The notes below the pieces were generated by a model. It ran no database searches. It had not been told where the DNA came from and saw only the letters and a list, made by a program, of their open reading frames with translations. A stretch of DNA of 64,000 nucleotides from Microcoleus sp. Aus8_D2 (lineage in GTDB: Bacteria; Cyanobacteriota; Cyanobacteriia; Cyanobacteriales; Microcoleaceae), in contig NZ_JAUBUN010000017.1 of the NCBI RefSeq assembly GCF_036702665.1, forward strand, positions 41,769-105,768. The letters are read 5' to 3'. Positions 1 to 64,000 of this stretch are shown one piece after another. Each line of letters opens with the position of its first letter. Within the stretch, counting starts at the first letter, position 1. A program made the position numbers and the translations under genes.

Positions 1-1726
1 CCAAGTCAATCGACTAGAAGCTGTGGCTGTCCGCCAGTTTATTGAAAAAAAATTACCTACTGCTGAAAACTCAATGCGGAAAGCCGCAGCAGAACTGAGC
101 AGATTTAAAGAAGGCAATAAAGTAGTTAATTTAGAAGAAGAAGCTAGATCTGCCGTGTCAGTTATGGCGCGTTTAGAAAGCCAAATAGATGACGCTAAGT
201 CGGATTTTGTCAAAGCAAGTGCTAAGTCCGAAGCATTCCAAAAAGAATTGCAGATGAATCCGCAGCAGGCATTAACTGCGAGCAACCTCAGCCAGTCTAG
301 TGCTGTGCAGGAAGCTTTGAAAGAATACCAGCAGATAGAACGGCAGTTGAAACTCGAGCAAAATCGCTATCTGGATACTTCACCTATAATAACTAGGCTA
401 GAAACTAAGAAATCTACCCTGAAAGCTCTACTGGACAAGCAAATACAGCAGGTTCCGGGTGGTCAGCAACAAGGGTATGACGGAAATTTGCAGATAGGAG
501 AAGTGAAGCCAAGACTGATCGAAGAGTTTGTCAAAGTAGATGTAGAGCGGCAAGGTTTAGCTGAGCGAGTTTCTATTTTATCAAACGCGCTAGCTAGCTA
601 CAAGCAGCGGGTACATAATTTGCCCAAGCTGGAGAAAGAACAGCGCGAGCTATCCAGAAAACTGCAAGAAACCGAATCTGCTTATGCAGAATTGCAAAAA
701 AAACTTCAGGAAATTCGGATCGCAGAAAGTCAGAAAGTGGGTAACGCTCGCATTATCCAAAAAGCTAGTGTTCCTCAAGAACCAATTGCTTCTCGCAAAT
801 CTCTATTGCTAGTTTCGGGTAGTTTGCTGGGAACCTTGCTAGGTATAGCTACGGCTATAGCTTTAGAATCTCAAGACAAATCTGTCAAAACTATTGAGGA
901 AGCAAAGGAATTGTTTGGACTCACCTTGCTGGGCGTGATTCCTGCTCATAAATTTCAAAAAAATAGCTGGCGAAATTTCCTGCGGCCTAGTTCTGGTGCT
1001 GGGGATTCGGAACCATCTTCTCGACAAATTGTTGTGAAAGATACTCCTCACACTAATGTCAGTGCTGCTTACCGGATGCTTCAAGCAAATCTGAGGTTTC
1101 TTAGTTCGGATACACAACTAAAGGTGATTGTGGTTAGCAGTTCACTCCCGCATGAGGGGAAGTCTACGGTAGCTGCTAATTTGGCTGCGACGGTGGCTCA
1201 ATTGGGACGAAGGGTTTTGCTGGTAGATGCGGATATGCACCGCCCGGTTCAGCACCGAATTTGGGAACTTGCTAATCAGGTGGGTTTGAGCAATGTGATT
1301 GTGGGACAAGCTGAGTTGAAAAGTGCGATCGCCCAAGTGATGGATAATTTAGATGTGCTCAGTTGTGGGGTGATTCCGCCTAACCCAATGGCTCTATTGG
1401 AATCGCAGCGGATAACTTCATTAATTAAACAATTTTCGAGTAATTACGATTTAGTCGTTATTGATAGTCCTTCTTTGAACGTAGCTGCTGATGCTCTGAT
1501 CCTGGGTAAAAAGGCAGATGGTATTTTATTGGTGGCGCGGCCGGGAGTGCTGTATTCTGGTAGTGTGGCTTTTGCTAAAGATTTGTTAAAGAAATCTAGT
1601 CAACACGTACTCGGTATGGTAGTGAATGGGGTGAGTCCGAAGAATGAACCGCACAGTCATTATTATTTTACGAATGAGTCGTACACTCAAGTACAAAGTC
1701 CGAGTAAAAATCAGAAGAGAGTGTGA
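1..1726 (+). CDS. Polysaccharide biosynthesis tyrosine autokinase / chain-length determinant (Wzc/GumC-like). 5' end truncated by window edge (frame open to position 2).
   Basis: Long coiled-coil Wzz-type region, second TM segment (LLLVSGSLLGTLLGIATAIAL), then CpsD/CapB-type P-loop kinase domain with Walker A SSSLPHEGKSTVAANLAA, Walker A' LLVDADMHRP, DxD (VVIDSPS) and Tyr-rich C-terminal tail (HSHYYFTNESYTQ). ORF has no stop upstream to window start. Confidence 0.75.
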   Translation, partial: QVNRLEAVAVRQFIEKKLPTAENSMRKAAAELSRFKEGNKVVNLEEEARSAVSVMARLESQIDDAKSDFVKASAKSEAFQKELQMNPQQALTASNLSQSSAVQEALKEYQQIERQLKLEQNRYLDTSPIITRLETKKSTLKALLDKQIQQVPGGQQQGYDGNLQIGEVKPRLIEEFVKVDVERQGLAERVSILSNALASYKQRVHNLPKLEKEQRELSRKLQETESAYAELQKKLQEIRIAESQKVGNARIIQKASVPQEPIASRKSLLLVSGSLLGTLLGIATAIALESQDKSVKTIEEAKELFGLTLLGVIPAHKFQKNSWRNFLRPSSGAGDSEPSSRQIVVKDTPHTNVSAAYRMLQANLRFLSSDTQLKVIVVSSSLPHEGKSTVAANLAATVAQLGRRVLLVDADMHRPVQHRIWELANQVGLSNVIVGQAELKSAIAQVMDNLDVLSCGVIPPNPMALLESQRITSLIKQFSSNYDLVVIDSPSLNVAADALILGKKADGILLVARPGVLYSGSVAFAKDLLKKSSQHVLGMVVNGVSPKNEPHSHYYFTNESYTQVQSPSKNQKRV

Positions 1727-1840
1727 TTTAGGGTTGATCAAAAAAATAGGGGCAACCACGGGGGGATTGCCCCTACGAAATGCTACAAATAGACTTGCTG
1801 AGTTTTTGCGCTCTCAAGAAGTTGCGTAAGTTTTGTCGAA

Positions 1841-1881
1841 AAAGTACGCGCGGCGCAGCTATCCCTCTTCGTGAATCGCCC
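1841..1881. repeat. Left copy of a perfect 41-bp inverted repeat (aaagtacgcgcggcgcagctatccctcttcgtgaatcgccc)
   Basis: Exact reverse complement of 2709..2749. Read directly from sequence. Confidence 0.9.
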
Positions 1882-1906
1882 TCGCAATTGGTTTAAGCTA
1901 AGACAG

Positions 1907-1946
1907 AAAAGGGCGATCGGGCGATCGAGAAGTGCGATCGCCCTTT
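1907..1946. terminator. HIP1-based hairpin (aaagggcgatcg...cgatcgcccttt), candidate bidirectional terminator between convergent genes
   Basis: 11-bp GC-rich stem with T-run on plus side. Lies between stop of the Wzc-like gene (1726) and stop of the minus-strand ORF (1958). Confidence 0.35.
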
Positions 1947-1957
1947 ATGACAAACTT

Positions 1958-2185
1958 CTAGCTGCTTTCGCTACTGCTAGGAACAGCGTAAGGATTGACA
2001 TCAGCATTAAACACAATGACAAAGTGAGCATTCGGGATTAACTGTCGGATAATCCGCAGATGGCCGTCAGCATCAGAATGCCTGAAAAAATGGGCTACAG
2101 TAATTCGCTGCATATTGGGCAGCAAACGAACTATCAGCCACCTGTTGAGGCGGTCTTTGTAAGGCATAATTAAGTTGGTCTCCAT
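1958..2185 (-). CDS. Hypothetical small protein (75 aa), possible PIN-like/DUF5615-type toxin partner of the adjacent HTH gene
   Basis: Intact ORF divergent from an XRE HTH gene inside the IR-bounded cassette. No confident motif match. Confidence 0.3.
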   Translation of the reverse strand: METNLIMPYKDRLNRWLIVRLLPNMQRITVAHFFRHSDADGHLRIIRQLIPNAHFVIVFNADVNPYAVPSSSESS

Positions 2186-2394
2186 TTAGTGTTGGATTTT
2201 TCTGCACGGGAATGGTCGCCAAAGCCAGTTCAATGCTTGTCGAGGGCGCGGACTGGCTTTTGACTTTTTTTCAGACTTGGCGCGTCTAGTTCCTAATTTC
2301 AGAGAAGACTAGAGAAATTAGGTTGTTTGTAGTTCCTATTTTTACCAATGGCTTTCTATAAAGTCAATAGTTTTTGACAAAAATTGCCTAAAAT

Positions 2395-2475
2395 AATTAA
2401 CTATATATAGTCAATTAATGTAGATCTTCAGTTGACTACATATAGTCAACTGAATACATATAATCAACTGCATGA
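2395..2475. promoter_or_regulatory. Operator-like palindrome/direct-repeat cluster upstream of XRE regulator
   Basis: tagtcaattaatgtagatcttcagttgacta is a palindrome (tagtcaa/ttgacta). atatagtcaa, atatagtcaactg and atataatcaactg are direct repeats ending 10 bp before the ATG at 2486. Confidence 0.5.
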
Positions 2476-2485
2476 GGGATAGATA

Positions 2486-2683
2486 ATGACGCTGGGACAA
2501 AAGCTAAGAAAACGACGTGAAAGTCTCCGTTTAACTCGGATACAAGTGGCAAAGGCGTGCCATGTTGTGCAATCGACGGTGATCAACTGGGAGACTGACA
2601 GACACGTACCCAAGCTTTACCCCGTACAGATGAAGGCGCTGTGTGATTTACTGAAATTCTCGATCGAAGATTTGGTGGAATAG
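2486..2683 (+). CDS. XRE-family helix-turn-helix transcriptional regulator (Cro/C1-type), 65 aa
   Basis: LGQKLRKRRESLRLTRIQVAKACHVVQSTVINWETDRHVP is a classic HTH_3 pattern (..R...L.T...A......ST...E.G...P). Confidence 0.7.
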   Translation: MTLGQKLRKRRESLRLTRIQVAKACHVVQSTVINWETDRHVPKLYPVQMKALCDLLKFSIEDLVE

Positions 2684-2708
2684 TCTGGGGAGTTGAGGCG
2701 GGTGGGTT

Positions 2709-2749
2709 GGGCGATTCACGAAGAGGGATAGCTGCGCCGCGCGTACTTT
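2709..2749. repeat. Right copy of the perfect 41-bp inverted repeat
   Basis: gggcgattcacgaagagggatagctgcgccgcgcgtacttt is the exact reverse complement of 1841..1881. Confidence 0.9.
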
Positions 2750-2995
2750 TGCTGGGTTGGGCGATGCCTGTGGCTGGCTACGCCTACGCACTTCGTTTGA
2801 GCTAAGTAGATGAGTCGGAAAATATGTATGTATGTCATTGCGAGTGAAACGCAGTGAAACGAAGCAATCGCAGGGGTTATGACAGCAATACACATTCTGT
2901 AACCAGCGGTAAAGTTTATTTGCACCTACCTACTTAAGGCTGCCAAAAAGTAAGGATTAAACTGTGCAACTGATATTAAAAGCGGTATCATAAAA

Positions 2996-3304
2996 ATGTC
3001 GATAGCGGAGCAAATTGTGATGAATATATCTTTGACTTCAGAACTCGAACGGTTAATCCAAGAACAGGTAAAAAAAGGTAAATATTCCTCAGCGAGTGAG
3101 ATGGTGGGGGAAGCTTTGCGGTTGTTGTGGGAGCGCGATCGCATTAAGGAGAAGCGTCTTGCTGACTTGAAGGAAAAAATTCGAGTAGGGATAGAAGAAT
3201 TAGATCGCGGTGAAGGGATTGATGGCGAAGAGGTATTTGATGAAATCGAGGAAGATATTTGTCGGATAGAGGCGCAAATGCAGCAAGCTGAGGAGGTCAA
3301 GTAA
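2996..3304 (+). CDS. parD: ParD-family (RHH) type II antitoxin. Alternative start at 3020 (MNISLT...).
   Basis: KGKYSSASEMVGEALRLLWERD matches the ParD/COG3609 signature (G.Y.SASEV.R.ALRLLE). Acidic C-terminus. Stop overlaps start of downstream toxin gene by 1 nt (TAATG). Confidence 0.75.
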   Translation: MSIAEQIVMNISLTSELERLIQEQVKKGKYSSASEMVGEALRLLWERDRIKEKRLADLKEKIRVGIEELDRGEGIDGEEVFDEIEEDICRIEAQMQQAEEVK

Positions 3305-3627
3305 TGACTCGGTATATTTTAGCACCTTCAGCGAAGCGTGAATTGAAAGAGATTGTCCGCTATATTGCTCAGTTTAACCCGGATTCTGCGAAAAGACTCA
3401 AGGAAGCGATTAAGCAGCAGTGCAAGTTATTGGTTGATTTTCCAAGTATAGGGAGAAGTCGGGATGAATTGGAGCTGGGTTTGCGGAGTTTTTTAGTAGA
3501 AGATTACTTGATTTTTTATCGAGCTGTCAGTGGAAATATTGAAATTGTGAGAATAGTCAGCGGTTATCGGGATATAGAATTACTTTTTTCAGGCGAGTCT
3601 AGCGGTGAAGAGGAAGAAGGGATTTGA
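3304..3627 (+). CDS. parE: ParE/RelE-family type II toxin
   Basis: 107 aa. LAPSAKRELKEIVRYIAQFNPDSAKRL ... DYLIFYRAVSGNIEIVRIVSGYRD is typical ParE/RelE fold sequence. Translationally coupled to parD. Confidence 0.75.
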   Translation: MTRYILAPSAKRELKEIVRYIAQFNPDSAKRLKEAIKQQCKLLVDFPSIGRSRDELELGLRSFLVEDYLIFYRAVSGNIEIVRIVSGYRDIELLFSGESSGEEEEGI

Positions 3628-3761
3628 AGGGAAGGGGCGGAAATGGTATTAGCACTGTGGAAGTGCGATCGCACTTCCAGACTTTAGTCGCTTCACCCTA
3701 CCAATCGGTTTATAAAAAAGCTTGATACCACAAAAATGTTGGGTTTGTGTCCTGGATTCTT

Positions 3762-3995
3762 GAAAAGAACAGGTGCGTCGCTATTAGATGGTCGCTTTTT
3801 TCTTGAGAATTGTCAATGGATCCACACCCTACAGAGCTTGAAAAAAAGAGGTGCGTCGCTATTAGATGGTCGCTTTTTTCTTGAGAATTGTCAATGGATC
3901 CACACCCTACAGAGCTTGAAAAAAAGAGGTGCGTCGCTATTAGATGGTCGCTTTTTTCTTGAGAATTGTCAATGGATCCACACCCTACAGAGCTT
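3762..3995. repeat. Tandem repeat, 3 copies of a 78-bp unit
   Basis: Unit aggtgcgtcgctattagatggtcgcttttttcttgagaattgtcaatggatccacaccctacagagcttgaaaaaaag recurs at 3771, 3849 and 3927. 78 = 26 codons, so long ORFs open in both strands (3710..4051, 3736..4038) that I regard as artefacts. Confidence 0.9.
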
Positions 3996-4017
3996 GAGAT
4001 GCTTCCAACATAACTAT

Positions 4018-6681
4018 TTACCCGTTCCCTCCCAATGACATCTGAACCCAACGGCGAAATAGTTCCACACTAATACAGTAGCAACCATCACTTTGTTGAA
4101 CCACATCGTGACGTTCCAGGGTTTTTAATGCTTCCTCTAAACTTTTTCTATCCATCCCTATTTCTGCACTCAGCCTGTCGAAATTCATTCCGTCTAAGTG
4201 AGGTGCTAGTGCTCTTAAAATCTGCTGTTGTCCCGGTGCACCTTCCATTGCTTGACCCCAAATTCCTGTAAAATAGTAGCGACCTCTGCTGAAAAAATCC
4301 GGGTCATTGATGACTGTTTCCACATCTTCTATGCTAAACATTGGATCGCGGGGGTGTCCCATTTCAAATACTTGGTCGTTGTAGTGGCGGACTAATAGAA
4401 ATCCGATTAATTGCGTGAGATAGGGTTGGCCGCCTGTTAGTTCGTAAATGCGATCGAGTGCTTCCGGTTTGTAGTCGAGGAGGAAATCATCATCGGGATT
4501 GGCTAAAACTTGGCGAGTTGCACCCAAACTCAGGAAACCGACTCGGATGGGGATAATGCTAGCAAAAAAAGGATTGAAATAATCCTCGGTCATTTCGTCT
4601 AAGGTGTGCAATCCGGCAAACGCAAAGGCTATTTTAGAACTCATTTGCACCATGCCGCGCAAGAAACCGATAAAATCGCGATCGATTTTCCCAGCGTCGA
4701 TCAATTCTTCGATTTTTTCAAACTCGTCTAAAGCAACGATCAATCCGCCTTCTATATTTCCGATGACTTGTTCGATATAGCGTCGAAAAGTGATATAGGG
4801 CAAATCGAGTAAATCGCGATCGCCCGGAGGTGCAATTTTGACTGTTTTGGCAATGGCATCGGTAACGAATATGAGCAATTCGCCGACTCCCTGAGAACAA
4901 TCTGCCACCAGCGACACATTGACATAGGCTACCTGTACCTTTGCTCCGAGGCAGTTGCTAGCATTCAACAAAATTGAAGTTTTCCCCATCCGCCGATGAC
5001 CGTAGAGAGCAACAGATTGCAGGCGATCGCCCTGTACCCACAACTCCTCTAGCTCTCTGATGATGTCTTCGCGGCCGACAAACTGATTGCCTTGGACTGG
5101 ATCGCCTATGGTATAGGGGTTGCTGACAGGTTGAGTAATTGAAATATCTCCTATTTCAACTGTGAATTGCAGTAATATCTCTAACCATTTTTTGACTATT
5201 TTGACAATTAAATTTCGTTCAGATATAGGTATAACTCCAGCTTGATTTAAGATAGTTTTAAGCTGACCTAATGCTCGGTTGCTGGCAAGAGAACGGGCAA
5301 AAAGAGATACACTATTCTGGATAAGTTGAACATCGACTATTACCCGACGCAGAGAGGCAATTGCTTCCCAAGTAGTCCCGCGAAGCAGAGGTGGATTTGG
5401 GGAAGGTGGCAGTTTCAAGGCGGCAATCTCGGCTAGTTCTGCTGTTTGGTGACAACTTGTGAGAATTTGCGCTAAGGCAAACATCTCCTCTCCATAAAGC
5501 AAATCTCGGACTACAGCAAAAGCTGCTGTAGCTTTGTCTGGTTCCTGTTCGTGGAGATACCAGAAACCAGCGGCAGAGGCACGGGCAGGAGTATTTAAAC
5601 GAATTTCTGTTTGAAAACGAGCTTGAATTTGTTGTTTCCAAGGTATGAAGCTGAAAAAACCTGCCACTGCTTCTAACTTCATTTTTTGACTAAGAGAAGC
5701 TGAGGCAAAACGCACTAAATTCCAATCATAAGGATTTTCTGATAATTGAGCGAGGCGATAGATGATTTGGTCTTTTGGTGTCTCTGCTAGTACGCAATTT
5801 ACAGCTTTAATAACCGGGATAAACTGAAGAGTAAATTTTAGTAGTTCGTCAATGTTGTGCAATCCTGTTTCCCAATCCCGCCTCAGCCAATTAGCTATTT
5901 GAGCAGACAGGTAAGGAAGGGGAAGCGGGGTAATGTGAGGAAATTGTCTATTTTGCTGTTGGCGCTGGAGTAGGATAGACGGTAAAGCGAACAGCCAATT
6001 TTCAGGACGTGCGATCGCCACGACTGACGCCAATCCTAACCCCAAGCCCAACGCCACGCCAAACCTCACGCCGGAACCCACACCGGACAATACGCCCAAA
6101 CCCACACCCAACCCCGCACCCATCCCTACAGCAGACGCCACGCCCACTCCCACACCTGACCTCACGCCCAAGCTAATACCTAATGCCAGGCCTAACCCCA
6201 GGCCGGACGCCACGCTGGACGCTATGCCGGAGGCCGCGCCGTAGGTCATGCCCAAAACCATGCCGAACGCCATGCCGAATGCCACACCGGATGCTACGCC
6301 GAACTCCACGGCCAACCCCACGCCATAGGCAACAGGGAACCCTACGCCTAACACTACAACCCACCAATTAATAGGAATACTGAGGCCTAAAAAAAATATA
6401 TTAAAACCTAGAGTGATAGCAAGTATTAATATCAAAGCTTGCAAAATTAACTGACGCTGGACTGGATTTTGACGCAACCAATCCCACCTTTCTCGCCACG
6501 TTTTGGCATCTTTTAAATTAGATTCACCCCCAAAAATAAACTCATACCACCGCACAGCTTGAGGAAAGAAAAACACCCAATATAACAATCGCAGGTAATC
6601 TAAAGGATTCGACAAAGAAAGAGGACGCTTCAGTTTGGGAGCTAAATCTAATCGAGGAACGGGGTGATGGTTTTGATTCAT
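4018..6681 (-). CDS. Membrane-anchored AAA-like (PF14516/AAA_35-type) P-loop NTPase, 887 aa
   Basis: N-terminal ~250 aa has several TM helices packed with GxxxG/GxxxA repeats (GVGFPVAYGVGLAVEFGVASGVAFGMAFGMVLGM...). Central helical region. C-terminal NTPase with Walker A GHRRMGKTSILL and Walker B LIVALDEFEK, then winged-helix-like tail. Confidence 0.6.
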   Translation of the reverse strand: MNQNHHPVPRLDLAPKLKRPLSLSNPLDYLRLLYWVFFFPQAVRWYEFIFGGESNLKDAKTWRERWDWLRQNPVQRQLILQALILILAITLGFNIFFLGLSIPINWWVVVLGVGFPVAYGVGLAVEFGVASGVAFGMAFGMVLGMTYGAASGIASSVASGLGLGLALGISLGVRSGVGVGVASAVGMGAGLGVGLGVLSGVGSGVRFGVALGLGLGLASVVAIARPENWLFALPSILLQRQQQNRQFPHITPLPLPYLSAQIANWLRRDWETGLHNIDELLKFTLQFIPVIKAVNCVLAETPKDQIIYRLAQLSENPYDWNLVRFASASLSQKMKLEAVAGFFSFIPWKQQIQARFQTEIRLNTPARASAAGFWYLHEQEPDKATAAFAVVRDLLYGEEMFALAQILTSCHQTAELAEIAALKLPPSPNPPLLRGTTWEAIASLRRVIVDVQLIQNSVSLFARSLASNRALGQLKTILNQAGVIPISERNLIVKIVKKWLEILLQFTVEIGDISITQPVSNPYTIGDPVQGNQFVGREDIIRELEELWVQGDRLQSVALYGHRRMGKTSILLNASNCLGAKVQVAYVNVSLVADCSQGVGELLIFVTDAIAKTVKIAPPGDRDLLDLPYITFRRYIEQVIGNIEGGLIVALDEFEKIEELIDAGKIDRDFIGFLRGMVQMSSKIAFAFAGLHTLDEMTEDYFNPFFASIIPIRVGFLSLGATRQVLANPDDDFLLDYKPEALDRIYELTGGQPYLTQLIGFLLVRHYNDQVFEMGHPRDPMFSIEDVETVINDPDFFSRGRYYFTGIWGQAMEGAPGQQQILRALAPHLDGMNFDRLSAEIGMDRKSLEEALKTLERHDVVQQSDGCYCISVELFRRWVQMSLGGNG

Positions 6682-6785
6682 AAAATAGGTGGAGATAAAT
6701 AAAATTTAGGATTGGTTATATAGCAGAAGGAAGTTCGGCAACTGATTTTGTAACTGATTATTTCAGGTCGATCGAGCGTTATTTC

Positions 6786-6849
6786 CGTAGGGGCGGGTTC
6801 ACCAACAATCATTGCCAAAAATCGACAATTTCAAAAACCCGCCCCGGCC
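6786..6849. repeat. Mini-hairpin dispersed repeat (GTAGGGGCGGGTTCACC ... AAACCCGCCCC family)
   Basis: Terminal inverted repeats ggggcgggtt / aacccgcccc flank ~35 bp. Same family at 29248, 54658, 54781, and as the building block of the 6948..7300 array. Confidence 0.7.
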
Positions 6850-6947
6850 TATGTATTATGCTCGAATACCGTTCAGTGTTTGAAAAGAAGGTAGATAGGG
6901 ATTTGTCGTTGGGTGAGTGAGGGCAGGTTTATGAGATTTGTTGGTTA

Positions 6948-7300
6948 ATGGCAATTATTGTTGGCGAACCTGCCCCTACTGGATATTTGGTTATTGGTAG
7001 ATTGGGATTTGTCGTTGGGTGGGGGCAGGTTTATGATAATTGTCGGTTGGTGGCAATTATTGTTGGCGAACCTGCCCCTACTGGATATTTGGTTATTGGT
7101 AGATTGGGATTTATCGTTGGGTGGGGGCAGGTTTATCAGATTTGTTGGTTGGTGGCAATTATTGTTGGTGAACCTGCCCCTACTGGATATTTGGTTATTG
7201 GTAGATTGGGATTTGTCGTTGGGTGGGGGCAGGTTTATCAGAATTGTTGGTTGGCGACAATTATTGTTGGTGAACCTGCCCCTACAAAATATTGGATCGA
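6948..7300. repeat. Tandem array, ~3.5 copies of a 102-bp unit, each carrying an internal hairpin (gaacctgcccctac / gggggcaggttta)
   Basis: ggcaattattgttggcgaacctgcccc recurs at 6950, 7052, 7154 and 7256. 102 = 34 codons, producing artefactual ORFs 6948..7400 and 6958..7377. Confidence 0.9.
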
Positions 7301-8343
7301 TCGCAAAGATAGCGATCGTAAGTTTGATAGCACAACTGCATCAATTTCTGAGGATAGCCACCACTTTCAGCAATTAAACTCGCAATTTCATCCTCTGTAA
7401 AACTCACGGGTTGGGCAACAGGTGTTAACCAATCAGCCTGGAGGCGGCTTGCAATAAATTTGCGACTGATTTCATCATCCCATCGCTTCAGAGTTTCCTC
7501 AATGCAAATTCCTTTGAAAGGAGATGTCATATTTTGGTCTTGACTGTCAGGAAACAGCGTATCGAGAGAGGTGCAGGCGGCGACAACTAGACGCAAAGGT
7601 GCGTTTGTTCCCTCCGCTAAACCCCGCAATTGACCGCGTATTTGGTTAGTAAATCCATTCCAGTTCATTTTCTCAACTTCATCTAAAAGCAACAGCAGTC
7701 GGTGCGATTCTAAAGCCCGTTTTAGTAAATATCCCTTCGCTATATCTATATTGACTTCGCTGCACAAAGCACAGTAAAAATCATCTTCATCATAAACATC
7801 TTGCAAGTTGAGGTAAATGGGTTGGCGCGGAGGACGGAGTTGATTTGGTGCTTGTTGGTAAATGGCTTGTAGCAGAGAACTTTTGCCGATCGCTCTTTCG
7901 CCAACAATTGCTACACTACTGCCACTATTCAGAGTCTCGAATACCCGCCGAATTTCCCGCTGTCTGCCAAAGAAAAAGCGGCGATCGTCTATTTTGCCAC
8001 TTGTCGGACGAAAGGGATTATCGTATTTGATATTTGGCTGTTCTATTTCTGGGATGGGATTGTGATTTGGTAGTATTGGGGGCGGTGGCGTTCCATTGGG
8101 TTCTCGAATTTCCTGCCAATCCAACTCTAAAGCCTTGCAAATTCCCACAAAATACTGGCTGCTGACACTCTTCTGGGTAAAAAACTTATGAATAACTTGA
8201 ATATCAATCCCTTCCTTGGACTTTTTGCCCTCCCCTATTACAACTCGATCGGCTAAGTCTTGGCGACTCCAGCCTTTGTCTGTAAAACGTATATTTATTT
8301 TTTCGATTCCTGCCTCGGATGCTTTGAGCGACGCCATAGCCAA
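7282..8343 (-). CDS. HTH-like N-terminus + AAA/STAND-type P-loop NTPase, 353 aa
   Basis: N-terminus DKGWSRQDLADRVV...IQVIHKF looks like an HTH. FFFGRQREIRRVFETLNSGSSVAIVGERAIGKSSLLQAI is Walker A. LLLLDEVEKMN is Walker B. Same FxGRxxEI...G.RxxGK(S/T)SLL arrangement as the neighbouring 887-aa protein. The 3' end may be a few codons shorter because it overlaps the repeat array. Confidence 0.55.
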   Translation of the reverse strand: MAMASLKASEAGIEKINIRFTDKGWSRQDLADRVVIGEGKKSKEGIDIQVIHKFFTQKSVSSQYFVGICKALELDWQEIREPNGTPPPPILPNHNPIPEIEQPNIKYDNPFRPTSGKIDDRRFFFGRQREIRRVFETLNSGSSVAIVGERAIGKSSLLQAIYQQAPNQLRPPRQPIYLNLQDVYDEDDFYCALCSEVNIDIAKGYLLKRALESHRLLLLLDEVEKMNWNGFTNQIRGQLRGLAEGTNAPLRLVVAACTSLDTLFPDSQDQNMTSPFKGICIEETLKRWDDEISRKFIASRLQADWLTPVAQPVSFTEDEIASLIAESGGYPQKLMQLCYQTYDRYLCDRSNIL

Positions 8344-8867
8344 ATTACAAACCTTTTAAGTATTATAGCGAGCATCGCCAACCAAACACATCCCAAACGC
8401 ATACCAAACTCATAGTAACTGAAACCTATACACAGGCTGACTTTCCAGCTTTGAGTCTTTAAGATTAAAACATATTCAATCAAAGGTAGCCACGGTGAAA
8501 ACTAAATCTAATATCACACCCGCTAAACCCAAATCTACTCAAATGAGTCCTAAAAATACTCCTCCTCAAATTCCCCCAGTTTTCCAGCAAGTCTTCTTCA
8601 GCGTGATTTGTTTTACCTTACTTTCTGGAGGCGTGTGTGTATCGCTTGGTACTAAGGATAGTCTATCTCCCCAACAAGTTCGGATTTTTGAGAGTTGCAA
8701 TACGACTTGGAATATGGGCGTGGGTGCGATTTTTGGACTTTTGGGTAGTAAGGCTAGCGACTTATTTGGCCCGGATGATGAGGATGATGATGAGTAATCT
8801 GCAATCATTTATTAGCTGAAAGTGCGATCGCCCTTCGGTAAAAAGTGCGATCGCCCCAACACACAAA

Positions 8868-10682
8868 TTACGAATCGCGATCGAGCTTCAGCACAGCCAT
8901 AAAAGCCTCCTGCGGCACATCCACAGTACCAACAGACTTCATCCGCTTCTTACCCTTCGCCTGCTTTTGTAGCAACTTCTTCTTCCGCGAAATATCGCCG
9001 CCGTAACACTTCGCCAACACATCTTTCCGCAAAGCCGGAATATGTTCCGAAGCAATCACCTTAGCGCCAATAGTCGCTTGAATCGGCACCTTAAACTGGT
9101 GGCGGGGAATCAACTCCTTCAGTTTCTCCGTCAAGCCGCGCCCCACATTGTAAGCCTTATCCCGGTGCACGATCATCGCCAAAGCATCAACCGGATCGCC
9201 ATTAATTAAAATGTCCAATTTCACCAACGGATTTTCGCGATAACCGATGATGTGATACTCCATACTCGCATAACCGCGCGATCGCGATTTCATCTGATCG
9301 AAAAAGTCCGTCACCACCTCCGCCAAAGGTAACTCGTAAACCAAGGTAGTCCGCCCCTGACTCAGATACTTCATATCCATAAAAATGCCCCGCCGACTTT
9401 GAGATAACTCCATCAGCGCGCCCACATAAGTTTCCGGCGACAGCATTTCTACCCGCACGTAAGGTTCCTCAATCTTCTCCCGATACTGAGGATCTGGCAA
9501 GTGGCTCGGATTGTCAATTGTTAACACTTCTCCCTTGATTGTTGTGACTTGATAAACCACAGAAGGAGCCGTAACAATCAAATCCAAATTGTATTCTCTT
9601 TCCAGTCTTTCCTGCACAATTTCCATGTGCAGCAAACCCAAGAAACCGCAGCGGAAACCAAATCCCATCGCGCTAGAAGTTTCCGGTTCGTAGGAAAGCG
9701 CCGCATCGTTGAGTTCCAGTTTTTCCAAAGCTTCCCGCAAGTCGGGAAATTGGTCGGCATCGATCGGGAATAAGCCACAAAAAACCATCGGCTTAGCCTC
9801 CGTATAACCAGGCCAAGGCTCTGGTGCAGGCTTTTTGACCAAAGTAATCGTATCCCCGACGCGAGCATCAGCTACCGCCTTAATTGCCGCGCCTAGATAA
9901 CCAACTTCCCCCGCGTGCAATTCATCTACTTGTACTTGTGTCGGTGACAGGATGCCCAATTCATCAATGACATATTCCTTCCCCGAAACCATCAACAACA
10001 CCCGATCGCCCTTTTTAACACTTCCGTCCATCACCCGGAAATACACAATTACCCCGCGATAAGCATCGTAATAACTGTCAAAAATTAGCGCCCGCAGCGG
10101 TTTGTCAACAGTATCCTGCGGCGGCGGCACCAATTCGACGATCGCCTCCAAAATCTCATCAATACCAATTCCTTCCTTAGCCGAAGCCTCAATCGCCCCG
10201 CTACAGTCCAGACCGATAATTTCTTCAATTTCCCCTTTTACCCGTTCCGGTTCCGCTCCCGGTAGGTCAATTTTATTTAGAACCGGAATAATTTCCAAAT
10301 TGTTTCCCAAGGCAAGGTAGACATTTGCCAAGGTTTGTGCTTCCACGCCTTGAGATGCGTCTACCACCAGCAGCGCCCCTTCGCAAGCAGCGAGCGATCG
10401 CGAAACCTCGTAGGAGAAGTCAACGTGTCCGGGAGTGTCGATCAGGTTCAGCACGTACTCCTGACCGTCCTTGGCAGTGTAATTCATCCGAGCCGCTTGC
10501 AGCTTGATCGTAATGCCACGTTCGCGTTCGATATCCATATTGTCTAAAAACTGCTCCTTCATCTCCCGTGCTTGCACAGTTCCAGTCGCCTGCAACAGGC
10601 GATCGGCCAAAGTGGATTTTCCGTGGTCGATGTGAGCAATAATCGAAAAATTACGAATGCGAGATACAGGAACGTTTGTCAT
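8868..10682 (-). CDS. lepA: Translation elongation factor 4 (LepA/EF4)
   Basis: [30 protein letters not shown] (G1), DTPGHVDF (G3), NKID (G4) and LepA-specific C-terminal domain. The ORF finder's start at 10730 adds 16 non-conserved residues, so I prefer the ATG at 10682. Confidence 0.9.
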
Positions 10683-11429
10683 AAAACCTATCGGCAAAAG
10701 ATTGACTTTTGTTGTATTATAAAACTTCATTCAATCTACAGTCATTTATAGTCATTTAGAGACTTAGATACAATTTAATTTTTTCTCGGCTATGGGTTGA
10801 CATAGCCATTGTATTTATGCTATCTTGATTATCCCCTGTTGCTCCAAGACGCCCTCCCAGGAAAAAACTTTTCTCTCTGTTACTGTACAAAAAGCTGTTG
10901 AACGGTAGGGAATATTCCCGATCGCCAGCATCCGTCCTCCACCCCCAGCCCAGTCAGTCGATTTTCCATTTTTCCATTTTTCGATTTGAGATTTGAGACT
11001 TCGGCGTGAGACGTTCGGCGAGACGTTTAGCGAGCGCTAGAGGAGAGTCACGCTAGAGGAGAACGATTTGAGATTTACTTCTTGCAGCTCCGTGAATTTG
11101 GGAGCAGGAACTCGGATCTCAAATTTTGGGCGGCTCACGACGCTTGTACGTGGCACGGTATCGATTTTTGGGGTCAGGTTGTTCTATAGAGGGCGATCGC
11201 CAACTTAAAAATATTGGTGAGAAGTTGCTAGCGCTTGACAAGAAGCAGATAATTTGGTCAAATGACGGAAGCGGGACGGTAAGGGTGTAAAAAATATAGG
11301 TTTTCATCCGCTGTGCATCTCTACTAGAGGTAGGCCATCACTTCCTTCAACACACTTCCTTCAAAACAAAAAGGCGTAAATTCCTAGAAGGAATTGAAAC
11401 TAAAGAATTAAAACTAGGATTTTTTAACT

Positions 11430-11657
11430 ATGAGCGAGTCAAGTATACCCTCCCACAGTTCGTCAGAAAAAGTGGAACTGTCTATCCATATCGATTCTGA
11501 ACTGCTAGACCAAATTAAGCACTTGACAAATGACCCCAGCAAAGTCATTGAAACAGCAATCAAGCAGTGGCTCAGAGGCGAGCGTCGCGAAGACGATCAG
11601 GCTATGAGTTTGCGCCGCACCCCCCCAGTCCCGCCCCGTGGCGAGTGGAACGACTGA
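11430..11657 (+). CDS. Hypothetical small protein (75 aa), weak RHH/CopG-like resemblance
   Basis: ORF only. ELLDQIKHLTNDPSKVIETAIKQWL is faintly RHH-antitoxin-like. Followed by an ~830-bp repeat-containing non-coding leader. Confidence 0.25.
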   Translation: MSESSIPSHSSSEKVELSIHIDSELLDQIKHLTNDPSKVIETAIKQWLRGERREDDQAMSLRRTPPVPPRGEWND

Positions 11658-12490
11658 GGTTCTCTCCTGTCAAAGCCGGAGACGCGCCAATCTGCTGGCT
11701 ATGAAATTTATGGGTGTGAAATTTCGATCGCGCGAGCTCCGGCTTCGAGTTCCGGCAGATTTCAGGGCGAAAGCTACAGGTTGTTCGGAGCGAACTGGGC
11801 TAACTTAAAACCTCGGAACTCTTCTATTGTGACGGACAAAATGCGATCGGCAGTCCTCGACTTGAATTGTTCGCAGCCTCAAATTTTGGCTAAATTTTCA
11901 AACGAGATCGTTAATCAGTGCAGACTACTAATTCCTAAATCTTAATTTTGCTTTGTTAATTACCCAAAACGGCTGACAACAAATAGTTGTGGGTTTTGAG
12001 TTAAGTTGTGAATTAAAGAATTCAGATTTTTTTTAGTTCATTAATAACTCAAAACGCAATGGCAGAAGCGTAAAAAAGTTGTGAAGAGTGAGTTTTGAGC
12101 TGTGAAATTATTAATTAAAGAGGCGACAACTTTTTAGTTAATTAAGATAGCAACCGCGCCCGAAAGTTAGGAAGCTCTTAATTACTGAAACATGAACTCT
12201 GATATTGTTTATTCCTTCTTCCGCCGACCTGCAGGACTTCTTCTTTCTGCGATCGCTCACAAATTAACGGTCGAAGCCCAAAACAATTTTGAGTCTTGAG
12301 TTGAGAATTATAGCAACCGCGCCCGACGGTGAGAAGGTTCTTAATGGCCATTTCCCCCTGCGGTCGAGTGCCGATCTCGCGAGGATAACTAAAGCCCGAT
12401 TTCGCGACGATAACTAAAGCCTTCTGACTTCAACATCTGCTAGAAAAACATAAAATTAATAAATCAGAACTACTTTCATCCCCAACTCTG

Positions 12491-14386
12491 ATGGACTCTA
12501 ACACCGATTTCCGGCGATCGAGCCTCGCCTCTACAGCCTTTTTTCAAGAGTTAGGGGCAGAATTAGTATTTACCCAAGACGCCAGGGGTCGATACCTATC
12601 TTTTTACTGGCAAAAAGCCGAGCACTATAACCTTAAAGCAGAGCAAATTGTCGATCGCCCTCTCAGGGAAACCCTGCAACCGATCGCCCCTGCGCCTTAT
12701 CTCCATCGGCTGCGGCGGGCGCTCGAAACCCTCGTACCGCAACGGTTCAGCTATCCATTTTGCCACGCCGGACAATATTTTCTCTTCGACTTGACAGTCA
12801 CTCCGGCGATCGACTCAAACGGCAAAGCTACAAAAGTCTTAGTTATGGGCAGGCTGCTGTCTGACAAACCCGCAGAATTGCCGGCAGATTCCCCAGAATT
12901 CATGCCATATCCAGCTTTGCCATCTTCCTCAGACGCTAGCCAACAAATCCTGTATCCAGCCAGCCTCATCGGTAGAGCCCTCACTCCCTACTCGGAAATC
13001 GATCGCAAAATCATCTCCCAAATCGCTCAAAACCTGCACAGAACCCTCGACTTAGAGACAATTTGGCAGCAAACAGTCAACAGTTTGGGTGAAGTTTTGA
13101 ACGCGAGCCGCTGCATCATCTGTTCCTCCAAAAAAGACAGCGACAACCTCGAATCCTCCCCCTTCACTACCTCGGAAAATCAACCAAATTCTCCAGCCCC
13201 AGCAGCCGAATTGCAACAGTCAATTGCCAGCGATCGATCGCCCCCGCTTTCTGCTGCTCAAATTGAAAGTCTCCAATCGAAAACTTTTAAAGTAGTAGCT
13301 GAGTACCGCCAAGAAGCTTACTCTTCGATGCTGGGATTAGAACTGCGCGCAGCCGAACAGCCGGGGTGGATTCAAACTTTAGCCACCTTAAAACCCGTAG
13401 CAATCGATTACGCCTCCCCCATCGCCGATCGCTTCGATCGCCATTCCGTACTCGTAGCAGCTACCTCCTATGAAGACCAACCCAATGCACTAATCAGTTT
13501 GCACCGCTGCGGCAATTCCCCGAAATGGAGTCCTGTCGAACTCGAATTCGCCCGCGAGTTAGTTGCTCAAGTCGGCAGCGCGATCGCCCACGCTACACTG
13601 TACCAAGAATTAGAACAAGCCCGCGCCGAAGCCGTCGCTCTTTCCCAACTTAAAAGTCAATTTCTTGCCAATACTTCCCACGAACTCCGCACGCCCCTCA
13701 ACGGCATCCTCGGCTTCCTGAAACTGGTTATGGACGGCATGGCAGATGACCCCGAAGAAGCGCACCAATTTATCGAAGAAGCTTATCGATCGGCATTACA
13801 CTTGTTGAATGTGATTAACGATATTTTGGAGATCGCTAAAATTGAAGCTGGCAAAATGGAGTTAGACTTCGCTCCCGTCAAACTCGGCGAACTTTTGCAG
13901 CAAGTTGAGAATTTTACGCGAGTTCAAGTGCAGCAAAAGCGATTGCAATTTCAAATCAAAACACCCGCTGCCGAGGACGAGATTATGTTGTACGGCAACT
14001 ACCAACGCCTGCTTCAGGTAATTTTGAACCTCACGGGAAATGCGATTAAATTTACCGGGGAAGGAGGAATTCGCATCAGTGCCGAAGTTATTAAGAAAAA
14101 AGTCACTGTTAACAACCAGGAGTTACCCGGAATAGTGAAAATCCGAGTTGCTGATACGGGCATTGGGGTTTCTCTGGACAAACAAGATAAATTATTTGAG
14201 TCATTTTTTCAGGTAGACGGCGAGCGTACCAGGCAATACGGCGGTACCGGTTTGGGATTGGCTATTTCTCAAAAACTGATTGAAGCAATGGGGGGTACAG
14301 TAAATTTTTACAGTATGGGGGAAGGACTCGGATCTACTGTTACTTTTACTGTGCCGCTTTATCAAGAACCGCTCTTTAAAAATTAA
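12491..14386 (+). CDS. Sensor histidine kinase (PAS-like / GAF / HisKA / HATPase_c)
   Basis: H-box LKSQFLANTSHELRTPLNGILGF, N-box LNLTGNAIKFT, G1 DTGIGV and G2 GGTGLGLAISQKLIEAMGG. GAF-like region upstream. Confidence 0.85.
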   Translation: MDSNTDFRRSSLASTAFFQELGAELVFTQDARGRYLSFYWQKAEHYNLKAEQIVDRPLRETLQPIAPAPYLHRLRRALETLVPQRFSYPFCHAGQYFLFDLTVTPAIDSNGKATKVLVMGRLLSDKPAELPADSPEFMPYPALPSSSDASQQILYPASLIGRALTPYSEIDRKIISQIAQNLHRTLDLETIWQQTVNSLGEVLNASRCIICSSKKDSDNLESSPFTTSENQPNSPAPAAELQQSIASDRSPPLSAAQIESLQSKTFKVVAEYRQEAYSSMLGLELRAAEQPGWIQTLATLKPVAIDYASPIADRFDRHSVLVAATSYEDQPNALISLHRCGNSPKWSPVELEFARELVAQVGSAIAHATLYQELEQARAEAVALSQLKSQFLANTSHELRTPLNGILGFLKLVMDGMADDPEEAHQFIEEAYRSALHLLNVINDILEIAKIEAGKMELDFAPVKLGELLQQVENFTRVQVQQKRLQFQIKTPAAEDEIMLYGNYQRLLQVILNLTGNAIKFTGEGGIRISAEVIKKKVTVNNQELPGIVKIRVADTGIGVSLDKQDKLFESFFQVDGERTRQYGGTGLGLAISQKLIEAMGGTVNFYSMGEGLGSTVTFTVPLYQEPLFKN

Positions 14387-14395
14387 TCATCGGTC

Positions 14396-14455
14396 ATAGG
14401 TCATAGGTCATGGGTCATGGGTCATGGGTCATGGGTCATGGGTCATTTTACCCAG
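14396..14455. repeat. STRR-type heptamer tandem repeat (GGTCATG/GGTCATA x ~8)
   Basis: ggtcataggtcataggtcatgggtcatgggtcatgggtcatgggtcatgggtcat, read directly. Confidence 0.9.
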
Positions 14456-14546
14456 AGCGAAGTCGAAGGGTGGTCATTGGTCATTGGTAATCGGGCAATA
14501 TGGTTCAGTTCTGGGTTGTCCGAAGAGAGGAACCCTCATTTTATTA

Positions 14547-14700
14547 AAACTTTTGTGGGGTGGGCATCTTGCCCGCCCCAAACACAGGCTAATTTGAGAA
14601 AAACTCTTGTGGGGTGGGCATCCTGCCCGCCCCAAACACAGGCTAATTTGAGAAAAACTCTTGTGGGGTCGGTATCCTGGCGGCCCCAAATATCCAAACT
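14547..14700. repeat. Tandem repeat, ~2.7 copies of a 57-bp unit containing the hairpin GGGGTGGGCAtctTGCCCGCCCC
   Basis: gtggggtgggcatcttgcccgccccaaacacaggctaatttgagaaaaactctt at 14563 and 14620, degenerate third copy. Same hairpin core recurs at 39778..39843. Confidence 0.85.
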
Positions 14701-15488
14701 AAATGCAATACAGCTTATCCCAAGCGTATTGGCTCGCCGGCACGAACCAGTTTCAGGGATTTGACGGATTTAACGGATGGATGCTGAGAGCGGAAGTTCG
14801 AGGTAACAAGTCAGAGCAAATCAGCAAGAAGCAAAACTTTTCCCCGCACCCAAAGGAGGGAATAAGCAAGAAGCAAGAGGTAAAAAACAGCTATAGCTGT
14901 TCTCAACTTTGGTGTATTGCCAGTTGTCTTACCAATTCACTGACCAATTACCAATGACCAATTATGACATGACAAATCTGTATATTACTCGCTTAATAAT
15001 GTCGGGAGCAGTGTATCCCTGAGTACCAATTAGTGAATAAAAGTAATCCATATTTTATAATTTCCCTCCAAACATAGTTCGATCGTCCACCGCAGTATCG
15101 ATTTTTACTTTATCCGCACCCAATATCCCTTCTTCGGTGTTTTGGTCTGAGACCGATCGCGCCCACCGCTTCCTAGCCCACGCAAAATTCGCATCAATGG
15201 TATGAGGAGGGTAGGATAACAGATCGTCTCGATCTGTCTCCTGGGGATCGCACCTGCGAATAAACCCCCCATAGGACTGATTTAACTTCCACAGCCCCTA
15301 ATGTAAAGTTGTATTAAAAATACTTGACGCATTCAATTTTATGTGAGAATTCTAAATATATTGTAAAGATACTAAAAATACCTAGTATTTTTTTACAGGG
15401 TGTGGCAACATTCAAGTGTAATTACGCAAGCCCCTATTTGGACAGTTTGCACCTGGCAAATTAAGTAAATTTCTGCTGTGTTGGTGGA

Positions 15489-16340
15489 GTGTTAGACTTT
15501 TGCCAGTCTAGTAGTAAAAGGGTTGCTATGAATCAGCAAATATCAGCTCAATCGCAAAAACTTTTGCTCCAAATTGGCAGAAAGATTCGTCGAACTTTGG
15601 ATCTCGATACCATTTGGCAGCAAACAGTTAACTCTCTGGGACAAACATTAGGTGTCAGCCGCTGCACCATTTGTCCCTATCCAAGTTTTAGCCAGCAAGT
15701 TAAAGTAGCTGCCGAATACTGCCAAAAACCATTTTTACCCATGTTGGGAGTGGAAATCTCGCTGACATCAGCACCTCATATCAAGGAAGCTCTAGCCACC
15801 CTCAAACCGGTGGTAGTAGAATCGTTAGGAGCCAACGATCCTTTCGATCGGCACTCGGTGCTAGTAGTGGCTACGGCTTATCAAAACCAACCTAATGGCA
15901 TAATTAGCTTGCATCGGTGCGAGGGCGGATTGTCGGGGAATGATGGTAATGCCGATCGACCTTGGACTCAAGGCCAGATCGAATTCGTAGAAGAACTTGC
16001 CGATCAAGTCGGAAGTGCGATCGCCCTAGCCACGCTCTACCAAGAACGCAGCCAGCGAGCACAAGAACTGTCCCAGCTCAAAAAGGAGTTTTTGTCAACC
16101 GCATCCCACGAGCTGCGCACTCCACTAAATCACATTATTGGCTATCTACAACTAACTGTAGACGATATGGCGGACGATCCAATAGAGGAGAGAGCTTTTA
16201 TCCAGCAAGCTCACAGTTCGGCTTTGCACCTTTCTAAGGTAATTGGTAATGTCTTAGATTGTATTGACTCTAGTAAAGCTTGTCAGGCTCACGTAGAGTT
16301 AGACGCTTTGAGGAGCCAGCAAAAATCTCTACACCAGTAA
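15489..16340 (+). CDS. Truncated paralog of the 12491 kinase: GAF + HisKA only, no HATPase_c catalytic domain (possible pseudogene or HisKA-only regulator). Likely start at 15528.
   Basis: TLDLDTIWQQTVNSLGQTLGVSRCTIC, DPFDRHSVLVVATAYQNQPNGIISLHRC and LKKEFLSTASHELRTPLNHIIGYL are collinear with the 12491 kinase at ~50% identity. ORF stops right after the HisKA helix. No ATPase-domain coding potential downstream. Confidence 0.55.
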   Translation: MLDFCQSSSKRVAMNQQISAQSQKLLLQIGRKIRRTLDLDTIWQQTVNSLGQTLGVSRCTICPYPSFSQQVKVAAEYCQKPFLPMLGVEISLTSAPHIKEALATLKPVVVESLGANDPFDRHSVLVVATAYQNQPNGIISLHRCEGGLSGNDGNADRPWTQGQIEFVEELADQVGSAIALATLYQERSQRAQELSQLKKEFLSTASHELRTPLNHIIGYLQLTVDDMADDPIEERAFIQQAHSSALHLSKVIGNVLDCIDSSKACQAHVELDALRSQQKSLHQ

Positions 16341-16571
16341 AGATTTAATTCCCGCATTCAAAAAGTTGAATATTTATCATGCAGACAAGTCTTCTGCCTC
16401 GAAAATCTGACACTTGCATCTATAGATTTGCTCAATAACTTCGATGGCACGTTACTAAATTATTTTTAGGTCATTAGGATTTTGTCTAGCACAGCATAGT
16501 AACGAATAAAGGTAACATCAGGGTGTATTTATTATATTATGTGCGATTTATCGACCGCTCAAATAGCTTTG

Positions 16572-16628
16572 TAGTGAGGAGTCCGTCCTCATAAAACTCA
16601 GAAAACGGACTTCCTTACTACAACGCTA
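16572..16628. repeat. Hairpin repeat of the GTAGTGAGGA(C/G)T family
   Basis: gtagtgaggagtccgt ... acggacttccttactac inverted arms. Related copies at 32721..32890 and 39693..39720. Confidence 0.6.
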
Positions 16629-16868
16629 TAACGGTTATTTTACTGGAGATGATATCGGCAGCAGAAGATTGCTGCTTGGCAGTTGTAATTGTTTTTAATA
16701 CCAATTTAAAAAATTGCTGCTACGGTTATTAACCGTATAGAAATTATCTGTCCGGCAGGCCTAACTCTCGGCCGGACACGGCGCCCTGCCGTTTCCCTAC
16801 AGGTGAAAATTTCTAATTTCTGATTCTGCAAAATTTCTTCAAATTGGTATAACTTATGCTTAAGGGAA

Positions 16869-18464
16869 TTACCGATCGCCATTTTTTTTCTGGGTTGGCG
16901 GGCGGCTGACATAGCGCGCCCAAAAAGGTTCTTCCATATTTTTCAACGATGCTAGTTTTTGGCGCTCCTCCTCTATGCGCTTGCGTTCTGAAAGGTCAGA
17001 AAATATGTTGATACTGCCTAGTGTCTCGCCACCTGCATCTTGTACGGGTGTGGCCCAAAGCCAAAGATCGATCGAACTACCATCTTTTTTCAACAAAGAT
17101 ACTTCCAAACCGTTTTCCGGTTTGCCATTACCCACAGACTTCAGCAGCGCGTAGAAATCCTGCTTTTGTCCTTCAGGAATATTCGGCAATGGTTGCCCCA
17201 AAACCTCAGCAGCAGTCCAGCCAAAAAGTTCTTCGGCGGCGCGGTTCCAGACCAGGGTGCTGCCGTCATTGCTGGTACAATTAATCGCCAAGGGTGCCGA
17301 TGCTATCTGCGCTTGCAAAACTTCATTAACAAGTTGCTGTTTCAACTCTACTTGCTTGCGATCGGTAATTTCCTGACAAGCGCCCCACAAACGGACAACC
17401 CGCCCTTCAGTTTTGTCCCAAACCGCTTGCCAGGAGTCCCGCACCCAGCGCACACCACCATTTTTGTTAACAATGCGATACTCATTGACCCCCATACTTC
17501 TAGAAGTACACCCTTCTAATTGTTTAATTAACATTTCCCTGTCATCAGGGTGAACGATATTTGAGCTCCACCAGCCCGACGCAATTAACTCTTCAGGAAG
17601 ATGACCGCTGACGCGCGCCAAAGCTTCCGTTACCCACTCACAAACAAAGTTACCGTTGGGAAGTGCCTGAAAAGAATAGGCAAAATCCGAAGTAATCTGT
17701 GACATAATTTGGTAGTGCCGTTGCGACTCCAGGACTGCGCTTTCTGCTTGCTTGCGTTCCCCAATTTCCCGAGAAACAATCATAATTCCCTGCACGGTAG
17801 AATCGTGAAGCAAACTGTTGCCGATCGCCTCAAAGTAGATCCAAGAACCCTCAGCATGACGTTTGCGATATTCAATTTTACCCCCAACTCCAGGAAATTC
17901 TAGCAACTTGCCAAAATATGCCTTCCAATTCAGCAAATCGTCTGGATGCATTAACTCGCCGTGAAACTTGCCAATTCTCTCTTCTGGCTTGTAACCCAAA
18001 ACTCGCTCTAGGGCTGCGCTGTGATATCGGACTCGCCCGTCGGAGCCGACAATGGTAATTAGATCGGGGGAATTGCGAAGCGTAGCTTGAAGTTTCGCTT
18101 CGCTTTTAGTTAATGCTTGATTCTCCCTGCGGTGCTGGCGGATTTCTTCGTTCAACTGCTCTTGTAGCTTTCTGAGTTGCGCCACTTGCTGGGTGACAGT
18201 GCGTTCTAAAAGGCGATTTAAATTTTCCGCCTCAACTAACTTTGCAGCATTATGTGTCGCGCTTTCAAACTGGCGGCTGGCTGCCAGTTCTTGCAAACAA
18301 TTTGATAAATCTTCCACGGCTTTTGTCAAAATTGCCTGTTGCGGCGGTGGCAATTTGCTAGCTTGTTCTTGCAAATTTTCTAAGTGTTTGTAGACTGTTT
18401 CTAGCATTTTATTAATGAGGGAATCTGATAGTTGCCACAGGTGCAAATTCTCAAAAGCGGACAC
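16869..18464 (-). CDS. PAS/PAC-only signalling protein (N-terminal coiled coil + three PAS domains, no output domain)
   Basis: Repeated PAS/PAC cores (DLITIVGSDGRVRYHS..., SQITSDFAYSFQ...VRWVRDSWQAVWD, LAINCTSNDGSTLVWNRAAEELFGW...). Ends without kinase or GGDEF domain. Confidence 0.7.
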   Translation of the reverse strand: MSAFENLHLWQLSDSLINKMLETVYKHLENLQEQASKLPPPQQAILTKAVEDLSNCLQELAASRQFESATHNAAKLVEAENLNRLLERTVTQQVAQLRKLQEQLNEEIRQHRRENQALTKSEAKLQATLRNSPDLITIVGSDGRVRYHSAALERVLGYKPEERIGKFHGELMHPDDLLNWKAYFGKLLEFPGVGGKIEYRKRHAEGSWIYFEAIGNSLLHDSTVQGIMIVSREIGERKQAESAVLESQRHYQIMSQITSDFAYSFQALPNGNFVCEWVTEALARVSGHLPEELIASGWWSSNIVHPDDREMLIKQLEGCTSRSMGVNEYRIVNKNGGVRWVRDSWQAVWDKTEGRVVRLWGACQEITDRKQVELKQQLVNEVLQAQIASAPLAINCTSNDGSTLVWNRAAEELFGWTAAEVLGQPLPNIPEGQKQDFYALLKSVGNGKPENGLEVSLLKKDGSSIDLWLWATPVQDAGGETLGSINIFSDLSERKRIEEERQKLASLKNMEEPFWARYVSRPPTQKKNGDR

Positions 18465-19870
18465 AAGTTTTTTCTAGATAACCTATAAGTGACATACTCC
18501 CACATCAATCTGAGTACAGATATGATGCGGGCTTCTCAGTGACTCCAGCGATTGCTATCTCCTTCGGAGACGCTTCGCTAACGGACGTTAACTGAGCTTT
18601 AAGAACGGAATGCCCTACCGCTCTGTTTTTGATATTAATAGCTGCATTACGATCGCGGTCAAGAGAGCACCCACAATGAGGACAGTCATGCCAACGAATA
18701 TGCAGTTTTTTGGGTACTTTCTCGCCACAATCAGAGCAATTTTGTGAGGTATTGTGAGCGCTGACTGGGACTACCGACAAACCAGCATTTACGGCTTTGC
18801 TGGCCAGTATCAACAGAAAGCTTGACCACCCAGCATCCAACACAGATTTAGCCAATCGGGTTCGAGCTAGCCCTTTGACGTTTAAATTCTCATGTGCAAT
18901 TACGTCATATTTTGATAGCAACCAATTCACTGTCTTGAAGTGAAAATCTTTCCGTTTGTCTGCAACTTTTTTGTGTTGTTTCCCCAGTTGCTTGACTGCT
19001 TTCTGCCTGCGGGCACTGCCTTTTTTACGGCGTGACACGCGCTTCTGGATCGTTCGCAAGCGTTTTTGAGCTTTACGGTAATGTTGGGGAATAGCAACGG
19101 TTTCACCAAGAGAAGTTGTCAATAATTCTTTCAAACCCATATCAATCCCAGTAATGTTATCTGGATTGAAATCTGGCTTGATTTCCGGTACTGCTTTATC
19201 TTCGAGTGAAAGCGTTACGTAATATCCATCAGCTTTTTTGGTAACGGAAGCCGTTTTCACCTGATACCCGTCTGGTATGGGGCGATGTAGAACTACCTTG
19301 ACTTTACCGAACATCGGTAAGTTAATCCGATTACCCTGCAAGCATCCCTCTTTCATCTGGGGATAGGTAAAGGTTTTGTAGCGGTTGCGAGATTTAAACC
19401 TTGGTTGGCCACTGCGTTTACCGTTACTGTCGCCTTTGAGAAATCTGTCAAATGTTACCTTAACTCGTTTGACTGCATCCTGAAGTACTTGTGAATTGAT
19501 TTGGGAGTACCAAGGATGAGTTTTATTGAGTTGGGGTAGAGTCTTTTTCTGGCTGAAATAGTCTGGGTTGTCCCTTAACTCAGGAAGATGACAAACCAAT
19601 GGACAAGCGTTAACAGGAGAGCGATTTTGCTCGTACCAGTTGAATCGATCGGCCAACAAGTAATTGTACTGGGCGCACAACATTGACAACCACCTGTCTA
19701 GCTCTGTGGTTTGGTATTTTGTTGGTCGAAGTTTGTACTGGTAAGCTGTTCTCATTTGCTTGTCTCCTTGCTGATGATGGTAGCATTAATGTATTGGCAA
19801 TGGCAACACAACATCACAGACAAAAACCTGCATATTCGACTATTTGAGCAAAGGCTCAACCAGACAGCGG
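18465..19870 (-). mobile_element. IS200/IS605-family element of the IS1341 type (tnpB only, no tnpA). Boundaries approximate.
   Basis: Single TnpB ORF with non-coding flanks. Expected omega/reRNA region overlaps the tnpB 3' end near 18380..18560. Ends not precisely definable without other copies. Confidence 0.5.
18505..19755 (-). CDS. tnpB: TnpB (OrfB) RNA-guided endonuclease of IS200/IS605 family
   Basis: 416 aa. RuvC-I GIDMGL, RuvC-II IAHENLN, zinc finger CSDCGEKV...CPHCG, Ruv[15 protein letters not shown]-terminal [12 protein letters not shown] typical of TnpB. Confidence 0.9.
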
Positions 19871-19959
19871 ACTATAGCTAGTGCAAAGCGAAAAAACGAT
19901 CGCTCAGATGGTAGAAGAGTGGATCGATCGTCTGTCCAATACATCTATTGACTGACTCC

Positions 19960-20040
19960 GTTGGGGATCTCAGTCCGCCTATCCATCCCAACACCAATCG
20001 GAGTACCGATATGCTGTGGGGATTCCGGCGGTTTTGGCTA
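19960..20040 (-). pseudogene. Remnant of a second, related tnpB 3' end / IS right end lying just outside the intact copy
   Basis: Minus-sense cccacagcatatcggtactccgattggtgttggga aligns ~80% with the intact tnpB terminus cccgcatcatatctgtactcagattgatgtgggag (translates RNPHSISVLRL vs [10 protein letters not shown]). No upstream tnpB body. Confidence 0.45.
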
Positions 20041-20183
20041 AATTTTTGTGGCGATCGCATGGCCAGCCCCGCAGCACCCTCTCAGAGGGCGATCGCGAGA
20101 GTCGGGAACCCGCCTATGCGGTGAATGCAGGGCACAGGAGAGGTTAAGCTAAACTAGATGGGTGTAAATAGAAAGAGAGATTT

Positions 20184-20834
20184 ATGACAGAGCCAGCCAA
20201 CGCTCGCGATTTGTTTCGCGCTGCTTACGAACACCGTTACACCTGGGATGCCAACTTTCCCGGTTACAGCGCCGATATTGAACTCAAACAAGGCGACGAA
20301 GTATATACGGGTCATGTTTCCATTTCTCCAGACATGACAGTGGAAGTCAGCGGCATAGCAGACGAGGAAGTCAAGCAGAGCGTTTACACCCAAATGCGGG
20401 ACATTGTTACCCACCGCAAGCGATCGACATTTGAAAAATCCCACGGCAAAAACAGCTTCACCCTCGGCGAGAAGGACAGTACCGAGGCTGTGGATATTTT
20501 AGTGCAAGGCGACTCCATGGGATCTAATTACAAAATCCGAGGTCTGTCCATTTGTCAAGTCAGCCGGGTGATGGGCCGCATGGCTTTCGTCATAGACACG
20601 CACAAAAGCTTAGAGACACCCGAAGGTTCTTTGGCCAGCCACTACGATGCCGTTTTCCGCAACCCAGAAACCAACGAAATCATCAGAGAACTGGAATTTG
20701 AAGACACCTTTGACAAGATAGGCGACTATTATGTCATGACCAAGCAAGTAGTGCGATCGAAAGAAAAAGGCCAACTGACAACAACCGAGTTTAACTACTC
20801 GAACGTTAAACTGCTAGAACCAGCAGTAGTCTAA
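20184..20834 (+). CDS. Conserved hypothetical protein (216 aa), possibly DUF3386-like
   Basis: Clean ORF with plausible RBS (gaaagagag 8 bp upstream). Domain assignment from memory only. Confidence 0.5.
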   Translation: MTEPANARDLFRAAYEHRYTWDANFPGYSADIELKQGDEVYTGHVSISPDMTVEVSGIADEEVKQSVYTQMRDIVTHRKRSTFEKSHGKNSFTLGEKDSTEAVDILVQGDSMGSNYKIRGLSICQVSRVMGRMAFVIDTHKSLETPEGSLASHYDAVFRNPETNEIIRELEFEDTFDKIGDYYVMTKQVVRSKEKGQLTTTEFNYSNVKLLEPAVV

Positions 20835-21020
20835 GGTTATACCCTTTTTGGTTGGTGATTTTCGATTGCATTAATTTTTGGAACGGGTATTAATTGCAAA
20901 ATCCGTTTTGTTGGAGAAAGCGGGTTTTGCGATTAGTGTATCGGACTCAACTTGATTTAGCCGCAAGTAACGGTACGATCGAACTAAGTCAATTGTACGA
21001 ATAATTTTTGAGGCAAAAAT

Positions 21021-21260
21021 ATGACGACACTAGCACTAACCAGAGATAACGTCGAAACAGTTCTGGATGAAATGCGCCCCTACCTGATATCCGACGGTGG
21101 CAACGTCGAACTCGTAGAAATCGACGGCCCAGTAGTACACCTGAGACTGCAAGGAGCTTGCGGCTCTTGTCCCAGTTCCACAATGACTCTGAGAATGGGC
21201 ATTGAACGCCGCCTGCGCGAGGCCATCCCAGAAATTGCCGAAGTCGAACAGGTAATGTAA
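21021..21260 (+). CDS. nfuA: NifU-like Fe-S cluster assembly protein (Nfu C-terminal domain)
   Basis: [45 protein letters not shown] carries the CxxC Nfu motif. Near-identical in pattern to cyanobacterial ssl2667-type NifU. Confidence 0.85.
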
Positions 21261-21605
21261 TTAGTCAATAGTCAGCAGTCATTAGTCATTAGTTAGTTTA
21301 ATCTTGACTATTGAATGTTGGCTATTGACTTTTACCTACTATTTATCAATTACCAGAAAGAATTGGTTGAAAGCCTCTCCCTTGTAAGGAAAAATTAAAA
21401 GAAGACTATTCATTACTCCAATCCTCTTCCTTCCAGTTAGAGGTCGCCCTCAAGCGGTCAACTATCAATTGAATGAAAGCCCTAGATCCAAAAAGTAGTT
21501 CTATGTGCTACTCGATGGTGGTAATGTGTGCAGCATCAACCTGTAATTGAGAGGTTGGAAGCGCTACTTAATAGGGAAAAGTTGGGGAGCATCTGATTTT
21601 TGCAA

Positions 21606-21666
21606 AAAACATTTTTTTTACAGTGCTGTCCCCGCTCGCTTGCTTATAGAACTAAGCGAGCGGGGA
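21606..21666. other. Perfect 20-bp stem hairpin (agtgctgtccccgctcgctt / aagcgagcggggacagcact, 12-nt loop)
   Basis: Read directly. Lies 150 bp upstream of the GH57 gene and is not followed by a clean U-tract on either strand. Confidence 0.6.
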
Positions 21667-21813
21667 CAGCACTATTAAAAGCAAAACTGAGATGCACCCG
21701 ACAAGGTGCGCTGTGCATCACCCTAAAGATAGAAGTTATGACTCCCAGACAGAATTACAAAATACCAATTACAATTACCAATTATAATTACTCATTACCC
21801 ATTACCAAAATTA

Positions 21814-24060
21814 ATGTCTCATCCACTTTACGTAGCCTTCATTTGGCACCAACACCAACCCCTCTACAAATCAAGATCGTTAACTAGCGCCGGAGCATCC
21901 GAGTATCGACTGCCTTGGGTGCGCTTGCACGGAGTCAAAGACTACTTGGATTTAGTGCTGATTCTGGAAAAATACCCGAAACTGCATCAAACAGTAAACC
22001 TGGTTCCGTCCTTGATTTTGCAGATAGAAGACTGCATCGCCGACCAAGCATTAGACCCTTACTTGGCGGTAACTCTCAAGGCAGCCGAAACTTTAAACAT
22101 CGCAGAACAAGAGTTCATTTTACAGCACTTCTTTGATGCCAACTACCACACCCTGATTCAGCCACATCCGCGCTACGCTCAACTCTACACTCAGCGGCAA
22201 GAAAAAGGCATTCAGTGGTGCTTGACAAACTGGAAAGTGCAGGATTTTAGCGACTTGCTGGCGTGGCACAATTTAGCTTGGATTGACCCGCTGTTTTGGG
22301 ACGACCCCGAGATTGCAGGGTGGCTGAAACAAGGACAAAATTTCAATCTGGCAGACCGCAAAAAGATCTATTCAAAACAAAAAGAAATCCTCGCCAGAAT
22401 CATTCCCCAGCACCGTAAAATGCAAGCCCAGGGACAGTTGGAAGTCTCCACGACCCCCTACACGCACCCGATTTTACCGCTGCTGGCTGACACTAACGGC
22501 GGCCGCATAGCGATTCCTAACATGACTCTGCCAGAACATAGGTTCCAGTGGGCTGAAGATATTCCGAGACATTTGAGAAAAGCCTGGGATATGTATCAAG
22601 ACAGATTTGAGTGCCAACCGCGCGGTTTGTGGCCGTCGGAACAGGCAGTTAGCCCGGAAATTTTGCCCTACATTGCTAAACAAGGCTTTAAATGGATAGT
22701 GTCGGATGAGGCGGTATTGGGGTGGACAATTAAACACTTTTTTCACCGCGATGGGGCGGGGAATGTTTGCGAACCAGAATTGTTATATCGCCCTTATCGT
22801 TTAGAAACTCCTGACGGTGATTTGGCGATCGTATTTAGAGACCACAGATTGTCTGATTTGATTGGTTTTACCTACGGTTCGATGGAACCGAAGAAGGCAG
22901 CGTCGGATTTGGTGGGACACTTGGAGGCGATCGGCAGAACTCTCAAACACCGACAACCGGACGGCAAAACATCTTTAGAAAATCCGTGGTTGGTGACGAT
23001 CGCCCTAGACGGCGAAAATTGCTGGGAATTCTATCCCCAAGATGGCAAACCCTTCTTAGAATCCCTCTATGAAACTCTCAGTCACAATCCCGATATCAAA
23101 TTAGTCACTGTCTCGGAATTTCTCGACAAATTCCCAGCCACCGAAACAATACCCGCCGCCCAACTGCATACCGGTTCCTGGGTAGACGGTTCCCTGACAA
23201 CTTGGATCGGCGATCCCGCGAAAAATCGCGCTTGGGACTTGTTAGGGCCCGCGAGACAAATGCTGGCGAACCATCCAGAAGCTACGGAAGAGAGCAATCC
23301 CGAAGCTTGGGAAGCGCTTTATGCGGCGGAAGGTTCCGACTGGTTCTGGTGGTTTGGCGAAGGCCATACGTCGAATCAAGATGCTATGTTCGATCGGCTA
23401 TTCCGCGAACACGTAGCTGCAATTTACGAAGCTCTCGGCGAGCCTGTACCCCCGGATGTGCTGCAACAAGTAGAGGCACACGAGGTTCAAGGCGACCACC
23501 AACCGCTGAGCTTTATTCACCCGATTATCGACGGTATCGGTAACGAACAGGATTGGGACAAAGCCGGCCGGATTGAAGTTGGGGGAGCAAGGGGTACCAT
23601 GCACCGGAGTTCGGCAATTCAGCGGCTTTGGTACGGGGTGGATCACTTGAATTTTTACCTTCGCGCCGACTTCAAGGCTGGGGTGCGGCCGGGCATTGAT
23701 TGCCCGCCGGAGTTAAATTTGTTTTGGTTTTATCCCGATCGCACCATGCACAACAGTCTGATTCCGCTGTCAGGTGTACCCGATGAAGCACCCATAAACT
23801 ATCGCTTCCACCATCAGTTAGAGATTAATTTGCTCACCAAATCGATTTGGTTTCAGGAAGCAGGAGAGCGCGATGAGTGGCATCCCCGCATCAGCCGCGC
23901 CCAAGTGGGACTGGATAAATGTTTGGAGGTAGCTGTGCCCTGGGCGGATTTGCACATTATGCCCGACTGGCAAATGAGGCTGATTGCGGTTTTATCGTCC
24001 GGGGAGCGCTATTCTACCTGTATGCCGGAAGATACTTTGATTGGAATTGGAATGCCATAA
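21814..24060 (+). CDS. Glycoside hydrolase family 57 protein (alpha-glucan processing)
   Basis: N-terminal GH57 signature LYVAFIWHQHQPLY, 748 aa, with GH57 catalytic-region motifs (WDD...E, GSWVDGS, WFWWFGEGH). Confidence 0.85.
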   Translation: MSHPLYVAFIWHQHQPLYKSRSLTSAGASEYRLPWVRLHGVKDYLDLVLILEKYPKLHQTVNLVPSLILQIEDCIADQALDPYLAVTLKAAETLNIAEQEFILQHFFDANYHTLIQPHPRYAQLYTQRQEKGIQWCLTNWKVQDFSDLLAWHNLAWIDPLFWDDPEIAGWLKQGQNFNLADRKKIYSKQKEILARIIPQHRKMQAQGQLEVSTTPYTHPILPLLADTNGGRIAIPNMTLPEHRFQWAEDIPRHLRKAWDMYQDRFECQPRGLWPSEQAVSPEILPYIAKQGFKWIVSDEAVLGWTIKHFFHRDGAGNVCEPELLYRPYRLETPDGDLAIVFRDHRLSDLIGFTYGSMEPKKAASDLVGHLEAIGRTLKHRQPDGKTSLENPWLVTIALDGENCWEFYPQDGKPFLESLYETLSHNPDIKLVTVSEFLDKFPATETIPAAQLHTGSWVDGSLTTWIGDPAKNRAWDLLGPARQMLANHPEATEESNPEAWEALYAAEGSDWFWWFGEGHTSNQDAMFDRLFREHVAAIYEALGEPVPPDVLQQVEAHEVQGDHQPLSFIHPIIDGIGNEQDWDKAGRIEVGGARGTMHRSSAIQRLWYGVDHLNFYLRADFKAGVRPGIDCPPELNLFWFYPDRTMHNSLIPLSGVPDEAPINYRFHHQLEINLLTKSIWFQEAGERDEWHPRISRAQVGLDKCLEVAVPWADLHIMPDWQMRLIAVLSSGERYSTCMPEDTLIGIGMP

Positions 24061-24178
24061 AGAGTCAGTTGTCAGTTGTCAGTTGTCAGTTGTCAGTTGT
24101 CAGTTGTCAGTTGTCAGTTGTCAGTAGTCAGTAGTCAGTTGTCAGTAGTCAGTAGTCAGTAGTCAGTTGTCAGTTGTC
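24058..24178. repeat. STRR heptamer array (TTGTCAG / TAGTCAG x ~17) immediately after the GH57 stop codon
   Basis: gtcagttgtcagttgtcag...gtcagtagtcagtag, read directly. Confidence 0.9.
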
Positions 24179-24623
24179 CTGCCGTCATTAGTTAGTGCGA
24201 GCGTCCCCTCGCCCGCGAACCCGATCGTTAGTCATTAGTCCTGCCATCATGTTTTGCTGTCCCTCGCCCGCGAACGTCCAACGTCCTGCCCTCATCATCG
24301 GGTTTGCGTTTGGGCGGGCATCATAATTTTCGCTCGATCGCGTGCTGGCGTCCCCTCGCCCGCGATCGACAGAGATCTGCTGGGACGGCTTGCAGGGTAT
24401 AATTCCGATGTTGCCGTATTTGAGATCGGTGATTGTTTGACCTAACAAACAATTAAAATTCAAGAATTATCAGTTTTTCTTGACTTCTGCCTTCAGCTCC
24501 GGCTGCCTTTTACCTCGATAGGTCGGATCGCCTCCGGTCGATCGACCGCTATAAAATTGGTTCGCATTCAGGACTTCAATCATCCCAAAACAGAGGACGG
24601 AAGTCCTGACTACAAACCTGATA

Positions 24624-27224
24624 ATGGGTGAATTTACCGGACATCAAATCATTAGTCATTGGGAAATCATCAAACTAATGAGCCGCATTTTGCTCTCGAT
24701 CGATCGCCACCAACAACATTTGCCTATCGCACACCTCAACACTGAGCATGAGGTGATGCTACTCGATTGGACTTCCGAACCGAACTCAGAATTTATTCTT
24801 CCCAAAATAGCTTTTGACTTGTGCATTCTCGACGAGGCAAACTTCGATCGTATCGGGCCGCTGGTTGAAACATTTAAAACTGCGGCGGAGCCTAGTTTTT
24901 TACCGTTTTTGCTATTGATAAACTCCCCAGCGCCGACTCTTTCCGAGCAGCAGTTTTTGCGGAGATCCAAACAACTTGAAGGCAGAATTGATGATTTGAT
25001 AGTAAGTCCCGTAGATGCCGCCCAACTGCACTTGCGGGTAGAGAATTTGTTGGCCCGCAGGCAGCTCTCGCTAGAACTCTATAGACTTCAAGAAGTAATT
25101 AAAGAACGCACTTTTACAGAAAATTTGTTAATCGACTCGCTGCAAACGGCAAAGGAAAACCTGCAACGGGAAATCGCCAAGCGGGCCGAGGTAGAAGCTG
25201 CACTGCGAGAAAACTCCTATCTCGACTTGCTGATGAATGCTATGCCAGATATTGTCTGCTTTAAAGATGGCGAGGGCAGGTGGCAGGAGGCAAATCAAGC
25301 GATATTGGAATTGTTCGAGCTATCAGCAGATGAATATCGGGGCCTCACAGATTCTCAGCTAGGAAAACTCAGCAGTTTTTATCGGGAGGCTCTACAAGCC
25401 TGCGATGTGAGCGATCGAGCAGCGTGGGAAAAAGGTACGCTTTCGAGGGGAGAAGAAGTGATTCCCCGATCGAACGGTACTCTAAAAATCTACGATGTGA
25501 TTAAAGTACCAGTATTTCACCCCAACGGCAGACGTAAAAGTATGGTGATTTTGGGTCGCGACATTACTGAACAGAAGCAGGCACAAGACGAACTCGTGCG
25601 CTTAGCGTCCATTGTAGAGTCTTCTGATGACGGCATCGTGGGCCAAACCCTCGCCGGGACAATTCAAAGCTGGAATGCAGGAGCCGAGAAGATTTACGGC
25701 TACTGCGCGCAGGAAGTCAAGGGGCAGTCGATCGAGATTTTAGCAATTCCCGAACGCCCCAAGGAAATTCCCCAAATTCTGGAAAATATTCGGGCTGGAG
25801 CCACCATCGACCATTACGAAACCGTACACTTGCGTAAAGACGGCGAACAGATAGATGTGTCTCTGACGATTTCTCCGATTAAAGACGCCACAGGAGCAGT
25901 AACGGGCGTTTCGACAATCGCTCGCGACATCACCGACAGCAAGCGAATTGAAAAAGCTCTCGAACAACTCCGCCACCAAACAGAAATGATTTTGTTCTCC
26001 GCAGCAGAAGGAATTTGCGGGTTGGACAAACTGGGAAAAGTAACTTTTGTCAATCCGGCGGCGGTGAGAATGGCCGGCTGCGAATCGAAGCAATTGATCG
26101 ATCGACCTTTGTCTGAAAGCTTACACCGTTCTCCGGCAGAATGCTCAAAGGCGATCGAGCAAATGTCACCTGCAACAGATATCAATTCCGGCTCTGAACT
26201 TGCCCCAGACTGCGCCGCACCAACGACGGGAAAACTCTCGAACCCAGTAAGTTCTCAAATTTTAGACACCTTGGCTGACGGAGAGGTTCGGCGTGTCACG
26301 GATGAGGTTTTTTGTCGGCAAGACGGCAGCAGTTTTCCGGTTGAGTACGTTGTCGCTCCGATGCGAGAACGAGGCGAAATTATTGGCGCTGTGGTGACTT
26401 TTAAAGATATCACCGATCGGCTGGCGATCGAGCACATGAAAGATGAATTCATCTCTGTTGTCAGCCACGAACTGCGGACGCCCATGACCTCTATTCACGG
26501 GGCCCTCGGCCTCCTCAACAGCGGCCTGCTTGAGGCTCACCCCCAGAAAGCCAAGCGGATGCTGGAGATTGCTGTCACTAATACTGACCGCTTGGTGCGC
26601 TTGATCAACGACATCCTGGATTTAGAGCGGATGGATTCTAATTACAGCACTGCTATCAAACAAACTTGTAATGTCGCTGAGTTGATGTTGCAGGCGGCTG
26701 ACGAGATGCAGGGAATGGCTCAGCAGGCGGGAGTTACTCTGTCGGTGAGGCCTGTGGGGGCGCAATTACTGGCTGTTCGCGATCGGCTAATTCAAGCCTT
26801 GACAAATTTGCTCAGCAATGCTATGAAATTTTCGCCTGCGGGTGCTACGATCTGGCTGAGCGGGGAGTTGATTCACGATCGGGATTTGGCAGAAAAAGCT
26901 GGGTTGAAGTTGGTCTCGTCTCAGTCTTTGTTGTCTCCTGAGCCTGCCGCCGTCAATCCGCACTCACCAGTGAGTTCGTCGATCCTGATTGCTGTCAAAG
27001 ACCAAGGACGGGGCATTCCGCCGGACAAGCTAGAGATGGTGTTTGAACGCTTTCAACAGGTTAATGCTTCTGATTGTCGCCAGAAAGGAGGAACTGGTTT
27101 GGGGCTGGCTATTTGTCGCAGTATCGTGCAGCAGCACGGGGGCCGGATTTGGGTGGAGAGCGTTTTGGGGGAGGGCAGCACTTTTTTCTTAAGTCTGCCA
27201 GTTCTCCGGGAGGGCCAAAGTTAA
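24624..27224 (+). CDS. Multi-PAS sensor histidine kinase with degenerate N-terminal receiver-like domain
   Basis: N-terminal ~140 aa CheY-like fold lacking the canonical DD...D...K pattern. Coiled coil, three PAS/PAC, H-box MKDEFISVVSHELRTPMTSI, N-box LTNLLSNAMKFS, G2 GGTGLGLAICRSIVQQHGG. Confidence 0.8.
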   Translation: MGEFTGHQIISHWEIIKLMSRILLSIDRHQQHLPIAHLNTEHEVMLLDWTSEPNSEFILPKIAFDLCILDEANFDRIGPLVETFKTAAEPSFLPFLLLINSPAPTLSEQQFLRRSKQLEGRIDDLIVSPVDAAQLHLRVENLLARRQLSLELYRLQEVIKERTFTENLLIDSLQTAKENLQREIAKRAEVEAALRENSYLDLLMNAMPDIVCFKDGEGRWQEANQAILELFELSADEYRGLTDSQLGKLSSFYREALQACDVSDRAAWEKGTLSRGEEVIPRSNGTLKIYDVIKVPVFHPNGRRKSMVILGRDITEQKQAQDELVRLASIVESSDDGIVGQTLAGTIQSWNAGAEKIYGYCAQEVKGQSIEILAIPERPKEIPQILENIRAGATIDHYETVHLRKDGEQIDVSLTISPIKDATGAVTGVSTIARDITDSKRIEKALEQLRHQTEMILFSAAEGICGLDKLGKVTFVNPAAVRMAGCESKQLIDRPLSESLHRSPAECSKAIEQMSPATDINSGSELAPDCAAPTTGKLSNPVSSQILDTLADGEVRRVTDEVFCRQDGSSFPVEYVVAPMRERGEIIGAVVTFKDITDRLAIEHMKDEFISVVSHELRTPMTSIHGALGLLNSGLLEAHPQKAKRMLEIAVTNTDRLVRLINDILDLERMDSNYSTAIKQTCNVAELMLQAADEMQGMAQQAGVTLSVRPVGAQLLAVRDRLIQALTNLLSNAMKFSPAGATIWLSGELIHDRDLAEKAGLKLVSSQSLLSPEPAAVNPHSPVSSSILIAVKDQGRGIPPDKLEMVFERFQQVNASDCRQKGGTGLGLAICRSIVQQHGGRIWVESVLGEGSTFFLSLPVLREGQS

Positions 27225-27296
27225 GTGAAGGCATTGTTCATTTGTCATGACTTATGAAAAAATATGAATGCAAAAATTTTCCTTCAATCCGGGATG

Positions 27297-27386
27297 CAGA
27301 AATCGGTTTTTTTTACCTAAATACTTCGTTGCAGCCTGCTGAAATGCTAAAAAAAACCCGGTTTCGAGGAGTCGCGAGTGCGTCCG
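27297..27386. repeat. MITE-like element, copy E (GAAA(C)CGG(G)TTTTT ... AAAAACCCGGTTTC ... GTGCGTCC family)
   Basis: gaaatcggttttttttacc...aatacttcgttgcagcc...aaaaaaacccggtttcgaggagtcgcgagtgcgtcc shares core and internal aatacttcgYtgcaKcc with copy C. Confidence 0.6.
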
Positions 27387-27589
27387 GGACTGTCATTATT
27401 GCCAAAGAGGGATCTAGAGGCAGCGATCGGGCAAAAATCGCGCTCGGAGGTCGAAAAGCGGATTTTTGGGGTGGGAAAATTTTACAGTTTTGTAGCTTTA
27501 CTGTAAAGTTCGATCGGGTAAAACAGTTTGCTTTACAAAACATTCACATTTGGCCTCTAGTCTGTGATCAGTTCTCATTCCTAAAAAAG

Positions 27590-27982
27590 ATGTTAATTTT
27601 GAATGCTAAGCGCATCTTGGTTATTGACGATGCGGAAGATATTCGGGAAGTCGCTCAAGTCAGTCTTGAGGTGGTGGGGGGCTGGGAAGTGCTGACCGCG
27701 AGTTCTGGCCGCGAGGGTGTGGCTAAGGCTCTTGCTGAACAGCCTGATGCTATTCTCTTGGACGTGATGATGCCCGACCAAGACGGGCCTACTACTTTTA
27801 AACAGTTACAAGCTAATCATGCTACCCAGCACATTCCGGTAATTTTATTGACAGCTAAGGCTCTCGCTAGCGACAGGCGGATGTTCGCGGATTTGGGGGT
27901 GGTGAGTGTGATTGCTAAGCCTTTTGAACCGATGTCTTTGGCTACTCAGGTGGCTGAAGCTTTGGGCTGGGAGGAAGCATAG
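27590..27982 (+). CDS. Single-domain CheY-like response regulator
   Basis: KRILVIDDAEDIREV (D-D pair), LLDVMMPDQDG (phospho-acceptor Asp) and PVILLTAKA (T/K). I take the start at ATG 27590. The ORF finder's 27254 start runs through the MITE copy and is rejected. Confidence 0.8.
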   Translation: MLILNAKRILVIDDAEDIREVAQVSLEVVGGWEVLTASSGREGVAKALAEQPDAILLDVMMPDQDGPTTFKQLQANHATQHIPVILLTAKALASDRRMFADLGVVSVIAKPFEPMSLATQVAEALGWEEA

Positions 27983-28203
27983 GTCGTTAGCGCAGCCCTC
28001 GAAGAGGATCGCGCTGAATTCTATAATGAAATAAACAAAATCTTCCTGCTCGATTTTTAGGTTTAATATAATCTGGCAGGAGTTTATTTTGTTTTGTAAC
28101 AACTTGCTCATCTTCATAAGTTCTTCAGGTTTAAGTTTTAAGTTTAAGCACATCGTCAGGGATCGATCCTGACTGTTTGCCGACACCTTGGGAGAAGACG
28201 ACA

Positions 28204-28422
28204 ATGCCCTCAGCTTACATTTTGCTACTGATAGTTTCTCTGGCAGCCGTCTGGATTTACTGGCAAACCTCTCAAGATATTTTTGTACTTGTGGCTTTGG
28301 GCGGACTGGGTTGTTTTATTTGGGGTTTCTCTTGGGCCCCTTGGGGCGTTCAGCTTTTGATTGTGGTGTTGCTGTTGAGCCTCCAAAAGTGCTACTTGCC
28401 AGACCCTCAAAGTTTGGAGTGA
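28204..28422 (+). CDS. Hypothetical small membrane protein (two predicted TM helices)
   Basis: MPSAYILLLIVSLAAVWIYW ... VLVALGGLGCFIWGFSWAPWGVQLLIVVLLLSL. ORF only. Confidence 0.3.
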   Translation: MPSAYILLLIVSLAAVWIYWQTSQDIFVLVALGGLGCFIWGFSWAPWGVQLLIVVLLLSLQKCYLPDPQSLE

Positions 28423-28529
28423 AAAGAGCTTTTTTATTGTTGTGTCTGGAGTAGAGATGCAGCGACATTCATCAATCTCTGTAATGAATTGGTTTATCGA
28501 TCCATATCTTAAAGAAGGTTTAAAATATC

Positions 28530-28742
28530 ATGAATAGTTGCCCTTGTTGCTCCTCTCAATTGTTACGCCACGCTCGCCACAATCGCGTTTATTGGTTCTG
28601 CTCGCGCTGCTGGCAGGAAATGCCGGATCTGTCGGAGATGATTTTAGGTAACAGCCTGCGGACTCACAAACGGGACGGTTTGGTGAAGCTTCCAGCTTTA
28701 ACTCCTAAAGTGAGGATTTTGGATTCTGTAGGAATTGCTTAG
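28530..28742 (+). CDS. Hypothetical zinc-ribbon protein (CxxC ... CxxC)
   Basis: MNSCPCCSSQ...WFCSRCWQEM. ORF only. Confidence 0.3.
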   Translation: MNSCPCCSSQLLRHARHNRVYWFCSRCWQEMPDLSEMILGNSLRTHKRDGLVKLPALTPKVRILDSVGIA

Positions 28743-28863
28743 GAAAGCTGGAGTTGGACTGACGATAAATATTGAGACGGAAAATTTTTTTGATTGTACC
28801 ATGGGTTGGATTTTTTAATAAAAAATGCAAAAGCCCCTTCACTATCAATGAAGGGGACTTATT

Positions 28864-28906
28864 GGCGGGCGGGCGATCGCACTTGTAAGGGGGTCGATCG
28901 CCCGCC
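28864..28906. terminator. GC-rich HIP1 hairpin (ggcgggcgatcg ... cgatcgcccgcc), candidate bidirectional terminator between convergent genes
   Basis: 12-bp stem, between stop of 28530 ORF and stop of hli. Confidence 0.4.
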
Positions 28907-28946
28907 ACAAATTACAGTTATTGTATATTCTATAGACTTAAGCTGA

Positions 28947-29090
28947 TTACATCAAACCGATTTGAGCGAGAATGCCTTGACCGGTCAGGAATTCCGTAGC
29001 CAGACCGATAACGAAGCCCAGCATTGCCAAACGACCGTTCCAGGTTTCAGCGAACTCTGTGAAGCCTACTTTTGCGTCTTTGTTTTCCAT
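28947..29090 (-). CDS. hli: High-light-inducible protein (HLIP/Scp, one-helix CAB family), 47 aa
   Basis: Minus-strand translation MENKDAKVGFTEFAETWNGRLAMLGFVIGLATEFLTGQGILAQIGLM contains the chlorophyll-binding E..NGR.AM.GF motif. Missed by the >=60-aa ORF track. Confidence 0.8.
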   Translation of the reverse strand: MENKDAKVGFTEFAETWNGRLAMLGFVIGLATEFLTGQGILAQIGLM

Positions 29091-29247
29091 AACCAGAAAC
29101 CTCGTTGTATTTCAACCTTATGTAACTAAACTTAACACAGCAGTAAAAATATTGCAACATATTTTTACATTGGGTGGACAAAGGCGAGAGAGAGGGAGAA
29201 TGGGAGAGGGGGCAGATTCCCTCCGCAACGCTTGGCCCATAATATGG

Positions 29248-29307
29248 TAGGGGCGGGTTCGCCCAGATATCGGGCATAAATCCAAGATCCTGTAAACCCG
29301 CCCCGGC
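29248..29307. repeat. Mini-hairpin dispersed repeat (GGGGCGGGTT/AACCCGCCCC family)
   Basis: ggtaggggcgggttcgcccagatatcgggcataaatccaagatcctgtaaacccgccccggcc. Confidence 0.7.
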
Positions 29308-29415
29308 CAGGATATTATGGTCGATCGATCGTCCAGGATATGAGATAGTCTGCGGGATGTTAGAATTGCGGGCGCGGACTCGCCCCGACAAGCTTAGCGA
29401 TGGTGACAAACTGCA

Positions 29416-32400
29416 ATGAAATTGATTAAGCGGACGGCTCTTTATTTTCAGGACGGTCGATCGGATAAAGTATACGAAGTCGATTTGTGTCAAACCGGCG
29501 AAAACCTCTACTCGGTCAACTTTCGCTACGGACGGCGGGGCGCCAATCTCCAGGAAGGCACAAAAACCGATACACCAGTGCCCTTGGCCAAAGCTGAAAA
29601 AGTTTTCGACAAGCTAGTCGCGGAAAAGGTAAAGAAAGGCTATCAGGAAGCAGCCAGCGTTGCTGATGTTGCACCCGCGCCAGAACTTCCTCGCGCCGAG
29701 ACGCGCCAACAAGCTATTTTGAACCGTCTTGCCGGCGCTGGCAATCCTAAATGGCCTCTGGAACGGGCTATTTGGCGCGCTGGGGAGCTGAAAATTACCG
29801 AAGCCGGGCCGGGACTGATTAACTTAATCGGTACGGGAGAACCGCTGCGAGACTACTGTATTGCTTGGAGTTTGGGTTGGTGCGGCGGCGAGGGCGCTGT
29901 GGAGGCGCTGACTCGGCTGTATCGGGATGCTGCGACTGCGGAGTTTGTGAGGAGAATTGCTTTTGAAGGATTGCTGAAGTTGGCGGATGAGGAAGCGCGA
30001 TCGCACCTAGAATCGTCCATAATAGAATTGCTACCCCCACAGTTGCGCGAATTAGCTGCAAACGGCAGCGCTGAGGAATTTTCAGCAGCATTGAAAGTTG
30101 AACTCGACACGGAAGATAGCAGTCGTTTTGCGGTTCTCGATCGACTTTACCAGATTGACAGTCAGTTTGTGCGATCGGCATTACTGGATATCTTAAAAAC
30201 TGCACCGCTAAAACCCCATTATTTTAAACAAATCCGCCACATCTTCAAAATGGCGGAATACCGTCGCGACGCCGAAGTATTTGCGATTGTGGCCCGCCGC
30301 TTTGAGGACGAAAAAGCCATGTACCGCAGCAATGCTTGGTATATTAACATTCCTGGTGGCGGGTATCTGACAAAGCAAGACTGGGCGTACAACGAACAAA
30401 CAGGCAAAAATGAATACACTGCAAACAGCAGTTTTCTAGAGGAAATGCAGAGTCCCAATTGCCGAATTGCCTACAGCAGCAGTACGCGCAGCTACTTAAT
30501 TAAAAGGGTGTGGCGCACTCTCAAACAATTAGGCGAAGAAAGCGATGCTGATTATGTAAAAATGGCTGTCAGCATTTTGCTGCAATACGTTGATAGCGAT
30601 GCCGAAGCAGTTTTGCAGATCACTTATTATCAGTGGATTCGCTCTAAGGGGACTAGCGATGCTGATTATCAATGGGATTTCTCTAATTGGAATAAAATCA
30701 GTTATTCATCTGAATGGGATATCTTTGCCGGTTACTTAACATTTAACCGCATTCTCTACGAAAACAGCCCGCGCTATGCTTATTTTACCAATTCGCAAGC
30801 GTGGCGCTGCAGAGAAGGTTACAAACCAGGAGATCCGGAGCCGGAAGTGCGAGAAGAAGCTTTTCCCGAACTTTGGGAACAATATCCCGATGCGCTGTTG
30901 CAATTGTTATTAGCCAGCAACTGCCGCCCGGTGCACCATTTCGCTGTGAAAGCGCTGAAAGCTTGTCCGCAATTTTTAGCTGGGATAGATGCTGACACTG
31001 CAATCAAACTGATTGCTGTACCTTACGAAGTTACAGCCGAACTGGGTTTCAATTTGGCAGTCCAAAACGGATATCATCGATATCCAGCCCACCGCGAAGT
31101 AATTCTAGGGCTGGTTAACTGCATATTTGTGCCAGCGAGAACCCAAGCTTTTGACTGGATTGACGAACAGCGCGATCGCATTTTATCAGATACAGAATTA
31201 ATTGTTACTCTAGTAACCAGCTTGTACGCAGACACCAGGCAATTTGCCCGCAGGTTGCTCAACTCATCAATTCTCAGCCCTGCAACCGTCAGGCTACTAA
31301 TTGGCAAACTGATAGCCCATTTATTAACATTTCAACCAACAGAATTCATTCCGACTCATACCTCAATTGTAGCCAAAGACATCGCCGATACGCTCCTGCT
31401 CAACTTTACCCCACAACTGCGGAGTTTGGGATTGGGAGTTATCCTGGATTTGCTGCGGCATCCGGTGCCGGAAGTTCAGGAATTGGGGGCGAGAATTTTG
31501 CTGAATCACGAAATCGGTGCGGCTGATTTGCCGTCTGAATTAATCGAATCGCTAATTGCGTCGCCCTACGAACAAATTCGAAGAATTGGCATCAGGTTAT
31601 TCGGTCAATTACCGGACGAATCGCTAACAAGTTCTCAGACAAGTTTGATAGTAGGAATGGCAGTCAATGCTTTGGCCGACATCCGCAATTCTATTAAACC
31701 AGTAATTCGGCGTTTGGCCGCCGAATATCCCGAATTTGCAGCGCTGGTTGCTGGGGAATTGATTGATGTGTTGCTGATACCGGAAAGACAGGAAGGAGTA
31801 CACAGTTATTTGCTCGATTTGCTGCGGCAAGATATTCCGGGGTGGATGTCGGCGATGGATAAGGACAAGACTTGGCTGCTGCTGAAAGCTAAGTCTGCTG
31901 TCGCGCAGGAATTAGGCGGATTTGTGCTGGTGAAAAATAGCACGAATTGGGCGGCGGAGTTTGATACAATTGAGATTGTCAAGCTGGCGAGTCACGAGAT
32001 TTTTTCGGTGCGAGAATCTGCGAGACAAATGTTTTTGCAAAAGCTAGATGCGATTCGCGCCAATTCTCAAGAAATGCTGTCAGCCGTGCGGCTGCTGGAG
32101 GCAAAATGGGATGATTCGCGGGAATTTGCCGCCAGGATTTTTCGCACGGAATTGACTGAGGCAGATTGGACTCCGGAAATTATGGTTAGTCTTTGCGACA
32201 GCATTCGGGAAGATGTGCGGCAATTCGGCAGAGATTTGGTAATTCGCTATTTTCAGGATGAGTCCGGACACGATTATTTGCTGAAGTTTAGCGAGCATCC
32301 GTCGGCGGATATGCAGTTGTTTGCTACTAATTATTTGGAGAGTTATGCTGCAAGCAATCCTGAGAAATTGCGGGAATTAGCGCCTTTTTTGGTCGCGGTT

Positions 32401-32640
32401 TTGTCGCGGGTGAATCAGGGAAGGGTGGCGAAGCGCCGAGTTTTTGCGTTTCTGGATGCGGAGGCGCAAAAGAGTGAGGCGGCGGCCGGGATTGTTGCGG
32501 ATATTTTAACCAGGCAATCGGCTACAATTGCGATCGCAGATAAAGCAGCGGCTATTGAGACTATGCTGAAGATTCGCCGGCGTTATCCTCAGATAGATTT
32601 GCCAATTCAGGTAAAGCCTGTGGTTGAGGTGAGGAGTTGA
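29416..32640 (+). CDS. WGR-domain protein with long HEAT/ARM-like helical repeats and probable DUF4132-type C-terminus (MolR-like), 1074 aa
   Basis: N-terminal WGR: RTALYFQDGRSDKVYEVDLCQTGENLYSVNFRYGRRGANLQEGTK...AEKVFDKLVAEKVKKGYQE. Remainder is alpha-helical repeat. Confidence 0.75.
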   Translation: MKLIKRTALYFQDGRSDKVYEVDLCQTGENLYSVNFRYGRRGANLQEGTKTDTPVPLAKAEKVFDKLVAEKVKKGYQEAASVADVAPAPELPRAETRQQAILNRLAGAGNPKWPLERAIWRAGELKITEAGPGLINLIGTGEPLRDYCIAWSLGWCGGEGAVEALTRLYRDAATAEFVRRIAFEGLLKLADEEARSHLESSIIELLPPQLRELAANGSAEEFSAALKVELDTEDSSRFAVLDRLYQIDSQFVRSALLDILKTAPLKPHYFKQIRHIFKMAEYRRDAEVFAIVARRFEDEKAMYRSNAWYINIPGGGYLTKQDWAYNEQTGKNEYTANSSFLEEMQSPNCRIAYSSSTRSYLIKRVWRTLKQLGEESDADYVKMAVSILLQYVDSDAEAVLQITYYQWIRSKGTSDADYQWDFSNWNKISYSSEWDIFAGYLTFNRILYENSPRYAYFTNSQAWRCREGYKPGDPEPEVREEAFPELWEQYPDALLQLLLASNCRPVHHFAVKALKACPQFLAGIDADTAIKLIAVPYEVTAELGFNLAVQNGYHRYPAHREVILGLVNCIFVPARTQAFDWIDEQRDRILSDTELIVTLVTSLYADTRQFARRLLNSSILSPATVRLLIGKLIAHLLTFQPTEFIPTHTSIVAKDIADTLLLNFTPQLRSLGLGVILDLLRHPVPEVQELGARILLNHEIGAADLPSELIESLIASPYEQIRRIGIRLFGQLPDESLTSSQTSLIVGMAVNALADIRNSIKPVIRRLAAEYPEFAALVAGELIDVLLIPERQEGVHSYLLDLLRQDIPGWMSAMDKDKTWLLLKAKSAVAQELGGFVLVKNSTNWAAEFDTIEIVKLASHEIFSVRESARQMFLQKLDAIRANSQEMLSAVRLLEAKWDDSREFAARIFRTELTEADWTPEIMVSLCDSIREDVRQFGRDLVIRYFQDESGHDYLLKFSEHPSADMQLFATNYLESYAASNPEKLRELAPFLVAVLSRVNQGRVAKRRVFAFLDAEAQKSEAAAGIVADILTRQSATIAIADKAAAIETMLKIRRRYPQIDLPIQVKPVVEVRS

Positions 32641-32720
32641 TTTTTAGTTAAGATTTGTGGAATTGGGATGTCGGAAAGGGCGATCGATGCTAAATGTAGG
32701 AGGCAGATTTGATAAAGTGT

Positions 32721-32890
32721 TCGTAGTGAGGACTTTAGTCCTCTGAATTTGATGCGGACTGAAGTCCTCACTACGAACTGGATTTTATGCGGACTGAAGT
32801 CCTCACTACGAACCTGAATTTGATGCGGACTGAAGTCCTCACTACGAACCGGATTTGATGCGGACTGAAGTCCTCACTACGAACCTAGTT
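32721..32890. repeat. Tandem array (~4 copies of a ~40-bp unit tgatgcggactgaagtcctcactacgaacc) of the GTAGTGAGGACT hairpin family
   Basis: Read directly. First copy is in opposite orientation (cgtagtgaggactttagtcctc). Array ends 12 bp before the SWIM gene ATG. Confidence 0.85.
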
Positions 32891-32902
32891 GAAAAAAATA
32901 TT

Positions 32903-34546
32903 ATGGAATTTAACTACTCTTACAAAGGAAATACCGAAGTTGCTGAAAGCGGCGGCAGCACGCAAATGTCTTTTTCTCCCGACACCAAACGTCCGCCCAC
33001 TTATTTTATCGGAGAATTGCGTCAAAATGTCGCTTTTCGCGAAGCAATTAGCGCTTTGCACGATGTCGTGGTTTCCGATATGCGCTTCAAACCCAAAGAC
33101 AAAACAGCTTATAAAGAATGGGCAGCCCAACAGCAAGAAATCGATTGGCAATTAATCGCCTGCCGCCAACAAAAAGTTGCCCAAAAAGTTCAGCCGCTGC
33201 AAGCAGAGTTCAACGAGTTAACTCGGCGTCAACACCAACGTCTGGCACCTTTTTATCGCGCCCAACAGCAATACTTTGACTACATTTATCAAAAAGACCG
33301 CGATGCTTGGTTTGTCCTCGATCCGGTGATTACAGTACATCCCGATGAGGTATTTTTCGAGTGTTTCAGTCAGGATGAGTCGAGTTACGGCCGCCTCGGC
33401 GCCAGCTACGAAGTGTTTAAAAATATCAGCGAGTTTGCTTGCGGCACGACTAATATCGACTACTCGGCAGCGCTTTATGATGAATTTCAAAAAATCCGCA
33501 GTTACAAGACTACTTCGCTGCAAGTAGATCCCTCGGGTTTTGAAGTTCAAACGGTGCATGAAGAGACTTTTAAAGAAGTCAAAATAGACTTACCTGACAG
33601 TTGGGTGAGAGGATTTTTGCAAGTTAGTTCGGCGATGTCTTTGCCGGCGGTGCGGTTTGATTTGCACCCGATGGACATCCACAATATTTGTTTTGTTTTG
33701 CGCCGCCACAAGGAGAAACAAGGCCCGCGCAGTATGCGCTACATCCTGAATCCGGGGGAACCGGTGCGGGTGATTTTCGATCCGTGGGGTACGGAAGTTG
33801 TTTGCGCGCGATCGCCCTATACTGGTTCGCAAGCACAGGAAATTCGAGTTTGGGGAAGGCGCCGCCTTCACATTCTCGAAAGACTGATTCCCGTCGCCAA
33901 AAAGTTCACAGTTCACCTGTTAGGAACGGGAATGCCTTCTTTTTACGTCGCCGATTTGGGCGATATGTCATTTACCCTAGGATTGTCGGGATGGAGTGCC
34001 AATGATTGGTCGCAATCCGGTAACTTTGATTTAATGGCCCCGCGCGCCGATGTAGATGCTTGGACGCAGCAATTAATCTTTGATGCACTCAAAGAAAATT
34101 GGGTAGAAACTGCTGACAGTTTGGCCGCCAGACTGAAGTTAAATCGGGCGTCAGTGTTGGGTGCATTGAGTGCCTACACGCAAGCGGGAAGGGCAATTTA
34201 CGATTTGAACAAACAGGTGTACCGAGTGCGGGAATTGAGCCGAGAACCTTTGCCCTTAGAACGTTTGAGATTTGCCAACGAAAGAGAATCAAAAGCAACT
34301 CTTTTCTTGAGTGAAAATGCGGTACAAGTGACCGATTTTACCAGCGATTCTTCCGGTGCATTCACCGTGCGAGGCAGTGTCACAGACCGGGAAAAAACCT
34401 TGAATCCGCACTTGACAATTGATGCCGATGAGCGTATAATTGAGGCAGAATGTACTTGTAATTGGCACCAGCAAAACAAGCTGTACAAAGGCCCTTGCGA
34501 ACACATTTTAGCGCTGCGAATGCAACACGCACGTCAGTGTCAATAA
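32903..34546 (+). CDS. SWIM zinc-finger family protein (547 aa)
   Basis: C-terminal SWIM motif CTCNWHQQNKLYKGPCEHILAL (CxC...CxH). Start moved to ATG 32903 (MEFNYSYKG) because the upstream ORF extension is repeat sequence. Confidence 0.7.
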   Translation: MEFNYSYKGNTEVAESGGSTQMSFSPDTKRPPTYFIGELRQNVAFREAISALHDVVVSDMRFKPKDKTAYKEWAAQQQEIDWQLIACRQQKVAQKVQPLQAEFNELTRRQHQRLAPFYRAQQQYFDYIYQKDRDAWFVLDPVITVHPDEVFFECFSQDESSYGRLGASYEVFKNISEFACGTTNIDYSAALYDEFQKIRSYKTTSLQVDPSGFEVQTVHEETFKEVKIDLPDSWVRGFLQVSSAMSLPAVRFDLHPMDIHNICFVLRRHKEKQGPRSMRYILNPGEPVRVIFDPWGTEVVCARSPYTGSQAQEIRVWGRRRLHILERLIPVAKKFTVHLLGTGMPSFYVADLGDMSFTLGLSGWSANDWSQSGNFDLMAPRADVDAWTQQLIFDALKENWVETADSLAARLKLNRASVLGALSAYTQAGRAIYDLNKQVYRVRELSREPLPLERLRFANERESKATLFLSENAVQVTDFTSDSSGAFTVRGSVTDREKTLNPHLTIDADERIIEAECTCNWHQQNKLYKGPCEHILALRMQHARQCQ

Positions 34547-34820
34547 CTTAATAAATCGCGCGTTTAAATTGGTAAACAGCCTTGCAATCCGGGCGGTGGA
34601 TCGCCGTCCTTGCGCTTAGTCTAGACAAGCATCACTAGCCTGCTCTTGACTGTGCGGGGCTTCGGGTACTGTTGGTATTGCGGTGTGGCTTCTGCGAAGC
34701 CAACGACCCACAGTACCCGGCCCCGCTGGAGTTGAGCAGTCTAGTCCTGAGGGGTTTACGAAGGGGCAACCAGTGGCGGCGCGCGATTTTTTTTTGTTTT
34801 CATGACTTGGCGTGCAGCCC

Positions 34821-34885
34821 AAAGAAACCGGGTTTTTGACCCTTACTGTGGACTACAACGAAGGAGACGCGAAAAACCCGGTTTC
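34821..34885. repeat. MITE-like element, copy A
   Basis: aaagaaaccgggtttttgacccttactgtggactacaacgaaggagacgcgaaaaacccggtttc. Flanks gcgtgcagccc / gcccgtgcgtcc. Confidence 0.65.
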
Positions 34886-34932
34886 TGACCGCCCGTGCGT
34901 CCTGGACTGTGTTTGTTAAGAGGGTTCGAGGG

Positions 34933-35253
34933 ATGATAAATGTAGCAATCAATTGGATGTCAATTCTGGGCTTAGTTGATATAGCTTTGGCGGTGGCTTA
35001 TCTAGTGACAGCTATAGTAAATTCGGGAATGCGATCGCAAATTATCGGCAGTACAGGCATAATACTTTACATCATTCAAGGCATCATGGCTGTTGGGGTG
35101 TTGCCAGTCAGCGGTTTTATTTTATTGTTTCAAGGTTGGCGGCTAGATCCTATTTTGGGATTTCAGCAATTTTTACTTCATGTTTTGTTGATTTTTTTAG
35201 CATTTAAGGATGCTTTTATTTACGGTTTAGTTACTCGACAATCTCGGCGCTGA
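34933..35253 (+). CDS. ycf66: Ycf66-family membrane protein
   Basis: MINVAINWMSILGL... and LLFQGWRLDPILGFQQFLL match the Ycf66_N pattern (MVNFGLNSASILGI...FFQGWRLDPILQFGQFLL) as I recall it. Start at ATG 34933. Confidence 0.55.
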   Translation: MINVAINWMSILGLVDIALAVAYLVTAIVNSGMRSQIIGSTGIILYIIQGIMAVGVLPVSGFILLFQGWRLDPILGFQQFLLHVLLIFLAFKDAFIYGLVTRQSRR

Positions 35254-35432
35254 AATGCTTGGGGATGTCAGAAAAATATTGTTCGCTTATACCAACTATC
35301 AAAAATCATACAACAGTGTTTCATACCCGATAAAACTCGGCGGTTGAAACCGCGTCTATACAAACGAAGTCCGCCTACGCGGACTTAAGAATAACGGGAT
35401 GAATAACCCGGATTTGGTATTACGCATTAAGG

Positions 35433-35500
35433 CCAAAGAAACCGGGTTTTTACCTAATCGGTGGACTACTGCGAAGGATTTTCTCCAAAAACCCGGTTTC
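35433..35500. repeat. MITE-like element, copy B
   Basis: ccaaagaaaccgggtttttacctaatcggtggactactgcgaaggattttctccaaaaacccggtttc. Same internal ggtggactac..gcgaagga as copy A. Confidence 0.65.
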
Positions 35501-35512
35501 TGACTGAATCTA

Positions 35513-35773
35513 TTAGATGCGAAGGTATTTCACAAAAATACTCATCACCTCACCACTTTTAGCAGTTGGTAGTAGAGGGCTCCAGACACCAACCTCAGCG
35601 TAACCGCGCGCGTGGAGTACGTGAATTGTACTCCTGACAGCTTGGGGAGAACCTATCAGCAGATGTTTTAGGGGTTCTTTCTCAGGGTTTGCTGCGTCGG
35701 GAGTTAGCAGAAACGCGGGAAGTTGAGTAACGGCGCTGCTGGAATTGGATAAAAAACTCTGTGTCACAGTCAT
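35513..35773 (-). CDS. Hypothetical protein (86 aa)
   Basis: ORF only. Confidence 0.3.
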   Translation of the reverse strand: MTVTQSFLSNSSSAVTQLPAFLLTPDAANPEKEPLKHLLIGSPQAVRSTIHVLHARGYAEVGVWSPLLPTAKSGEVMSIFVKYLRI

Positions 35774-35849
35774 TAAATGCTTTTCCTAGTTGAGTGCTAC
35801 ATCCAAAAAATACAACACCCAGCCCCTCACAGTCACAAAATTAGTGTAA

Positions 35850-36194
35850 TTATTCACCTATTATTTGAGATTTATTTTTGATTCGTTCCAGTACCTCCTC
35901 CAAAAAATCTTCGTTTTTGCCAGCAACCTCGATCATTTCTCGCAGCGTGTCAGCGTAGGACAAGGTACGCTGGTGGTGGTCTGGCATTTTTTCAAAACCC
36001 GGCCCCCACCGCTTGACGGCATCAATATTGACGCCTAAAACCTTTACCAGAAGCAGGTTGCAACGTGCTTTGTAGCCTCTGGCTTTCTCTTCTTCTTGTG
36101 TGGCGTGGAACCACCGACGGCAAAAATCCCAAGCTTCCATTGACTCACTCAGCCAGCTAAACCATTTGTCGCGTCGCGACGTTCTGCAACGCAA
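35850..36194 (-). CDS. Hypothetical protein (114 aa, or 96 aa from MEAWDF)
   Basis: ORF only. Acidic C-terminal helix. Confidence 0.35.
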   Translation of the reverse strand: MRCRTSRRDKWFSWLSESMEAWDFCRRWFHATQEEEKARGYKARCNLLLVKVLGVNIDAVKRWGPGFEKMPDHHQRTLSYADTLREMIEVAGKNEDFLEEVLERIKNKSQIIGE

Positions 36195-36306
36195 GCAACA
36201 TAGGGGAAAAATTACACTGTTTTAGGATTATGGTATCATCCGATTTGGTGTAATATTTCCCCTAATAGACTATAGCTGACAATTGGGACTCATCCACGAG
36301 TAGCCA

Positions 36307-36370
36307 GAAACCGGGTTTTTTACGAAAATACTTCGCTGCATCCCGCAGATTCGACAAAAAACCCGGTTTC
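36307..36370. repeat. MITE-like element, copy C
   Basis: agaaaccgggttttttacgaaaatacttcgctgcatcccgcagattcgacaaaaaacccggtttc. Confidence 0.65.
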
Positions 36371-36511
36371 TTTTGTCGCAGCGCATAAGTCCGGTTGATA
36401 AAATAAAGCTCAAAAAATAAATCATATTACCTCTCGACATTTTAGAATTAACGTGGCATCATCAAAGTAGTATAGCTGAGATAAACAACCTCATTCAAAA
36501 GCAAGGAGTGT

Positions 36512-36640
36512 TGGTTAAGTCGTCTCAGCGAGATGATGAGTTTATTTCGGCTGGCACAACATTTATTTAAATGTATATATCAACGGGTTTTTAGAACCCC
36601 TAGCCGAAATAAACTCATCATCTCGCTGAGACGCTAACCA
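36512..36640. repeat. Long inverted repeat: ~38-bp arms (ggttaagtcgtctcagcgagatgatgagtttatttcggct / agccgaaataaactcatcatctcgctgagacgctaacc) around a 45-bp AT-rich spacer
   Basis: Arms match as reverse complements with two differences (one base-substitution mismatch plus a 2-nt indel). Intergenic, 150 bp upstream of the NYN gene. Confidence 0.8.
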
Positions 36641-36787
36641 AACAAGGACAAACTAAATTCATCGTTTGTCGTTAGAGGAATCTGTTAAATGGGAAATCTC
36701 ATTTTTGAGCAAGCCCAAAAACAATACTTTGTGCTAGATGGGTAATTTATTGATGCTGTCTGTTCACCCTTTTTTCGGAACGATCCA

Positions 36788-37288
36788 ATGACAGACAATC
36801 ATCGAACCACAGGCAAACAAAAAAGTCAGTCTCAGCCTTTAGTTTCTATTTATTGGGATTATCAGAACATCCCTGATTACAAACGAGCCAAAGATTTATT
36901 ACTCTTTGCTAGTGAACTAGGATATGTAGTCAATCAAAAAGTTTACGACAATTGGAAACAGAGAAATAAGACCACACAAGAAACTTTGAATTATCTAAAT
37001 TTTGAATGTTTTGATGTATCCCTAAACATTAAAAATGCTGTAGACTTTTATTTGTCAATGAACTGCTGTAGCGAGGCTTCAAGGAGTTCATACCCACACA
37101 CATTTATTATTGTGTCTGGAGACGGCTACGGTGAAATTTTGATTCACGAGCTGCAAGACAAGGGGAAGGAGGTAATAATTGTTGCCCGCAAAGGTAATGA
37201 TAGTCACAATCTCAAAAAGCTTGCCGATCGATTTTACTTGATCGATGAATTGCCGAAGTCGATACAGACTTGCAAACAGACCGCCTAA
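36788..37288 (+). CDS. NYN-domain (LabA-like, PIN-fold) putative ribonuclease
   Basis: VSIYWDYQNI (first Asp), TFIIVSGDGYGEIL (DGD motif) and IIVARKGNDSHNL are the characteristic NYN acidic residues. Confidence 0.7.
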   Translation: MTDNHRTTGKQKSQSQPLVSIYWDYQNIPDYKRAKDLLLFASELGYVVNQKVYDNWKQRNKTTQETLNYLNFECFDVSLNIKNAVDFYLSMNCCSEASRSSYPHTFIIVSGDGYGEILIHELQDKGKEVIIVARKGNDSHNLKKLADRFYLIDELPKSIQTCKQTA

Positions 37289-37470
37289 ATTTGTGTAGAT
37301 TTACCTCGCCGCAGATAGCAAAAATCCAGTTTATTTGATAAACTAGATTCTCCAAACCAACCGCTGTCTGCGGCCCTTTCATGTCCGTCAACATCATTAC
37401 ACTAAACTCCAAAAGCAGTAACAATTACCAAGTTTTCATGCAATTAACTAATCCAACAAAAGAGATACAA

Positions 37471-38154
37471 ATGACCCTTCCCGAATTCAACAATGACAAA
37501 CTGCTGCGCCAAGCGCTCACCCACCGTTCGTACGTCAATGAAAACCCCACATTGCGCGAAGAAGACAACGAACGCTTAGAATTTCTCGGCGATGCTTTGC
37601 TGACTTTTCTCAGCGGTGAATATCTCTACCAGCGCCATCCTGAAATGGGAGAAGACCAACTTACTCGGCGGCGTTCTGCATTGGTAGATGAAAAACAATT
37701 AGCCAGATTTGCTACTGAAATAGATTTGGACTTAAAAATGCGACTCGGAAAAGGAGCTTATCGAGAAGGTGGGATTACCAATCCAAATTTGCTCAGTAGC
37801 ACTTTTGAAGCGTTCATTGGTGCTTACTATCTCGATACGCAAGATATGGACAAAGTTCGCGGTTTTGTGTGGAAACTGTTTGACTCGGTTCCCGAAAATG
37901 TTGTGGAAACTCGATCGACTGTAGACTCGAAAAACCGCTTTCAGGAATGGGTACAGACCAACGGCGAAACGACTCCGCCCAAATACGGGACTGTTCAGGT
38001 ACAAGGAACGCCGCCCCACGCACCGGAATTTCTCGCTAAAGTGTATGTTGCAGAGAAACTCTATGGAGAAGGTAAAGGCAAAAGCAAAAAAGATGCGGAA
38101 AAAAATGCAGCCGAAGATGCACTAGCTAGGCTCAAAAAACGCGGTCTGATCTAA
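37471..38154 (+). CDS. rnc: Ribonuclease III (RIIID + dsRBD). Alternative starts at 37381 or 37438.
   Basis: RNase III signature ERLEFLGDALL, catalytic STFEAFIGAYYLD, C-terminal dsRBD (KNRFQEWVQ...GEGKGKSKKDAEKNAAEDALARL). Confidence 0.85.
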   Translation: MTLPEFNNDKLLRQALTHRSYVNENPTLREEDNERLEFLGDALLTFLSGEYLYQRHPEMGEDQLTRRRSALVDEKQLARFATEIDLDLKMRLGKGAYREGGITNPNLLSSTFEAFIGAYYLDTQDMDKVRGFVWKLFDSVPENVVETRSTVDSKNRFQEWVQTNGETTPPKYGTVQVQGTPPHAPEFLAKVYVAEKLYGEGKGKSKKDAEKNAAEDALARLKKRGLI

Positions 38155-38278
38155 ACTGGAAAATAGGGCAACTGCCAAAACGGTTAGGACGTTCTTAATT
38201 GCACAAACATAACCTGAAGATTCCTTTTTCCTTTACAATTCAAAATCTAAAATCCAAAATCCAAAATCCAAAATCGAT

Positions 38279-39676
38279 ATGACTGACCAGCCGCGCACTC
38301 GCCAGGAATTGTACGATCGCATCCGTTCTAGCAGCAAACAAGAATTCATTCTCGAAGAAATGATCCGCCTCGGTTTCTGGCCCGCACAAGGCGAAATTCC
38401 CCAAGATCCGGCCGACGAAATTCGCCGCATCGGGGAAATTCAGCGAGAACTAGGCGAACTGCGCAGGGAAAGTTCGCGGCTGCAAAACGAGAAAGCACTC
38501 CGCAAGGAAATGCTGCAACAGCGGCTTGCCGAATCCCGGCGCAAACGGCAGGAAACTAAGGAACGCCGGGAAAGAGAACGGCAAGAACGCGCTGAGAATT
38601 GGCGGCAAAAAAAACAGCAAGAAATTAGCTATCTCGGTGACGGTGTATCTGCGGGACTCGATCGCACAAACGGCAATGTAGAACGCTTGCAAAGCTATCA
38701 GTTACCGCTTGGCAATACAGCAGCAGAAATAGCAGCGGCGATGGACATCAGCATCGGACAATTGCGGTTTCTCGCTTTTTCCCGCAAAACTTCCCATATT
38801 TCCCACTACATCCGGTTTAAAATACCCAAGAAAACTGGCGGAGAAAGACTCATTTCCGCACCGATGCCCCGCCTCAAAAAAGCACAGCACTGGATACTTG
38901 CCAACATTCTCGAAAAACTCGAATTGCACGGCGCGGCACAGGGTTTTCGATCGCATCATTCAATTGTCACCAACGCTCAACCTCATGTAGGTTCGGAAGT
39001 TATTATCAACTTCGACCTAAAAGACTTTTTTCCCTCAATTTCGTACAGGCGAGTTAAGGGGCTTTTTCAATCTTTTGGATATTCCGAAGCTGGCGCCACA
39101 ATCTTCGGATTGTTGTGTACGGAACCGGAGGTTGAAGAATTGGAATTAGACGGCAAAACTTACTTTGTCGCAGTTACAGAACGCCATTTGCCCCAAGGTT
39201 CTCCCGCAAGTCCAGCGATTACTAATTTGCTGTGCCGCCGCCTCGACAAGCGCTTAACTCAAATGGCTCAGGAATTGGGATTTGTTTACACCCGCTACGC
39301 TGACGATTTGACATTTTCGGCATCGGGAGACAGCTTGCAAAACATTTGTAACGTACTCAGGCGCACGGAGGCGATCGTTATTCATGAAGGATTTAGCATT
39401 AACGAACAAAAGACTCGGATATTGCGAAAAAATCGGCAACAAGAAGTTACGGGAATAGTGGTCAACGAGCAACTGAGTATTTCCAAGAAAGTGTTAAAAC
39501 GCTTCCGCGCAGCTTTATTTCAAATCCAGAAAGACGGGCCTGAGGGGAAGCGGTGGGGGAATTCGACTGATGTTTTAGCATCGATTCAAGGTTTTGCTAA
39601 CTTTGTAGCAATGGTAAATCCCGAGAAAGGTGCAGAATTTATCGAACAGGTGAAAGCCATTAAAAATAAATGGTAA
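38279..39676 (+). CDS. ret: Retron-type reverse transcriptase with ~150-aa N-terminal coiled-coil extension (465 aa)
   Basis: Alignable to retron-Ec86 RT: KIPKKTGGERLISAP (motif 1/2), HHSIVTNAQPHVGSEVIINFDLKDFFPSI (NAxxH + motif A), LPQGSPASPAITNL (B'), YTRYADDLTFS (C) and QQEVTGIVVN (retron VTG motif). The core equals residues ~140-465. Five copies of the octamer AAAATC(C/T) sit directly upstream of the ATG. Confidence 0.85.
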   Translation: MTDQPRTRQELYDRIRSSSKQEFILEEMIRLGFWPAQGEIPQDPADEIRRIGEIQRELGELRRESSRLQNEKALRKEMLQQRLAESRRKRQETKERRERERQERAENWRQKKQQEISYLGDGVSAGLDRTNGNVERLQSYQLPLGNTAAEIAAAMDISIGQLRFLAFSRKTSHISHYIRFKIPKKTGGERLISAPMPRLKKAQHWILANILEKLELHGAAQGFRSHHSIVTNAQPHVGSEVIINFDLKDFFPSISYRRVKGLFQSFGYSEAGATIFGLLCTEPEVEELELDGKTYFVAVTERHLPQGSPASPAITNLLCRRLDKRLTQMAQELGFVYTRYADDLTFSASGDSLQNICNVLRRTEAIVIHEGFSINEQKTRILRKNRQQEVTGIVVNEQLSISKKVLKRFRAALFQIQKDGPEGKRWGNSTDVLASIQGFANFVAMVNPEKGAEFIEQVKAIKNKW

Positions 39677-39748
39677 TATCGCCCTGCTAAATTTTGTAGT
39701 GAGGACTTCAGTCCTCTGTATCGGTGTCTGGGAATCATACCATAGATC

Positions 39749-39862
39749 TCTTGCAAAAGTCTTTTAGATCGAATTTTGGAACGGGCAAGATGCCCATTCC
39801 ACAGAAAAAAATATTTTTGTGGAACGGGCATCTTGCCCGTTCCTAACTATTTTTGCAAGAAG
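39749..39862. other. Structured element downstream of the RT: short inverted repeats (tcttgcaaaag / cttttgcaaga) flanking a ~32-bp-stem hairpin (ggaacgggcaagatgcccattccacagaaaaa / tttttgtggaacgggcatcttgcccgttcc). Candidate ncRNA or dispersed hairpin repeat.
   Basis: Read directly. The hairpin core GGAACGGGCAnnnTGCCCRTTCC is related to the 14547..14700 repeat, so a generic repeat origin is equally plausible. Confidence 0.3.
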
Positions 39863-40052
39863 TCTCATTTATAAAAGTCTTGTTACAACATAATTGTTCG
39901 GTGGAGTGAAACGGAGGGTTGTTGACTTAACCTGGATGCACAGGTGCGGATCTATAGAGATTGTCGATTTTATACAGCATAATTTTTGAGATATCCGCAC
40001 CCTGCGGTTGCTCAAGTCGTGACTGCAAACAAGTTTTATTGTTTGCCTAAAG

Positions 40053-41048
40053 CTACTCTTGCTTTCTCAGAGTAGAAGCTCTTTTAGCGATGCGAATTAA
40101 ATATCTCGGCGACATCTCTTTATCGACAGTAATGCGAGAAATGCGGTAGTTATTTTCCAGTCGGTTTACTCTGAATAAACGGTCATCGTACAAAAAGCCT
40201 GTTAAATGATATTTAGGCAAAATCTGTTCAACTTCCCCGTCTGATGCGCCGTAGGGGTAGGCGATGTGAGCGCCAATTACTTTATTTTTGTCTAAATCTC
40301 CCATACATTTTCTCAATTCTGACTTAGATTTAGCAATTTCAAATTCTAATTCTTTGCCGTTGATTTGAGTTAAGTTTTTGTGAGTAAAGCCGTGAGACTG
40401 AACATCATAAAAACCTTTTTTGTATCCGTCTCTTAAATCATTGCAAGTAGTGTGTGGTAAAAAATCTCTCCCCATATCAACACCTAAAAAGTGCGGGTTG
40501 ACAAATAACACAAATTTCCCTTTTTGTTTGTAACTAAGGGACAGTTTTTCCAAGATAGGAAGTGCATTTTCATGAACGCCTTTATACCCGTCGTCAAAGG
40601 CGATCATAATCGGTTTTTGACCAATTTTTTGAGCTGGTATTGGCTGCGACTTGTCGATAAAGTATACGTACAAGTCTTGAGATGATAACAGCCAATAGTT
40701 TTCTTTAATTAGATATTCTAAAAAAACTGACAAATCTTGTTTTGTGTAGTCAATGGAGAAAGCAAGCCGCTTCGGTGGCAATTCGGCGGGATTTTGAGTG
40801 TCTACAATATCGTGAAAGCCGATTATGGGGATTCTGATGAAATTAGATTCTACTGTCCAGCCAGAAATACCTATACAGATGGTAAATATCAGCAATAAGT
40901 AAATCGGTTTGGCTTTGTGTATCACCCGAAATAGAAATTTTATCATATTTTTTACGTTTTTTAACAATTGTTCGCTCATTGTTTTATTATCAATCTGTGT
41001 GTTCTTCATCTTTACCACTAATAGACCCAAATTCAGCAAGGTTGACAT
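40053..41048 (-). CDS. Polysaccharide deacetylase (NodB homology) family protein with N-terminal TM anchor
   Basis: NodB motifs MIAFDDGYKGV (TFDDG-like) and QSHGFTHKNL (His motif). N-terminal hydrophobic helix PIYLLLIFTICIGISGW. Confidence 0.7.
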   Translation of the reverse strand: MSTLLNLGLLVVKMKNTQIDNKTMSEQLLKNVKNMIKFLFRVIHKAKPIYLLLIFTICIGISGWTVESNFIRIPIIGFHDIVDTQNPAELPPKRLAFSIDYTKQDLSVFLEYLIKENYWLLSSQDLYVYFIDKSQPIPAQKIGQKPIMIAFDDGYKGVHENALPILEKLSLSYKQKGKFVLFVNPHFLGVDMGRDFLPHTTCNDLRDGYKKGFYDVQSHGFTHKNLTQINGKELEFEIAKSKSELRKCMGDLDKNKVIGAHIAYPYGASDGEVEQILPKYHLTGFLYDDRLFRVNRLENNYRISRITVDKEMSPRYLIRIAKRASTLRKQE

Positions 41049-41267
41049 TTTTTTGCTATTTATTTGGAATATAGGTAGAGTGTGTGATGCAGCAGTTGGC
41101 GCAGCTATCGAAGAGGAGGGCTGCGATCGCTAAGGAAGAGTGAGCCAAATTGAGTGCCAGGGCCGACAATGCGCTATAATCGGGGCTGGCGCGAGTGTTA
41201 CCGCCGTCGATTGAGGGTTGCAATGCCAGAAATCCGTTGACGAGTACGCGAAGGTCGATCGTACTTT

Positions 41268-41717
41268 TTGGAAATATCAGAGCAATTCATGTCTACTCAA
41301 AACCAGACTACCCTAACTGTAGAAGCAGCACAGCAAATCCTCAAGGATTTTACTTGTCTGGATATGCAATCTGTAGCATCGCCGCTGGAAAAACAGGCGC
41401 TGCGTGAAGCGATTTTGCTGGTAGCAAGTTTGTCCGATTACCAAATGCTGGGTGTTTGTGCGACTTCCACGGATGAGGGTTTTGCTGCTTTAGCAACTTA
41501 TTTGAAGGCTTTGGGATATCAAGCTGTCTTAGATCCAAGTGCTTTTGCTGCATTTACTGGTTCGGTTTATATTAAGTTCAATACTTTGAAGGGTTCGTAT
41601 TATGTTGATGGTTATCCCGGAACTTATCGAGGCGTGTTAATATCCTGCCAATTTTCCTCGGAAGATGGAGTTAGCGGGACTTACGGTCATTTACCTCTCG
41701 ATTTGTTTGTTGATTAA
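41268..41717 (+). CDS. Conserved hypothetical protein (possibly DUF1824-like)
   Basis: ORF with reasonable composition. Domain assignment uncertain. STRR octamer array begins right after its stop. Confidence 0.4.
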   Translation: MEISEQFMSTQNQTTLTVEAAQQILKDFTCLDMQSVASPLEKQALREAILLVASLSDYQMLGVCATSTDEGFAALATYLKALGYQAVLDPSAFAAFTGSVYIKFNTLKGSYYVDGYPGTYRGVLISCQFSSEDGVSGTYGHLPLDLFVD

Positions 41718-41721
41718 TTCG

Positions 41722-41812
41722 GAATGGGGAATTGGGCATGGGGCATGGGGCATGGGGCATGGGGAATTGGGCATGGGGGATGGGGCATTGGGCATTGGGA
41801 ATGGGGAATCAA
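41722..41812. repeat. STRR octamer array (GGGCATGG / GGGAATTG variants x ~11)
   Basis: ggggaattgggcatggggcatggggcatggggcatggggaattgggcatgggggatggggcattgggcattgggaatggggaatc. Confidence 0.9.
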
Positions 41813-41903
41813 CTTCACTATTACAGTTAATGTAGAGTGCGTTAGCAAAGAGCCTACCGATTAAATCGACAATAATGCCTGACGCACCCTACAAAAAAAG
41901 AGA

Positions 41904-43331
41904 TTAACCTTGACCTATGATTAATTCTGGCTGTGATTCTAGTGCGGTTTGTTCTGGTGGGATTCCCAAAATATCGCTGTACAAGTTGACATATTTTATG
42001 GCAGAAATATCCCAGCCAAAATCTTCTTTCATGCCGCGTTTTTGCAGTTCTTTCCACTTATCTTTGTAGCGGAAACCTTCCCAGGTTCGGATCATGCAGG
42101 TGAACAAGTCGAGGGGTTCGTAGCGATCGAAACAGTAGCCTGTGCCGGTATCATTAATCGGGTCGTTGTGAGATACGGTATCGACTAAACCGCCCGTGCG
42201 GCGCACCATGGGGACGCAGCCGTAGCGGAGGGCGAGCATTTGGCTGATGCCGCAGGGCTCGAAACGGCTGGGCATTAGGAAGGTGTCGCAGCCTGCGTAA
42301 ATGCGCCGGGAGAGGGCGTCGTTGTAGAGTAATTGGGTGGACATCCGGCCGGGATAGCGGGCGGTCATTTGCCAGAGTTGGGTTTCGTAGTAGCGATCGC
42401 CAGTTCCGAGTACAATAAACTGAGCGTCGGTATAGGCCATGAAGCGATCGAGCATTTGAATGATCAAATCCAATCCCTTCTGTTCTACCAGCCGCGTGAC
42501 CATGCCGATTAACAGGGCATTTTTATTCACTTCCAAACCGACTTCTTCTTGCAGCGCGATCTTGTTGGCTGGGCGTTTTTCAATAGTATCAACACTAAAT
42601 TGTTGATGGAGGTATCTGTCAGTTTCTGGGTTGTAAGATTCTGTATCAATTCCGTTCAAAATGCCTGATACTTTGCCGCCGAGGAAAGATAGCAAACCTT
42701 CCAAAGTTTCCCCGTAAGCTGGGGTTTTGATTTGTTCGGCGTAGGTGGGCGAAACTGTATTTACGCGATCGGCAAACTGTACTGCCGCAGCCATTGTATT
42801 GTGACCTTGCATATACCAAGGACACCAAGTCATCTGCTCCAAACGCCAGCGCCACGGCCCTTGATAAGCTAAATTGTGAATAGTAAAAACCGTGCTGATA
42901 TCGGGGTCTTGGCTCATCCAAACAGGTATCATCCCCGTATGCCAATCGTGACAGTGCATAATTTGGGGTTTCCAGTGATTCCAGGCAAATTCAGCAGCAG
43001 TATTAGCAAAGAAAGTGAATCTCCAATCTTCATCGACGCCGCCGTAAACGCGGCGGGGTAAGAAAGATGGATGTTGCATTAAGTATAAAGGTACATCCGT
43101 GCCCGGCAAAACACTTTCAAAGACGGAGAAGCTTTGGAACATGGCCTCCCCATTCCAAACGGGTTTTTTGGGAACGTCCATTTTGTCGGGGATGAAGCCG
43201 TAGTAGGGCATGAAGATGCGGACATCGTGACCCATGCGGCGCAGAAATTTAGGCAAAGCGCCGACGACATCGCCCATACCGCCTACTTTGGCTAGGGGTG
43301 CTGCTTCGGCGGATACAAATAAAATGCGCAT
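41904..43331 (-). CDS. glgA: Glycogen synthase (ADP-glucose type)
   Basis: [30 protein letters not shown] (KVGG motif), GT5 + GT1 domains, 475 aa. Confidence 0.9.
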
Positions 43332-43550
43332 TATTTTTTTGTGTTCCTTGGGATAGTTAGTCTAGATCAAGTTTAAATGGCGAGGGACACAATATTAACG
43401 CGGTGTGCAAAAAAAACGGAGATACCTACGAAGAAGCTCTCAAGAATGCACTAGAGGTATAAGAGCTTTTAGTCGAAGAATATCAGGTAGACCGTAAATC
43501 TCTCTCAAAACCTAAAACGATCGCAGAAAACCTACTATTTGCTTGAACCG

Positions 43551-43576
43551 CGATAAAAGGGCGATCGCCTTTTTAT
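43551..43576. terminator. HIP1 palindrome hairpin (aaaagggcgatcgccttttt) with flanking T/A runs, candidate terminator for the MVP gene
   Basis: Located ~110 bp past the MVP stop on the minus strand. Symmetric, so it could act in either direction. Confidence 0.35.
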
Positions 43577-43681
43577 CCATCCACGTCCATCTGCGGTAAA
43601 AAAAAGAGCGTGAAGCGCAGCTATCGTCCGCTGGAATCGCCCCCAAGGAAAAACCGAACTTAGCATTGAGAATTAACCTAT

Positions 43682-46318
43682 TTAATTCCCCGGCAATTGC
43701 TGATTCTGGGCCACAGAACCAATCAAACCCAGAGCCGTGCTAAATAAATTAATCGGATTTTTGCCATCAGTAATTAACACACTTTGAAGTCCCAACGACT
43801 GCAAAAGTTTAGCCTGCATTTCCGGCCCCGCTTGTGCCATTGCTTTCAAAGTTTCCGGCCCGATCGCCTCTACTTTTTGACTAAATTCCGCACTGGTAAT
43901 TTCCGCCATCCGCTGCGCTTTCTCAATTTCCAAATTATTCAACATTTGTTGGTGCGCTAATTCTGCCTCCTGTTTGGCTATCATTTGCGCCAATTCTCCC
44001 TCAGCGCGAATTCTGGTCGCCTCCGCTTCTTGCTGTGCCAAATTCACTGCTAATTCACCTTGAATTATAGCAGATTCTGCCTTCGCTCTCGCTTCTGCTG
44101 TAGCGTGTCCAGTAGATTCGATTGCCGCATTTTCTGCCTGCAATTCTAACAGTTTTTTGCGTTCGGATTCTGCCGCACTTCTATCTACAATTGCTTGGCG
44201 TTCCAGTCTAGCTTTTGCCTCTTGTTCGATTCTGGCTGCATCGTGTCGCGCGGCAGCTTCTTGAGCATCGGTGGTAATTTGAATGGCAATTTGCACCGAC
44301 TTTTGCAAACTTTTTAAAGTTGCTTCATCGATGGGTTCCACTGACTGAATGTCAATGTTAGTGATGACTAAACCATTGGTTTTAAACCGGAATTCATCGC
44401 CGATGCGACCTTCCTCACCTATCCCAAATACAGCCTGACGGATAATTCGCGCCGAATTTCGGTGAAACTCGTCAAATTTTTCGCCCGCGACTGAACCCCG
44501 CACCCGAGATGCGATCGCCTTACAAGCATCTCCTACAAAATCCGGCACTTGAAACAGTTTCGCCGCCGCTTGTTCGTCGTGGCGATCGACATCAAAATAC
44601 CAGTTATAAGATAGCTTAATTTGCAATCGAGCGTGGTCAGAGGTTTCCACTGTAAAAACATCAGTCATAAAATCCGGCCCTAACAATAATGCCAAAGATT
44701 TAATTGTATTCGGCCGTTTTGGTTTCCCTGCTGATAAACGGAGAACTGTAAATGCTTCGTCGGGGCCAAGCATCACTAAATCCGGCCCGAATATAGTGCG
44801 TGCAGTTCGATTTTTGTAGTCATGAATTTGCACTACTGAATTTTGAGGAACGTGATAGACAACTGCTTTGGTTCGATCCCGAACTAGAACGGTTCCTGGT
44901 GTTTCTTCAGAACGTACCAAACCGCGATCGAACATCCGATCGCTCTTTTGCGCTAACAATTCTTCAACAACTGCGGGTAATTCTTTTTCCCAAAGTTGTT
45001 CGTAGGGAGTCAACATATATGCCTGCGGCCCGCCAACTAATTTGAGTTCTCCTGTTTGGATGTCCCGCACGTAAATGCCTTCATTCTTATCCAAAGGAAT
45101 AGCTTTGCGCTTTTCCACGACTTCTACTTCAACGCGGGGAATGTAATCTCGCGGCCCGGAAATCATCCACAAATCACCCGGCTGGTGAGAGATTAAATTG
45201 TCGCTTTCACCTTCATCAAAAGCTTCTCTTGCTCTCAATAACAGCGCTTCTTGTTCGCTGAGAACGTAGACTTTTTGAATGCCTCCTTCTAAAGATTCAC
45301 CTGGGTGCAGGAAAAAAGAAGCTCTTCCCTGACGGACTTCTTTCATTCCCAACTGCGGTTTGTGTTCTGCATCGATCGGATCGAGGACAATGCACCATTC
45401 GCGATCGCTCAAAGTTGTAATCTCTACTTCTCCTACAACTTCTTCATACACGTCGGGAATGTGAATTTCTGCATCTTCGATCGTCACCAACCATTCATCG
45501 CCCGCTTTTCTTTGCCGTCCGAAGATATCAGAAAAAGTCCGTTTCGCCTTCAAATGCAGAGCTTTCCGTTCCGTTAAAACGCAACCATTAATTACGCCGA
45601 CAACCTCTTCATCTACTCCAGGTAAATAAGCGCCTTCTTCTCTCACCAACCATTCCTCACCAGCGCGGCGGCGATTTCCTTGTCTGTCAGTACAAGATTG
45701 TCGCGTTATCAATCGCAAGGCTTGATTGGCTTTGATTACTTGAGATCTAACTATTTCTACAACTTCAACCTCCACACGGGGGAGATAAGTTCCCGGCCCT
45801 TCAAACAGCCATTCATCGCCAGCTAAACGGTTAATTGTTTGAGTCTGGGATTGTGCTTGTTCGCCCCTCGCCACAGGGGAACTATCCGCAAAATCTCGCA
45901 GTGCTTTGAGACGCAGTGCTTGATTAGTTTCCACTACTTGCAAGCGGGTAACATCTCCTGCCAATTCTTCCCCAGGATATAGCGGAAAAGGTTCTTGAGC
46001 GAAGCGAATTTCTGCGTCGCCGTACCGCAGTTTAATTTGTCCGTGAGGGTCAGCAATTGGTTGATTTTCTTGATTTCGCAGCACGGGATTGACAACAATG
46101 CAATAGTGGCGCGGCGGCACAACAATCATCGGTTCGGGCTTTAAAATTAAGCGTTCGTGGTCGCGCAATGTAATTGTTTGCGGCCCAACTTCCTGTTTGG
46201 TAACGCCAGTATTGTTGTCGAGAACATGAATGAATTGCTGGGGCTTTAGGCGAATTACGCCGCCAGAAATTCCGAGCGTGTCAGCTTTACTTTCACGTTT
46301 GAGTTCGCTTGTATTCAT
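43682..46318 (-). CDS. Major vault protein (MVP) homolog, 878 aa
   Basis: About nine tandem ~53-aa vault repeats (recurring ...GPxTYxPxxxEEVVxxxxAxxLxxxxALxLxAxxxF... e.g. [43 protein letters not shown]). SPFH/band-7-like shoulder region follows, then an Ala/Glu-rich cap-helix coiled coil ([24 protein letters not shown]...). Length matches eukaryotic MVP. Confidence 0.75.
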
Positions 46319-46544
46319 GATTTTAATAGTTAGCTATGTGTATGCAGCCTTGCGGCCGATTAAGATGCGACTGACACGAGTACGGTACTTTAGATGCGTT
46401 AAGTTATGTCGATCCTAATCGCTCTTTGCTAGTTGTTAAAAACTTGTAATATATTTTAAAATGTTGCAGTAAAAAAATGAAGCTACTGCAAAAATTAATA
46501 ATAGGTAATGGGTAATTTGAAAGTATTGAATAATGACTGCTGAC

Positions 46545-46680
46545 TGCTGATAACAATCAACAATCAACAGTCAACAGTCAATAGCTAACAATTAACAATT
46601 ATAGCCGTTATCAAAAAAGTGAGGTATGCCCACGGAGGCCACGGAGGCCACGGAGGCCACGGAGGCCACGGAGGCCATGA
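46545..46680. repeat. STRR block: heptamers (CAATCAA/CAGTCAA x ~6) followed by nonamer GGCCACGGA x 5
   Basis: caatcaacaatcaacagtcaacagtcaatagctaacaatta and ccacggaggccacggaggccacggaggccacggaggccacggaggcc, read directly. Confidence 0.9.
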
Positions 46681-46714
46681 GTACCTCATCTTTCGCTGGA
46701 AAGGCTATAACTGA

Positions 46715-47554
46715 CTATTCCTCATCAGGCTCACCCTCAAAAGTTTCTTCAAATCCAGCTAAAAAGTCATCCAAAGCAACGGAGGCGATCGCCAAATTAA
46801 TACTATCAGCATCTTCCAACCCCCACGTATTCACCCCAACAACTTGACCGGCCATATTAATCAACGGGCCGCCCGAATTTCCCGGATTAATCGCCGCATC
46901 AGTTTGCAACACCTTCACCTCAGCAATATCATCATCATCTTCGTCGCCTTCCTCATACTCATCGGGTTCGCGAATTTCACTAATAATACCCTGAGTTACC
47001 GTTGCCGCCAACTGGCCCAAAGGATTTCCCACAGCAATTACTCGATCGCCAACTTTCACATCAAAAGACAACTCTAGGGGAGGATATTCTTCGGGAGATT
47101 CTACTTGTTCTCCTGTTTTCGGATCGATGATAAAACCAGTAATCAAAAGCAATGCTAAATCCTCTTCCGCATTACCAGTAAATACCACCTCTGCCATTCT
47201 CAACTTTCCGTCGTGAGTTTCGACTAAAACCTGTTCGACTTCATCTTCCTCGTAGAAGTAATCTTCATCGGCAATATCTTCGACAACGTGATAGTTAGTG
47301 ACAATTATGTCGGGGGATACAAAAAAGCCGCTTCCGGAGGAAATCTCTTCTCCTGTATCCCAATCCATCACGTAAACTGAAACTACCGAGGGCAAGACTT
47401 GCTCGACTACATCGGAAAAGTTTCCCGTCTGGCTTTTAAACTCTTTCAATTGCTGCTGCAAAGCTTTTCGATCTGCCTGCATTTTGCGATAAAGTTGCTG
47501 AAATTTTGCCAATTCTAGCTTTAATTGAGTTTCCTGAGCGCTCATATTTTGCAT
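46715..47554 (-). CDS. Trypsin-like (S1/HtrA-type) serine peptidase domain protein with N-terminal coiled coil and acidic inserts, no PDZ
   Basis: Catalytic triad context: TNYHVV (His), DLALL (Asp), GNSGGPLIN (Ser). Same strand and immediately upstream of the MVP gene. Confidence 0.7.
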   Translation of the reverse strand: MQNMSAQETQLKLELAKFQQLYRKMQADRKALQQQLKEFKSQTGNFSDVVEQVLPSVVSVYVMDWDTGEEISSGSGFFVSPDIIVTNYHVVEDIADEDYFYEEDEVEQVLVETHDGKLRMAEVVFTGNAEEDLALLLITGFIIDPKTGEQVESPEEYPPLELSFDVKVGDRVIAVGNPLGQLAATVTQGIISEIREPDEYEEGDEDDDDIAEVKVLQTDAAINPGNSGGPLINMAGQVVGVNTWGLEDADSINLAIASVALDDFLAGFEETFEGEPDEE

Positions 47555-47633
47555 TTCCCTGAAATAGGTTGCTGGTTTATTGTCGAGGTTTGATTGTAGA
47601 TTTTGGGTTGGTATATTGACTATCGGGGTGATG

Positions 47634-47725
47634 CAAAGAAACCCGGTTTCTACGAAAAATCCTGGGCTTTACAGCAAGGCATCCATCCATAAACCGGGTT
47701 TCTCAACACCCGTGCGGAGCGTCCT
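47634..47725. repeat. MITE-like element, copy D
   Basis: caaagaaacccggtttctacgaaaaatcctgggctttacagcaaggcatccatccataaaccgggtttctcaacacccgtgcggagcgtcc. Shares terminal ccgtgcg..gcgtcc with copies A and E. Confidence 0.6.
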
Positions 47726-47901
47726 AAATTAGTCAGATATTTGTGAAATCGGCAATTTTATTTTAAATCACCATCTATCTAAAATCTACAATCAGACTGC
47801 TATTGTACCTGTGAAAGCAAAAGAAAACCGCCAATTATTTTTATTTTACAAAAGGCGATGTTTCGGGTCTCAAAGCATTGACAAATAGATGCCGATCGCA
47901 T

Positions 47902-48873
47902 TTATGAACCGCGTTGAACTTCGACAAATATTTCCTCTAAAATTGCACTGGCTCCCTGGGCGCGCAGGCGGTGGGCGAGGTCTATTCCCAGCATTTCAGC
48001 AGTCTCGGCTGCGCCGGAAACAGTATCTTTGACGAATCGCTGGCCGTCGAGACTGGATACCATGCCGGTTAAGGTTAATTGACCGTTTTCTATTTTGGTA
48101 TTGACGCCGATGGGTACTTGACAGCCGCCTTCTAATTCCCGCAGAAATGCGCGTTCAGCATAACATCTTTGGGCGGTTTCGGAGTGTTCGAGAGCTTTAA
48201 TTACTGCCATGATTTCTGTGTCTCCGGCGCGGCATTCGATGCCCAAAGCACCTTGTCCGACGGCGTGGAGGGAGATTTCAGGAGCGATAATTTGGTGGAT
48301 GCGATCGCCCATTCCCAATCTTTCGAGTCCGGCGACTGCTAGAATAATCGCGTCGTAACCGCCATCATCTAATTTAGCGAGTCGAGTATTGAGATTGCCG
48401 CGAATATCTTTGAATACAAAATGAGGGAAATGGTGCCGCAGTTGAGCCAGCCTGCGCAGGGAAGAAGTGCCGATTACGGAACCTTCTGGGAGGGTGTCGA
48501 GTTGCTTGTCTTTGTGCTTGGAGTGAACTACGAGGGCGTCAGCGGGATTTTCCCGTTCGGTGACGCATCCTAAAATTAAACCTTCGGGTAAATTGGTAGG
48601 CAAATCTTTGAGGGAATGAACGGCAAAGTCCGTTTCGTTGTTCAGCATTCCCGTTTCTAATTCTTTGGTGAAAAGTCCTTTATCGCCAATTTTAGCGAGG
48701 GCGACATCAAGAATTATGTCCCCTTGGGTGGACATGGTGTGGACTTCAAAAGTGTGTTCCGGGAAGTGTTTCTGTAGCTCTGCTTGCACCCAGTGGGTTT
48801 GAACGAGGGCGAGTTGGCTTTTGCGAGAACCGATGCGGACGGTTCGGGAAGGGGCAGATGTGGTTGGGGACAT
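47902..48873 (-). CDS. hemC: Hydroxymethylbilane synthase (porphobilinogen deaminase)
   Basis: [14 protein letters not shown], dipyrromethane cofactor region GGCQVPIG, 323 aa. Confidence 0.9.
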
Positions 48874-49280
48874 AAGATCGATCGCAGGATAGCTTGAAAT
48901 GAGCCAGTATATTCACCTGATCTAGCGTACCGCAGGTGGGGACTTTAATTGCTGGTTGGGACAATTCGGGCGATCAAATAGCAATACCAGATATTGACCC
49001 GTAGCAGCAGCGAGCTTTGAGGGTGTTTCCAATTTTGCGTTGGCTTGGGTGGCTTGAGCCGATCGGCATTCCGAGCCAAAGGCAGCCGAGGATGTATGAT
49101 TTTCGTATAGTTAATGCGGATGAATGCGGTAGAAGCCGGCGGCAGAGTTAGCTCAAAGGTGGCGGGATTTGGAGAGAGAAATATAGACAGGAGGGGAAAA
49201 GGGCGATGTAATTGCGATCGAACTTCTCAACCAGGCTAATAGAGTACCATCAAAAGTTAATTGGTCAAATTACTAAAGTC

Positions 49281-49472
49281 CTAAAACCCTGAAAAATGCT
49301 CTTGATGTAGCCCGTTACTTTTTATGTCGTGTCGATCGAGAAGCAGGCGATACCATTTCTCTTCCTTTTCCAAGATAGCTTGCAGATTCTGCTTGGCTTC
49401 TTCAACGCTAATCGCAGGCATCTTATTGGTTTTTTCGGTACACTTTAATTGTACATCAACTGGAATCGCCAA
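49281..49472 (-). CDS. Hypothetical small protein (63 aa)
   Basis: ORF only. Confidence 0.25.
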   Translation of the reverse strand: MAIPVDVQLKCTEKTNKMPAISVEEAKQNLQAILEKEEKWYRLLLDRHDIKSNGLHQEHFSGF

Positions 49473-49484
49473 TCGAAAATAGTA

Positions 49485-50519
49485 TTAACGTTGTCCTGCT
49501 TGAAGTGCAGAATTTACAATCGCAACAACATCTGACTGCCGTCCATTTTTGACACTTACTCGATACAGCACCCCCAGCCTTTGCCACTCCACAGAAGCAG
49601 TGCAGTAAGCACCGCAACTATTGAAATAAATTCCTCTGATTCCGCCTGCCAATTCAATGCTTCTATAAATATCTCTGGGCAATTGTGAAGGAGGCGAAAA
49701 CGGTTCATCTCTTTTCGCTTCGATGCTGCCAAAAGTACAGGCTCCTCCACGGCATCCTTTGCCTAAATACATTTCAACAATGTAGCCGTGGGAACCCGCT
49801 TGCACATCAAAATCTAGTTGCTGAGTGTCAGATAAAGGCAGTATATTGGGGAGGAAAATAGGGACTCGCGTTTTGCCTTTGATTTGCTGAAAGATGTTGT
49901 TCGCAGGAAAACGATTTTTAGCTTGATTTGCACCTGACTTATCGGGAATTGGGGGGAACTTTTGGACAAAATCTATCCACTGCAAAACTCTATTTTTACT
50001 AACGTTCAGAGTGGGAATATAATATTTTTCTACGGCAATAGAAGGGCGACCCTTGTTAAGGTCGAAGTTGCGGCGAATGACTGTATTTTCCGGTTTGCCT
50101 AATCCGTAAGTTGCGGCTGTGGAGCGGGCTCTCTGGCAGCTAATTTTGAAGCTTCCCATGTCAATGTTGCCATTTTCGGCTTGGTAAGACCAATTGTAAC
50201 CTTCAGAAGTCCGATCGCGATCGCACAAAAAACGCGAAATCTCAAACATCTTGGCAATATGAACGTCGTAGGGGCGCAGCTTGCGGCTGCTAACAGATTG
50301 TGCAGTATTGCGATCGGGCACAATAAATTGGATGGATTGCCAGCCATCTTTGGAGGTATAATTAAACCAGCGAATTTCGGTCACAGACACTTCTGGACGT
50401 GCTAGCGCGGAGTTGGGCGTCAAAAGTGCGATCGTCAAAGCAGTCCCCACACCAGCAAAAATCGCCCCAAATAGCCATCTTCCCCTCATCCTAATTTCCC
50501 TCTCAGTAGGTAAGCGCAA
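49485..50519 (-). CDS. Secreted/membrane-anchored protein of unknown function with a conserved 4-Cys C-terminal domain (paralog of 50691..51266)
   Basis: N-terminal signal/anchor WLFGAIFAGVGTALTIALL. C-terminal ~150 aa collinear with the neighbour: KGKTRVPIFLP...GACTFG...LAGGIRGIYFNSCGAYCTASVEW...KNGRQSDVVAIVNSALQAGQR. Confidence 0.5.
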   Translation of the reverse strand: MRLPTEREIRMRGRWLFGAIFAGVGTALTIALLTPNSALARPEVSVTEIRWFNYTSKDGWQSIQFIVPDRNTAQSVSSRKLRPYDVHIAKMFEISRFLCDRDRTSEGYNWSYQAENGNIDMGSFKISCQRARSTAATYGLGKPENTVIRRNFDLNKGRPSIAVEKYYIPTLNVSKNRVLQWIDFVQKFPPIPDKSGANQAKNRFPANNIFQQIKGKTRVPIFLPNILPLSDTQQLDFDVQAGSHGYIVEMYLGKGCRGGACTFGSIEAKRDEPFSPPSQLPRDIYRSIELAGGIRGIYFNSCGAYCTASVEWQRLGVLYRVSVKNGRQSDVVAIVNSALQAGQR

Positions 50520-50690
50520 AAAAACTATAGTACATTCTTTAACTGGTTAACTTCCCGGCTACAAAAATATATATTGTCTGTCCCAAGAGAGGAACGAAGC
50601 AATCGTCAAGACTAAGATTGCTTCGTTCCTCTCTTCGGATACTTGTGATTAAACGAGTAAAAAATACCCAATCAAAAAACGAAAATCCTC

Positions 50691-51266
50691 TTAGCGTTTC
50701 CCAGCTTGAATAGCAGAATTTGCAATCTTAATTACATCTGCTTCCAGTCCGTTTTTAAGGGCTACAGTATACATAAAACCCTGAGTTTTCCACTCAAGAC
50801 TTGCCGTACAGTAAGCCCCGCAACCGTTGTGAAAATTTCCTTTCACTCCGCCCGCAAGTTGAACAGTTTTTAACGTCTTAGTTACCCCTTCCATTTTAGT
50901 AGAAAACTCACCACCTTTTTGACCTCTAATTTCCCCAAGAGTGCAAGCTCCCGTACCTTTGCAATCTGCTGTAAACTCCATAGAAACACTATAGCTGTCG
51001 GGTTTACTTTGGGTTTGATAGTAAAGTTTCTGCGAAACAGGAACCAAGCTGGGGATAAAAATTGGCACTTGTGTTTTACCTTTTAACTTTGGCAAAATTT
51101 CACTGACCGGCACAGCAGCATCAGCTTGAGCAACAGGCTTTGTTTCCGCCAGCATCTGCGGCAATGATCCCGCACCAAAAACTTGCGATACAGGTACCAA
51201 AGCAGTCAATACGCAGGCAGAAGTCGCCAAAAGTAATAATTTATTGTTCACTATTTTTGTCCTCAA
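50691..51266 (-). CDS. Secreted protein of unknown function, short paralog sharing the 4-Cys C-terminal domain
   Basis: Signal peptide LLLLATSACVLTALVPVSQVFGA. KGKTQVPIFIP...GACTLG...LAGGVKGNFHNGCGAYCTASLEW...KNGLEADVIKIANSAIQAGKR. Confidence 0.5.
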   Translation of the reverse strand: MRTKIVNNKLLLLATSACVLTALVPVSQVFGAGSLPQMLAETKPVAQADAAVPVSEILPKLKGKTQVPIFIPSLVPVSQKLYYQTQSKPDSYSVSMEFTADCKGTGACTLGEIRGQKGGEFSTKMEGVTKTLKTVQLAGGVKGNFHNGCGAYCTASLEWKTQGFMYTVALKNGLEADVIKIANSAIQAGKR

Positions 51267-51443
51267 TGTCGAAACAGTCTAGTTTTGCACTGAACCGTGT
51301 TCACTTAATTTACAACACAACTCCAAAATACAAAAGCCACAACAGGCATTCAGGAAAAAAGCCAGTTTAAATTTTATTTACAAATGCACGGAAATATGCA
51401 GTAAGAGATAAGATAGAGAAGGCGAGTAATTTAGGAGTCGAAC

Positions 51444-52529
51444 GTGGAACTGCAAGAGTATTTACGCCAGCACGGATTAGAAACTTTGTGCGAAACTTAT
51501 CATATCAAAGTTACCCGCCACCGCCAATATCCCGATTTAGTCTGTCTGAAATACTCGCAGATAGAATCCCCGCTGGGCGAAAAAATAGTCCAGCAGTGCC
51601 GGGGCATTATTTTAGATGAGTCTCAAGATTGGCAGATTGTTTCTTATCCCTACGACAAATTTTTTAACTACGGGGAAGGCCACGCCGCAGCAATTGATTG
51701 GAGTCGCGCCAAAGTTTACGAAAAACTAGACGGTTCTCTAACTGTACTGTATTTTTATAACGGAGAATGGAGAGTGCAATCTAGCGGCACTCCCGATGCA
51801 GCGGGTGAAGTTAACGGTTTTGGATTCAGCTTTGCCGAACTATTTTGGAAAGTCTGGCAAGAATTGGGATATCAATTACCGGAAGCCACCGACGAGTGTT
51901 TTATCTTTGAGTTGATGACGCCTTACAATAGAATAGTTGTGCAGCAAAAAAATAATCAAATTGTCCTGCACGGGGTTCGCAACACTCAAACACTTCTAGA
52001 AACTGACCCCAGTATCTGGGCAAATAAATATGGCTGGGAGTTGGTAGCATCCTATCCTTTAACTAGCTGGAAAGAAGTTATCGAAGCGGCTCAACATTTA
52101 GATCCGATGGATTCGGAAGGGTATATTATCTGCGATGCTAACTTCAACCGAGTTAAGGTTAAGTCTCCGCAATATGTGGCGATTTCCCACCTTCGCGAAG
52201 GGTTTTCGACGCGGCGGATGATCGAAATTGTTTTGACTAATGAAGGAGAAGAGTTTTTAGCTTATTTTCCCGAGTGGATTGACTTGTATCAAAAAGTTAA
52301 GAGTAAATATGAATTGTTAGTTCAAGAAATCGAGGAGGTTTACCGACAGCACGAACATATCGAAGTTCAGAAAGATTTTGCGTTAGCTGTCAAGCATTTG
52401 CCGTATTCTGGGATTTTGTTTTCTTTGCGGGCTCGCAGGGTTGCCGGAGTGAAAGAAGCTCTCCGCGATGTTACGATTCATAAGATAGAGGAGTTATTGG
52501 GTTTGGATTATATCAATTTAGGTTTGTAA
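51444..52529 (+). CDS. ATP-dependent RNA ligase, T4 Rnl1-like
   Basis: Nucleotidyltransferase motif I YEKLDGSL (KxDG lysine). N-terminal region QCRGIILDE...YPYDKFFNYGE parallels T4 RnlA ECRGIMFE...RPMEKFFNLNE...LTKEDGSL. Confidence 0.8.
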   Translation: MELQEYLRQHGLETLCETYHIKVTRHRQYPDLVCLKYSQIESPLGEKIVQQCRGIILDESQDWQIVSYPYDKFFNYGEGHAAAIDWSRAKVYEKLDGSLTVLYFYNGEWRVQSSGTPDAAGEVNGFGFSFAELFWKVWQELGYQLPEATDECFIFELMTPYNRIVVQQKNNQIVLHGVRNTQTLLETDPSIWANKYGWELVASYPLTSWKEVIEAAQHLDPMDSEGYIICDANFNRVKVKSPQYVAISHLREGFSTRRMIEIVLTNEGEEFLAYFPEWIDLYQKVKSKYELLVQEIEEVYRQHEHIEVQKDFALAVKHLPYSGILFSLRARRVAGVKEALRDVTIHKIEELLGLDYINLGL

Positions 52530-52669
52530 ATACACTAATCGATGGTTTGCAGTCATATAAAGTAGAACTCCAAGCGAACTATTGTTTAAGGTGCGTCGCT
52601 ATGAGATTGTCGAGCTTGATTTAGAGCTTTTCGGCGGCGACGCACCCTACGGTGAAATACTATTCCCAA

Positions 52670-52730
52670 TGCCCAATGCCCTGCGCAAGCCAATGCCCTG
52701 CGCAAGCCAATGCCCAATGCCCAATTACCA
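52670..52730. repeat. Short tandem repeats (ccaatgccctgcgcaag x 2, caatgccca x 2)
   Basis: Read directly. Sits between the ligase and kinase genes. Confidence 0.8.
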
Positions 52731-52737
52731 ATTTACC

Positions 52738-53586
52738 ATGAAAAGAGTTATTGTACTTGTCGGCTTACCTGCTTCTGGAAAATCTCAATTTGCGAGAGAA
52801 TTGCTGCTGTCTGAACCTGCACGGTGGGTGCGTAGCAATAAAGATTTACTTCGAGAAATGGCTCACGCTTCTCATTGGTCTCCGGCGAATGAAAAGTTTA
52901 TTGTGCAGTTGAGAGATACGATTATTCTGATGGCTTTGGAAAGTGGCAAGCACGTGATTGTTGATGATACTAATTTCGGGCCTCACATCGAGCATATCAA
53001 GGAGTTGGTTAAGGGTAAAGCCATCGTGGAAGTTAATGATTCTTTCCTGCAAGTTCCGGTGGAGGAGTGTATTAAACGGGATTTGAAAAGACTTAATTCG
53101 GTGGGTAAAGATGTGATAATGAAAATGTACAATAAGTACGTGCGGGTTCCGGTTGCGCCGCCGGAATACAACCCGGATTTGCCGGATGCAATTCTTGTGG
53201 ATATGGACGGTACATTAGCGCTTCTCAATGGTAGAAATCCTTTTGATGCTTCAAAGTGCGATCGCGATTTACCGAATCAGCCCGTCTTAGATACCGTCCG
53301 CAAGTGGCAGTCTAGCGTTAATATTATCGTAGTATCGGGTAGAACCGATGACTGTCAACCTCAGACTGAACAATGGTTGCGGCAATACGAGGTCAATTAT
53401 GCAGGCCTCTATATGCGGAAAACTGGGGATATGAGGAAGGATGCGATTATGAAGGAGGAAATCTATCAGCAGCATATTGCAGGACAATATAATGTTAAGT
53501 TTGTATTGGACGATCGCCAGCAAGTTGTTGATATGTGGAGGTCGTTGGGATTGACTGTATTTCAAGTTGATGAAGGGGATTTTTAA
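52738..53586 (+). CDS. pnkp: Polynucleotide 5'-kinase / 3'-phosphatase, T4 Pnkp-like (N-terminal P-loop kinase, C-terminal HAD/DxDGT phosphatase)
   Basis: VLVGLPASGKSQFA (P-loop), ILVDMDGTLA (DxDGT), VVSGR, and C-terminus DMRKDAIMKEEIYQQHIAGQYNVKFVLDDRQQVVDMWRSLGLTVFQVDEGDF nearly superimposable on T4 Pnkp ...[52 protein letters not shown]. Start at ATG 52738. Confidence 0.85.
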   Translation: MKRVIVLVGLPASGKSQFARELLLSEPARWVRSNKDLLREMAHASHWSPANEKFIVQLRDTIILMALESGKHVIVDDTNFGPHIEHIKELVKGKAIVEVNDSFLQVPVEECIKRDLKRLNSVGKDVIMKMYNKYVRVPVAPPEYNPDLPDAILVDMDGTLALLNGRNPFDASKCDRDLPNQPVLDTVRKWQSSVNIIVVSGRTDDCQPQTEQWLRQYEVNYAGLYMRKTGDMRKDAIMKEEIYQQHIAGQYNVKFVLDDRQQVVDMWRSLGLTVFQVDEGDF

Positions 53587-53590
53587 AATT

Positions 53591-53986
53591 ATGAAAACTG
53601 AATTTTTTGCCCCTTGCGTTGAGGCTATTGAAGCCAATTTGTATGTGGGTTTTTCTGAAGCTAAGGGGGGCGAACATTATTTCATCCTGACACGACAAGA
53701 AGAATCTGAAGAAGAGACTGTTCCTAACAGAAAAAACATCTATGCAGAATTCGACGATGAATACTGGACAGAAGATGTAGGCATCGATTGGGTTACTCTT
53801 AGTCGCGAGGGATTTACTGTTCGCTTTGGTTCCGATACTATAACTCTTCTAGAATGCGATGAGGTTGCAATTACTTTCTCTTTAGAAGATGCTGACTTTG
53901 AAAGGTTAAGGTACGTATTACAGAAGATAATGCGGGGGTATGAAAATAGATTGAATTTAATCGATCGGTCAAGTGAGTGCGGGTGA
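53591..53986 (+). CDS. Acidic hypothetical protein (131 aa), possible immunity-like protein
   Basis: Start 5 nt after pnkp stop. Highly acidic (EESEEETV, DDEYWTED). Resemblance to polymorphic-toxin immunity proteins is impressionistic only. Confidence 0.35.
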   Translation: MKTEFFAPCVEAIEANLYVGFSEAKGGEHYFILTRQEESEEETVPNRKNIYAEFDDEYWTEDVGIDWVTLSREGFTVRFGSDTITLLECDEVAITFSLEDADFERLRYVLQKIMRGYENRLNLIDRSSECG

Positions 53987-54037
53987 GGCTACAGCAATAT
54001 CTAATGCTATAATCAAAGTAACATTAACAAAAATTTT

Positions 54038-54631
54038 GTGATGATAGCTATTCCCCAAGCACCCCAAAAAATGACCGTTGAGGAATATCTCGAATGGGAA
54101 GCTCAACAAGAGATTCGCCACGAATATGTCAACGGCGAAGTTTTTGCCATGACGGGAAGTACAATTCCCCATAACGATCTTGCACTTAACTTTTATACTG
54201 CATTACGCCCGCATCTGCGTTCCAGAGGTTGTCGGATGAACGTGTCAGATGTGAAATTGCAAGTCAGTTTTCAAAGCCGTTACTACTATCCTGATGTCAT
54301 AGTCAGTTGCGATTCTCAAGACTTGAATTCCCGCAAGTTTATTCAGAATCCTAAAATCATTGTGGAAGTTCTCTCCCCCAGTACAAGTGCTAAAGATCGG
54401 GATGAAAAATTCACTTGTTACCTGAAAATTCCGAGCTTGCAAGAGTATATCTTGATTGACTCAGAAAAAATCTCCGCTGAACGTTACTGTCGCGGAGAGG
54501 GCAGAATGTGGCTTTACTATGCTTACACTGCTGGGGAGATTATTACTTTATCAAGTATTGGGTTTGATTTGCCGATCGAACTTTTGTATGAAGGCGTTCA
54601 ATTTGAAACAGAAACAGAAACAGAAACGTAA
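54038..54631 (+). CDS. Uma2-family (DUF820) putative endonuclease
   Basis: MTVEEYLEWEAQQEIRHEYVNGEVFAMTG...PDVIVSC...IIVEVLSPST is the classic Uma2 PD-(D/E)xK pattern. C-terminus ETETET comes from a gaaaca hexamer repeat. Confidence 0.7.
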   Translation: MMIAIPQAPQKMTVEEYLEWEAQQEIRHEYVNGEVFAMTGSTIPHNDLALNFYTALRPHLRSRGCRMNVSDVKLQVSFQSRYYYPDVIVSCDSQDLNSRKFIQNPKIIVEVLSPSTSAKDRDEKFTCYLKIPSLQEYILIDSEKISAERYCRGEGRMWLYYAYTAGEIITLSSIGFDLPIELLYEGVQFETETETET

Positions 54632-54657
54632 ATGGGAATGTCGAAAACCGCAATCCG

Positions 54658-54850
54658 CGTAGGGGCGGGTTCGCCAACCCTCTATGGCGAAAATGAATCA
54701 TCTCGTAAACCCGCCCCCACCCGATCGCAAATACAAATCTACCCTTAATTTATTGGATAAAATGTTGATGTAAAATTGGGCGGGGGCAGGGCGGGTTTAT
54801 CAGATTGTTGGATTTGCGTTCGAGATTTCGGTGAACCCGCCCCTACGGTT
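54658..54850. repeat. Two mini-hairpin repeats (GGGGCGGGTT/AACCCGCCCC family) in inverted orientation flanking ~60 bp
   Basis: gcgtaggggcgggttcgcc...aaacccgcccccac, then gggggcagggcgggtttat...ggtgaacccgcccctacgg. Confidence 0.7.
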
Positions 54851-54885
54851 CAATTGTACCTGGTGTTGGTTGAATACATTTCAAT

Positions 54886-56427
54886 CTATCGCGTCCAAGC
54901 CAGCCAGCGATTGAATAAATTCTTGACAAACGGTGTCAAACGAGTGCGATTGTAGGCATCCCCAGCTTTGCGAATCGCGTCTGCTTGCGTCGGATATGGG
55001 TGAATTACACTCGCAATTTTCCCCAAACCAATATTGTTAACCATTGCCATAGTAATCTCACCGATCATATCGCCAGCGTGTCGTGCTACAATAGTTGCAC
55101 CTAATATTTTGTCGCTGCCTTTCTTGACGTAGATTTTCACAAATCCTTCTTCTTCGCCGTCTATAATTGCTCTATCGACTGTATCGAAAGGAATCAAAAA
55201 CGTATCGAAATCAATCCCCGCGGCTTGCAATTCGCGATCGCCCATGCCGACACGCGCTACCTCTGGGCTAGTATAAGTACACCAAGGTATCGTCAAAGCG
55301 CTGAGCTTTTTGCGCCCTAAAAACAGCGTATTTTGGATGACCATTCTGGCGGCAAAATCAGCAGCATGGGTAAATTTATCCTTCATGCAAATGTCACCGG
55401 CGGCGTAAATGCGGGGATTAGTTGTTTGCAAGTTGTCGTTGACAACTACGCCGGTTCCTGTATCGTATTCAACGCCCACAGCCTCCAGATTCAATCCTTC
55501 CACATTGGGCGATCGTCCCGCACTCGCAATAATCTCATCTACTGTTACCGATGCTTCCTTACCCTGGCATTGATAATAAATGACTTTGCCTGCATTTGTT
55601 TGCTCAACGCGCTCTATTTTGGATTCTAGAATTACCTGAATTCCTTCTGTCACAAAAGCCTGCTGCACGATGTTAGCAGCATCGACATCTTCCTTGTCCA
55701 AAATCTGAGCATTTTTGTGCAGCAGCACGACTTCCGAACCCAGCCTGCGGAAGGCTTGAGCTAATTCGCAGCCGATCGGCCCACCGCCAATTACCGCCAA
55801 ACGCTGAGGTTTTTCTGTGAGGTTAAATACAGTTTCATTTGTCAAATATCCAGCTTCCTGCAAACCAGGAATTTGCGGTTCTAGCGCCCTTGCGCCTGTG
55901 GTAATTACTGCTTTTTTGAATTTAAGAGTTTGACCTGCAACTTCTATGGTAGAATTGCTAGTAAAGCGACCGGAACCTAGGAAAACATCGACTCCTAATT
56001 TGTGCTGGTAGCGATCGGCAGAATCAACATCGCTGATTCGGGCCCTAATCCGGCGCAGCCTTTCCATGACAGCAGCAAAATCCACTTCTGCACTGTTAGA
56101 AACATTAATCCCAAATTTACTCGCATTCCAGATCTCGCCGACAGCCCGAGCCGATCGAATTAAAGCCTTTGACGGGACACAACCGACATTCAAACAGTCG
56201 CCACCCATCAAATGTTTTTCAATTAAAGCAACTTTTGCACCCAAACCTGCGGCGCCCGCAGCTACAATTAATCCGGCGGGGCCCGCGCCAATTACTACTA
56301 AGTTGTAGCTGCTAGCGGGCTGCGGGTTTACCCAATCTGGCGGATGCAAGTAGGAGACTAATTTTTGGTTGTATTCGTCCATCGGGGGGACTGTTACGCG
56401 ATCGACTTTTGACTGCGACATGAGCAA
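54886..56427 (-). CDS. Class I pyridine nucleotide-disulfide oxidoreductase (dihydrolipoyl dehydrogenase / mercuric reductase-like)
   Basis: FAD motif VVIGAGPAGL, redox-active disulfide GGDCLNVGCVPSK, NAD motif, C-terminal dimerisation domain. 513 aa. Confidence 0.7.
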   Translation of the reverse strand: MLMSQSKVDRVTVPPMDEYNQKLVSYLHPPDWVNPQPASSYNLVVIGAGPAGLIVAAGAAGLGAKVALIEKHLMGGDCLNVGCVPSKALIRSARAVGEIWNASKFGINVSNSAEVDFAAVMERLRRIRARISDVDSADRYQHKLGVDVFLGSGRFTSNSTIEVAGQTLKFKKAVITTGARALEPQIPGLQEAGYLTNETVFNLTEKPQRLAVIGGGPIGCELAQAFRRLGSEVVLLHKNAQILDKEDVDAANIVQQAFVTEGIQVILESKIERVEQTNAGKVIYYQCQGKEASVTVDEIIASAGRSPNVEGLNLEAVGVEYDTGTGVVVNDNLQTTNPRIYAAGDICMKDKFTHAADFAARMVIQNTLFLGRKKLSALTIPWCTYTSPEVARVGMGDRELQAAGIDFDTFLIPFDTVDRAIIDGEEEGFVKIYVKKGSDKILGATIVARHAGDMIGEITMAMVNNIGLGKIASVIHPYPTQADAIRKAGDAYNRTRLTPFVKNLFNRWLAWTR

Positions 56428-56437
56428 ATGTTCCTAA

Positions 56438-57169
56438 TTAAATAGTTTCATCTAAAGCCTTGCGAGCAATCCGAGTTATATAGAGGGTGACGGCGACAGC
56501 AGCCGTAAAACTGATGGTATTAATCAACCATTTTACAAGTTCGGCTTGAGGATTTGCAGGCTGATTTGCCGTACATATAGCTGCAATATTTCCTACCAAA
56601 GAACCTGAGTAAACGTACATCACGGTTCCCGGAATCATGCCGGAAGAACCTAATACATAATCTTTCAAAGAAACCTGAGTAATCCCCAAAGCGTAATTCA
56701 ATAAATTGAAAGGAAATAAAGGACAAAGACGAGTCAAAAAGACTATTTTTAATCCTTCTTTAGCAACGGCGCGATCGAGGGCTTTGAACTTTGGGTGAGC
56801 TTCCATATATCTTAGCACGCGATCGCGCGACAGGTATCGCCCGATCAGAAAAGCAAAGGTCGCCCCTAAGGTGGCGGCGATTAACACGTATATCGAACCC
56901 CACCACAGCCCAAACAGCACTCCGCCTCCCAAGGTCAGCACGGAACCAGGTATAAATAGTATCGTAGCGAAGTTGTAGGTAGCGATAAAGGCGATCGGGC
57001 CCCAGACGCCTAAATGCTCGATTTGGATTAAAACAGCTCTTAACAGTCCTTGAACGTAGGCGGATCTAGTTGCTACAATTAAAAGAGGGACTGCAAGGGC
57101 GATCGACAAAAACAACAATCTGCGTTTAAAAGTATACCTGCTAGAAATCTGATTTGCTTCTGGCTCCAT
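56438..57169 (-). CDS. TVP38/TMEM64 (DedA/SNARE-associated) family membrane protein
   Basis: Multi-TM with the characteristic GxxLG / LTRLxPxFPFxLxNY core (FLTRLCPLFPFNLLNYALG). Confidence 0.75.
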   Translation of the reverse strand: MEPEANQISSRYTFKRRLLFLSIALAVPLLIVATRSAYVQGLLRAVLIQIEHLGVWGPIAFIATYNFATILFIPGSVLTLGGGVLFGLWWGSIYVLIAATLGATFAFLIGRYLSRDRVLRYMEAHPKFKALDRAVAKEGLKIVFLTRLCPLFPFNLLNYALGITQVSLKDYVLGSSGMIPGTVMYVYSGSLVGNIAAICTANQPANPQAELVKWLINTISFTAAVAVTLYITRIARKALDETI

Positions 57170-57366
57170 AATTGACCGATAAATAGATAGATACCAGCAT
57201 TATATAGCAGTTGTTAACGGGTGCATCTCATGCGCAAGCAAATATATGTGTAGGGGGGAAGCATGACCGCATTCAATATGAGATTATAACTAATAACTGA
57301 TCTGCGGTCATGCTATAGCCCTATTCAAAAACCAGATGCACCCGTTGTTAACTTACGATATCAACC

Positions 57367-58398
57367 ATGACCACAAAAGCACAACTCCCAATTCCAGAAT
57401 ATTTCGACGCCCATAAAATCAGTGAAATCTGGCGAGTTCCCTATCAAGAAAGAGCGACTGAAGCTAATAATTGGGCCTGGAAACATAGTATTCAGCCAGC
57501 AGCTAGCGACGAAAAGCGAATTTGTTTGCTAATAATTGATGCCCAAAATACATTTTGCGTACCGGAATTTGAACTATTTGTCGGCGGGCGTTCCGGTAGC
57601 GGTGCTGTTGATGACAACTTGCGGCTGTGCGAATTCATCTATCGCAACTTAAACGCAATTACCACGATTGCGCCGACGATGGATACGCACACCGCTATGC
57701 AAATTTTCCATCCCATATTTTGGATCGATGATGCAGGCGAAAACCCCATTCCCGCCGCCACATTAATTACTCTAGAAGATGTGCAGCAAGGAATTTGGAA
57801 AGTCAACCCAGCCGTCGCCGATAGCATCGCGGGCGGGAATTATGCGGAACTACAAAAACACTGCCTTCACTACGTGCAGAAACTCAGCGACAATGGCAAA
57901 TTTCCCTTGACAATTTGGCCCTATCACTCGATGTTGGGCGGCATCGGACACGCCCTGGTTTCCGCCGTGGAAGAAGCGATATTTTTTCACAGTATGGCGC
58001 GCAACAGTCAAGCACTTTTTGAGATTAAAGGTGGGAATCCCTTAACTGAAAACTATTCGGTTTTGCAGCCGGAAGTGTTAGATGGGGCCGACGGAAATCC
58101 GATTGCTCATAAAAATGCTGCGTTTATTGATAAGTTGTTAGAGTTTGATGCGGTAATTATTGCGGGACAAGCGAAGAGTCACTGTGTTGCTTGGACGATT
58201 GATGATTTGTTGACTGAAATTGTGGCGCGGGATTCTATGTTGGCTAGGAAGGTTTATTTGTTGGAAGATTGTACTTCGCCGGTGGTTGTTCCTGGTGTTG
58301 TTGATTTTACTGAACAAGCAGATGCGGCTTTTTTAAGATTCGCGCAGGCGGGGATGAATGTGGTTAAATCTACTGAGTTTCAGGTACAATCAAGATAA
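57367..58398 (+). CDS. Isochorismatase-family cysteine hydrolase (343 aa)
   Basis: ICLLIIDAQNTFC (Asp of triad), catalytic Cys context GQAKSHCVAWTIDDLL. Confidence 0.6.
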   Translation: MTTKAQLPIPEYFDAHKISEIWRVPYQERATEANNWAWKHSIQPAASDEKRICLLIIDAQNTFCVPEFELFVGGRSGSGAVDDNLRLCEFIYRNLNAITTIAPTMDTHTAMQIFHPIFWIDDAGENPIPAATLITLEDVQQGIWKVNPAVADSIAGGNYAELQKHCLHYVQKLSDNGKFPLTIWPYHSMLGGIGHALVSAVEEAIFFHSMARNSQALFEIKGGNPLTENYSVLQPEVLDGADGNPIAHKNAAFIDKLLEFDAVIIAGQAKSHCVAWTIDDLLTEIVARDSMLARKVYLLEDCTSPVVVPGVVDFTEQADAAFLRFAQAGMNVVKSTEFQVQSR

Positions 58399-58420
58399 CT
58401 TAGCAACAGGGAATAAAATT

Positions 58421-58912
58421 ATGAATCCAAGTAGTCTAGATCCTATGTCTGGGCAGTTAACCCTACGTCTTCGCCACCAGCTTCCTGACCATCCAGGTAT
58501 TTATTTCGTGGTCGGTGAACGCGAACAATTATTTTATATTGGTCAAGCCAAGAACTTACGCAAACGTTGGGCAGGAGCGAGCCATCACCGCTACAAGCAA
58601 CTTGCTAGAAAAGGATTGGATAAAATTGTTATTAAATATATTCTAGCTTCCGTTTCTGAATTGAACGAGTTAGAGTGTCAATATATCGAAGAACTTAATC
58701 CCTTACTGAACTATGGGAGAGTCAAAAAATATTTGCCCAAAACCATTACCCGGTTTTCTGAGTTGCAGCGATTGCTTAAGCTTCCCAGCCAGCCTCTTTT
58801 TCCTTCAATAAAATACAAATCGCTTAATGGTCAAACGATTCCCAGAGAACCCTACGATTTATTTCGGGGTTTTGTTGCTGGTGTATATGAAAACCAGCAG
58901 TTACATATTTGA
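58421..58912 (+). CDS. GIY-YIG nuclease family protein
   Basis: HPGIYFVVGEREQLFYIGQAKNLRKR is the GIY...YIG...R motif. RBS agggaataaaatt before ATG 58421. Confidence 0.6.
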   Translation: MNPSSLDPMSGQLTLRLRHQLPDHPGIYFVVGEREQLFYIGQAKNLRKRWAGASHHRYKQLARKGLDKIVIKYILASVSELNELECQYIEELNPLLNYGRVKKYLPKTITRFSELQRLLKLPSQPLFPSIKYKSLNGQTIPREPYDLFRGFVAGVYENQQLHI

Positions 58913-58915
58913 GTT

Positions 58916-59284
58916 TTGTGCAGGCAAAATATGGGAGAACTGTTATGGAAAAGTTCTGGCCACCGTACAAAGCAAACTTTTTACATCAGTCCAGAACAGG
59001 AACTCCTAGGAAGTTGTTATTTTTTTGATACTAGACAAGTTATTTTTGCATTTGTCGAGCTATTCGATTGCAATTTAGCAGATGCCGTTTTTCAAGATAT
59101 TTATCCATATTTATTAAATTATGAGATAGCAGGGGTCACACTTAAAGGGCTTTCTAAACCTATATTTTTAAGTTCATATTTATCAAGAAACAGCACAAAT
59201 CTCGATAGCTTAGCCAAAGATTATCTGTTAGATATTGCTAAAAAATTACAACCATTGCCTGCTGAGTTTAGCCTTAAGAAATAG
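58916..59284 (+). CDS. Hypothetical protein (122 aa)
   Basis: ORF only. AT-rich region, low confidence. Confidence 0.2.
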   Translation: MCRQNMGELLWKSSGHRTKQTFYISPEQELLGSCYFFDTRQVIFAFVELFDCNLADAVFQDIYPYLLNYEIAGVTLKGLSKPIFLSSYLSRNSTNLDSLAKDYLLDIAKKLQPLPAEFSLKK

Positions 59285-59468
59285 CTAATTTGGTAGAAAA
59301 AAATATGATTAATTTGAACACTCAAAAAAAGTACCTTATTTCTAATAATGTACATTTTGATTTTTTGTTTGGTGGGGGCGGATTTTTGATGCCAGCAATT
59401 ATTGGCGTTTGTGGTTGGTGAACCCTTCGACTAGGCTCAGGGCATCGCCCGCCCCTACATTTCCTGGC

Positions 59469-60494
59469 TTATTTCCCATCCAACCTCGGCACGCCTTCCA
59501 AGAAAGGGCCGCTCAACATTAACTCAGTCATCCTATCTAATTTGCCGCTGACTTTCATTTGTTTGTCTGTTTGAAAGCGCTCGATATCTGCTGGCAAATT
59601 ACCAGAGTTATATCCTAATTTAGTCAAATAATCAACAGCTTGCTTGTCACTTAATAAAATATCAGTCGCGCGAAAAATCGGCACGTATTCATTATTCAGC
59701 CAAAATCGAGCTAAAGTTGGCCTGTCGAAATAAAAAATCTTCCCCCGCGCCGGATCGCCAATCATAGCTACACTGTCATTTATCCCCAGCAAAGCCACCG
59801 CGTGCGGCCGTTTGATAGCCCCAGTAGCCAGCGAAATTGACAGCACTCCGGGGCGATTGATTTGCTGCATTTGTTCCCAACTCGGAGTTAGTTCAATTCC
59901 CTGCATTCCCAAAGCTCTTGCTGCTACAATTAACTGCGGCATCGAAGTTCCCAAACGACTTGTGCCGGCAAAACGCGCCACACTCGATTCCGTCGCATCC
60001 ATTCCCCAACGCTTCAAAACTGTTGCTAAAGCCGCCGGCGCGCAACTGCTGTCAGATGTTTGGCGAAACACGCCATTCGGTTGCAAATTATCGATTAAAT
60101 CAGCATAAATTGGTGCCATAAAATAGGATTCAGCGCTTGTAAATCCTCCCAAGCCCAACAAGCCAATTAAAATTACTGCTATTACTTGCGATCGCGCCGT
60201 CAACCAACTTACAGTAAACCCAATCCCGCAGACTCCCATCAGCATCACCCGCAGCAGAGTCCAAGTTACTCGCATCCCGTGGAATCGCCACTCGATCGGC
60301 AAAACAGGCATTTGAGGCAGATTTAACGCCAGCAGCAGCAAGCCAATATAAAAACCCAAAAACAGCAGGGCGATCGAATTTCGGCCCTTAAACAGATCCT
60401 TAGCCGTCACACCCGATCGCACTAACGCCCTTCCCAACCGCATTCCCCAGACAAACAGCGCCGAACCCAGCAGCAGCGTTACCACTATTTCCAT
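59469..60494 (-). CDS. Membrane protein with C39-like cysteine peptidase domain
   Basis: N-terminal ~130 aa with 3-4 TM helices. Then QTSDSSCAPAALATVLKRWG (Cys active-site context like C39 QxxxxxCGxAAL) and downstream HAVALLG (His). Confidence 0.5.
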   Translation of the reverse strand: MEIVVTLLLGSALFVWGMRLGRALVRSGVTAKDLFKGRNSIALLFLGFYIGLLLLALNLPQMPVLPIEWRFHGMRVTWTLLRVMLMGVCGIGFTVSWLTARSQVIAVILIGLLGLGGFTSAESYFMAPIYADLIDNLQPNGVFRQTSDSSCAPAALATVLKRWGMDATESSVARFAGTSRLGTSMPQLIVAARALGMQGIELTPSWEQMQQINRPGVLSISLATGAIKRPHAVALLGINDSVAMIGDPARGKIFYFDRPTLARFWLNNEYVPIFRATDILLSDKQAVDYLTKLGYNSGNLPADIERFQTDKQMKVSGKLDRMTELMLSGPFLEGVPRLDGK

Positions 60495-60973
60495 GAGCTC
60501 AAAATTTTGTTGTTTAACCTAGGTTTTAACACGCACTCGCGATCGACCGTGGGGCAATAGAATAGTGAAAATATGGCACAGCAGCAAATTGCCCAATTAA
60601 CAAGACAAGGAAGACATATAGCAGTGGACAGTTGACAATTGACAGTTGCAGAGTACGGGAATCAAACCGTTTATGCTAAAGGGATCAGGACTCTATACAG
60701 CCTAAAACTTGTCAAATGTCAAGGATTTGAGTAACTTTTTTTACCAATTTGTAAAACTCCCCAAAAAGATTTAGCACCGAAAAGAATTTCCCAAACCTAA
60801 TTGCCAAAAACAGACACATCTGTCGTAAAATCGATCTAACTCACAACGCATTAAGGCAATCAACAAACCTCATAGTCGGTCAATATATTCACGCTCCAAC
60901 AAGCTAGGAGTTGTATTGAACGCGCCGATCAAAGCTCGATCAAATCTCACCACAGCAAAAAATAGGAAAAATC

Positions 60974-63742
60974 ATGCCAGCAAAAGCCGCCAACGATGTA
61001 GACGTAGCAGAGCAATATTGGCACTACTTAGAAAGATCCAAAGTTGCAAGTACGTTAGAAACCAATCTGGAAAACGGTTTAGATCCAGCAGAAGCAGCCA
61101 GCCGCCAACAGAAATTTGGGTCAAACGAACTAACAGTCAGAGCCGGGAAACCAGCTTGGTTAAAATTCATCCTGCAATTCAACCAACCTTTGCTAATTAT
61201 CTTGCTGAGTGCAGGTTTAATCAAAGCAGTAATCGGAGAATGGCTCAACGCCAGCGTCATTTGGGGAGTCACAACCACCAACGCTACTATTAGTTTCATC
61301 CAAGAAGCAGGCGCTGAGAAAAAAATTGAAGCCCTAGCCCAAGCAGTCACCACCGAAGCTACAGTCATTCGGGGCGGCAAAAAATTAAGAGTTCCCTCAA
61401 AAGAACTTGTTGTCGGCGACTTAGTAACTCTAACTTCCGGCGACAAAGTGCCCGCCGATTTGCGCTTGGTGAAAGTGCGCGACTTACAAATTGATGAATC
61501 GGGACTTACAGGCGAATCCCTTGCTGTCGAAAAAGAACTCGGACAGTCGGGAGACTTAGTTTTGCCGCAAGAAACTCCCCTCGCAGAACGCGATAACATG
61601 GCTTACGCGGGTAGTTTCGTTACCTTCGGCCAAGGTAGCGGTATCGTAATTGCGATCGCCAACAACACCGAAACCGGCAAAATTTCCCAATTACTCGATC
61701 GCCACATCGACCTCACCACACCCCTCACCCGCAAATTTAACCAATTCAGTCAAAATTGGCTCTTATTCGTCCTAGCAATGGCAACATTGACCTTTGCAGT
61801 GCGTTTAGGACGACCAGTCCCAGCCGGAGTTTCAGCCTTTAAAGAAGCAGTCGAACCCGCCGTCGCCCTCATCGTCGGCGCCATTCCCGAAGGCCTCCCC
61901 GCCGTCATCACCGTCACCCTAGCCGTCGGTGTTTCCCGAATGGCGGCCAAACACGCGATCGTCCGCAAACTCCCCGCCGTAGAAACCCTCGGCGGCGCCA
62001 CAGTCATCTGTTCCGACAAAACCGGAACTTTGACAGAAAATCAGATGACGGTGCAAGAAATCTATTCTGGCGGCAAATCCTACTCAGTTACAGGTACGGG
62101 ATACAGCCCCGAAGGTGAAATTCAACTCAACCAACTCCCAATTAGTGTCAGTCAATCTCCAACTTTGCAAGAATGTTTGCAAGCCGGAATGATTTGTAAC
62201 GACTCTCAACTGGAATTCAAAGATAATGATTGGATTGTCGTCGGCGATCCGACAGAAGGAGCTTTAATTGCTGTCGCCAAAAAAGCAGAACTAACCCAGC
62301 AAGTCTTGTCCAAGTCAATGCCGCGCCTCGATTCAATTCCCTTTGAATCTCAGTTTCAATACATGGCGACACTGCACCGAACTCCGACAAGCCACAAAAT
62401 TTTATATGTCAAAGGTTCCGTCGAATCAATTCTGATGCGCTGCGGTTCCAGTCTCGACACAGAAGGAAATCCGACAGCAGTCGATCGCGAACAAATTCAC
62501 CACCAAGTCGATGCAATGGCCGATCGAGGCTTGCGCGTCCTAGCTTTGGCTAAAAAAGTCGTTCCCGACGAACAGAACTCCGTTGCTCACTCAGACATAG
62601 AATCAGGGCTAATTTTCCTAGGACTCCAAGGAATGATCGATCCGCCGCGCGCCTCTGCGATCGCCGCCGTCCAAGCCTGCCAAACCGCCGGCATCCAAGT
62701 TAAAATGATTACCGGCGACCACATCGCTACCGCTAGGGCGATCGCCCGCCGGATGGGATTCCGCAAAACCAAACACAATAGAGAACTCGTAGCCTACACC
62801 GGCGCCCAGCTCGCCGAAATGGACAAAAACACACTAGCCGAAGCCGTAGAAGCCGGCTCAGTTTTTGCTCGCGTCGCCCCAGAACAAAAACTGCGCCTCG
62901 TAGAAGCTTTGCAGCAAAAAGGCGAAATTGTCGCCATGACAGGAGACGGCGTTAACGACGCCCCCGCCCTGAAACAAGCGGATATCGGCATCGCAATGGG
63001 TAGCGGTACAGAGGTTTCTAAGGAAGCCGCCGACATGATTTTGACCGATGATAACTTTGCGTCGATCGAGTCTGCGGTAGAAGAAGGGCGATCGGTCTAC
63101 AAAAACCTACTTAAATCCATCAGCTTCATTCTCCCAGTCAACGGCGGAGAATCAATGACAATCTTGCTCAGCACCCTACTCGGGCGAGAATTGCCGATTT
63201 TGTCGCTACAAATCCTCTGGCTGAATATGCTCAACTCGATCACCATGACTGTGCCCCTCGCTTTCGAGCCCAAGTCTCCCGGAGTGATGAAACAGCAGCC
63301 GCGCCCAGTCAACGAACCTTTCCTCACAGAAAATCGGATCAAGCGGATCTTAGCTATTTCTCTGTACAATTGGACGATAATTTTCGGAATGTTTGAATGG
63401 GTGCGTCAAGCCGATTGGGGAACTTTGCCGCTAGCCCGAACAATGGCGATTCAAGCTTTAGTAATGGGCAGAATTTTTTACCTGCTGAGTCTCAGCCAAT
63501 TGTTGCCTTCTTTGATGGCTAAATTTAGCGGTTCTCAGGAAAAAGTTAGCGGAGCTCCCGCCCTCGGTGTCGGAATTGTCGTAGCTGTAATTTTGCAGAT
63601 TATCTTTGCTAATTCTCCGTTTATCAATCGCATCTTCGAGACAGCTCCCATGAACCTAGATCAGTGGCTCATTTGCTTCGGCGTCGCGCTACCGATGATT
63701 GGCGTTGCGCTGTCTGTCAACCGCTTCGATCCCCCCAACTAA
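60974..63742 (+). CDS. pacL: P-type ATPase, type IIA calcium-translocating (PacL-like)
   Basis: TGES (LTGES), phosphorylation site [51 protein letters not shown]. 10 TM. 922 aa. Confidence 0.9.
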
Positions 63743-64000
63743 CTGGATTCCGCATTCAAAAAAGGTTCGCTCCTGAGGACTGAGCGTCCGCATCCATCAA
63801 GGACTCGCATTCGGAACGCTCGAACAAAAAAAGGTTCGCTCCTGAGGACTGAGCATCCGCATCCATCAAGGACTCGCATTCGGAACGCTCGAACAAAAAA
63901 GGTTCGCTCCTGAGGACTGAGCGTCCGCATCCATCAAGGACTCGCATTCGGAACGCTCGAACAAAAAAGGTTCGCTCCTGAGGACTGAGCGTCCGCATCC
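63742..64000. repeat. Tandem repeat, >=4 copies of a ~62-bp unit, truncated by window end
   Basis: aaaaaggttcgctcctgaggactgagcgtccgcatccatcaaggactcgcattcggaacgctcgaac repeated. Generates artefactual ORFs 63739..63930 and 63756..63998. Confidence 0.85.

Follow-up and report, generated by a model that had tools for sequence, protein, structure and literature searches.

Retrons are normally defined as one contiguous cassette of msr-msd RNA and reverse transcriptase (RT), and the type XIII family holds the first retrons ever found, Mx162 and Mx65. In the current classification type XIII corresponds to RT clade 10, with Retron-Nex2/Ne144, Mxa1/Mx162, Mxa2/Mx65 and Sau1/Sa163 as members, and its associated protein is characterised by a DEDE motif, a winged helix and a CxCx12CxH SWIM finger (Mestre et al. 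2020, PMC7736814). We found no demonstrated function for type XIII retrons in the literature searched, nor a solved structure in PDB sequence searches.

Here we consider a 64,000-nucleotide stretch of DNA from Microcoleus sp. Aus8_D2 (hereafter the window), in which a first-pass annotation had noticed a retron-like RT directly downstream of an RNase III gene (rnc) and a NYN nuclease gene. We conclude that this locus is probably a complete retron of type XIII (the Mx162/Mx65/Sa163/Ne144 family) whose gene order has been broken, and that RNase III and NYN are not its effectors. It is an unusual, split layout of an already known system rather than a new type of retron.

The four parts of the retron

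The RT gene (38279..39676; this and all features below are on the plus strand unless stated) encodes 465 residues, of which 2-464, N-terminal extension included, match the PADLOC RT_XIII profile (659.8 bits, E=6.5e-199). That profile outscores every other in PADLOC, the next best being RT_other (306.7 bits, E=9.6e-92), as befits an RT of clade 10, and Nannocystis RTs are 55-59% identical to the window RT across residues 1-465. NAQPH, FDLKDFFPSI, YTRYADDLTFS and EVTGIVVN can be read in the translation, and the NAxxH, YADD and VTG motifs of retron RTs are invariant among 25 homologues. Its best solved relative is the RT of Retron-Eco1/Ec86 (7v9u, 7xjg, 8qbk), residues 133-417 aligning with Ec86 residues 8-271 (E=3e-45), so that the Ec86-like core described in the first-pass annotation is borne out. 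The N-terminal extension of some 150 residues that it noted as absent from Ec86 is also real, at about 125-150 residues reckoned from the start of this alignment, and AlphaFold predicts, with moderate confidence (pLDDT 66.9), a single long helix at residues 44-114. RT identity across cyanobacterial orders is 72-94% and mean column identity 82% with the extension included; this indicates, on the alignments, that the RT is under purifying selection. Inheritance of type XIII in cyanobacteria appears mostly vertical in neighbour-joining (NJ) trees, which were unbootstrapped. A ‘retron-RT’ named in a Trichodesmium transcriptome paper belongs to a DGR and is irrelevant here.

Two partner proteins known from type XIII are encoded upstream. 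The gene at 29416..32640 encodes a WGR and HEAT/ARM-repeat protein of 1074 residues, which matches PADLOC WGR_XIII almost end to end (E=0, profile positions 1-970 of 973), as well as HEAT-ARM_XIII and, in Pfam, WGR and HEAT_2; this is the WGR-like and HEAT/ARM protein (cluster 216) that precedes the associated protein in type XIII, and its gene precedes the SWIM gene in about 40 related loci. The primary associated protein of type XIII (cluster 114) is encoded at 32855..34546, as a protein of 563 residues assigned to the DEDE/winged-helix/SWIM zinc-finger kind. It matches PADLOC SWIM_XIII end to end (E=2.4e-247) and Pfam SWIM (residues 522-554), and its C-terminus, read directly, runs C-T-C, twelve residues, C-E-H, which is exactly CxCx12CxH. 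PDB sequence searches gave no useful match for either the SWIM or the WGR protein.

The msr-msd RNA lies at 34535..34800 and was located by an nhmmer profile of the intergenic regions between SWIM and RT genes, Nannocystis included (E=1.8e-77). Searching the whole window with nhmmer --max, even at E<=100, returned no other match to this profile, and the segment is homologous to SWIM-RT spacers at more than 40 loci, among them that of Nannocystis exedens DSM 71. It comprises a1 (34553-34562), the msr stem-loop, a long msd hairpin and a2 (34780-34789), followed by a run of nine T. The predicted fold has a minimum free energy of -115 kcal/mol (z=-6.2), and includes a duplex of 10 bp or more and a hairpin of about 40 bp. 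In the consensus fold 93.5% of cells are paired, compared with 31-44% in slid controls; 30 of the 47 pairs show compensatory changes, and the covariation score is 0.399 against at most 0.114 in the slid controls. Complementarity of a1 and a2 is retained across loci despite their differing sequences. The terminal a1/a2 stem and fold of a type XIII RNA are therefore present by homology, z-score, pairing and covariation. Rfam is uninformative for type XIII RNAs, because a search of 28000-42000 with all families at E<=10 gave no retron or msr family even at the true RNA; the sole matches in that interval were spurious microRNA models on two long hairpins.

A consensus sigma-70-type promoter, TTGACA-17-TATAAT, matching at 12 of 12 positions, sits at 34412..34440, within the 3′-terminal part of the SWIM gene, where it overlaps conserved coding sequence. 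The same motif occurs at an offset of -123 from the RNA in about 30 cyanobacterial loci, with scores of 10-12 out of 12, and we regard it as a candidate promoter of the msr-msd RNA.

Separation of the RNA from the reverse transcriptase

The WGR/HEAT gene, the SWIM gene and the msr-msd RNA follow one another on the plus strand (29416-34800), and the RT lies downstream at a distance of 3479 nt from the RNA, so that the two do not form one contiguous transcriptional cassette. Between them stand, in order, a gene for a Ycf66-like small membrane protein (34909..35253; Pfam Ycf66_N, E=4.3e-6), two small minus-strand ORFs of 86 and 114 aa (35513..36194), then NYN and rnc. The Ycf66-like gene is inserted material unrelated to the retron, found at this site only in the close Microcoleus relatives L001 and L004; the two minus-strand ORFs have no match in Pfam, PADLOC or NCBIfam and are conserved in the same two loci. 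Co-transcription of the RNA with the RT is ruled out, since opposite-strand ORFs intervene and a U-run follows a2. The absence of an msr/msd upstream of the RT, as claimed in the first-pass annotation, thus holds within the stated 36788-39676, where the 124-bp gap before the RT is unstructured, but not for the locus. Its suggestion that the RNA might lie elsewhere was right in principle and wrong as to place: the RNA is upstream, after the SWIM gene, and not downstream of the RT.

Related loci show which layout is the older. Of 80 loci, 23 have WGR, SWIM, RNA and RT in this order with a gap of at most 300 nt, as do all the outgroups; the window is therefore a derived, interrupted form. In 17 cyanobacterial loci RT and RNA are separated, and in 28 there is no RNA within at least 3 kb, so that the RT is unlinked from its template RNA in 45 of the 68 evaluable loci and contiguous with it in only 23. 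The Microcoleus loci L001, L002 and L004 have the split layout of the window. Type XIII in cyanobacteria is hence widespread, highly conserved and often split, and this frequent splitting contradicts the one-cassette working definition of a retron; detection pipelines that depend on a cassette will consequently call such RTs orphans, and the first-pass annotation likewise took the window RT for one.

We suggest the following sequence of events. The msr-msd RNA would have a promoter to itself, within the last part of the SWIM gene, and a 3′ end set at the a1/a2 stem and U-run, while the RT would be made from a separate mRNA, most likely by read-through from NYN-rnc or else from a weak promoter in the 124-bp gap. 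RT and RNA would then have to meet in trans over 3.5 kb, which we assume; the RT could prime on the 2′-OH of a G beside the a1/a2 stem, a conserved G being the branch point of msDNA in retrons generally, and copy the long msd hairpin to give a branched msDNA which, judging from the family, may be roughly 140 nt. Again by analogy with the family, the msDNA-RT particle may work with the WGR/HEAT and SWIM proteins. RNase III and NYN would belong to the resident RNA metabolism of cyanobacteria, their genes having been caught between the two parts of the broken retron.

RNase III and NYN genes upstream of the reverse transcriptase

The three co-oriented ORFs for NYN, RNase III and RT are confirmed where the first-pass annotation had placed them, and Pfam and NCBIfam matches uphold its naming of the NYN domain and of the dsRBD-containing RNase III. 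The rnc ORF occupies 37381..38154, with a likely start at 37471 giving 227 aa. Its product exceeds the cut-off of the NCBIfam equivalog TIGR02191 (224.5 bits, cut-off 166.25), matches Pfam Ribonuclease_3 and dsrm, and has NERLEFLGDALL and STFEAFIGA in its translation; catalytic domain, ERLEFLGDA signature and dsRBD of a canonical bacterial RNase III are thus all present. Cyanobacteria usually have one to three RNase III genes, and the canonical paralogues, such as Alr0280/All4107 of Anabaena PCC 7120 and A0061/A2542 of Synechococcus PCC 7002, form two clades (PMC10989914). We also recover two rnc paralogue clades in an unbootstrapped NJ tree, the window gene falling in clade A. Orthologues 70-78% identical to it occur in Nostoc, Gloeotrichia, Merismopedia and Leptolyngbya, and rnc orthologues elsewhere adjoin recJ, lpxB, BrkB, ABC-transporter or hemC genes; from these comparisons RNase III is a core cyanobacterial gene. 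No second rnc copy is present in the 64-kb window.

The NYN protein (36788..37288, 166 aa; Pfam NYN, PF01936, E=1.7e-18, above cut-off) is a C-terminally truncated member of its subfamily: its relatives have 257-306 aa, and all carry an extra C-terminal domain of about 100 aa which it lacks. The GDxDF motif, both Asp of which belong to the conserved acidic set of NYN/LabA-like nucleases, reads GDGYG in the window protein, and the closest relative (L084a) is 47% identical. NYN lies near an RT in only four of 80 loci (L002, L006, L029 and the window's own subfamily), and NYN-rnc pairs occur with no RT nearby in L085 and L090.

Several DNA elements accompany these genes. A near-perfect hairpin of about 45 bp, with perfect arms of 32 nt (36508..36645; -78.7 kcal/mol, z=-13.9), lies in the leader of the NYN-rnc genes and is kept upstream of NYN in L006. 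It may serve as an RNase III substrate or in regulation, or may just as well be a small mobile palindrome. As an alternative msd it was rejected, because it is not framed by a1/a2, does not resemble the RNA profile, and is conserved along with the NYN leader and not with RTs. A second conserved hairpin lies between NYN and rnc (37308..37374; inverted repeats I21 and I22, z=-5.9), in a gap that is 72-88% identical in L002, L003, L005, L006 and L011. The 124-bp gap between rnc and RT (38155-38278) is unstructured (z=0.06) and has no predicted terminator; abutting the RT start codon is a tandem repeat (38237..38275; TRF score 64), also found before the RT in L002, L004 and L028, whose unit is a 7-nt heptamer in 5.6 copies and not the AAAATCC octamer first reported. 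Beyond the RT, a hairpin of about 30 bp followed by a T-rich tail (39775..39846; z=-13.6) is the probable terminator of the RT gene.

Of the 80 loci, 12 have an rnc gene immediately before the RT, as does a Nostocaceae MAG (L086); in 11 of the 12 the two genes are co-oriented and 31-197 nt apart. These loci belong to Microcoleaceae, Coleofasciculaceae, Phormidiaceae, Okeania and one Nostocaceae MAG, and in unbootstrapped NJ trees they have scattered positions among the RTs and include members of both rnc paralogue clades. At the rnc site of some Microcoleus strains there are HEPN_Swt1-RNase III fusions and tandem rnc copies. This recurrent pairing exceeds a single chance juxtaposition and may reflect a functional tie. 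The remaining 68 of 80 loci, including all of those from Nannocystis and other myxobacteria and from acidobacteria, have no rnc within 10 kb of the RT. Microcoleus chromosome CP181291 (L087) has both flanks in common with the window, HK and RR at one end and PDA, DUF1824 and GlgA at the other, and at the syntenic locus it keeps the rnc genes while WGR, SWIM, RNA and RT are absent. In Microseira L084 NYN-rnc is intact and the RT is a fragment of 152 residues. RNase III and NYN are accordingly not obligate partners of the RT.

Alternative readings and comparison with known systems

The first-pass annotation had favoured RNase III and NYN as retron effectors or processing enzymes, naming three observations that would count against this, and these have largely been made: the RT mostly occurs away from rnc; this rnc is orthologous to a core gene found in other contexts; and an msr/msd with known partner proteins lies upstream, where no msr/msd had been recognised. 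Its third reading, coincidental adjacency to a housekeeping rnc, comes closest to the truth, but ‘coincidental’ is too strong, given that rnc and RT are paired repeatedly, in several families of cyanobacteria. That the RT belongs to a new system with no msr/msd, with RNase III and NYN as effectors or the hairpin at 39775-39846 as template RNA, we consider barely conceivable. The genes are near and co-oriented, and the hairpin 3′ of the RT is very stable; however, it resembles a terminator, does not match the RNA profile, is not framed by a1/a2 and is without equivalent at the other RT loci, and NYN, truncated in the window, is no constant companion of the RT, whereas the canonical RNA and both family-specific proteins are in place. 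Nor does it seem at all likely that the split has disabled the retron, leaving an orphan RT on its way to being lost in a locus of no present function. The RT is indeed parted from its RNA physically and transcriptionally, it has been lost cleanly in L087 and reduced to a fragment in L084, and in L020 all that is left of the RNA is its 3′ half, just upstream of rnc. Against this, all four parts are full length with motifs and profile coverage intact, the RT has been held at high identity across orders, RNA structure and promoter are retained, and several Microcoleus strains share the same split.

A further alternative is that in these filamentous cyanobacteria RNase III, possibly with NYN, has come to serve the retron as a functional accessory, with the RT kept in an rnc-RT operon. 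RNase III might trim the a1/a2 duplex or the msr-msd precursor, limit the dsRNA-like msd hairpin, or be monitored by the retron. Besides recurring, the pairing is more durable than the link of the RT to any other neighbour: the genes downstream are no longer the same in L005 and L006, and in L006, L011, L020 and L029 the RT stays with rnc although SWIM and an intact RNA are more than 8 kb off or absent. Both rnc clades occupy the position upstream of the RT, fusions and tandem copies arise at the same site, and the RNA duplex and hairpin are plausible RNase III substrates. Yet most RT loci manage with no rnc close by; rnc persists after loss or decay of the retron and is equally conserved in non-RT contexts; PADLOC has no RNase III model among its retron components, and the window rnc no PADLOC match; and we found no literature tying RNase III to msDNA synthesis, a T7 kinase paper that names the enzyme in its reference list alone being irrelevant. 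Transcriptional dependence would explain the stable adjacency equally well, if the RT lost its promoter on being split from the RNA. We therefore judge an accessory role unlikely, and regard as distinctly doubtful the fuller proposal that a type XIII retron has been rebuilt around the host RNase III, with the RT distal in a NYN-rnc-RT or HEPN-rnc-rnc-RT operon and RNase III maturing or controlling the RNA, or the retron reporting RNase III activity.

The recurrent placement of rnc before the RT nevertheless provides a testable hypothesis on maturation or control of the msr-msd RNA. RNase H1 is a host factor for E. coli retrons; if the hypothesis is true, RNase III would be a retron host factor as well and type XIII would be tied to dsRNA metabolism. 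If the link to rnc fails, what remains is a locus correctly placed in a known family.

Among known systems, E. coli RNase III cleaves a stem-loop in the 5′ UTR of its own rnc and so regulates itself through its leader. Long conserved hairpins (36508-36645 and 37308-37374) likewise precede rnc in the window; in sequence they are unrelated to the E. coli leader, and they are putative sites of cleavage. Like other cyanobacterial paralogues the window RNase III has the full domain and dsRBD, passes TIGR02191, is 70-78% identical to its Nostoc, Gloeotrichia and Merismopedia orthologues and fits the two-clade pattern, but its gene lies between a retron RNA and an RT, an RT-linked rnc recurs in 12 related loci, and HEPN_Swt1-RNase III fusions replace or join it in some Microcoleus. 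Retron-Eco1/Ec86 shares the NAxxH/YADD/VTG core and the principle of an msr-msd framed by a1/a2; in contrast, its RT lacks the helical N-terminal extension, its cassette is contiguous, and its effector is nucleoside deoxyribosyltransferase-like, not WGR/HEAT plus SWIM. With the type XIII retrons the locus shares the extended RT, the WGR and HEAT/ARM protein, the CxCx12CxH SWIM protein, an RNA, homologous to those beside the Nannocystis RTs, that contains a long msd hairpin, and largely vertical inheritance. It differs from them in the 3479 nt, with opposite-strand genes, NYN and RNase III, that separate RT and RNA, and in an RT that appears to have become part of the rnc transcription unit.

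The RT and its partner proteins

Three genes in one orientation fill 36788-39676, and their naming in the first-pass annotation as NYN, RNase III and a retron-like reverse transcriptase (RT) is borne out by Pfam, TIGR02191 and motif matches. The first (36788-37288, +) encodes a 166-aa NYN-domain protein (Pfam NYN, E=1.7e-18); the protein falls in a side subfamily and is truncated, lacking the C-terminal domain, and its GDxDF motif reads GDGYG. The second, rnc (37381-38154, +), encodes a canonical RNase III in which both the catalytic domain and the dsRBD are present (Pfam; TIGR02191, 224.5 bits against the NCBI equivalog cut-off of 166); comparison with homologues places its real start at 37471, giving 227 aa. 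The third (38279-39676, +) encodes the 465-aa RT, in which NAQPH, YADD and VTG are recognisable as retron motifs. Among solved structures the RT of Ec86 comes closest (E=3e-45), and since the alignment pairs residues 133-417 of the window RT with residues 8-271 of Ec86, the window RT does carry the long N-terminal extension first reported for it, of about 125-150 residues; within this, residues 44-114 are predicted, with moderate AlphaFold confidence, to form a single long helix.

The PADLOC model RT_XIII matches this RT over residues 2-464, "extension" included (E=6.5e-199), the runner-up model scoring under half the bits. Upstream lie genes for a WGR_XIII/HEAT-ARM_XIII protein (29416-32640, +; 1074 aa; PADLOC E=0; Pfam WGR and HEAT_2) and a SWIM_XIII protein (32855-34546, +; 563 aa; PADLOC E=2.4e-247). 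These are the same components as in the type XIII retrons (RT clade 10; Mx162, Mx65, Sa163, Ne144) of Mestre et al. (2020, PMC7736814), in which the associated protein has a DEDE motif, a winged helix and a C-terminal SWIM finger, CxCx12CxH, and usually follows a WGR/HEAT-ARM protein. The SWIM protein of the window ends in C-T-C-NWHQQNKLYKGP-C-E-H, an exact CxCx12CxH. On every sequence-level criterion tested, the locus belongs in the type XIII family. A sequence search returned no solved structure for type XIII proteins and, to our knowledge, no type XIII function has been demonstrated, so that any downstream mechanism is drawn here from the family.

The msr-msd RNA

Scanning a genome collection with the window RT, we kept the best 80 of 167 loci (55-94% identity), which span many cyanobacterial orders, Nannocystis (including N. 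exedens DSM 71) and Pyrinomonadaceae. When the window proteins were mapped onto these best 80 of 167, about 40, all outgroups included, had the order WGR, SWIM, a 300-500-nt spacer, RT. The SWIM-RT spacers have in common an element of about 260 nt that is strongly conserved, and a profile made from the conserved spacers matches the window at 34535-34800 (+; E=1.8e-77), beginning 11 nt ahead of the SWIM stop codon; there was no second match in the 64-kb window, even at E<=100 with filters off. Rfam holds no model able to detect the type XIII RNA.

The folding of this RNA (MFE -115 kcal/mol, z=-6.2) matches expectation for a retron msr-msd: a terminal stem of arms a1 (34553-34562) and a2 (34780-34789), followed by nine U, with a short conserved stem-loop (msr) and a long hairpin (msd). 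Across 30 sequences the pairing is kept in 93.5% of cells, against 31-44% with slid partners; compensatory changes occur in 30 of 47 pairs, with a covariation score of 0.399 against at most 0.114 in slid controls, and the a1/a2 arms vary in sequence between lineages with complementarity kept. The annotation's view of the 124-nt rnc-RT spacer, that it holds no structured RNA, is accurate inside 36788-39676 (z=0.06), and its suggestion that the ncRNA lay elsewhere was right in so far as the RNA sits at 34535-34800. Its headline, a retron-type RT lacking an msr/msd and partnered with RNase III and NYN, does not survive, as type XIII RT, SWIM, WGR and ncRNA are all present.

A consensus sigma-70 promoter (TTGAC[AG]-17-TATAAT; 34412-34440) is embedded in the 3' end of SWIM, and in about 30 cyanobacterial loci a motif of this type stands at a constant -123 relative to the ncRNA. 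It is a candidate ncRNA promoter, suggestive only, and overlaps conserved coding sequence; the stretch may be a dual-use coding/promoter sequence. Six related loci (L027, L031, L032, L057, L073, L076), in cyanobacteria and Pyrinomonadaceae alike, have two type XIII ncRNA copies, tandem or nearby, per retron.

The divided locus and its RNase genes

The RT starts 3479 nt downstream of the ncRNA, beyond a Ycf66-like gene, two opposite-strand small ORFs, small palindromic repeats, a 45-bp hairpin, NYN and rnc. With a U-run behind a2 and opposite-strand genes in between, it is implausible that ncRNA and RT share a transcript, and the stretch from rnc to RT has no predicted terminator and only a weak promoter-like site. 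We infer from this that RT expression comes from the NYN-rnc unit. The RT would then work on the ncRNA in trans. Such splitting is not peculiar to this genome: among the best 80 of 167 loci, ncRNA and RT are contiguous (<=300 nt) in 23 and 0.7-5.1 kb apart in 17, while 28 have no ncRNA within at least 3 kb of the RT and 12 are not judgeable.

Several smaller features were seen at such junctions. Three copies of a palindromic element (34823-34886, 35437-35501, 36306-36371; AGAAACCGGGTTTTT ... AAAAACCCGGTTTCT) occupy the DNA dividing the retron halves, and one copy is present in L087, a Microcoleus chromosome. One opposite-strand ORF (35850-36194; 114 aa, no family match) is flanked by 24-nt inverted repeats (35838-35861 and 36200-36223) that are 83% complementary. 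Another lineage-specific insertion at the ncRNA-RT junction encodes a conserved protein of 302 aa that matches no Pfam family, in the same orientation as the RT and abutting it (L027, L039, L040, L041, L045, L050; about 9063-9971), and is seen in the Floridaenema, Aerosakkonema and Phormidium lineages. In the window, 5.6 copies of a heptamer (38237-38275) stop 3 nt short of the RT ATG; the repeat precedes the RT also in L002, L004 and L028, the last without rnc.

Several observations speak against rnc and NYN as partners of the RT. Of the best 80 of 167 RT loci, 68, including every Nannocystis and acidobacterial locus among them, have no rnc within 10 kb. The clade of the window rnc is represented in Nostoc, Gloeotrichia, Merismopedia and Leptolyngbya by genes of 70-78% identity, and its orthologues stand in contexts without an RT: recJ and glycosyltransferases (L081), HNH and lpxB (L083), NYN and BrkB (L085), NYN and an ABC transporter (L090), hemC and a TonB receptor (L091). 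The second rnc clade is likewise found among unrelated genes (L088, L089), and two clades fit the 1-3 RNase III genes described per cyanobacterium (PMC10989914). Most telling is L087 (CP181291, 1288417-1301112), which is syntenic with the window at both flanks (left, PAS kinase and response regulator; right, deacetylase, DUF1824 and GlgA): WGR, SWIM, ncRNA and RT are all missing, and a HEPN-RNase III fusion and rnc are retained in the same place, making it a clean natural "retron-minus" comparator. In Microseira (L084), NYN-rnc is intact with the RT down to its last 152 residues. NYN-rnc is an independent gene pair (L085, L090), and the earlier alternative of a housekeeping rnc holds in part.

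On the other side, an rnc in the same orientation directly precedes the RT in 12 of the best 80 of 167 loci, with spacers of 31-197 nt in 11 of the 12, and also, 34 nt away, in L086, a Nostocaceae MAG (WGR-SWIM-ncRNA-DUF29-HNH-rnc-RT). These loci are dispersed over the RT tree, with both clades of the rnc tree represented (both neighbour-joining, without bootstrap), and all other RT neighbours turn over faster. In four loci (L006, L011, L020, L029) the RT keeps rnc though SWIM and any intact ncRNA are absent from the neighbourhood; in L020 the 3' half of the ncRNA alone remains, directly ahead of rnc. A biochemical role for RNase III, acting on the a1/a2 duplex or the 40-bp msd hairpin, could underlie such pairing, although we consider it improbable. 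The simplest account is that an RT severed from the ncRNA promoter now depends on that of rnc, so that the two stay together. The contigs of L011 and L072 are labelled Actinomycetota MAGs; their RT and rnc are 59-81% identical to cyanobacterial genes, and they are probably mis-binned.

The rnc locus of the window is itself a hotspot of RNase gene turnover. At the equivalent chromosomal site, other loci carry a Swt1-like HEPN fused to a full RNase III (L001, 8322-9536; L004, 7952-9148; L087, 4761-5960), and close Microcoleus strains have NYN with a clade A rnc, HEPN-rnc with a clade B rnc, or a HEPN-rnc/clade A chimera, between flanking genes 84-96% identical. A near-perfect hairpin of about 45 bp (36508-36645; 32-nt perfect arms, z=-13.9) stands 145 nt upstream of the NYN start and is kept there in L006; it may serve RNase III as a target in regulating NYN-rnc, or be a small mobile palindrome. 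The NYN-rnc spacer holds a nested hairpin (37308-37374, z=-5.9) and is 72-88% identical in L002, L003, L005, L006 and L011, unusually conserved for intergenic DNA. Elsewhere in the window, 43682-46318 (-) encodes a protein of 878 aa homologous to the eukaryotic major vault protein, with four kinds of Vault repeat domain and an MVP shoulder domain (E down to 7.7e-64).

Comparison with known type XIII retrons

Between cyanobacterial orders the RT keeps 72-94% identity, with conservation over its full length, and its neighbour-joining tree (without bootstrap) roughly tracks taxonomy, in agreement with the vertical inheritance described for type XIII retrons (PMC7736814). Among the general criteria for a retron, the one on which the locus falls short is that msr-msd and RT be contiguous. 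Its novelty is architectural: a split type XIII retron with its RT embedded in an RNase gene cluster, an arrangement that recurs in filamentous cyanobacteria.

Follow-up and report, generated by a model that had tools for sequence, protein, structure and literature searches.

The 64-kb window analyzed here, by which we mean the whole 64,000-nt stretch of DNA from a Microcoleus-like cyanobacterium, encodes a full-length homolog of the eukaryotic major vault protein (MVP). The joint explanation that we regard as best, and as probable, is that this is a native and functional MVP-family gene whose product would self-assemble as a vault-like cage, that the gene has been lost repeatedly, and that the protease gene beside it is unrelated to it. 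The features of the locus are as follows, with the basis for each in brackets.

43682..46318, minus strand: MVP homolog, 878 aa (ORF, Pfam, rat and human MVP structure alignment, AlphaFold2 and Foldseek, dN/dS)
44678..46258, minus strand: nine vault repeats R1-R9, residues 21-547 (human alignment, beta-strand-rich model, 159-nt periodicity)
44330..44677, minus strand: SPFH-like shoulder, residues 548-663 (MVP_shoulder match, human alignment, Foldseek, pocket mapping)
43862..44329, minus strand: cap-helix, residues 664-819 (human alignment, model, composition)
43733..43861, minus strand: cap-ring, residues 820-862 (human alignment)
46715..47554, minus strand: S1C (HtrA-like) serine protease without PDZ, 279 aa (Pfam, NCBIfam, triad motifs, synteny)
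46619..46633, minus strand: terminator-like hairpin and T-run, 3' of the protease stop codon (consensus scan, sequence reading)
46412..46439, minus strand: promoter-like site TTAACA-16-TAGGAT, ~94 nt 5' of the MVP start codon (consensus scan, weak)
41904..43331, minus strand: glgA (glycogen synthase), the downstream flank of MVP (Pfam Glyco_transf_5, synteny)
43417..46734, no strand: presence/absence segment of 3.3 kb, MVP and flanks (blastn versus M. vaginatus PCC 9802)

Domain architecture of the MVP homolog

A first-pass annotation of this DNA had read the 878-aa protein as a full-length MVP homolog with the hallmark eukaryotic architecture, comprising about nine tandem repeats of ~53 aa, an SPFH-like shoulder and a long Ala/Glu/Gln-rich cap-helix, and Pfam, end-to-end alignment and AlphaFold2/Foldseek bear this reading out. 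The Pfam families identified were Vault (four stretches, E=7.7e-64), Vault_2 (two stretches), Vault_3, Vault_4 and MVP_shoulder (E=2e-52, over the full profile 1-118), with no further family at E<=0.01, and the repeat models all exceeded their gathering scores. In phmmer searches of the PDB, rat MVP (7pkz_A) was matched at E=2.7e-302, with residues 20-872 of the query on 6-855 of the chain, and human MVP (11dr_A) at E=6.4e-302, and the match to MVP is so strong that a chance origin is ruled out. Identity to human MVP, computed from the alignment, was 56.8% over 841 aligned positions and ranged from 47 to 72% by domain (47-69% for the vault repeats), using the domain borders of the rat structure. 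Repeats R2-R9, the cap-helix and the cap-ring were covered completely in this alignment, R1 over 49 of 55 positions and the shoulder over 116 of 127, the latter at 68% identity. Compared with human MVP, R3 carries 13 inserted residues (148-151 and 155-163). A trace of the repeats is also apparent in the DNA, as a repeat with a period of 159 nt at 45484, 45643 and 45802, since the vault repeat is 53 aa long. The cap-helix (A 22%, E 15%, Q 10%) aligned without gaps to human residues 647-802 at 51% identity, and the cap-ring, the domain of highest conservation, aligned without gaps to human residues 803-845 at 72%.

The comparison of a predicted structure with MVP structures, which had been proposed as a check, recovered the vault-repeat beta-fold, the SPFH shoulder and the cap-helix. 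AlphaFold2 with a diverse alignment gave a mean pLDDT of 81.8, with values of ~90 over the repeats and shoulder, and modelled residues 665-819 as one unbroken helix; the prediction from an alignment of 31 near-identical cyanobacterial sequences was uninformative (pLDDT 43.9). MVP accounted for each of the first 18 Foldseek matches in the PDB (best E=7.6e-86), and SPFH cage proteins came next; crystal structures of R1-R7 were matched at a TMt of 0.62.

Residues of known function in human MVP were then compared. At the waist, R9, N22, D39 and R42 are identical to human and invariant in the 31 cyanobacterial sequences, and I36 and N40 are replaced by T and H. The nucleotide pocket of human MVP lies between adjacent shoulders, and its published residues were used for mapping (PMC12280208). 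Ten of the 13 human residues of this NAD/ADP-ribose pocket are identical in the window protein; R504 is replaced by K and H509 by N/H, and R511, a diphosphate-binding residue in human MVP, is an invariant Ile in cyanobacteria. Among the residues in R3-R5 on which PARP4 docks, which are vertebrate-specific (PMC12280208), Q172 is kept, R169 is Lys, Q164 is Arg or variable, and D214 is Gly, as it is in 24 of the 31 cyanobacterial sequences. Within the 64-kb window there were no ORFs with TROVE, PARP catalytic, vWA or NACHT-WD40 domains, and Rfam gave no match of any kind, whether to vault RNA or to a non-coding element 5' of MVP.

Distribution, history of the locus and the neighboring protease

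Cyanobacterial MVPs have been described in 2013 (PMC3762200), 2019 (10.1101/872010) and 2023 (10.1101/2023.11.10.566534), so the novelty implied by the first-pass annotation was overstated: the window MVP is a member of an already described clade, although no record of its exact sequence was found in the public protein collection. The statement that bacterial homologs are rare and patchily distributed held, with 72 loci identified in a pattern-limited scan of 185,579 species genomes. Relatives of the window MVP at 74-96% identity made up more than 120 protein clusters (defined at 90% identity). The bacterial copies sampled form a single group in an unrooted tree (bootstrap 200/200), with short branches and a central position that would fit an origin, or an exchange at a very early stage, close to the base of the eukaryotes; no distant bacterial MVP-like outgroup was present among the best 150 representatives. 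Hosts beyond the Oscillatoriales include Nostocales, Xenococcaceae, Prochloron and Spirulina, as well as Thiomargarita/Parabeggiatoa and Chloroflexota contigs from metagenome-assembled genomes, and the host range is broader than the published 'Oscillatoriales only'. One host label, 'Actinomycetota' for locus L055, was rejected as a probable mis-binning.

The MVP gene is chromosomally native, host-like in composition and under strong purifying selection. Its density of HIP1 sites is 0.76/kb, versus 0.59/kb for the window, its codon usage correlates with that of the host at r=0.81 (RSCU; other long ORFs average 0.66), and its dN/dS against five relatives is 0.07-0.11 over the full length. The flanks are 85-94% identical to M. 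vaginatus, and in blastn, window positions 48999-46735 matched 6544-8808 of locus L073 (89.5%) and 43416-41879 matched 9310-10841 (90.9%). In M. vaginatus PCC 9802, 501 unrelated bp stand in place of the 3.3-kb MVP segment, and this empty site shows neither remnants of MVP nor terminal repeats of the transposon type or other mobile-element scars, only shared HIP1-type palindromes. All three MVP-bearing genomes (the window, Prado104 and CSU_2_1) carry the gene at one common site, and a two-gene (hemC and protease) distance tree, midpoint-rooted, separated the window and three MVP-less genomes from the MVP-bearing Prado104 and CSU_2_1 (500/500). In this Microcoleus lineage, the ancestor probably already had MVP downstream of the protease, and the gene has probably since been lost at least twice, which would make it a dispensable accessory gene.

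On either side of MVP, the gene content is as first described. In addition to glgA downstream, an S1-type protease with coiled-coil and acidic segments is located upstream in the same orientation, with 396 bp between the two ORFs. The protease has a Trypsin_2 domain (Pfam, E=2.2e-29), intact catalytic triad motifs (TNYHV at 86, DLALL at 132 and GNSGGP at 225), a polar coiled-coil-like N-terminus and acidic insert(s), and is 21.9% D+E. PDZ, signal peptide and TM segment are all absent, and the protein ends ~30 residues past the protease domain. Its NCBIfam scores of 55-112 bits are far under the cut-offs of 250-800 (e.g., 112 versus 416), and in PADLOC its sole match was to the generic protease portion of the RT-Protease_XI models.

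In view of this arrangement, the first-pass annotation proposed the protease as a cargo or processing factor of the vault, a functional module that the co-orientation and 396-bp spacing of the genes, their identical adjacency in three related genomes and the unusual N-terminus and acidic inserts of the protease would favor. We consider it very improbable. M. vaginatus PCC 9802, M. anatoxicus and Tychonema BBK16 retain hemC and the protease without MVP beside them, and in PCC 9802 the block reads hemC-protease-glgA-DUF1824-rnc, with glgA directly after the protease. Orthologs of the protease at 85-96% identity are widespread in Microcoleus and Tychonema genomes, whereas a species-level scan found MVP in few Microcoleus-like genomes. 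Conversely, when co-occurrence across genomes was checked, 68 of the 72 MVP loci had no protease homolog in flanks of up to 10 kb, and adjacency was confined to the three closest relatives (L001, L052 and L072). The spacer between the genes holds a terminator-like site following the protease and, ahead of MVP, a promoter-like site, the latter from a scan that gave 13 sites in the region versus 7.4 expected; blastn showed no conservation of this spacer in L001 or L052. The protease is a resident gene that pairs with hemC, is unrelated to MVP and stands outside any MVP module. Two other readings, which concern the identity of the MVP gene itself, deserve next to no credence. One is eukaryotic contamination, a chimeric assembly or a decaying relic, which the level of identity to human MVP, unusually high in a bacterial protein, would favor; against this, the gene is flanked by cyanobacterial genes in synteny with a complete genome, it has HIP1 sites and host-like codon usage, the ORF is intact in the more than 120 clusters and 72 loci, and dN/dS is ~0.1. 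Equally negligible is a TolA-like protein, even though NCBI and UniRef name the orthologs 'colicin uptake protein' and the literature notes that the cap-helix resembles TolA domain II in composition. The resemblance arises because the cap-helix is Ala/Glu/Gln-rich; there was no Pfam TolA match at E<=0.01 and no NCBIfam match, the N-terminal membrane anchor is absent, and the MVP alignment spans the whole protein. As such, the product name is a misnomer.

Assembly, function and genes near MVP

Eukaryotic MVP itself holds all the information for building the vault shell, a closed 78-mer (2 x 39), and the function of vaults has been an open question since 1986. Because eukaryotic MVP alone suffices to build the shell, a self-assembling vault-like cage is, by analogy, the most likely function of the cyanobacterial protein. 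Assembly would take place via the cap-helix, the cap-ring, lateral contacts between repeats and N-terminal waist contacts, and the product would, by the same analogy, be a cytoplasmic vault-like cage, large and hollow. Judging from the residues conserved, the shoulder pocket probably binds adenine nucleotides, and the vertebrate accessory protein PARP4 is unlikely to be used by the cyanobacterial shell since the docking residue D214 is Gly.

MVP produced in a bacterium can self-assemble, but human MVP from E. coli formed pseudo-spherical particles of 70-80 nm and not barrels (PMC9778704), such that correct geometry on bacterial polysomes is not a given. In the searched literature there was no report of vault-like particles from any bacterium. 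The non-barrel particles, together with the resemblance of the shoulder and helix to membrane-associated SPFH cages (flotillin, HflK/C, prohibitin, stomatin), would favor a true MVP homolog that does not form closed vaults in bacteria, but instead an open or membrane-apposed SPFH-type scaffold or irregular assemblies. Judging by the title of a 2026 paper, eukaryotic vaults are reportedly membrane-associated in situ, which would also favor such a scaffold. We find this rather unlikely given that the protein lacks both a TM segment and a signal peptide (max KD(19) 1.17), that the parts which only a closed, two-halved shell requires are conserved (the invariant waist residues and the cap-ring, the most conserved domain), and that purifying selection extends along the full length. 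The closed cage remains our preferred reading, and it is compatible with a further possibility, raised by the genes near MVP in some genomes, that bacterial MVP has a role in immunity or linked to NAD alongside 'conflict-system' proteins (STAND, TIR, WD40 or kinase), with a logic like that of TEP1. TEP1 is a TIR-like NADase-NACHT-WD40 protein. ORFs of the NACHT, NB-ARC, WD40, TIR or Ser/Thr kinase type accounted for 11 of 216 (5.1%) within 2.5 kb of MVP versus 3 of 234 (1.3%) beyond 5 kb at the same loci (Fisher p=0.02-0.03), but once one clade was collapsed the enrichment fell to p=0.06-0.08. Directly upstream and co-oriented were genes for TIRx3-WD40 (L034), NACHT-HEAT (L006), NB-ARC-TPR (L009) and kinase-WD40 (L043/47/63 and L064) proteins, and in Laspinema a CHAT protein is encoded upstream of MVP on the opposite strand. 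Also in favor are that TEP1 is an active NADase and the MVP shoulder binds ADP-ribose (10.64898/2026.05.01.722283), that the NAD pocket is mostly conserved in the window MVP, and that a type XIII retron is located ~4 kb from it. On the other hand, such neighbors are absent from more than 80% of loci, among them the window (within 2.5 kb), the neighbor architectures are heterogeneous, MVP matched 0 PADLOC families, and the window lacks TROVE, PARP and vWA genes. Moreover, STAND, TIR, WD40 and kinase families are very abundant in filamentous cyanobacteria. We thus regard an immune or NAD-linked role as improbable, and the occurrence of these genes close to MVP, which a minority of genomes show, as a weak side lead.

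No recurrent neighbor gene family was identified across the 72 loci, and MVP is stand-alone, without a conserved partner gene. A candidate '27-locus' family was rejected because it consisted of two-component proteins merged by single linkage, which were not enriched (2.3-2.8% near MVP versus 3.0-3.4% far).

Cyanobacterial MVP genes have been public for more than 10 years, and therefore the window adds context rather than discovery: a clean presence/absence polymorphism in Microcoleus, which is good comparative material, the refutation of the protease link, a host range broader than published, and the weak STAND/TIR/WD40 lead. A bacterial MVP is a minimal system for what the shell does and where vaults came from, because selection on it is strong, PARP4, TEP1 and vault RNA are not encoded next to it, and the waist, cap and most pocket residues are kept. 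In a bolder version, which we hold to be a long shot, MVP would build true vaults in multicellular or filamentous bacteria, in an NAD/ADP-ribose immune or stress pathway with STAND/TIR/WD40 proteins; if so, the eukaryotic vault (MVP and TEP1) would descend from, or share an origin with, a bacterial conflict system.

Comparison with known systems

Encapsulins resemble the proposed cage by functional analogy only, as self-assembling protein shells in the bacterial cytoplasm; their HK97 fold is unrelated to MVP, and their cargo gene is normally adjacent, in contrast to MVP, which has no conserved adjacent cargo. As a separate observation, the Oscillatoria PCC 10802 group carries an operon for a type 2A SrpI encapsulin immediately downstream of its MVP gene. 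The neighboring protease shares with HtrA/DegP (S1C) the trypsin-like domain and the intact His-Asp-Ser triad, but differs in its lack of PDZ, signal peptide and TM segment, its acidic insert and coiled-coil N-terminus, and its sub-cut-off NCBIfam scores. SPFH cages (HflK/C, flotillin, prohibitin, erlin, stomatin) match the shoulder and helix (Foldseek E 1e-6 to 1e-4) and are also large closed oligomeric assemblies, but they have only 8-20% identity to MVP, are membrane-anchored and are without the nine vault repeats; Pfam Band_7 did not match the window MVP.

The distant bacterial MVP-like proteins (Myxococcota, Bacteroidota, Herpetosiphon) and gut-phage MVPs have, according to the literature, a similar layout of repeats, shoulder and helix, with ~16% identity to cyanobacterial and ~25% to eukaryotic MVPs. 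Relative to the complete vault ribonucleoprotein (MVP, PARP4, TEP1 and vault RNA), the window contains the shell protein, and none of the other three was found in it. The window MVP, encoded in a bacterial host, differs from eukaryotic MVP (rat, human, rabbit; PDB 4V60, 7PKZ, 9BW5, 9Z4W) by 14 additional N-terminal residues, the R3 insert and the replacements D214 to Gly, Q164 to Arg and R511 to Ile. It agrees with eukaryotic MVP in length class and in the order of its 12 domains (R1-R9, shoulder, cap-helix, cap-ring), and conserves the polar network of the waist (R9, N22, D39, R42) as well as most residues of the nucleotide pocket in the shoulder. Also comparable are the described cyanobacterial MVPs of Moorena/Lyngbya (F4Y3B4), Oscillatoria acuminata (K9TKX8) and Allocoleopsis/Microcoleus PCC 7113 (K9WB38) (Daly 2013; Sokolskyi 2019): the host of the window differs, being Microcoleus-like and closest to M. 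vaginatus, which has no MVP at this site, but clade and architecture are common to all of them.

The MVP gene and its product

The first-pass annotation had described a full-length major vault protein (MVP) homolog in this cyanobacterium, flanked by an S1-type protease gene upstream and by glgA on the other side, and all three gene assignments held on closer analysis. The genes concerned are the following:

41904-43331, minus strand, glgA
43682-46318, minus strand, MVP, 878 aa (ORF and Pfam)
46715-47554, minus strand, protease, 279 aa, PDZ-less S1C core
47902-48873, minus strand, hemC

The only Pfam families matched by the 878-aa protein were those of MVP, comprising Vault in four stretches (E=7.7e-64), Vault_2 in two, Vault_3, Vault_4 and MVP_shoulder (E=2e-52), and no NCBIfam model was found for it. 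Compared with all PDB sequences, it aligned end to end with the MVP of rat, human and rabbit, with residues 6-855 of the rat chain 7pkz_A aligned to query residues 20-872 (E=2.7e-302). Identity to human MVP, computed from the alignment, was 56.8% over 841 positions. The domain borders used were those of the rat structure. Every position of repeats R2-R9, the cap-helix and the cap-ring was aligned to human MVP, as were 49 of the 55 positions of R1 and 116 of the 127 of the shoulder, with the repeats 47-69% identical, the shoulder 68%, the cap-helix 51% and the cap-ring 72%. The 53-aa repeat is reflected in the DNA by a 159-nt periodicity (45484, 45643, 45802).

AlphaFold was uninformative with a shallow alignment (pLDDT 43.9), and a diverse input of 40 sequences was used instead. 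The resulting model had a mean pLDDT of 81.8, with ~90 over the repeats and shoulder, and residues 665-819 formed a single helix. When it was compared with the PDB by Foldseek, the top 18 matches were all MVP (best E=7.6e-86), followed by the SPFH cage proteins flotillin, HflK/C, prohibitin, erlin and stomatin. In an isolated monomer the long chain takes a different bend, which held global TM-scores to only 0.4-0.5; for the R1-R7 crystal structures TMt was 0.62. Since Pfam, alignment, AlphaFold and Foldseek all place the vault-repeat and SPFH folds in this protein, its membership of the MVP family is established. Relative to mammals there is a cyanobacteria-specific insertion of 13 residues in R3, within residues 148-163 (~nt 45830-45877). 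The R8-R9 loop (residues 458-480) is modeled with low confidence and varies in length, and is the variable stretch of an alignment of 31 sequences.

The gene flanks show synteny to the complete Microcoleus vaginatus PCC 9802 genome (85-94% nucleotide identity), and the window contains the cyanobacterial marker families DUF1824 and DUF3386 and 38 HIP1 (GCGATCGC) sites. Two of these sites lie in the MVP gene (0.76/kb versus 0.59/kb overall), its GC is 0.466 versus 0.459, and its RSCU correlates with the window pool at r=0.81, versus 0.66 for the average long ORF. Eukaryotic contamination was thus rejected, given the syntenic flanks, the HIP1 sites and the host-like codon usage, and pseudogene status was rejected on a dN/dS of 0.07-0.11 against five relatives. 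The MVP gene is native to the cyanobacterium and is under selection. NCBI names the product a TolA-like "colicin uptake protein", which reflects its Ala/Glu/Gln-rich cap-helix; we rejected this name because Pfam matches only MVP families and no TM segment was found, nor was a signal peptide.

The MVP site and the neighboring protease

In M. vaginatus PCC 9802, 501 unrelated bp take the place of a 3318-bp segment (window 43417-46734) that consists of MVP, 416 bp on its upstream side and 265 bp on its downstream side, and neither an MVP remnant nor a transposon-like scar was found at that empty site. In a midpoint-rooted distance tree of hemC and protease, MVP-less M. vaginatus was nearest the window (d=0.093), followed by MVP-less M. 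anatoxicus and Tychonema, and the MVP-bearing Prado104 (locus L001) and CSU_2_1 (L052) lay across a 500/500 split. The three genomes with MVP all have it directly behind the protease, and window and Prado104 were 86.7% identical in MVP and 87.4% in hemC, a matching divergence. The simplest reading of this two-gene, midpoint-rooted tree is that MVP would be ancestral at the site and lost at least twice, and hence dispensable.

The protease has intact triad motifs (TNYHV, DLALL, GNSGGP) and a polar, coiled-coil-like N-terminus, with 21.9% acidic residues. The suggestion that it is a cargo or processing factor of MVP was not supported. Many named genomes of Microcoleus and Tychonema carry orthologs (85-96% identity); PCC 9802 has the window's gene order without MVP (hemC, protease, glgA, DUF1824, RNase III), and M. 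anatoxicus and Tychonema BBK16 keep hemC-protease followed by other genes. Among 72 MVP loci drawn from species-representative genomes, with flanks of up to 10 kb, the protease was upstream of MVP only in L001, L052 and L072, the three closest relatives; in one further locus, L035, the match was weak and partial, to a different S1 protease encoded downstream of MVP on the opposite strand. A consensus scan, which is weak evidence, marked two sites in the spacer, a hairpin resembling a terminator behind the protease and a promoter-like sequence ahead of MVP; the spacer is not conserved in L001 or L052. The protease is no partner of MVP. Within the spacer, at 46460-46690, a 9-bp unit (GGCCTCCGT as read on the gene strand) is perfectly repeated in tandem, with ~5 copies at 46630-46686, and there are also short repeats of heptamer type (TTGACTG/TTGATTG, CAGCAGT).

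A second presence/absence segment, 38164-41143, lies between DUF1824 and RNase III (~3.0 kb versus 64 bp in PCC 9802). Its two genes have zero HIP1 sites, unlike neighboring genes, which suggests a more recent arrival. They and other window features are:

38279-39676, plus strand, type XIII retron reverse transcriptase (PADLOC RT_XIII, E=6.5e-199)
40053-41048, minus strand, polysaccharide deacetylase
4018-6681, minus strand, 887-aa ORF, no Pfam match
7282-8343, minus strand, small nSTAND1/AAA_16-type NTPase, far from MVP
18505-19755, minus strand, TnpB/IS605 OrfB element (Cas12f-like TNB domain), far from MVP
29416-32640, plus strand, WGR and HEAT-repeat protein, 1074 aa
32855-34546, plus strand, 563-aa ORF, no Pfam match
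49485-50519 and 50691-51266, both minus strand, two paralogs side by side, with signal-like segments at the N-terminus
51444-52529, plus strand, T4 Rnl1-type RNA ligase
52582-53586, plus strand, polynucleotide kinase/phosphatase (AAA_33/KTI12 and HAD_PNKP), beside the ligase
54038-54631, Uma2 nuclease

The ligase and kinase/phosphatase look like an RNA-repair pair and are kept in M. vaginatus, M. anatoxicus and Tychonema. The paralogs, which had no Pfam match, share a C-terminal motif (...GG.(K/R)G...N.CGAYCTAS.EW...) and are kept in M. vaginatus.

Distribution and gene neighborhoods of bacterial MVP

A search of 5.8 billion proteins returned 2566 homologs (E<=1e-10), of which the best 120 clusters were 73-96% identical and all cyanobacterial where named. 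The genome scan that gave the 72 loci found MVP in Oscillatoriales, Nostocales (Calothrix NIES-2100, Nostoc T09, Aulosira), Xenococcaceae, Prochloron and Spirulina. Copies of 65-72% identity were on contigs binned as Thiomargarita/Parabeggiatoa, Anaerolineae, Chloroflexaceae and Thermoflexales (L040, L041, L044, L045, L050, L065, L068), and the host-like GC of these contigs (0.39-0.44 and 0.53-0.67) and near absence of HIP1 (one site on one contig) imply a probable spread of MVP between phyla among large filamentous bacteria. An "Actinomycetota" host for L055 was rejected; its HIP1 density is cyanobacterial and it is probably mis-binned.

No recurrent gene family was found across the MVP loci, and the gene stands alone in the genome. 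Two-component genes were not enriched near MVP. A heterogeneous group of NACHT, NB-ARC, WD40, TIR or Ser/Thr kinase ORFs was weakly enriched, making up 11/216 ORFs (5.1%) within 2.5 kb versus 3/234 (1.3%) beyond 5 kb (p=0.02-0.03, or 0.06-0.08 with one clade collapsed); such genes occurred in ~9 of the 71 loci analyzed, and none was near MVP in the window. The large "conflict-system" type proteins listed here, CHAT included, are encoded immediately upstream of MVP and were seen in separate lineages. Individual neighbors were:

L034 290-2815, TIRx3-WD40, co-oriented, immediately upstream of MVP
L006 2014-4911, NACHT-HEAT-NCC-H, co-oriented, immediately upstream
L009 7535-9535, NB-ARC-TPR, co-oriented, immediately upstream
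L043 7374-9890 (also L047, L063) and L064 6428-8809, Ser/Thr kinase-WD40, co-oriented, upstream
L025 6501-8543, CHAT (Laspinema), upstream, opposite strand
L021 13267-16606, L023 13921-15363 and L017 8060-9505, type 2A encapsulin shell gene (SrpI-like with cNMP-binding domain, E~1e-116)

In three genomes (Oscillatoria sp. PCC 10802, O. princeps and Oscillatoria Prado101) the encapsulin gene comes next downstream of MVP and shares its strand, and in L021 its cysteine desulfurase then follows. This pairing of two unrelated nanocompartment shell genes is in one lineage and may be coincidence. We regard the conflict-type, CHAT and encapsulin neighbors as leads, not findings.

Likely function and relation to eukaryotic vaults

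Eukaryotic MVP alone encodes the vault shell (PMC9778704). The window MVP would likewise form a vault-like cage, a prediction supported by the conservation of residues needed solely to close a shell made of two halves: all of 31 cyanobacterial sequences have the waist residues R9, N22, D39 and R42, and no domain is better conserved than the cap-ring. The NAD+/ADP-ribose pocket of the human shoulder is lined by 13 residues (PMC12280208), 10 of which are identical here, with R504 replaced by Lys and H509 by Asn/His, but R511 by an invariant Ile; nucleotide binding is therefore a plausible prediction. At D214, where PARP4-MINT docks, the protein has Gly, as would be expected of a non-vertebrate, and no vault RNA, TROVE, PARP or vWA gene was found in the 64-kb window. 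The chief caution about the cage is that human MVP produced in E. coli gave pseudo-spherical particles, not barrels, and the searched literature reports no bacterial vault particle.

Cyanobacterial MVPs were described in 2013 (PMC3762200), analyzed in 2019 (10.1101/872010) and used in 2023 (10.1101/2023.11.10.566534), and JGI already labels the homologs "major vault protein". The first-pass annotation thus correctly rediscovered a family that was already known, though unexplored by experiment, and erred in one addition, the protease. The gene neighborhood was untouched in those three papers, and vaults go unmentioned in a large survey of multicellular bacteria and their conflict systems.

Published trees of cyanobacterial MVP conflict, one nesting it with Amoebozoa (PMC3762200) and another placing it at the base of the eukaryotic cluster (10.1101/2023.11.10.566534). 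In our distance tree (53 sequences, 825 columns), which is unrooted and without a valid outgroup, all bacterial copies formed one clade (200/200 bootstrap) with short internal branches and 64-96% identity within it. The named non-bacterial representatives were scattered eukaryotes (Anaeramoeba, the sponge Corticium, the ciliate Platyophrya, the diplonemid Lacrimia, Salpingoeca, the cercozoan Apiculatamorpha and Intoshia). Human MVP is 52-58% identical to the bacterial clade versus 45-50% to those eukaryotes, the representatives being by construction at most ~50% identical to each other. The tree and identities thus make the bacterial clade slowly evolving and central, nested in no sampled eukaryotic group.

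Follow-up and report, generated by a model that had tools for sequence, protein, structure and literature searches.

Introduction

Bacteriophage T4 possesses the textbook RNA repair system, which is composed of the RNA ligase Rnl1 (rnlA, gp63) and the polynucleotide kinase-phosphatase Pnkp (pseT). These enzymes repair tRNA-Lys, counter the host anticodon nuclease PrrC and have been studied as a phage counter-defence. T4 Pnkp is a homotetramer, while the bacterial enzyme Pnkp1 is a homodimer. In the 2016 account by Burroughs and Aravind, Rnl1 and Rnl2 ligases together with kinase-HAD phosphatases are said to make up a recurrent repair module of phages, and RNA ligases are reportedly linked in operons to other end-healing domains in the genomes of phages as well as of cells.

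The DNA discussed here is a stretch of 64,000 nucleotides (64 kb) from the cyanobacterium Microcoleus sp. Aus8_D2, hereafter the window. The original prediction recognized four ORFs in it, encoding an Rnl1-like RNA ligase, a Pnkp, an acidic protein (ORF3) and a Uma2 nuclease, and all of them are present at the positions given (Table 1). Judged by comparison with known enzymes, the ligase and pnkp genes probably form an operon encoding the whole of a T4-type "healing and sealing" pathway for RNA, that is, a resident cellular pair to which ORF3 and Uma2 would be accessory.

Table 1. Features of the ligase-pnkp locus and the adjoining genes (positions in the window)
Feature	Position	Strand	Remarks
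AGGAG, ribosome-binding-site-like motif	51433..51437	+	6 nt upstream of ligase GTG; from sequence
Rnl1-type ATP-dependent RNA ligase	51444..52529	+	361 aa, GTG start; Pfam, PHROG and PDB sequence matches
Ligase motif I, KLDGS	51723-51737	+	
Ligase motif III, FELM	51903-51917	+	
Ligase motif IV, EGYII	52116-52130	+	
Ligase motif V, KVKS	52149-52166	+	
Ligase helical C-terminal domain	~aa 242-352		
Ligase-pnkp spacer	52530..52737	+	208 nt
Imperfect palindromic hairpin in spacer	52590-52646	+	
CCCAATG heptamer / 17-nt tandem array in spacer	52665-52725	+	
T4-type polynucleotide 5'-kinase / 2',3'-phosphatase (Pnkp)	52738..53586	+	282 aa, ATG start
Pnkp P-loop, GLPASGKS	52762-52785	+	
Pnkp DxDGT acyl-phosphatase motif, DMDGT	53200-53214	+	after P-loop
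ORF3 cassette	~53587-54000		discrete ~0.4-kb indel
ORF3, acidic orphan protein	53591..53986	+	131 aa, ATG start; outside conserved module
Uma2/DUF820 PD-(D/E)xK nuclease-like protein	54038..54631	+	197 aa; outside conserved module
Uma2 (ET)n tail, GAAACA repeat	54605-54627	+	

The RNA Ligase and Pnkp

The ligase is a distant relative of T4 Rnl1 (25% identity over aa 51-287) and matches Pfam RNA_lig_T4_1 (PF09511) with 75.7 bits, the cut-off being 28.3. Its close homologs are named "T4 RnlA family RNA ligase" at NCBI, and the NCBIfam equivalog of T4 RnlA, TIGR02308, gives 54.6 bits, which is below its cut-off of 242.25. The GTG start agrees with the N-terminus MELQ found in all homologs. The residues K94-L-D-G-S, F-E156-L, E225-G226-Y and K238-V-K240 align to K99, E159, E227/G228 and K240/K242 of T4 Rnl1, respectively, and G97 matches T4 G102; among 17 cyanobacterial homologs the residues of motifs I, III, IV and V do not vary. 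In addition, R53, K72 and F73/F74 in the N-subdomain match R54, K75 and F76/F77 of T4. RNA ligase families are defined by the domains appended to the core, and the all-helical C-terminal domain of the Rnl1 type is found in the ligase at the level of the fold: a profile of diverse C-domains is collinear with that of T4 (score 26.2; the highest of 30 shuffles scored 17.0), the similarity being undetectable when the profile is made from cyanobacteria only. One residue departs from T4. Lys119, reportedly essential in the published mutational analysis of the T4 enzyme, aligns to Ser114, which is invariant across the cyanobacterial clade, and in the ligase of Pseudomonas phage vB_PpS_SYP (phage SYP) the corresponding residue is Arg. 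On the alignment, the change from Lys119 to Ser would lower the case for an equivalog of T4 RnlA and would leave membership in the Rnl1 family intact.

The evidence for Pnkp includes matches over the full length of the protein. The closest solved relative is Pnkp1 (PDB 4xrp, 3.1e-51, full length), T4 Pnk itself (PDB 1ltq) is matched at 1.4e-43, also over the full length, and PHROG 505 at 2.7e-85; the Pfam families HAD_PNKP (4.8e-53, 179.6 bits, cut-off 27.6) and AAA_33 (3.7e-12) are matched as well, while NCBIfam bacter_Pnkp reaches 19.6 bits against a cut-off of 750. Called mechanically, the ORF begins at a TTG at 52582 and has 334 aa, but the ATG at 52738 is the correct start, because the homologs in 13 divergent cyanobacterial loci nearly all have 282 aa. 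Identity to T4 Pnkp is 39.6% overall, and each of the 12 catalytic residues mapped from T4 is conserved: K15, S16, D36, R39, D77 and R118 of the kinase correspond to Lys15, Ser16, Asp35, Arg38, Asp85 and Arg126, presumably the essential residues of the T4 kinase, and D155, D157, R166, R202, D235 and D258/D259 of the phosphatase to Asp165, Asp167, Arg176, Arg213, Asp254 and Asp277/278.

Consequently, the original prediction of a T4 Rnl1-like ligase and a T4 Pnkp-like enzyme is borne out by the Pfam, PDB and PHROG matches and by the conserved catalytic residues, and homology searches place neither the ligase in a DNA-ligase family nor the kinase-phosphatase in an unrelated HAD/NTPase family. The predicted length of 282 aa and the order of kinase and DxDGT phosphatase were right, too. 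The C-terminal 50 residues, said to be nearly superimposable on those of T4, are the best-conserved stretch of Pnkp, but this wording was an overstatement, since 27 of the 50 are identical.

The Probable Two-Gene Operon

The gene immediately downstream of the ligase gene is pnkp in 75 of the 80 cyanobacterial loci; a few genomes (L072 and L079) carry the ligase but no pnkp close by. The ligase and pnkp are the sole genes common to 13 of 15 divergent loci, and the conserved unit appears from gene order to be a two-gene operon, ligase then pnkp. The spacer between them is 83-389 nt long in the loci of the Microcoleus group, versus 5-7 nt in L073, L074, L076 and L077; the long spacer is a Microcoleus-specific expansion of the short junction seen in divergent cyanobacterial genera. 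Because a structured spacer of this kind separates the genes here, their co-transcription in Microcoleus is only assumed.

Proposed Mechanism and Alternative Functions

Homology and the conserved catalytic residues suggest the following mechanism. The kinase domain of Pnkp (K15, S16, D36, R39, D77 and R118) would phosphorylate the 5'-OH, and the DxDxT phosphatase domain, with D155 as the nucleophile, would convert a 2',3'>p or 3'-P end to a 2'-OH,3'-OH end. The ligase, adenylylated on K94, would pass the AMP to the 5'-phosphate and join the 3'-OH to the 5'-P, and its Rnl1-type helical C-domain probably guides it to stem-loop breaks, for example those in the anticodon loops of tRNA. Candidate sources of such breaks are endogenous toxin-antitoxin or abortive-infection RNases, ribotoxins of competitors or ones triggered by phages, and stress. 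A particular ribotoxin countered by the pair, as envisaged at first, remains conjecture: no anticodon nuclease or other ribotoxin is found in the larger ORFs of the window or among the conserved neighbours.

A bolder and rather unlikely extension regards the operon as an ancient, vertically inherited counterpart, possibly even the source, of T4 tRNA repair, which serves some cyanobacteria as a general antidote against RNA cleavage. If this is true, the antidote would cover cleavage of anticodon loops and other stem-loops by the cell's own toxin-antitoxin or abortive-infection RNases, which are abundant, or by the toxins of competitors; the Microcoleus spot 3' of pnkp would be a landing pad for conflict genes, where an orphan Imm10 immunity gene (ORF3) and a Uma2 / PDC-S03 candidate make up a small "damage-tolerance" islet; and the invariant change from Lys119 to Ser would mark a mechanistically distinct subclade of Rnl1.

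Instead of mending damage, the same two enzymes might take part in programmed RNA processing, for example by re-joining stress-induced tRNA halves in a regulatory cycle or by circularising RNA. Rnl1-type enzymes can circularise single-stranded RNA, and a housekeeping-like conserved pair without a fixed toxin neighbour would suit such a role. However, the distribution is patchy (161 pattern-detected loci in 185,579 species genomes; a minority of cyanobacteria carry the pair), which argues against a core processing role, and no tRNA gene, Rfam family or candidate substrate RNA lies near the ligase and pnkp, so this explanation is unlikely. It is quite improbable that DNA or DNA-RNA substrates are the main targets of the enzymes, for example in cleaning the 3'-phosphate/5'-OH DNA breaks left by desiccation or oxidative damage or in sealing ribonucleotide-patched nicks, although T4 Pnkp is active on both DNA and RNA ends and Microcoleus is desiccation-tolerant.

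Distribution and Inheritance of the Pair

The ligase and pnkp genes have dN/dS values of 0.05-0.10 (pnkp, 0.05-0.09), which indicates strong purifying selection, and purifying selection is seen on all four genes of the locus; together with the E-values, it places the matches well above chance. As neighbours the pair has hemC, an oxidoreductase gene and a VTT/DedA membrane-protein gene, and its GC content equals that of the flanks. Its position between hemC and the oxidoreductase gene is stable in Microcoleus, Tychonema, Kamptonema and others. These features, stable synteny and dN/dS <0.1, fit the chromosomal, dedicated repair pathway that had been proposed.

Modules of this type are characteristic of phages, relatives being encoded in 1362 phage records and 238 IMG/VR loci with viral identities of up to 55%, and one NCBI record calls a cyanobacterial homolog a "phage protein", which might suggest that the pair is inert or selfish cargo left by a prophage or acquired recently by horizontal transfer, with no function in the host. 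This is very improbable, because the flanks contain no phage genes, the position is stable across genera, identity declines roughly with host taxonomy (97% to 56%), and selection and GC content are those described above. The ligase and pnkp are resident, vertically inherited and selectively maintained cellular genes among housekeeping genes, not prophage cargo.

The Variable Genes Downstream of pnkp

ORF3 encodes a strongly acidic protein (pI 4.3, net charge about -16) and forms an indel with clean boundaries. No direct match was obtained in Pfam, NCBIfam, PDB, PADLOC or PHROG (for Imm10, none at E <=0.01). A profile of close ORF3 homologs, however, found 81 representatives, and 55 of the 64 relatives scanned match Imm10 (best 7e-22); one protein, P0145, bridges the two, being found by the ORF3 profile at 1.6e-25 and matching Imm10 with 29.8 bits (Pfam cut-off 28.6). 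By transitive homology ORF3 is thus a putative divergent member of the Imm10 family of polymorphic-toxin immunity proteins, in accordance with the immunity-like character first proposed for it. The published partner of Imm10 is a deaminase toxin (Pput_2613-type), not an RNase; Imm10 genes have been described in heterogeneous polyimmunity loci, and the range of organisms first listed for the family does not include cyanobacteria. No toxin or deaminase gene and no polyimmunity locus lies beside ORF3, the neighbours being pnkp and Uma2, and ORF3 behaves as an orphan with no cognate toxin adjoining.

The Uma2 identity was likewise correct: the protein matches Pfam PF05685 (3.1e-37, 128.1 bits, cut-off 27) over profile positions 1-169 of 172 and, in addition, the PADLOC candidate PDC-S03 (6e-29). 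Uma2 follows pnkp in about 43 of the 80 loci and is missing from the others, independently of ORF3, which is full-length in 4 of the 80 syntenic loci. All four combinations of presence and absence of the two genes are seen, and the boundaries of both modules in this variable spot coincide exactly with the pnkp stop codon.

That the four genes are one co-functional cassette, uniting RNA repair, an immunity protein and a nuclease against a specific ribotoxin, is extremely improbable and, on comparative genomics, largely refuted: the genes share one strand, with short intervals of 4 nt and 51 nt following pnkp and no terminator-like site on the + strand at 51200-54900, ORF3 is remotely in an immunity-protein family and Uma2 matches a defence candidate, but beyond the Microcoleus group neither ORF3 nor Uma2 is found with the pair, ORF3 homologs occur unlinked to ligase-pnkp in Kastovskya and another genome, the described Imm10 partner and the free combination of the two genes speak against it, and constraint on ORF3 is weaker (dN/dS 0.26-0.41). 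ORF3 and Uma2 are rather, as far as their occurrence indicates, unrelated strain-variable accessory genes which landed in a variable spot bounded by pnkp and the convergent oxidoreductase gene.

Comparison with Known Systems

On the sequence evidence, the pair is a real and probably functional example of RNA healing-and-sealing systems of a known kind, which will not surprise a specialist. Its significance is that a system known from T4 is found as a conserved, selected, chromosomal version, which raises the question of which RNA breaks a free-living photosynthetic bacterium must heal; tractable strains that carry the pair include relatives of Geminocystis or Kamptonema. The ligase is correctly named at NCBI, but its partner bears the label "AAA family ATPase" or "predicted kinase", and the pathway therefore does not show in annotations as they now stand.

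The closest analogy is T4 Rnl1 and Pnkp. Both enzyme types, the domain order of Pnkp, the upstream position of the ligase gene relative to a pnkp on its own strand, the mapped catalytic residues of Pnkp, motifs I, III, IV and V of the ligase and the N-subdomain residues are shared, and the Rnl1-type C-domain is common to both ligases at the fold level. Unlike the T4 system, which belongs to a phage, the cyanobacterial pair is a cellular chromosomal operon; four genes lie between rnlA and pseT, whereas the genes abut in most cyanobacteria. Moreover, the low identity of the ligase to Rnl1, its score under the equivalog cut-off and the Ser in place of Lys119 set it apart, and no PrrC-like nuclease is found near the pair.

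The closest relatives of the ligase outside the cyanobacteria are in modules of phages outside the T4 group; identity over the full length is 33% for cultured phages, and identities in viral contigs reach 55%. Phage vB_PpS_SYP also has adjacent genes, ligase then pnkp, and its Pnkp is 36% identical. Of 80 loci in IMG/VR contigs, however, only 29 have a T4-type pnkp within 6 kb, and the gene order varies; linkage in cyanobacteria is close to universal (75 of 80).

Among cellular systems, Pnkp1 is likewise encoded in a bacterial two-gene pnkp1-ligase operon, to which hen1 is unlinked in Capnocytophaga; unlike the Pnkp1-Rnl-Hen1 complex, the Microcoleus ligase is not of the bacterial-Pnkp (Rnl4-like) type, and no methyltransferase that could be a Hen1 partner is present among window ORFs of at least 120 aa. 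The bacterial Pnkp-Hen1 systems of Clostridium thermocellum and Anabaena variabilis follow the same logic of kinase, 2',3'-phosphatase and ligase and occur in cyanobacteria too (AvaHen1), but there a single trifunctional protein does the work, whose phosphatase is a metallophosphoesterase and whose ligase is an Rnl4. As for the accessory gene, ORF3 resembles Imm10 (PF15588) in being small and predicted to be mostly beta, and differs in standing alone with no toxin gene adjoining, whereas Imm10 is found in polyimmunity loci.

Gene Layout and Family Tests of the Two Enzymes

The RNA ligase and the kinase-phosphatase (Pnkp) encoded in the window have the folds, the domain order and the catalytic residues of the phage T4 enzymes, and their gene pair is conserved and selected. 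ORF calling gave four ORFs on one strand in this region, that is, the ligase gene, pnkp, an acidic ORF (ORF3) and a DUF820 gene (Uma2), and the start codon of pnkp is fixed by the length of its homologs from divergent cyanobacteria, nearly every one of which has 282 aa. The scan for promoters and terminators gave a result no better than shuffles, and neither Rfam nor the tRNA scan gave an RNA gene anywhere in the window.

Features of the window (positions in nucleotides of the window)
Feature	Position	Strand	Remarks
nSTAND1-like NTPase	7282-8343	-	
TnpB/IS605 OrfB	18505-19755	-	
Type XIII retron-like defence system	29416-39676	+	PADLOC
WGR_XIII	29416-32640	+	1253 bits (PADLOC)
SWIM_XIII	32855-34546	+	2e-247 (PADLOC)
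NYN-domain RNase	36788-37288		
RNase III	37381-38154		
RT_XIII	38279-39676	+	6.5e-199 (PADLOC)
Major Vault Protein homolog	43682-46318	-	878 aa
Trypsin-like peptidase	46715-47554		
Upstream paralog	49485-50519	-	344 aa; divergent from ligase
Upstream paralog	50691-51266	-	191 aa; divergent from ligase
Ligase	51444-52529	+	361 aa; GTG start, AGGAG 6 nt upstream
pnkp	52738-53586	+	282 aa; chosen start ATG 52738 (mechanical ORF start TTG 52582); end is that of the stop codon
ORF3	53591-53986	+	131 aa; 4 nt past pnkp stop codon
Uma2	54038-54631	+	197 aa; 51 nt past ORF3
GIY-YIG nuclease-domain protein	58358-58912	+	
Peptidase_C39-domain protein	59469-60494	-	

The ligase scored 75.7 bits against Pfam RNA_lig_T4_1 (cut-off, 28.3) and matched PHROG 562, the T4 gp63 family, nearly end to end (1.5e-44), and the sole significant matches in a PDB sequence search were three T4 Rnl1 entries (about 1e-8). 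T4 RnlA is 25% identical to it across aa 51-287 (BLASTP), and identity to Microcoleus sp. genomes is 97%, which assigns the window to Microcoleus. The residues aligned with the T4 motifs are K94 (motif I, KLDGS), E156 (III), E225-G226 (IV) and K238/K240 (V), and R53, K72 and F73/F74 of the N-subdomain also align with their T4 counterparts; all these are invariant or nearly so in 17 cyanobacterial homologs. The position of T4 Lys119, an essential residue of T4 Rnl1, is an invariant serine in the cyanobacterial ligases, and the score against the NCBIfam T4 RnlA equivalog model falls far short (54.6 bits versus 242). Because the definition of RNA ligase families rests on appended C-terminal domains, the C-domain of the ligase, helical at about aa 242-352 in a confident AF2 model (pLDDT 87.7), was tested specifically. 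A cyanobacteria-only C-domain profile did not detect the T4 C-domain, which was indistinguishable from shuffles, and the match became significant only once viral intermediates joined the profile, which was then collinear with T4 across 95 columns (26.2 versus a shuffle maximum of 17.0, n = 30).

Pnkp matched Capnocytophaga Pnkp1 (3.1e-51) and T4 Pnkp (1.4e-43), both over the full length, and PHROG 505 (2.7e-85), and a global alignment with T4 Pnkp gave 39.6% identity. All mapped residues of the kinase (K15, S16, D36, R39, D77 and R118) and of the phosphatase (D155, D157, R166, R202, D235 and D258/D259) are kept relative to T4. The C-terminal 50 residues, described in the original prediction as nearly superimposable on those of T4 Pnkp, are indeed the best-conserved stretch, but with 27 of 50 identical that wording was overstated. 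Judged by the family tests run, the ligase belongs to the Rnl1 family and Pnkp to the T4-Pnkp family, so that the T4-type enzymes originally predicted are borne out.

Conservation of the Gene Pair in Cyanobacteria

A ligase scan with one genome per species gave 161 relatives, the best 80 of which are nearly all from cyanobacteria. In 75 of these 80 loci pnkp lies immediately 3' of the ligase gene (tblastn), and those without it are contig ends and the two loci L072 and L079. In genera distant from Microcoleus the gap between the two genes is 5-7 nt, while the spacer is enlarged to 83-389 nt in the Microcoleus group; that of the window (208 nt) contains a palindromic hairpin (57 nt, 52590-52646) and a CCCAATG heptamer array and folds better than shuffles (z, -2.8). 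Tandem heptamer arrays (CCCAATG/CCCCATG) are found in several intergenic regions of the window (14472-14487, 41727-41805 and 52590-52725), and resemble short tandem repeats known from filamentous cyanobacteria.

In an all-versus-all neighbour comparison of 15 divergent loci, the genes travelling together are the ligase gene and pnkp only, and the search for a conserved third partner in these loci turned up nothing beyond antisense shadow ORFs and synteny confined to particular lineages. The genes immediately upstream in distant loci are functionally unrelated according to Pfam (a glycosyltransferase, methyltransferases beside a GDP-mannose dehydratase, MEKHLA, a HAD hydrolase and an HTH protein). 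In the Microcoleaceae the pair occupies a fixed site, with hemC and two secreted paralogs without known function on one side and the genes for a pyridine-nucleotide-disulphide oxidoreductase and a VTT/DedA membrane protein on the other. The GC content of the pair is that of the flanks, and the dN/dS values are 0.06-0.10 for the ligase gene and 0.05-0.09 for pnkp. The ligase-pnkp pair is resident and under selection, presumably as an operon, and is not prophage debris.

The secreted paralogs have hydrophobic, signal-peptide-like N-termini and a common Cys-containing C-terminal domain, and are syntenic with the ligase gene across the Microcoleaceae and missing in distant cyanobacteria. They were considered as members of the system and judged to lie outside it, because their synteny is limited to the Microcoleaceae and they have no Pfam match. 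In addition, a locus labelled "Actinomycetota bacterium MAG69" (L068, JBLNEP010000118.1) carries the ligase gene (77% identity), pnkp, hemC, the 191-aa gene and the oxidoreductase gene in the Microcoleaceae order, and is probably a mis-binned cyanobacterial contig.

ORF3 and Uma2 as Variable Neighbours

The four genes were originally predicted to form one cassette against ribotoxin damage, a view that does not hold, as ORF3 and Uma2 vary independently across syntenic loci. Among the best 80 of the 161 relatives, ORF3 is full-length in four syntenic loci and fragmentary in two more, and Uma2 is present in about 43. In genomes without ORF3, nucleotide homology runs precisely to the stop codon of pnkp (53586) and no further, and it picks up again at 54001 if the locus has Uma2 and at 54887 if it has neither gene; furthermore, one locus (L058) has ORF3 without Uma2. 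From these indel boundaries and L058 it follows that ORF3 and Uma2 are cassettes independent of each other, and that the site which they occupy is variable. The ORF3 homologs of Kastovskya and of one other genome are far from any RNA ligase gene.

ORF3 is strongly acidic as first noted (pI 4.3, net charge about -16), and its constraint is weaker (dN/dS, 0.26-0.41). Direct searches of Pfam, NCBIfam, PDB, PADLOC and PHROGs gave no match, and its AF2 model (pLDDT 51.8) was too poor for a fold search. A profile built from 17 close homologs found 81 representatives among 1.8 billion proteins; 55 of 64 relatives matched Pfam Imm10 (best, 7e-22), and a bridging protein, P0145, matched the ORF3 profile (1.6e-25) and also lies above the Imm10 curated cut-off, so that calling ORF3 immunity-like was a good guess. 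Against PDB the family profile gave insignificant matches only, such as the DddB immunity protein (E, 0.27). Imm10 has been described as a mostly-beta immunity protein found in heterogeneous polyimmunity loci, with a deaminase of the Pput_2613 type as its partner toxin. Even so, ORF3 is a strain-variable orphan gene, and it points toward a deaminase and not a ribonuclease.

At two loci of other genomes (L084, 5815-6757, and L082, 5461-7026) an ORF3 homolog lies within a tight run of small ORFs without known function, with a 60-aa ORF upstream (3-nt gap) and a 121-aa ORF downstream (10-nt gap). These ORFs gave no reliable Pfam match, only one sub-threshold match to MatE, and the run could represent a small cassette of the polyimmunity or toxin-immunity type. 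Uma2 is a solid member of PF05685 (Pfam) and also matches the PADLOC defence candidate PDC-S03; the 3' end of its gene is a perfect (GAAACA)x3.8 repeat (54605-54627), which gives an ETETETET tail.

Other Genes in the Window

The retron-like system lies 12-22 kb upstream of the pair, and since the two are unlinked, with housekeeping genes between them, a tie was rejected. Genes for an NYN-domain RNase and an RNase III directly precede RT_XIII, and 34547-36787, which holds small ORFs only, could be the site of the retron ncRNA. This cyanobacterial chromosome also encodes a Major Vault Protein homolog, beside a trypsin-like peptidase, with Pfam matches to Vault repeats (7.7e-64), MVP_shoulder (2e-52) and Vault_2/3/4. 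Four further genes of mobile or conflict type (TnpB, nSTAND1-like, GIY-YIG and Peptidase_C39) are in the window.

Phage Relatives, Known Systems and Proposed Mechanism

Relatives are plentiful in phages and viral contigs, and ligase identity reaches about 33% over the full length in cultured phages and 55% in uncultivated viral contigs. Pseudomonas phage vB_PpS_SYP resembles the cyanobacteria in having adjacent ligase and pnkp genes in this order, with a Pnkp identity of 36%. In T4, rnlA precedes pseT on one strand, as in cyanobacteria, with four genes between them. Of 80 loci in viral contigs, only 29 have a T4-type pnkp at most 6 kb from the ligase gene, so tight coupling is more cyanobacterial than viral.

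Kinase-HAD phosphatases with ATP-dependent RNA ligases have already been described as a recurrent phage repair module, and operons that join RNA ligases with further end-healing domains are reported from phage and cellular genomes. A literature search found no paper on, or characterising, the cyanobacterial Rnl1/Pnkp pair. The cyanobacterial ligases are named "T4 RnlA family RNA ligase" at NCBI, and the Pnkp orthologs (P0242, P0263, P0265, P0277 and others) are called "AAA family ATPase", "predicted kinase" or "phosphatase domain-containing protein"; with these generic names beside a named ligase, the repair pair is invisible in current annotation. None of the defence systems listed in PADLOC includes the ligase or Pnkp, and no PrrC-, RloC- or colicin-like nuclease was found among the larger ORFs of the window.

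In the proposed mechanism, Pnkp would phosphorylate 5'-OH ends and strip 2',3'-cyclic or 3'-phosphates, and the ligase, adenylylated at K94, would join the resulting 3'-OH and 5'-phosphate ends, with the Rnl1-type C-domain probably directing its preference to stem-loop breaks, for example those in tRNA anticodon loops. The pair is not of the bacterial Pnkp-Hen1 type according to NCBIfam, and it most likely works like the T4 pathway.
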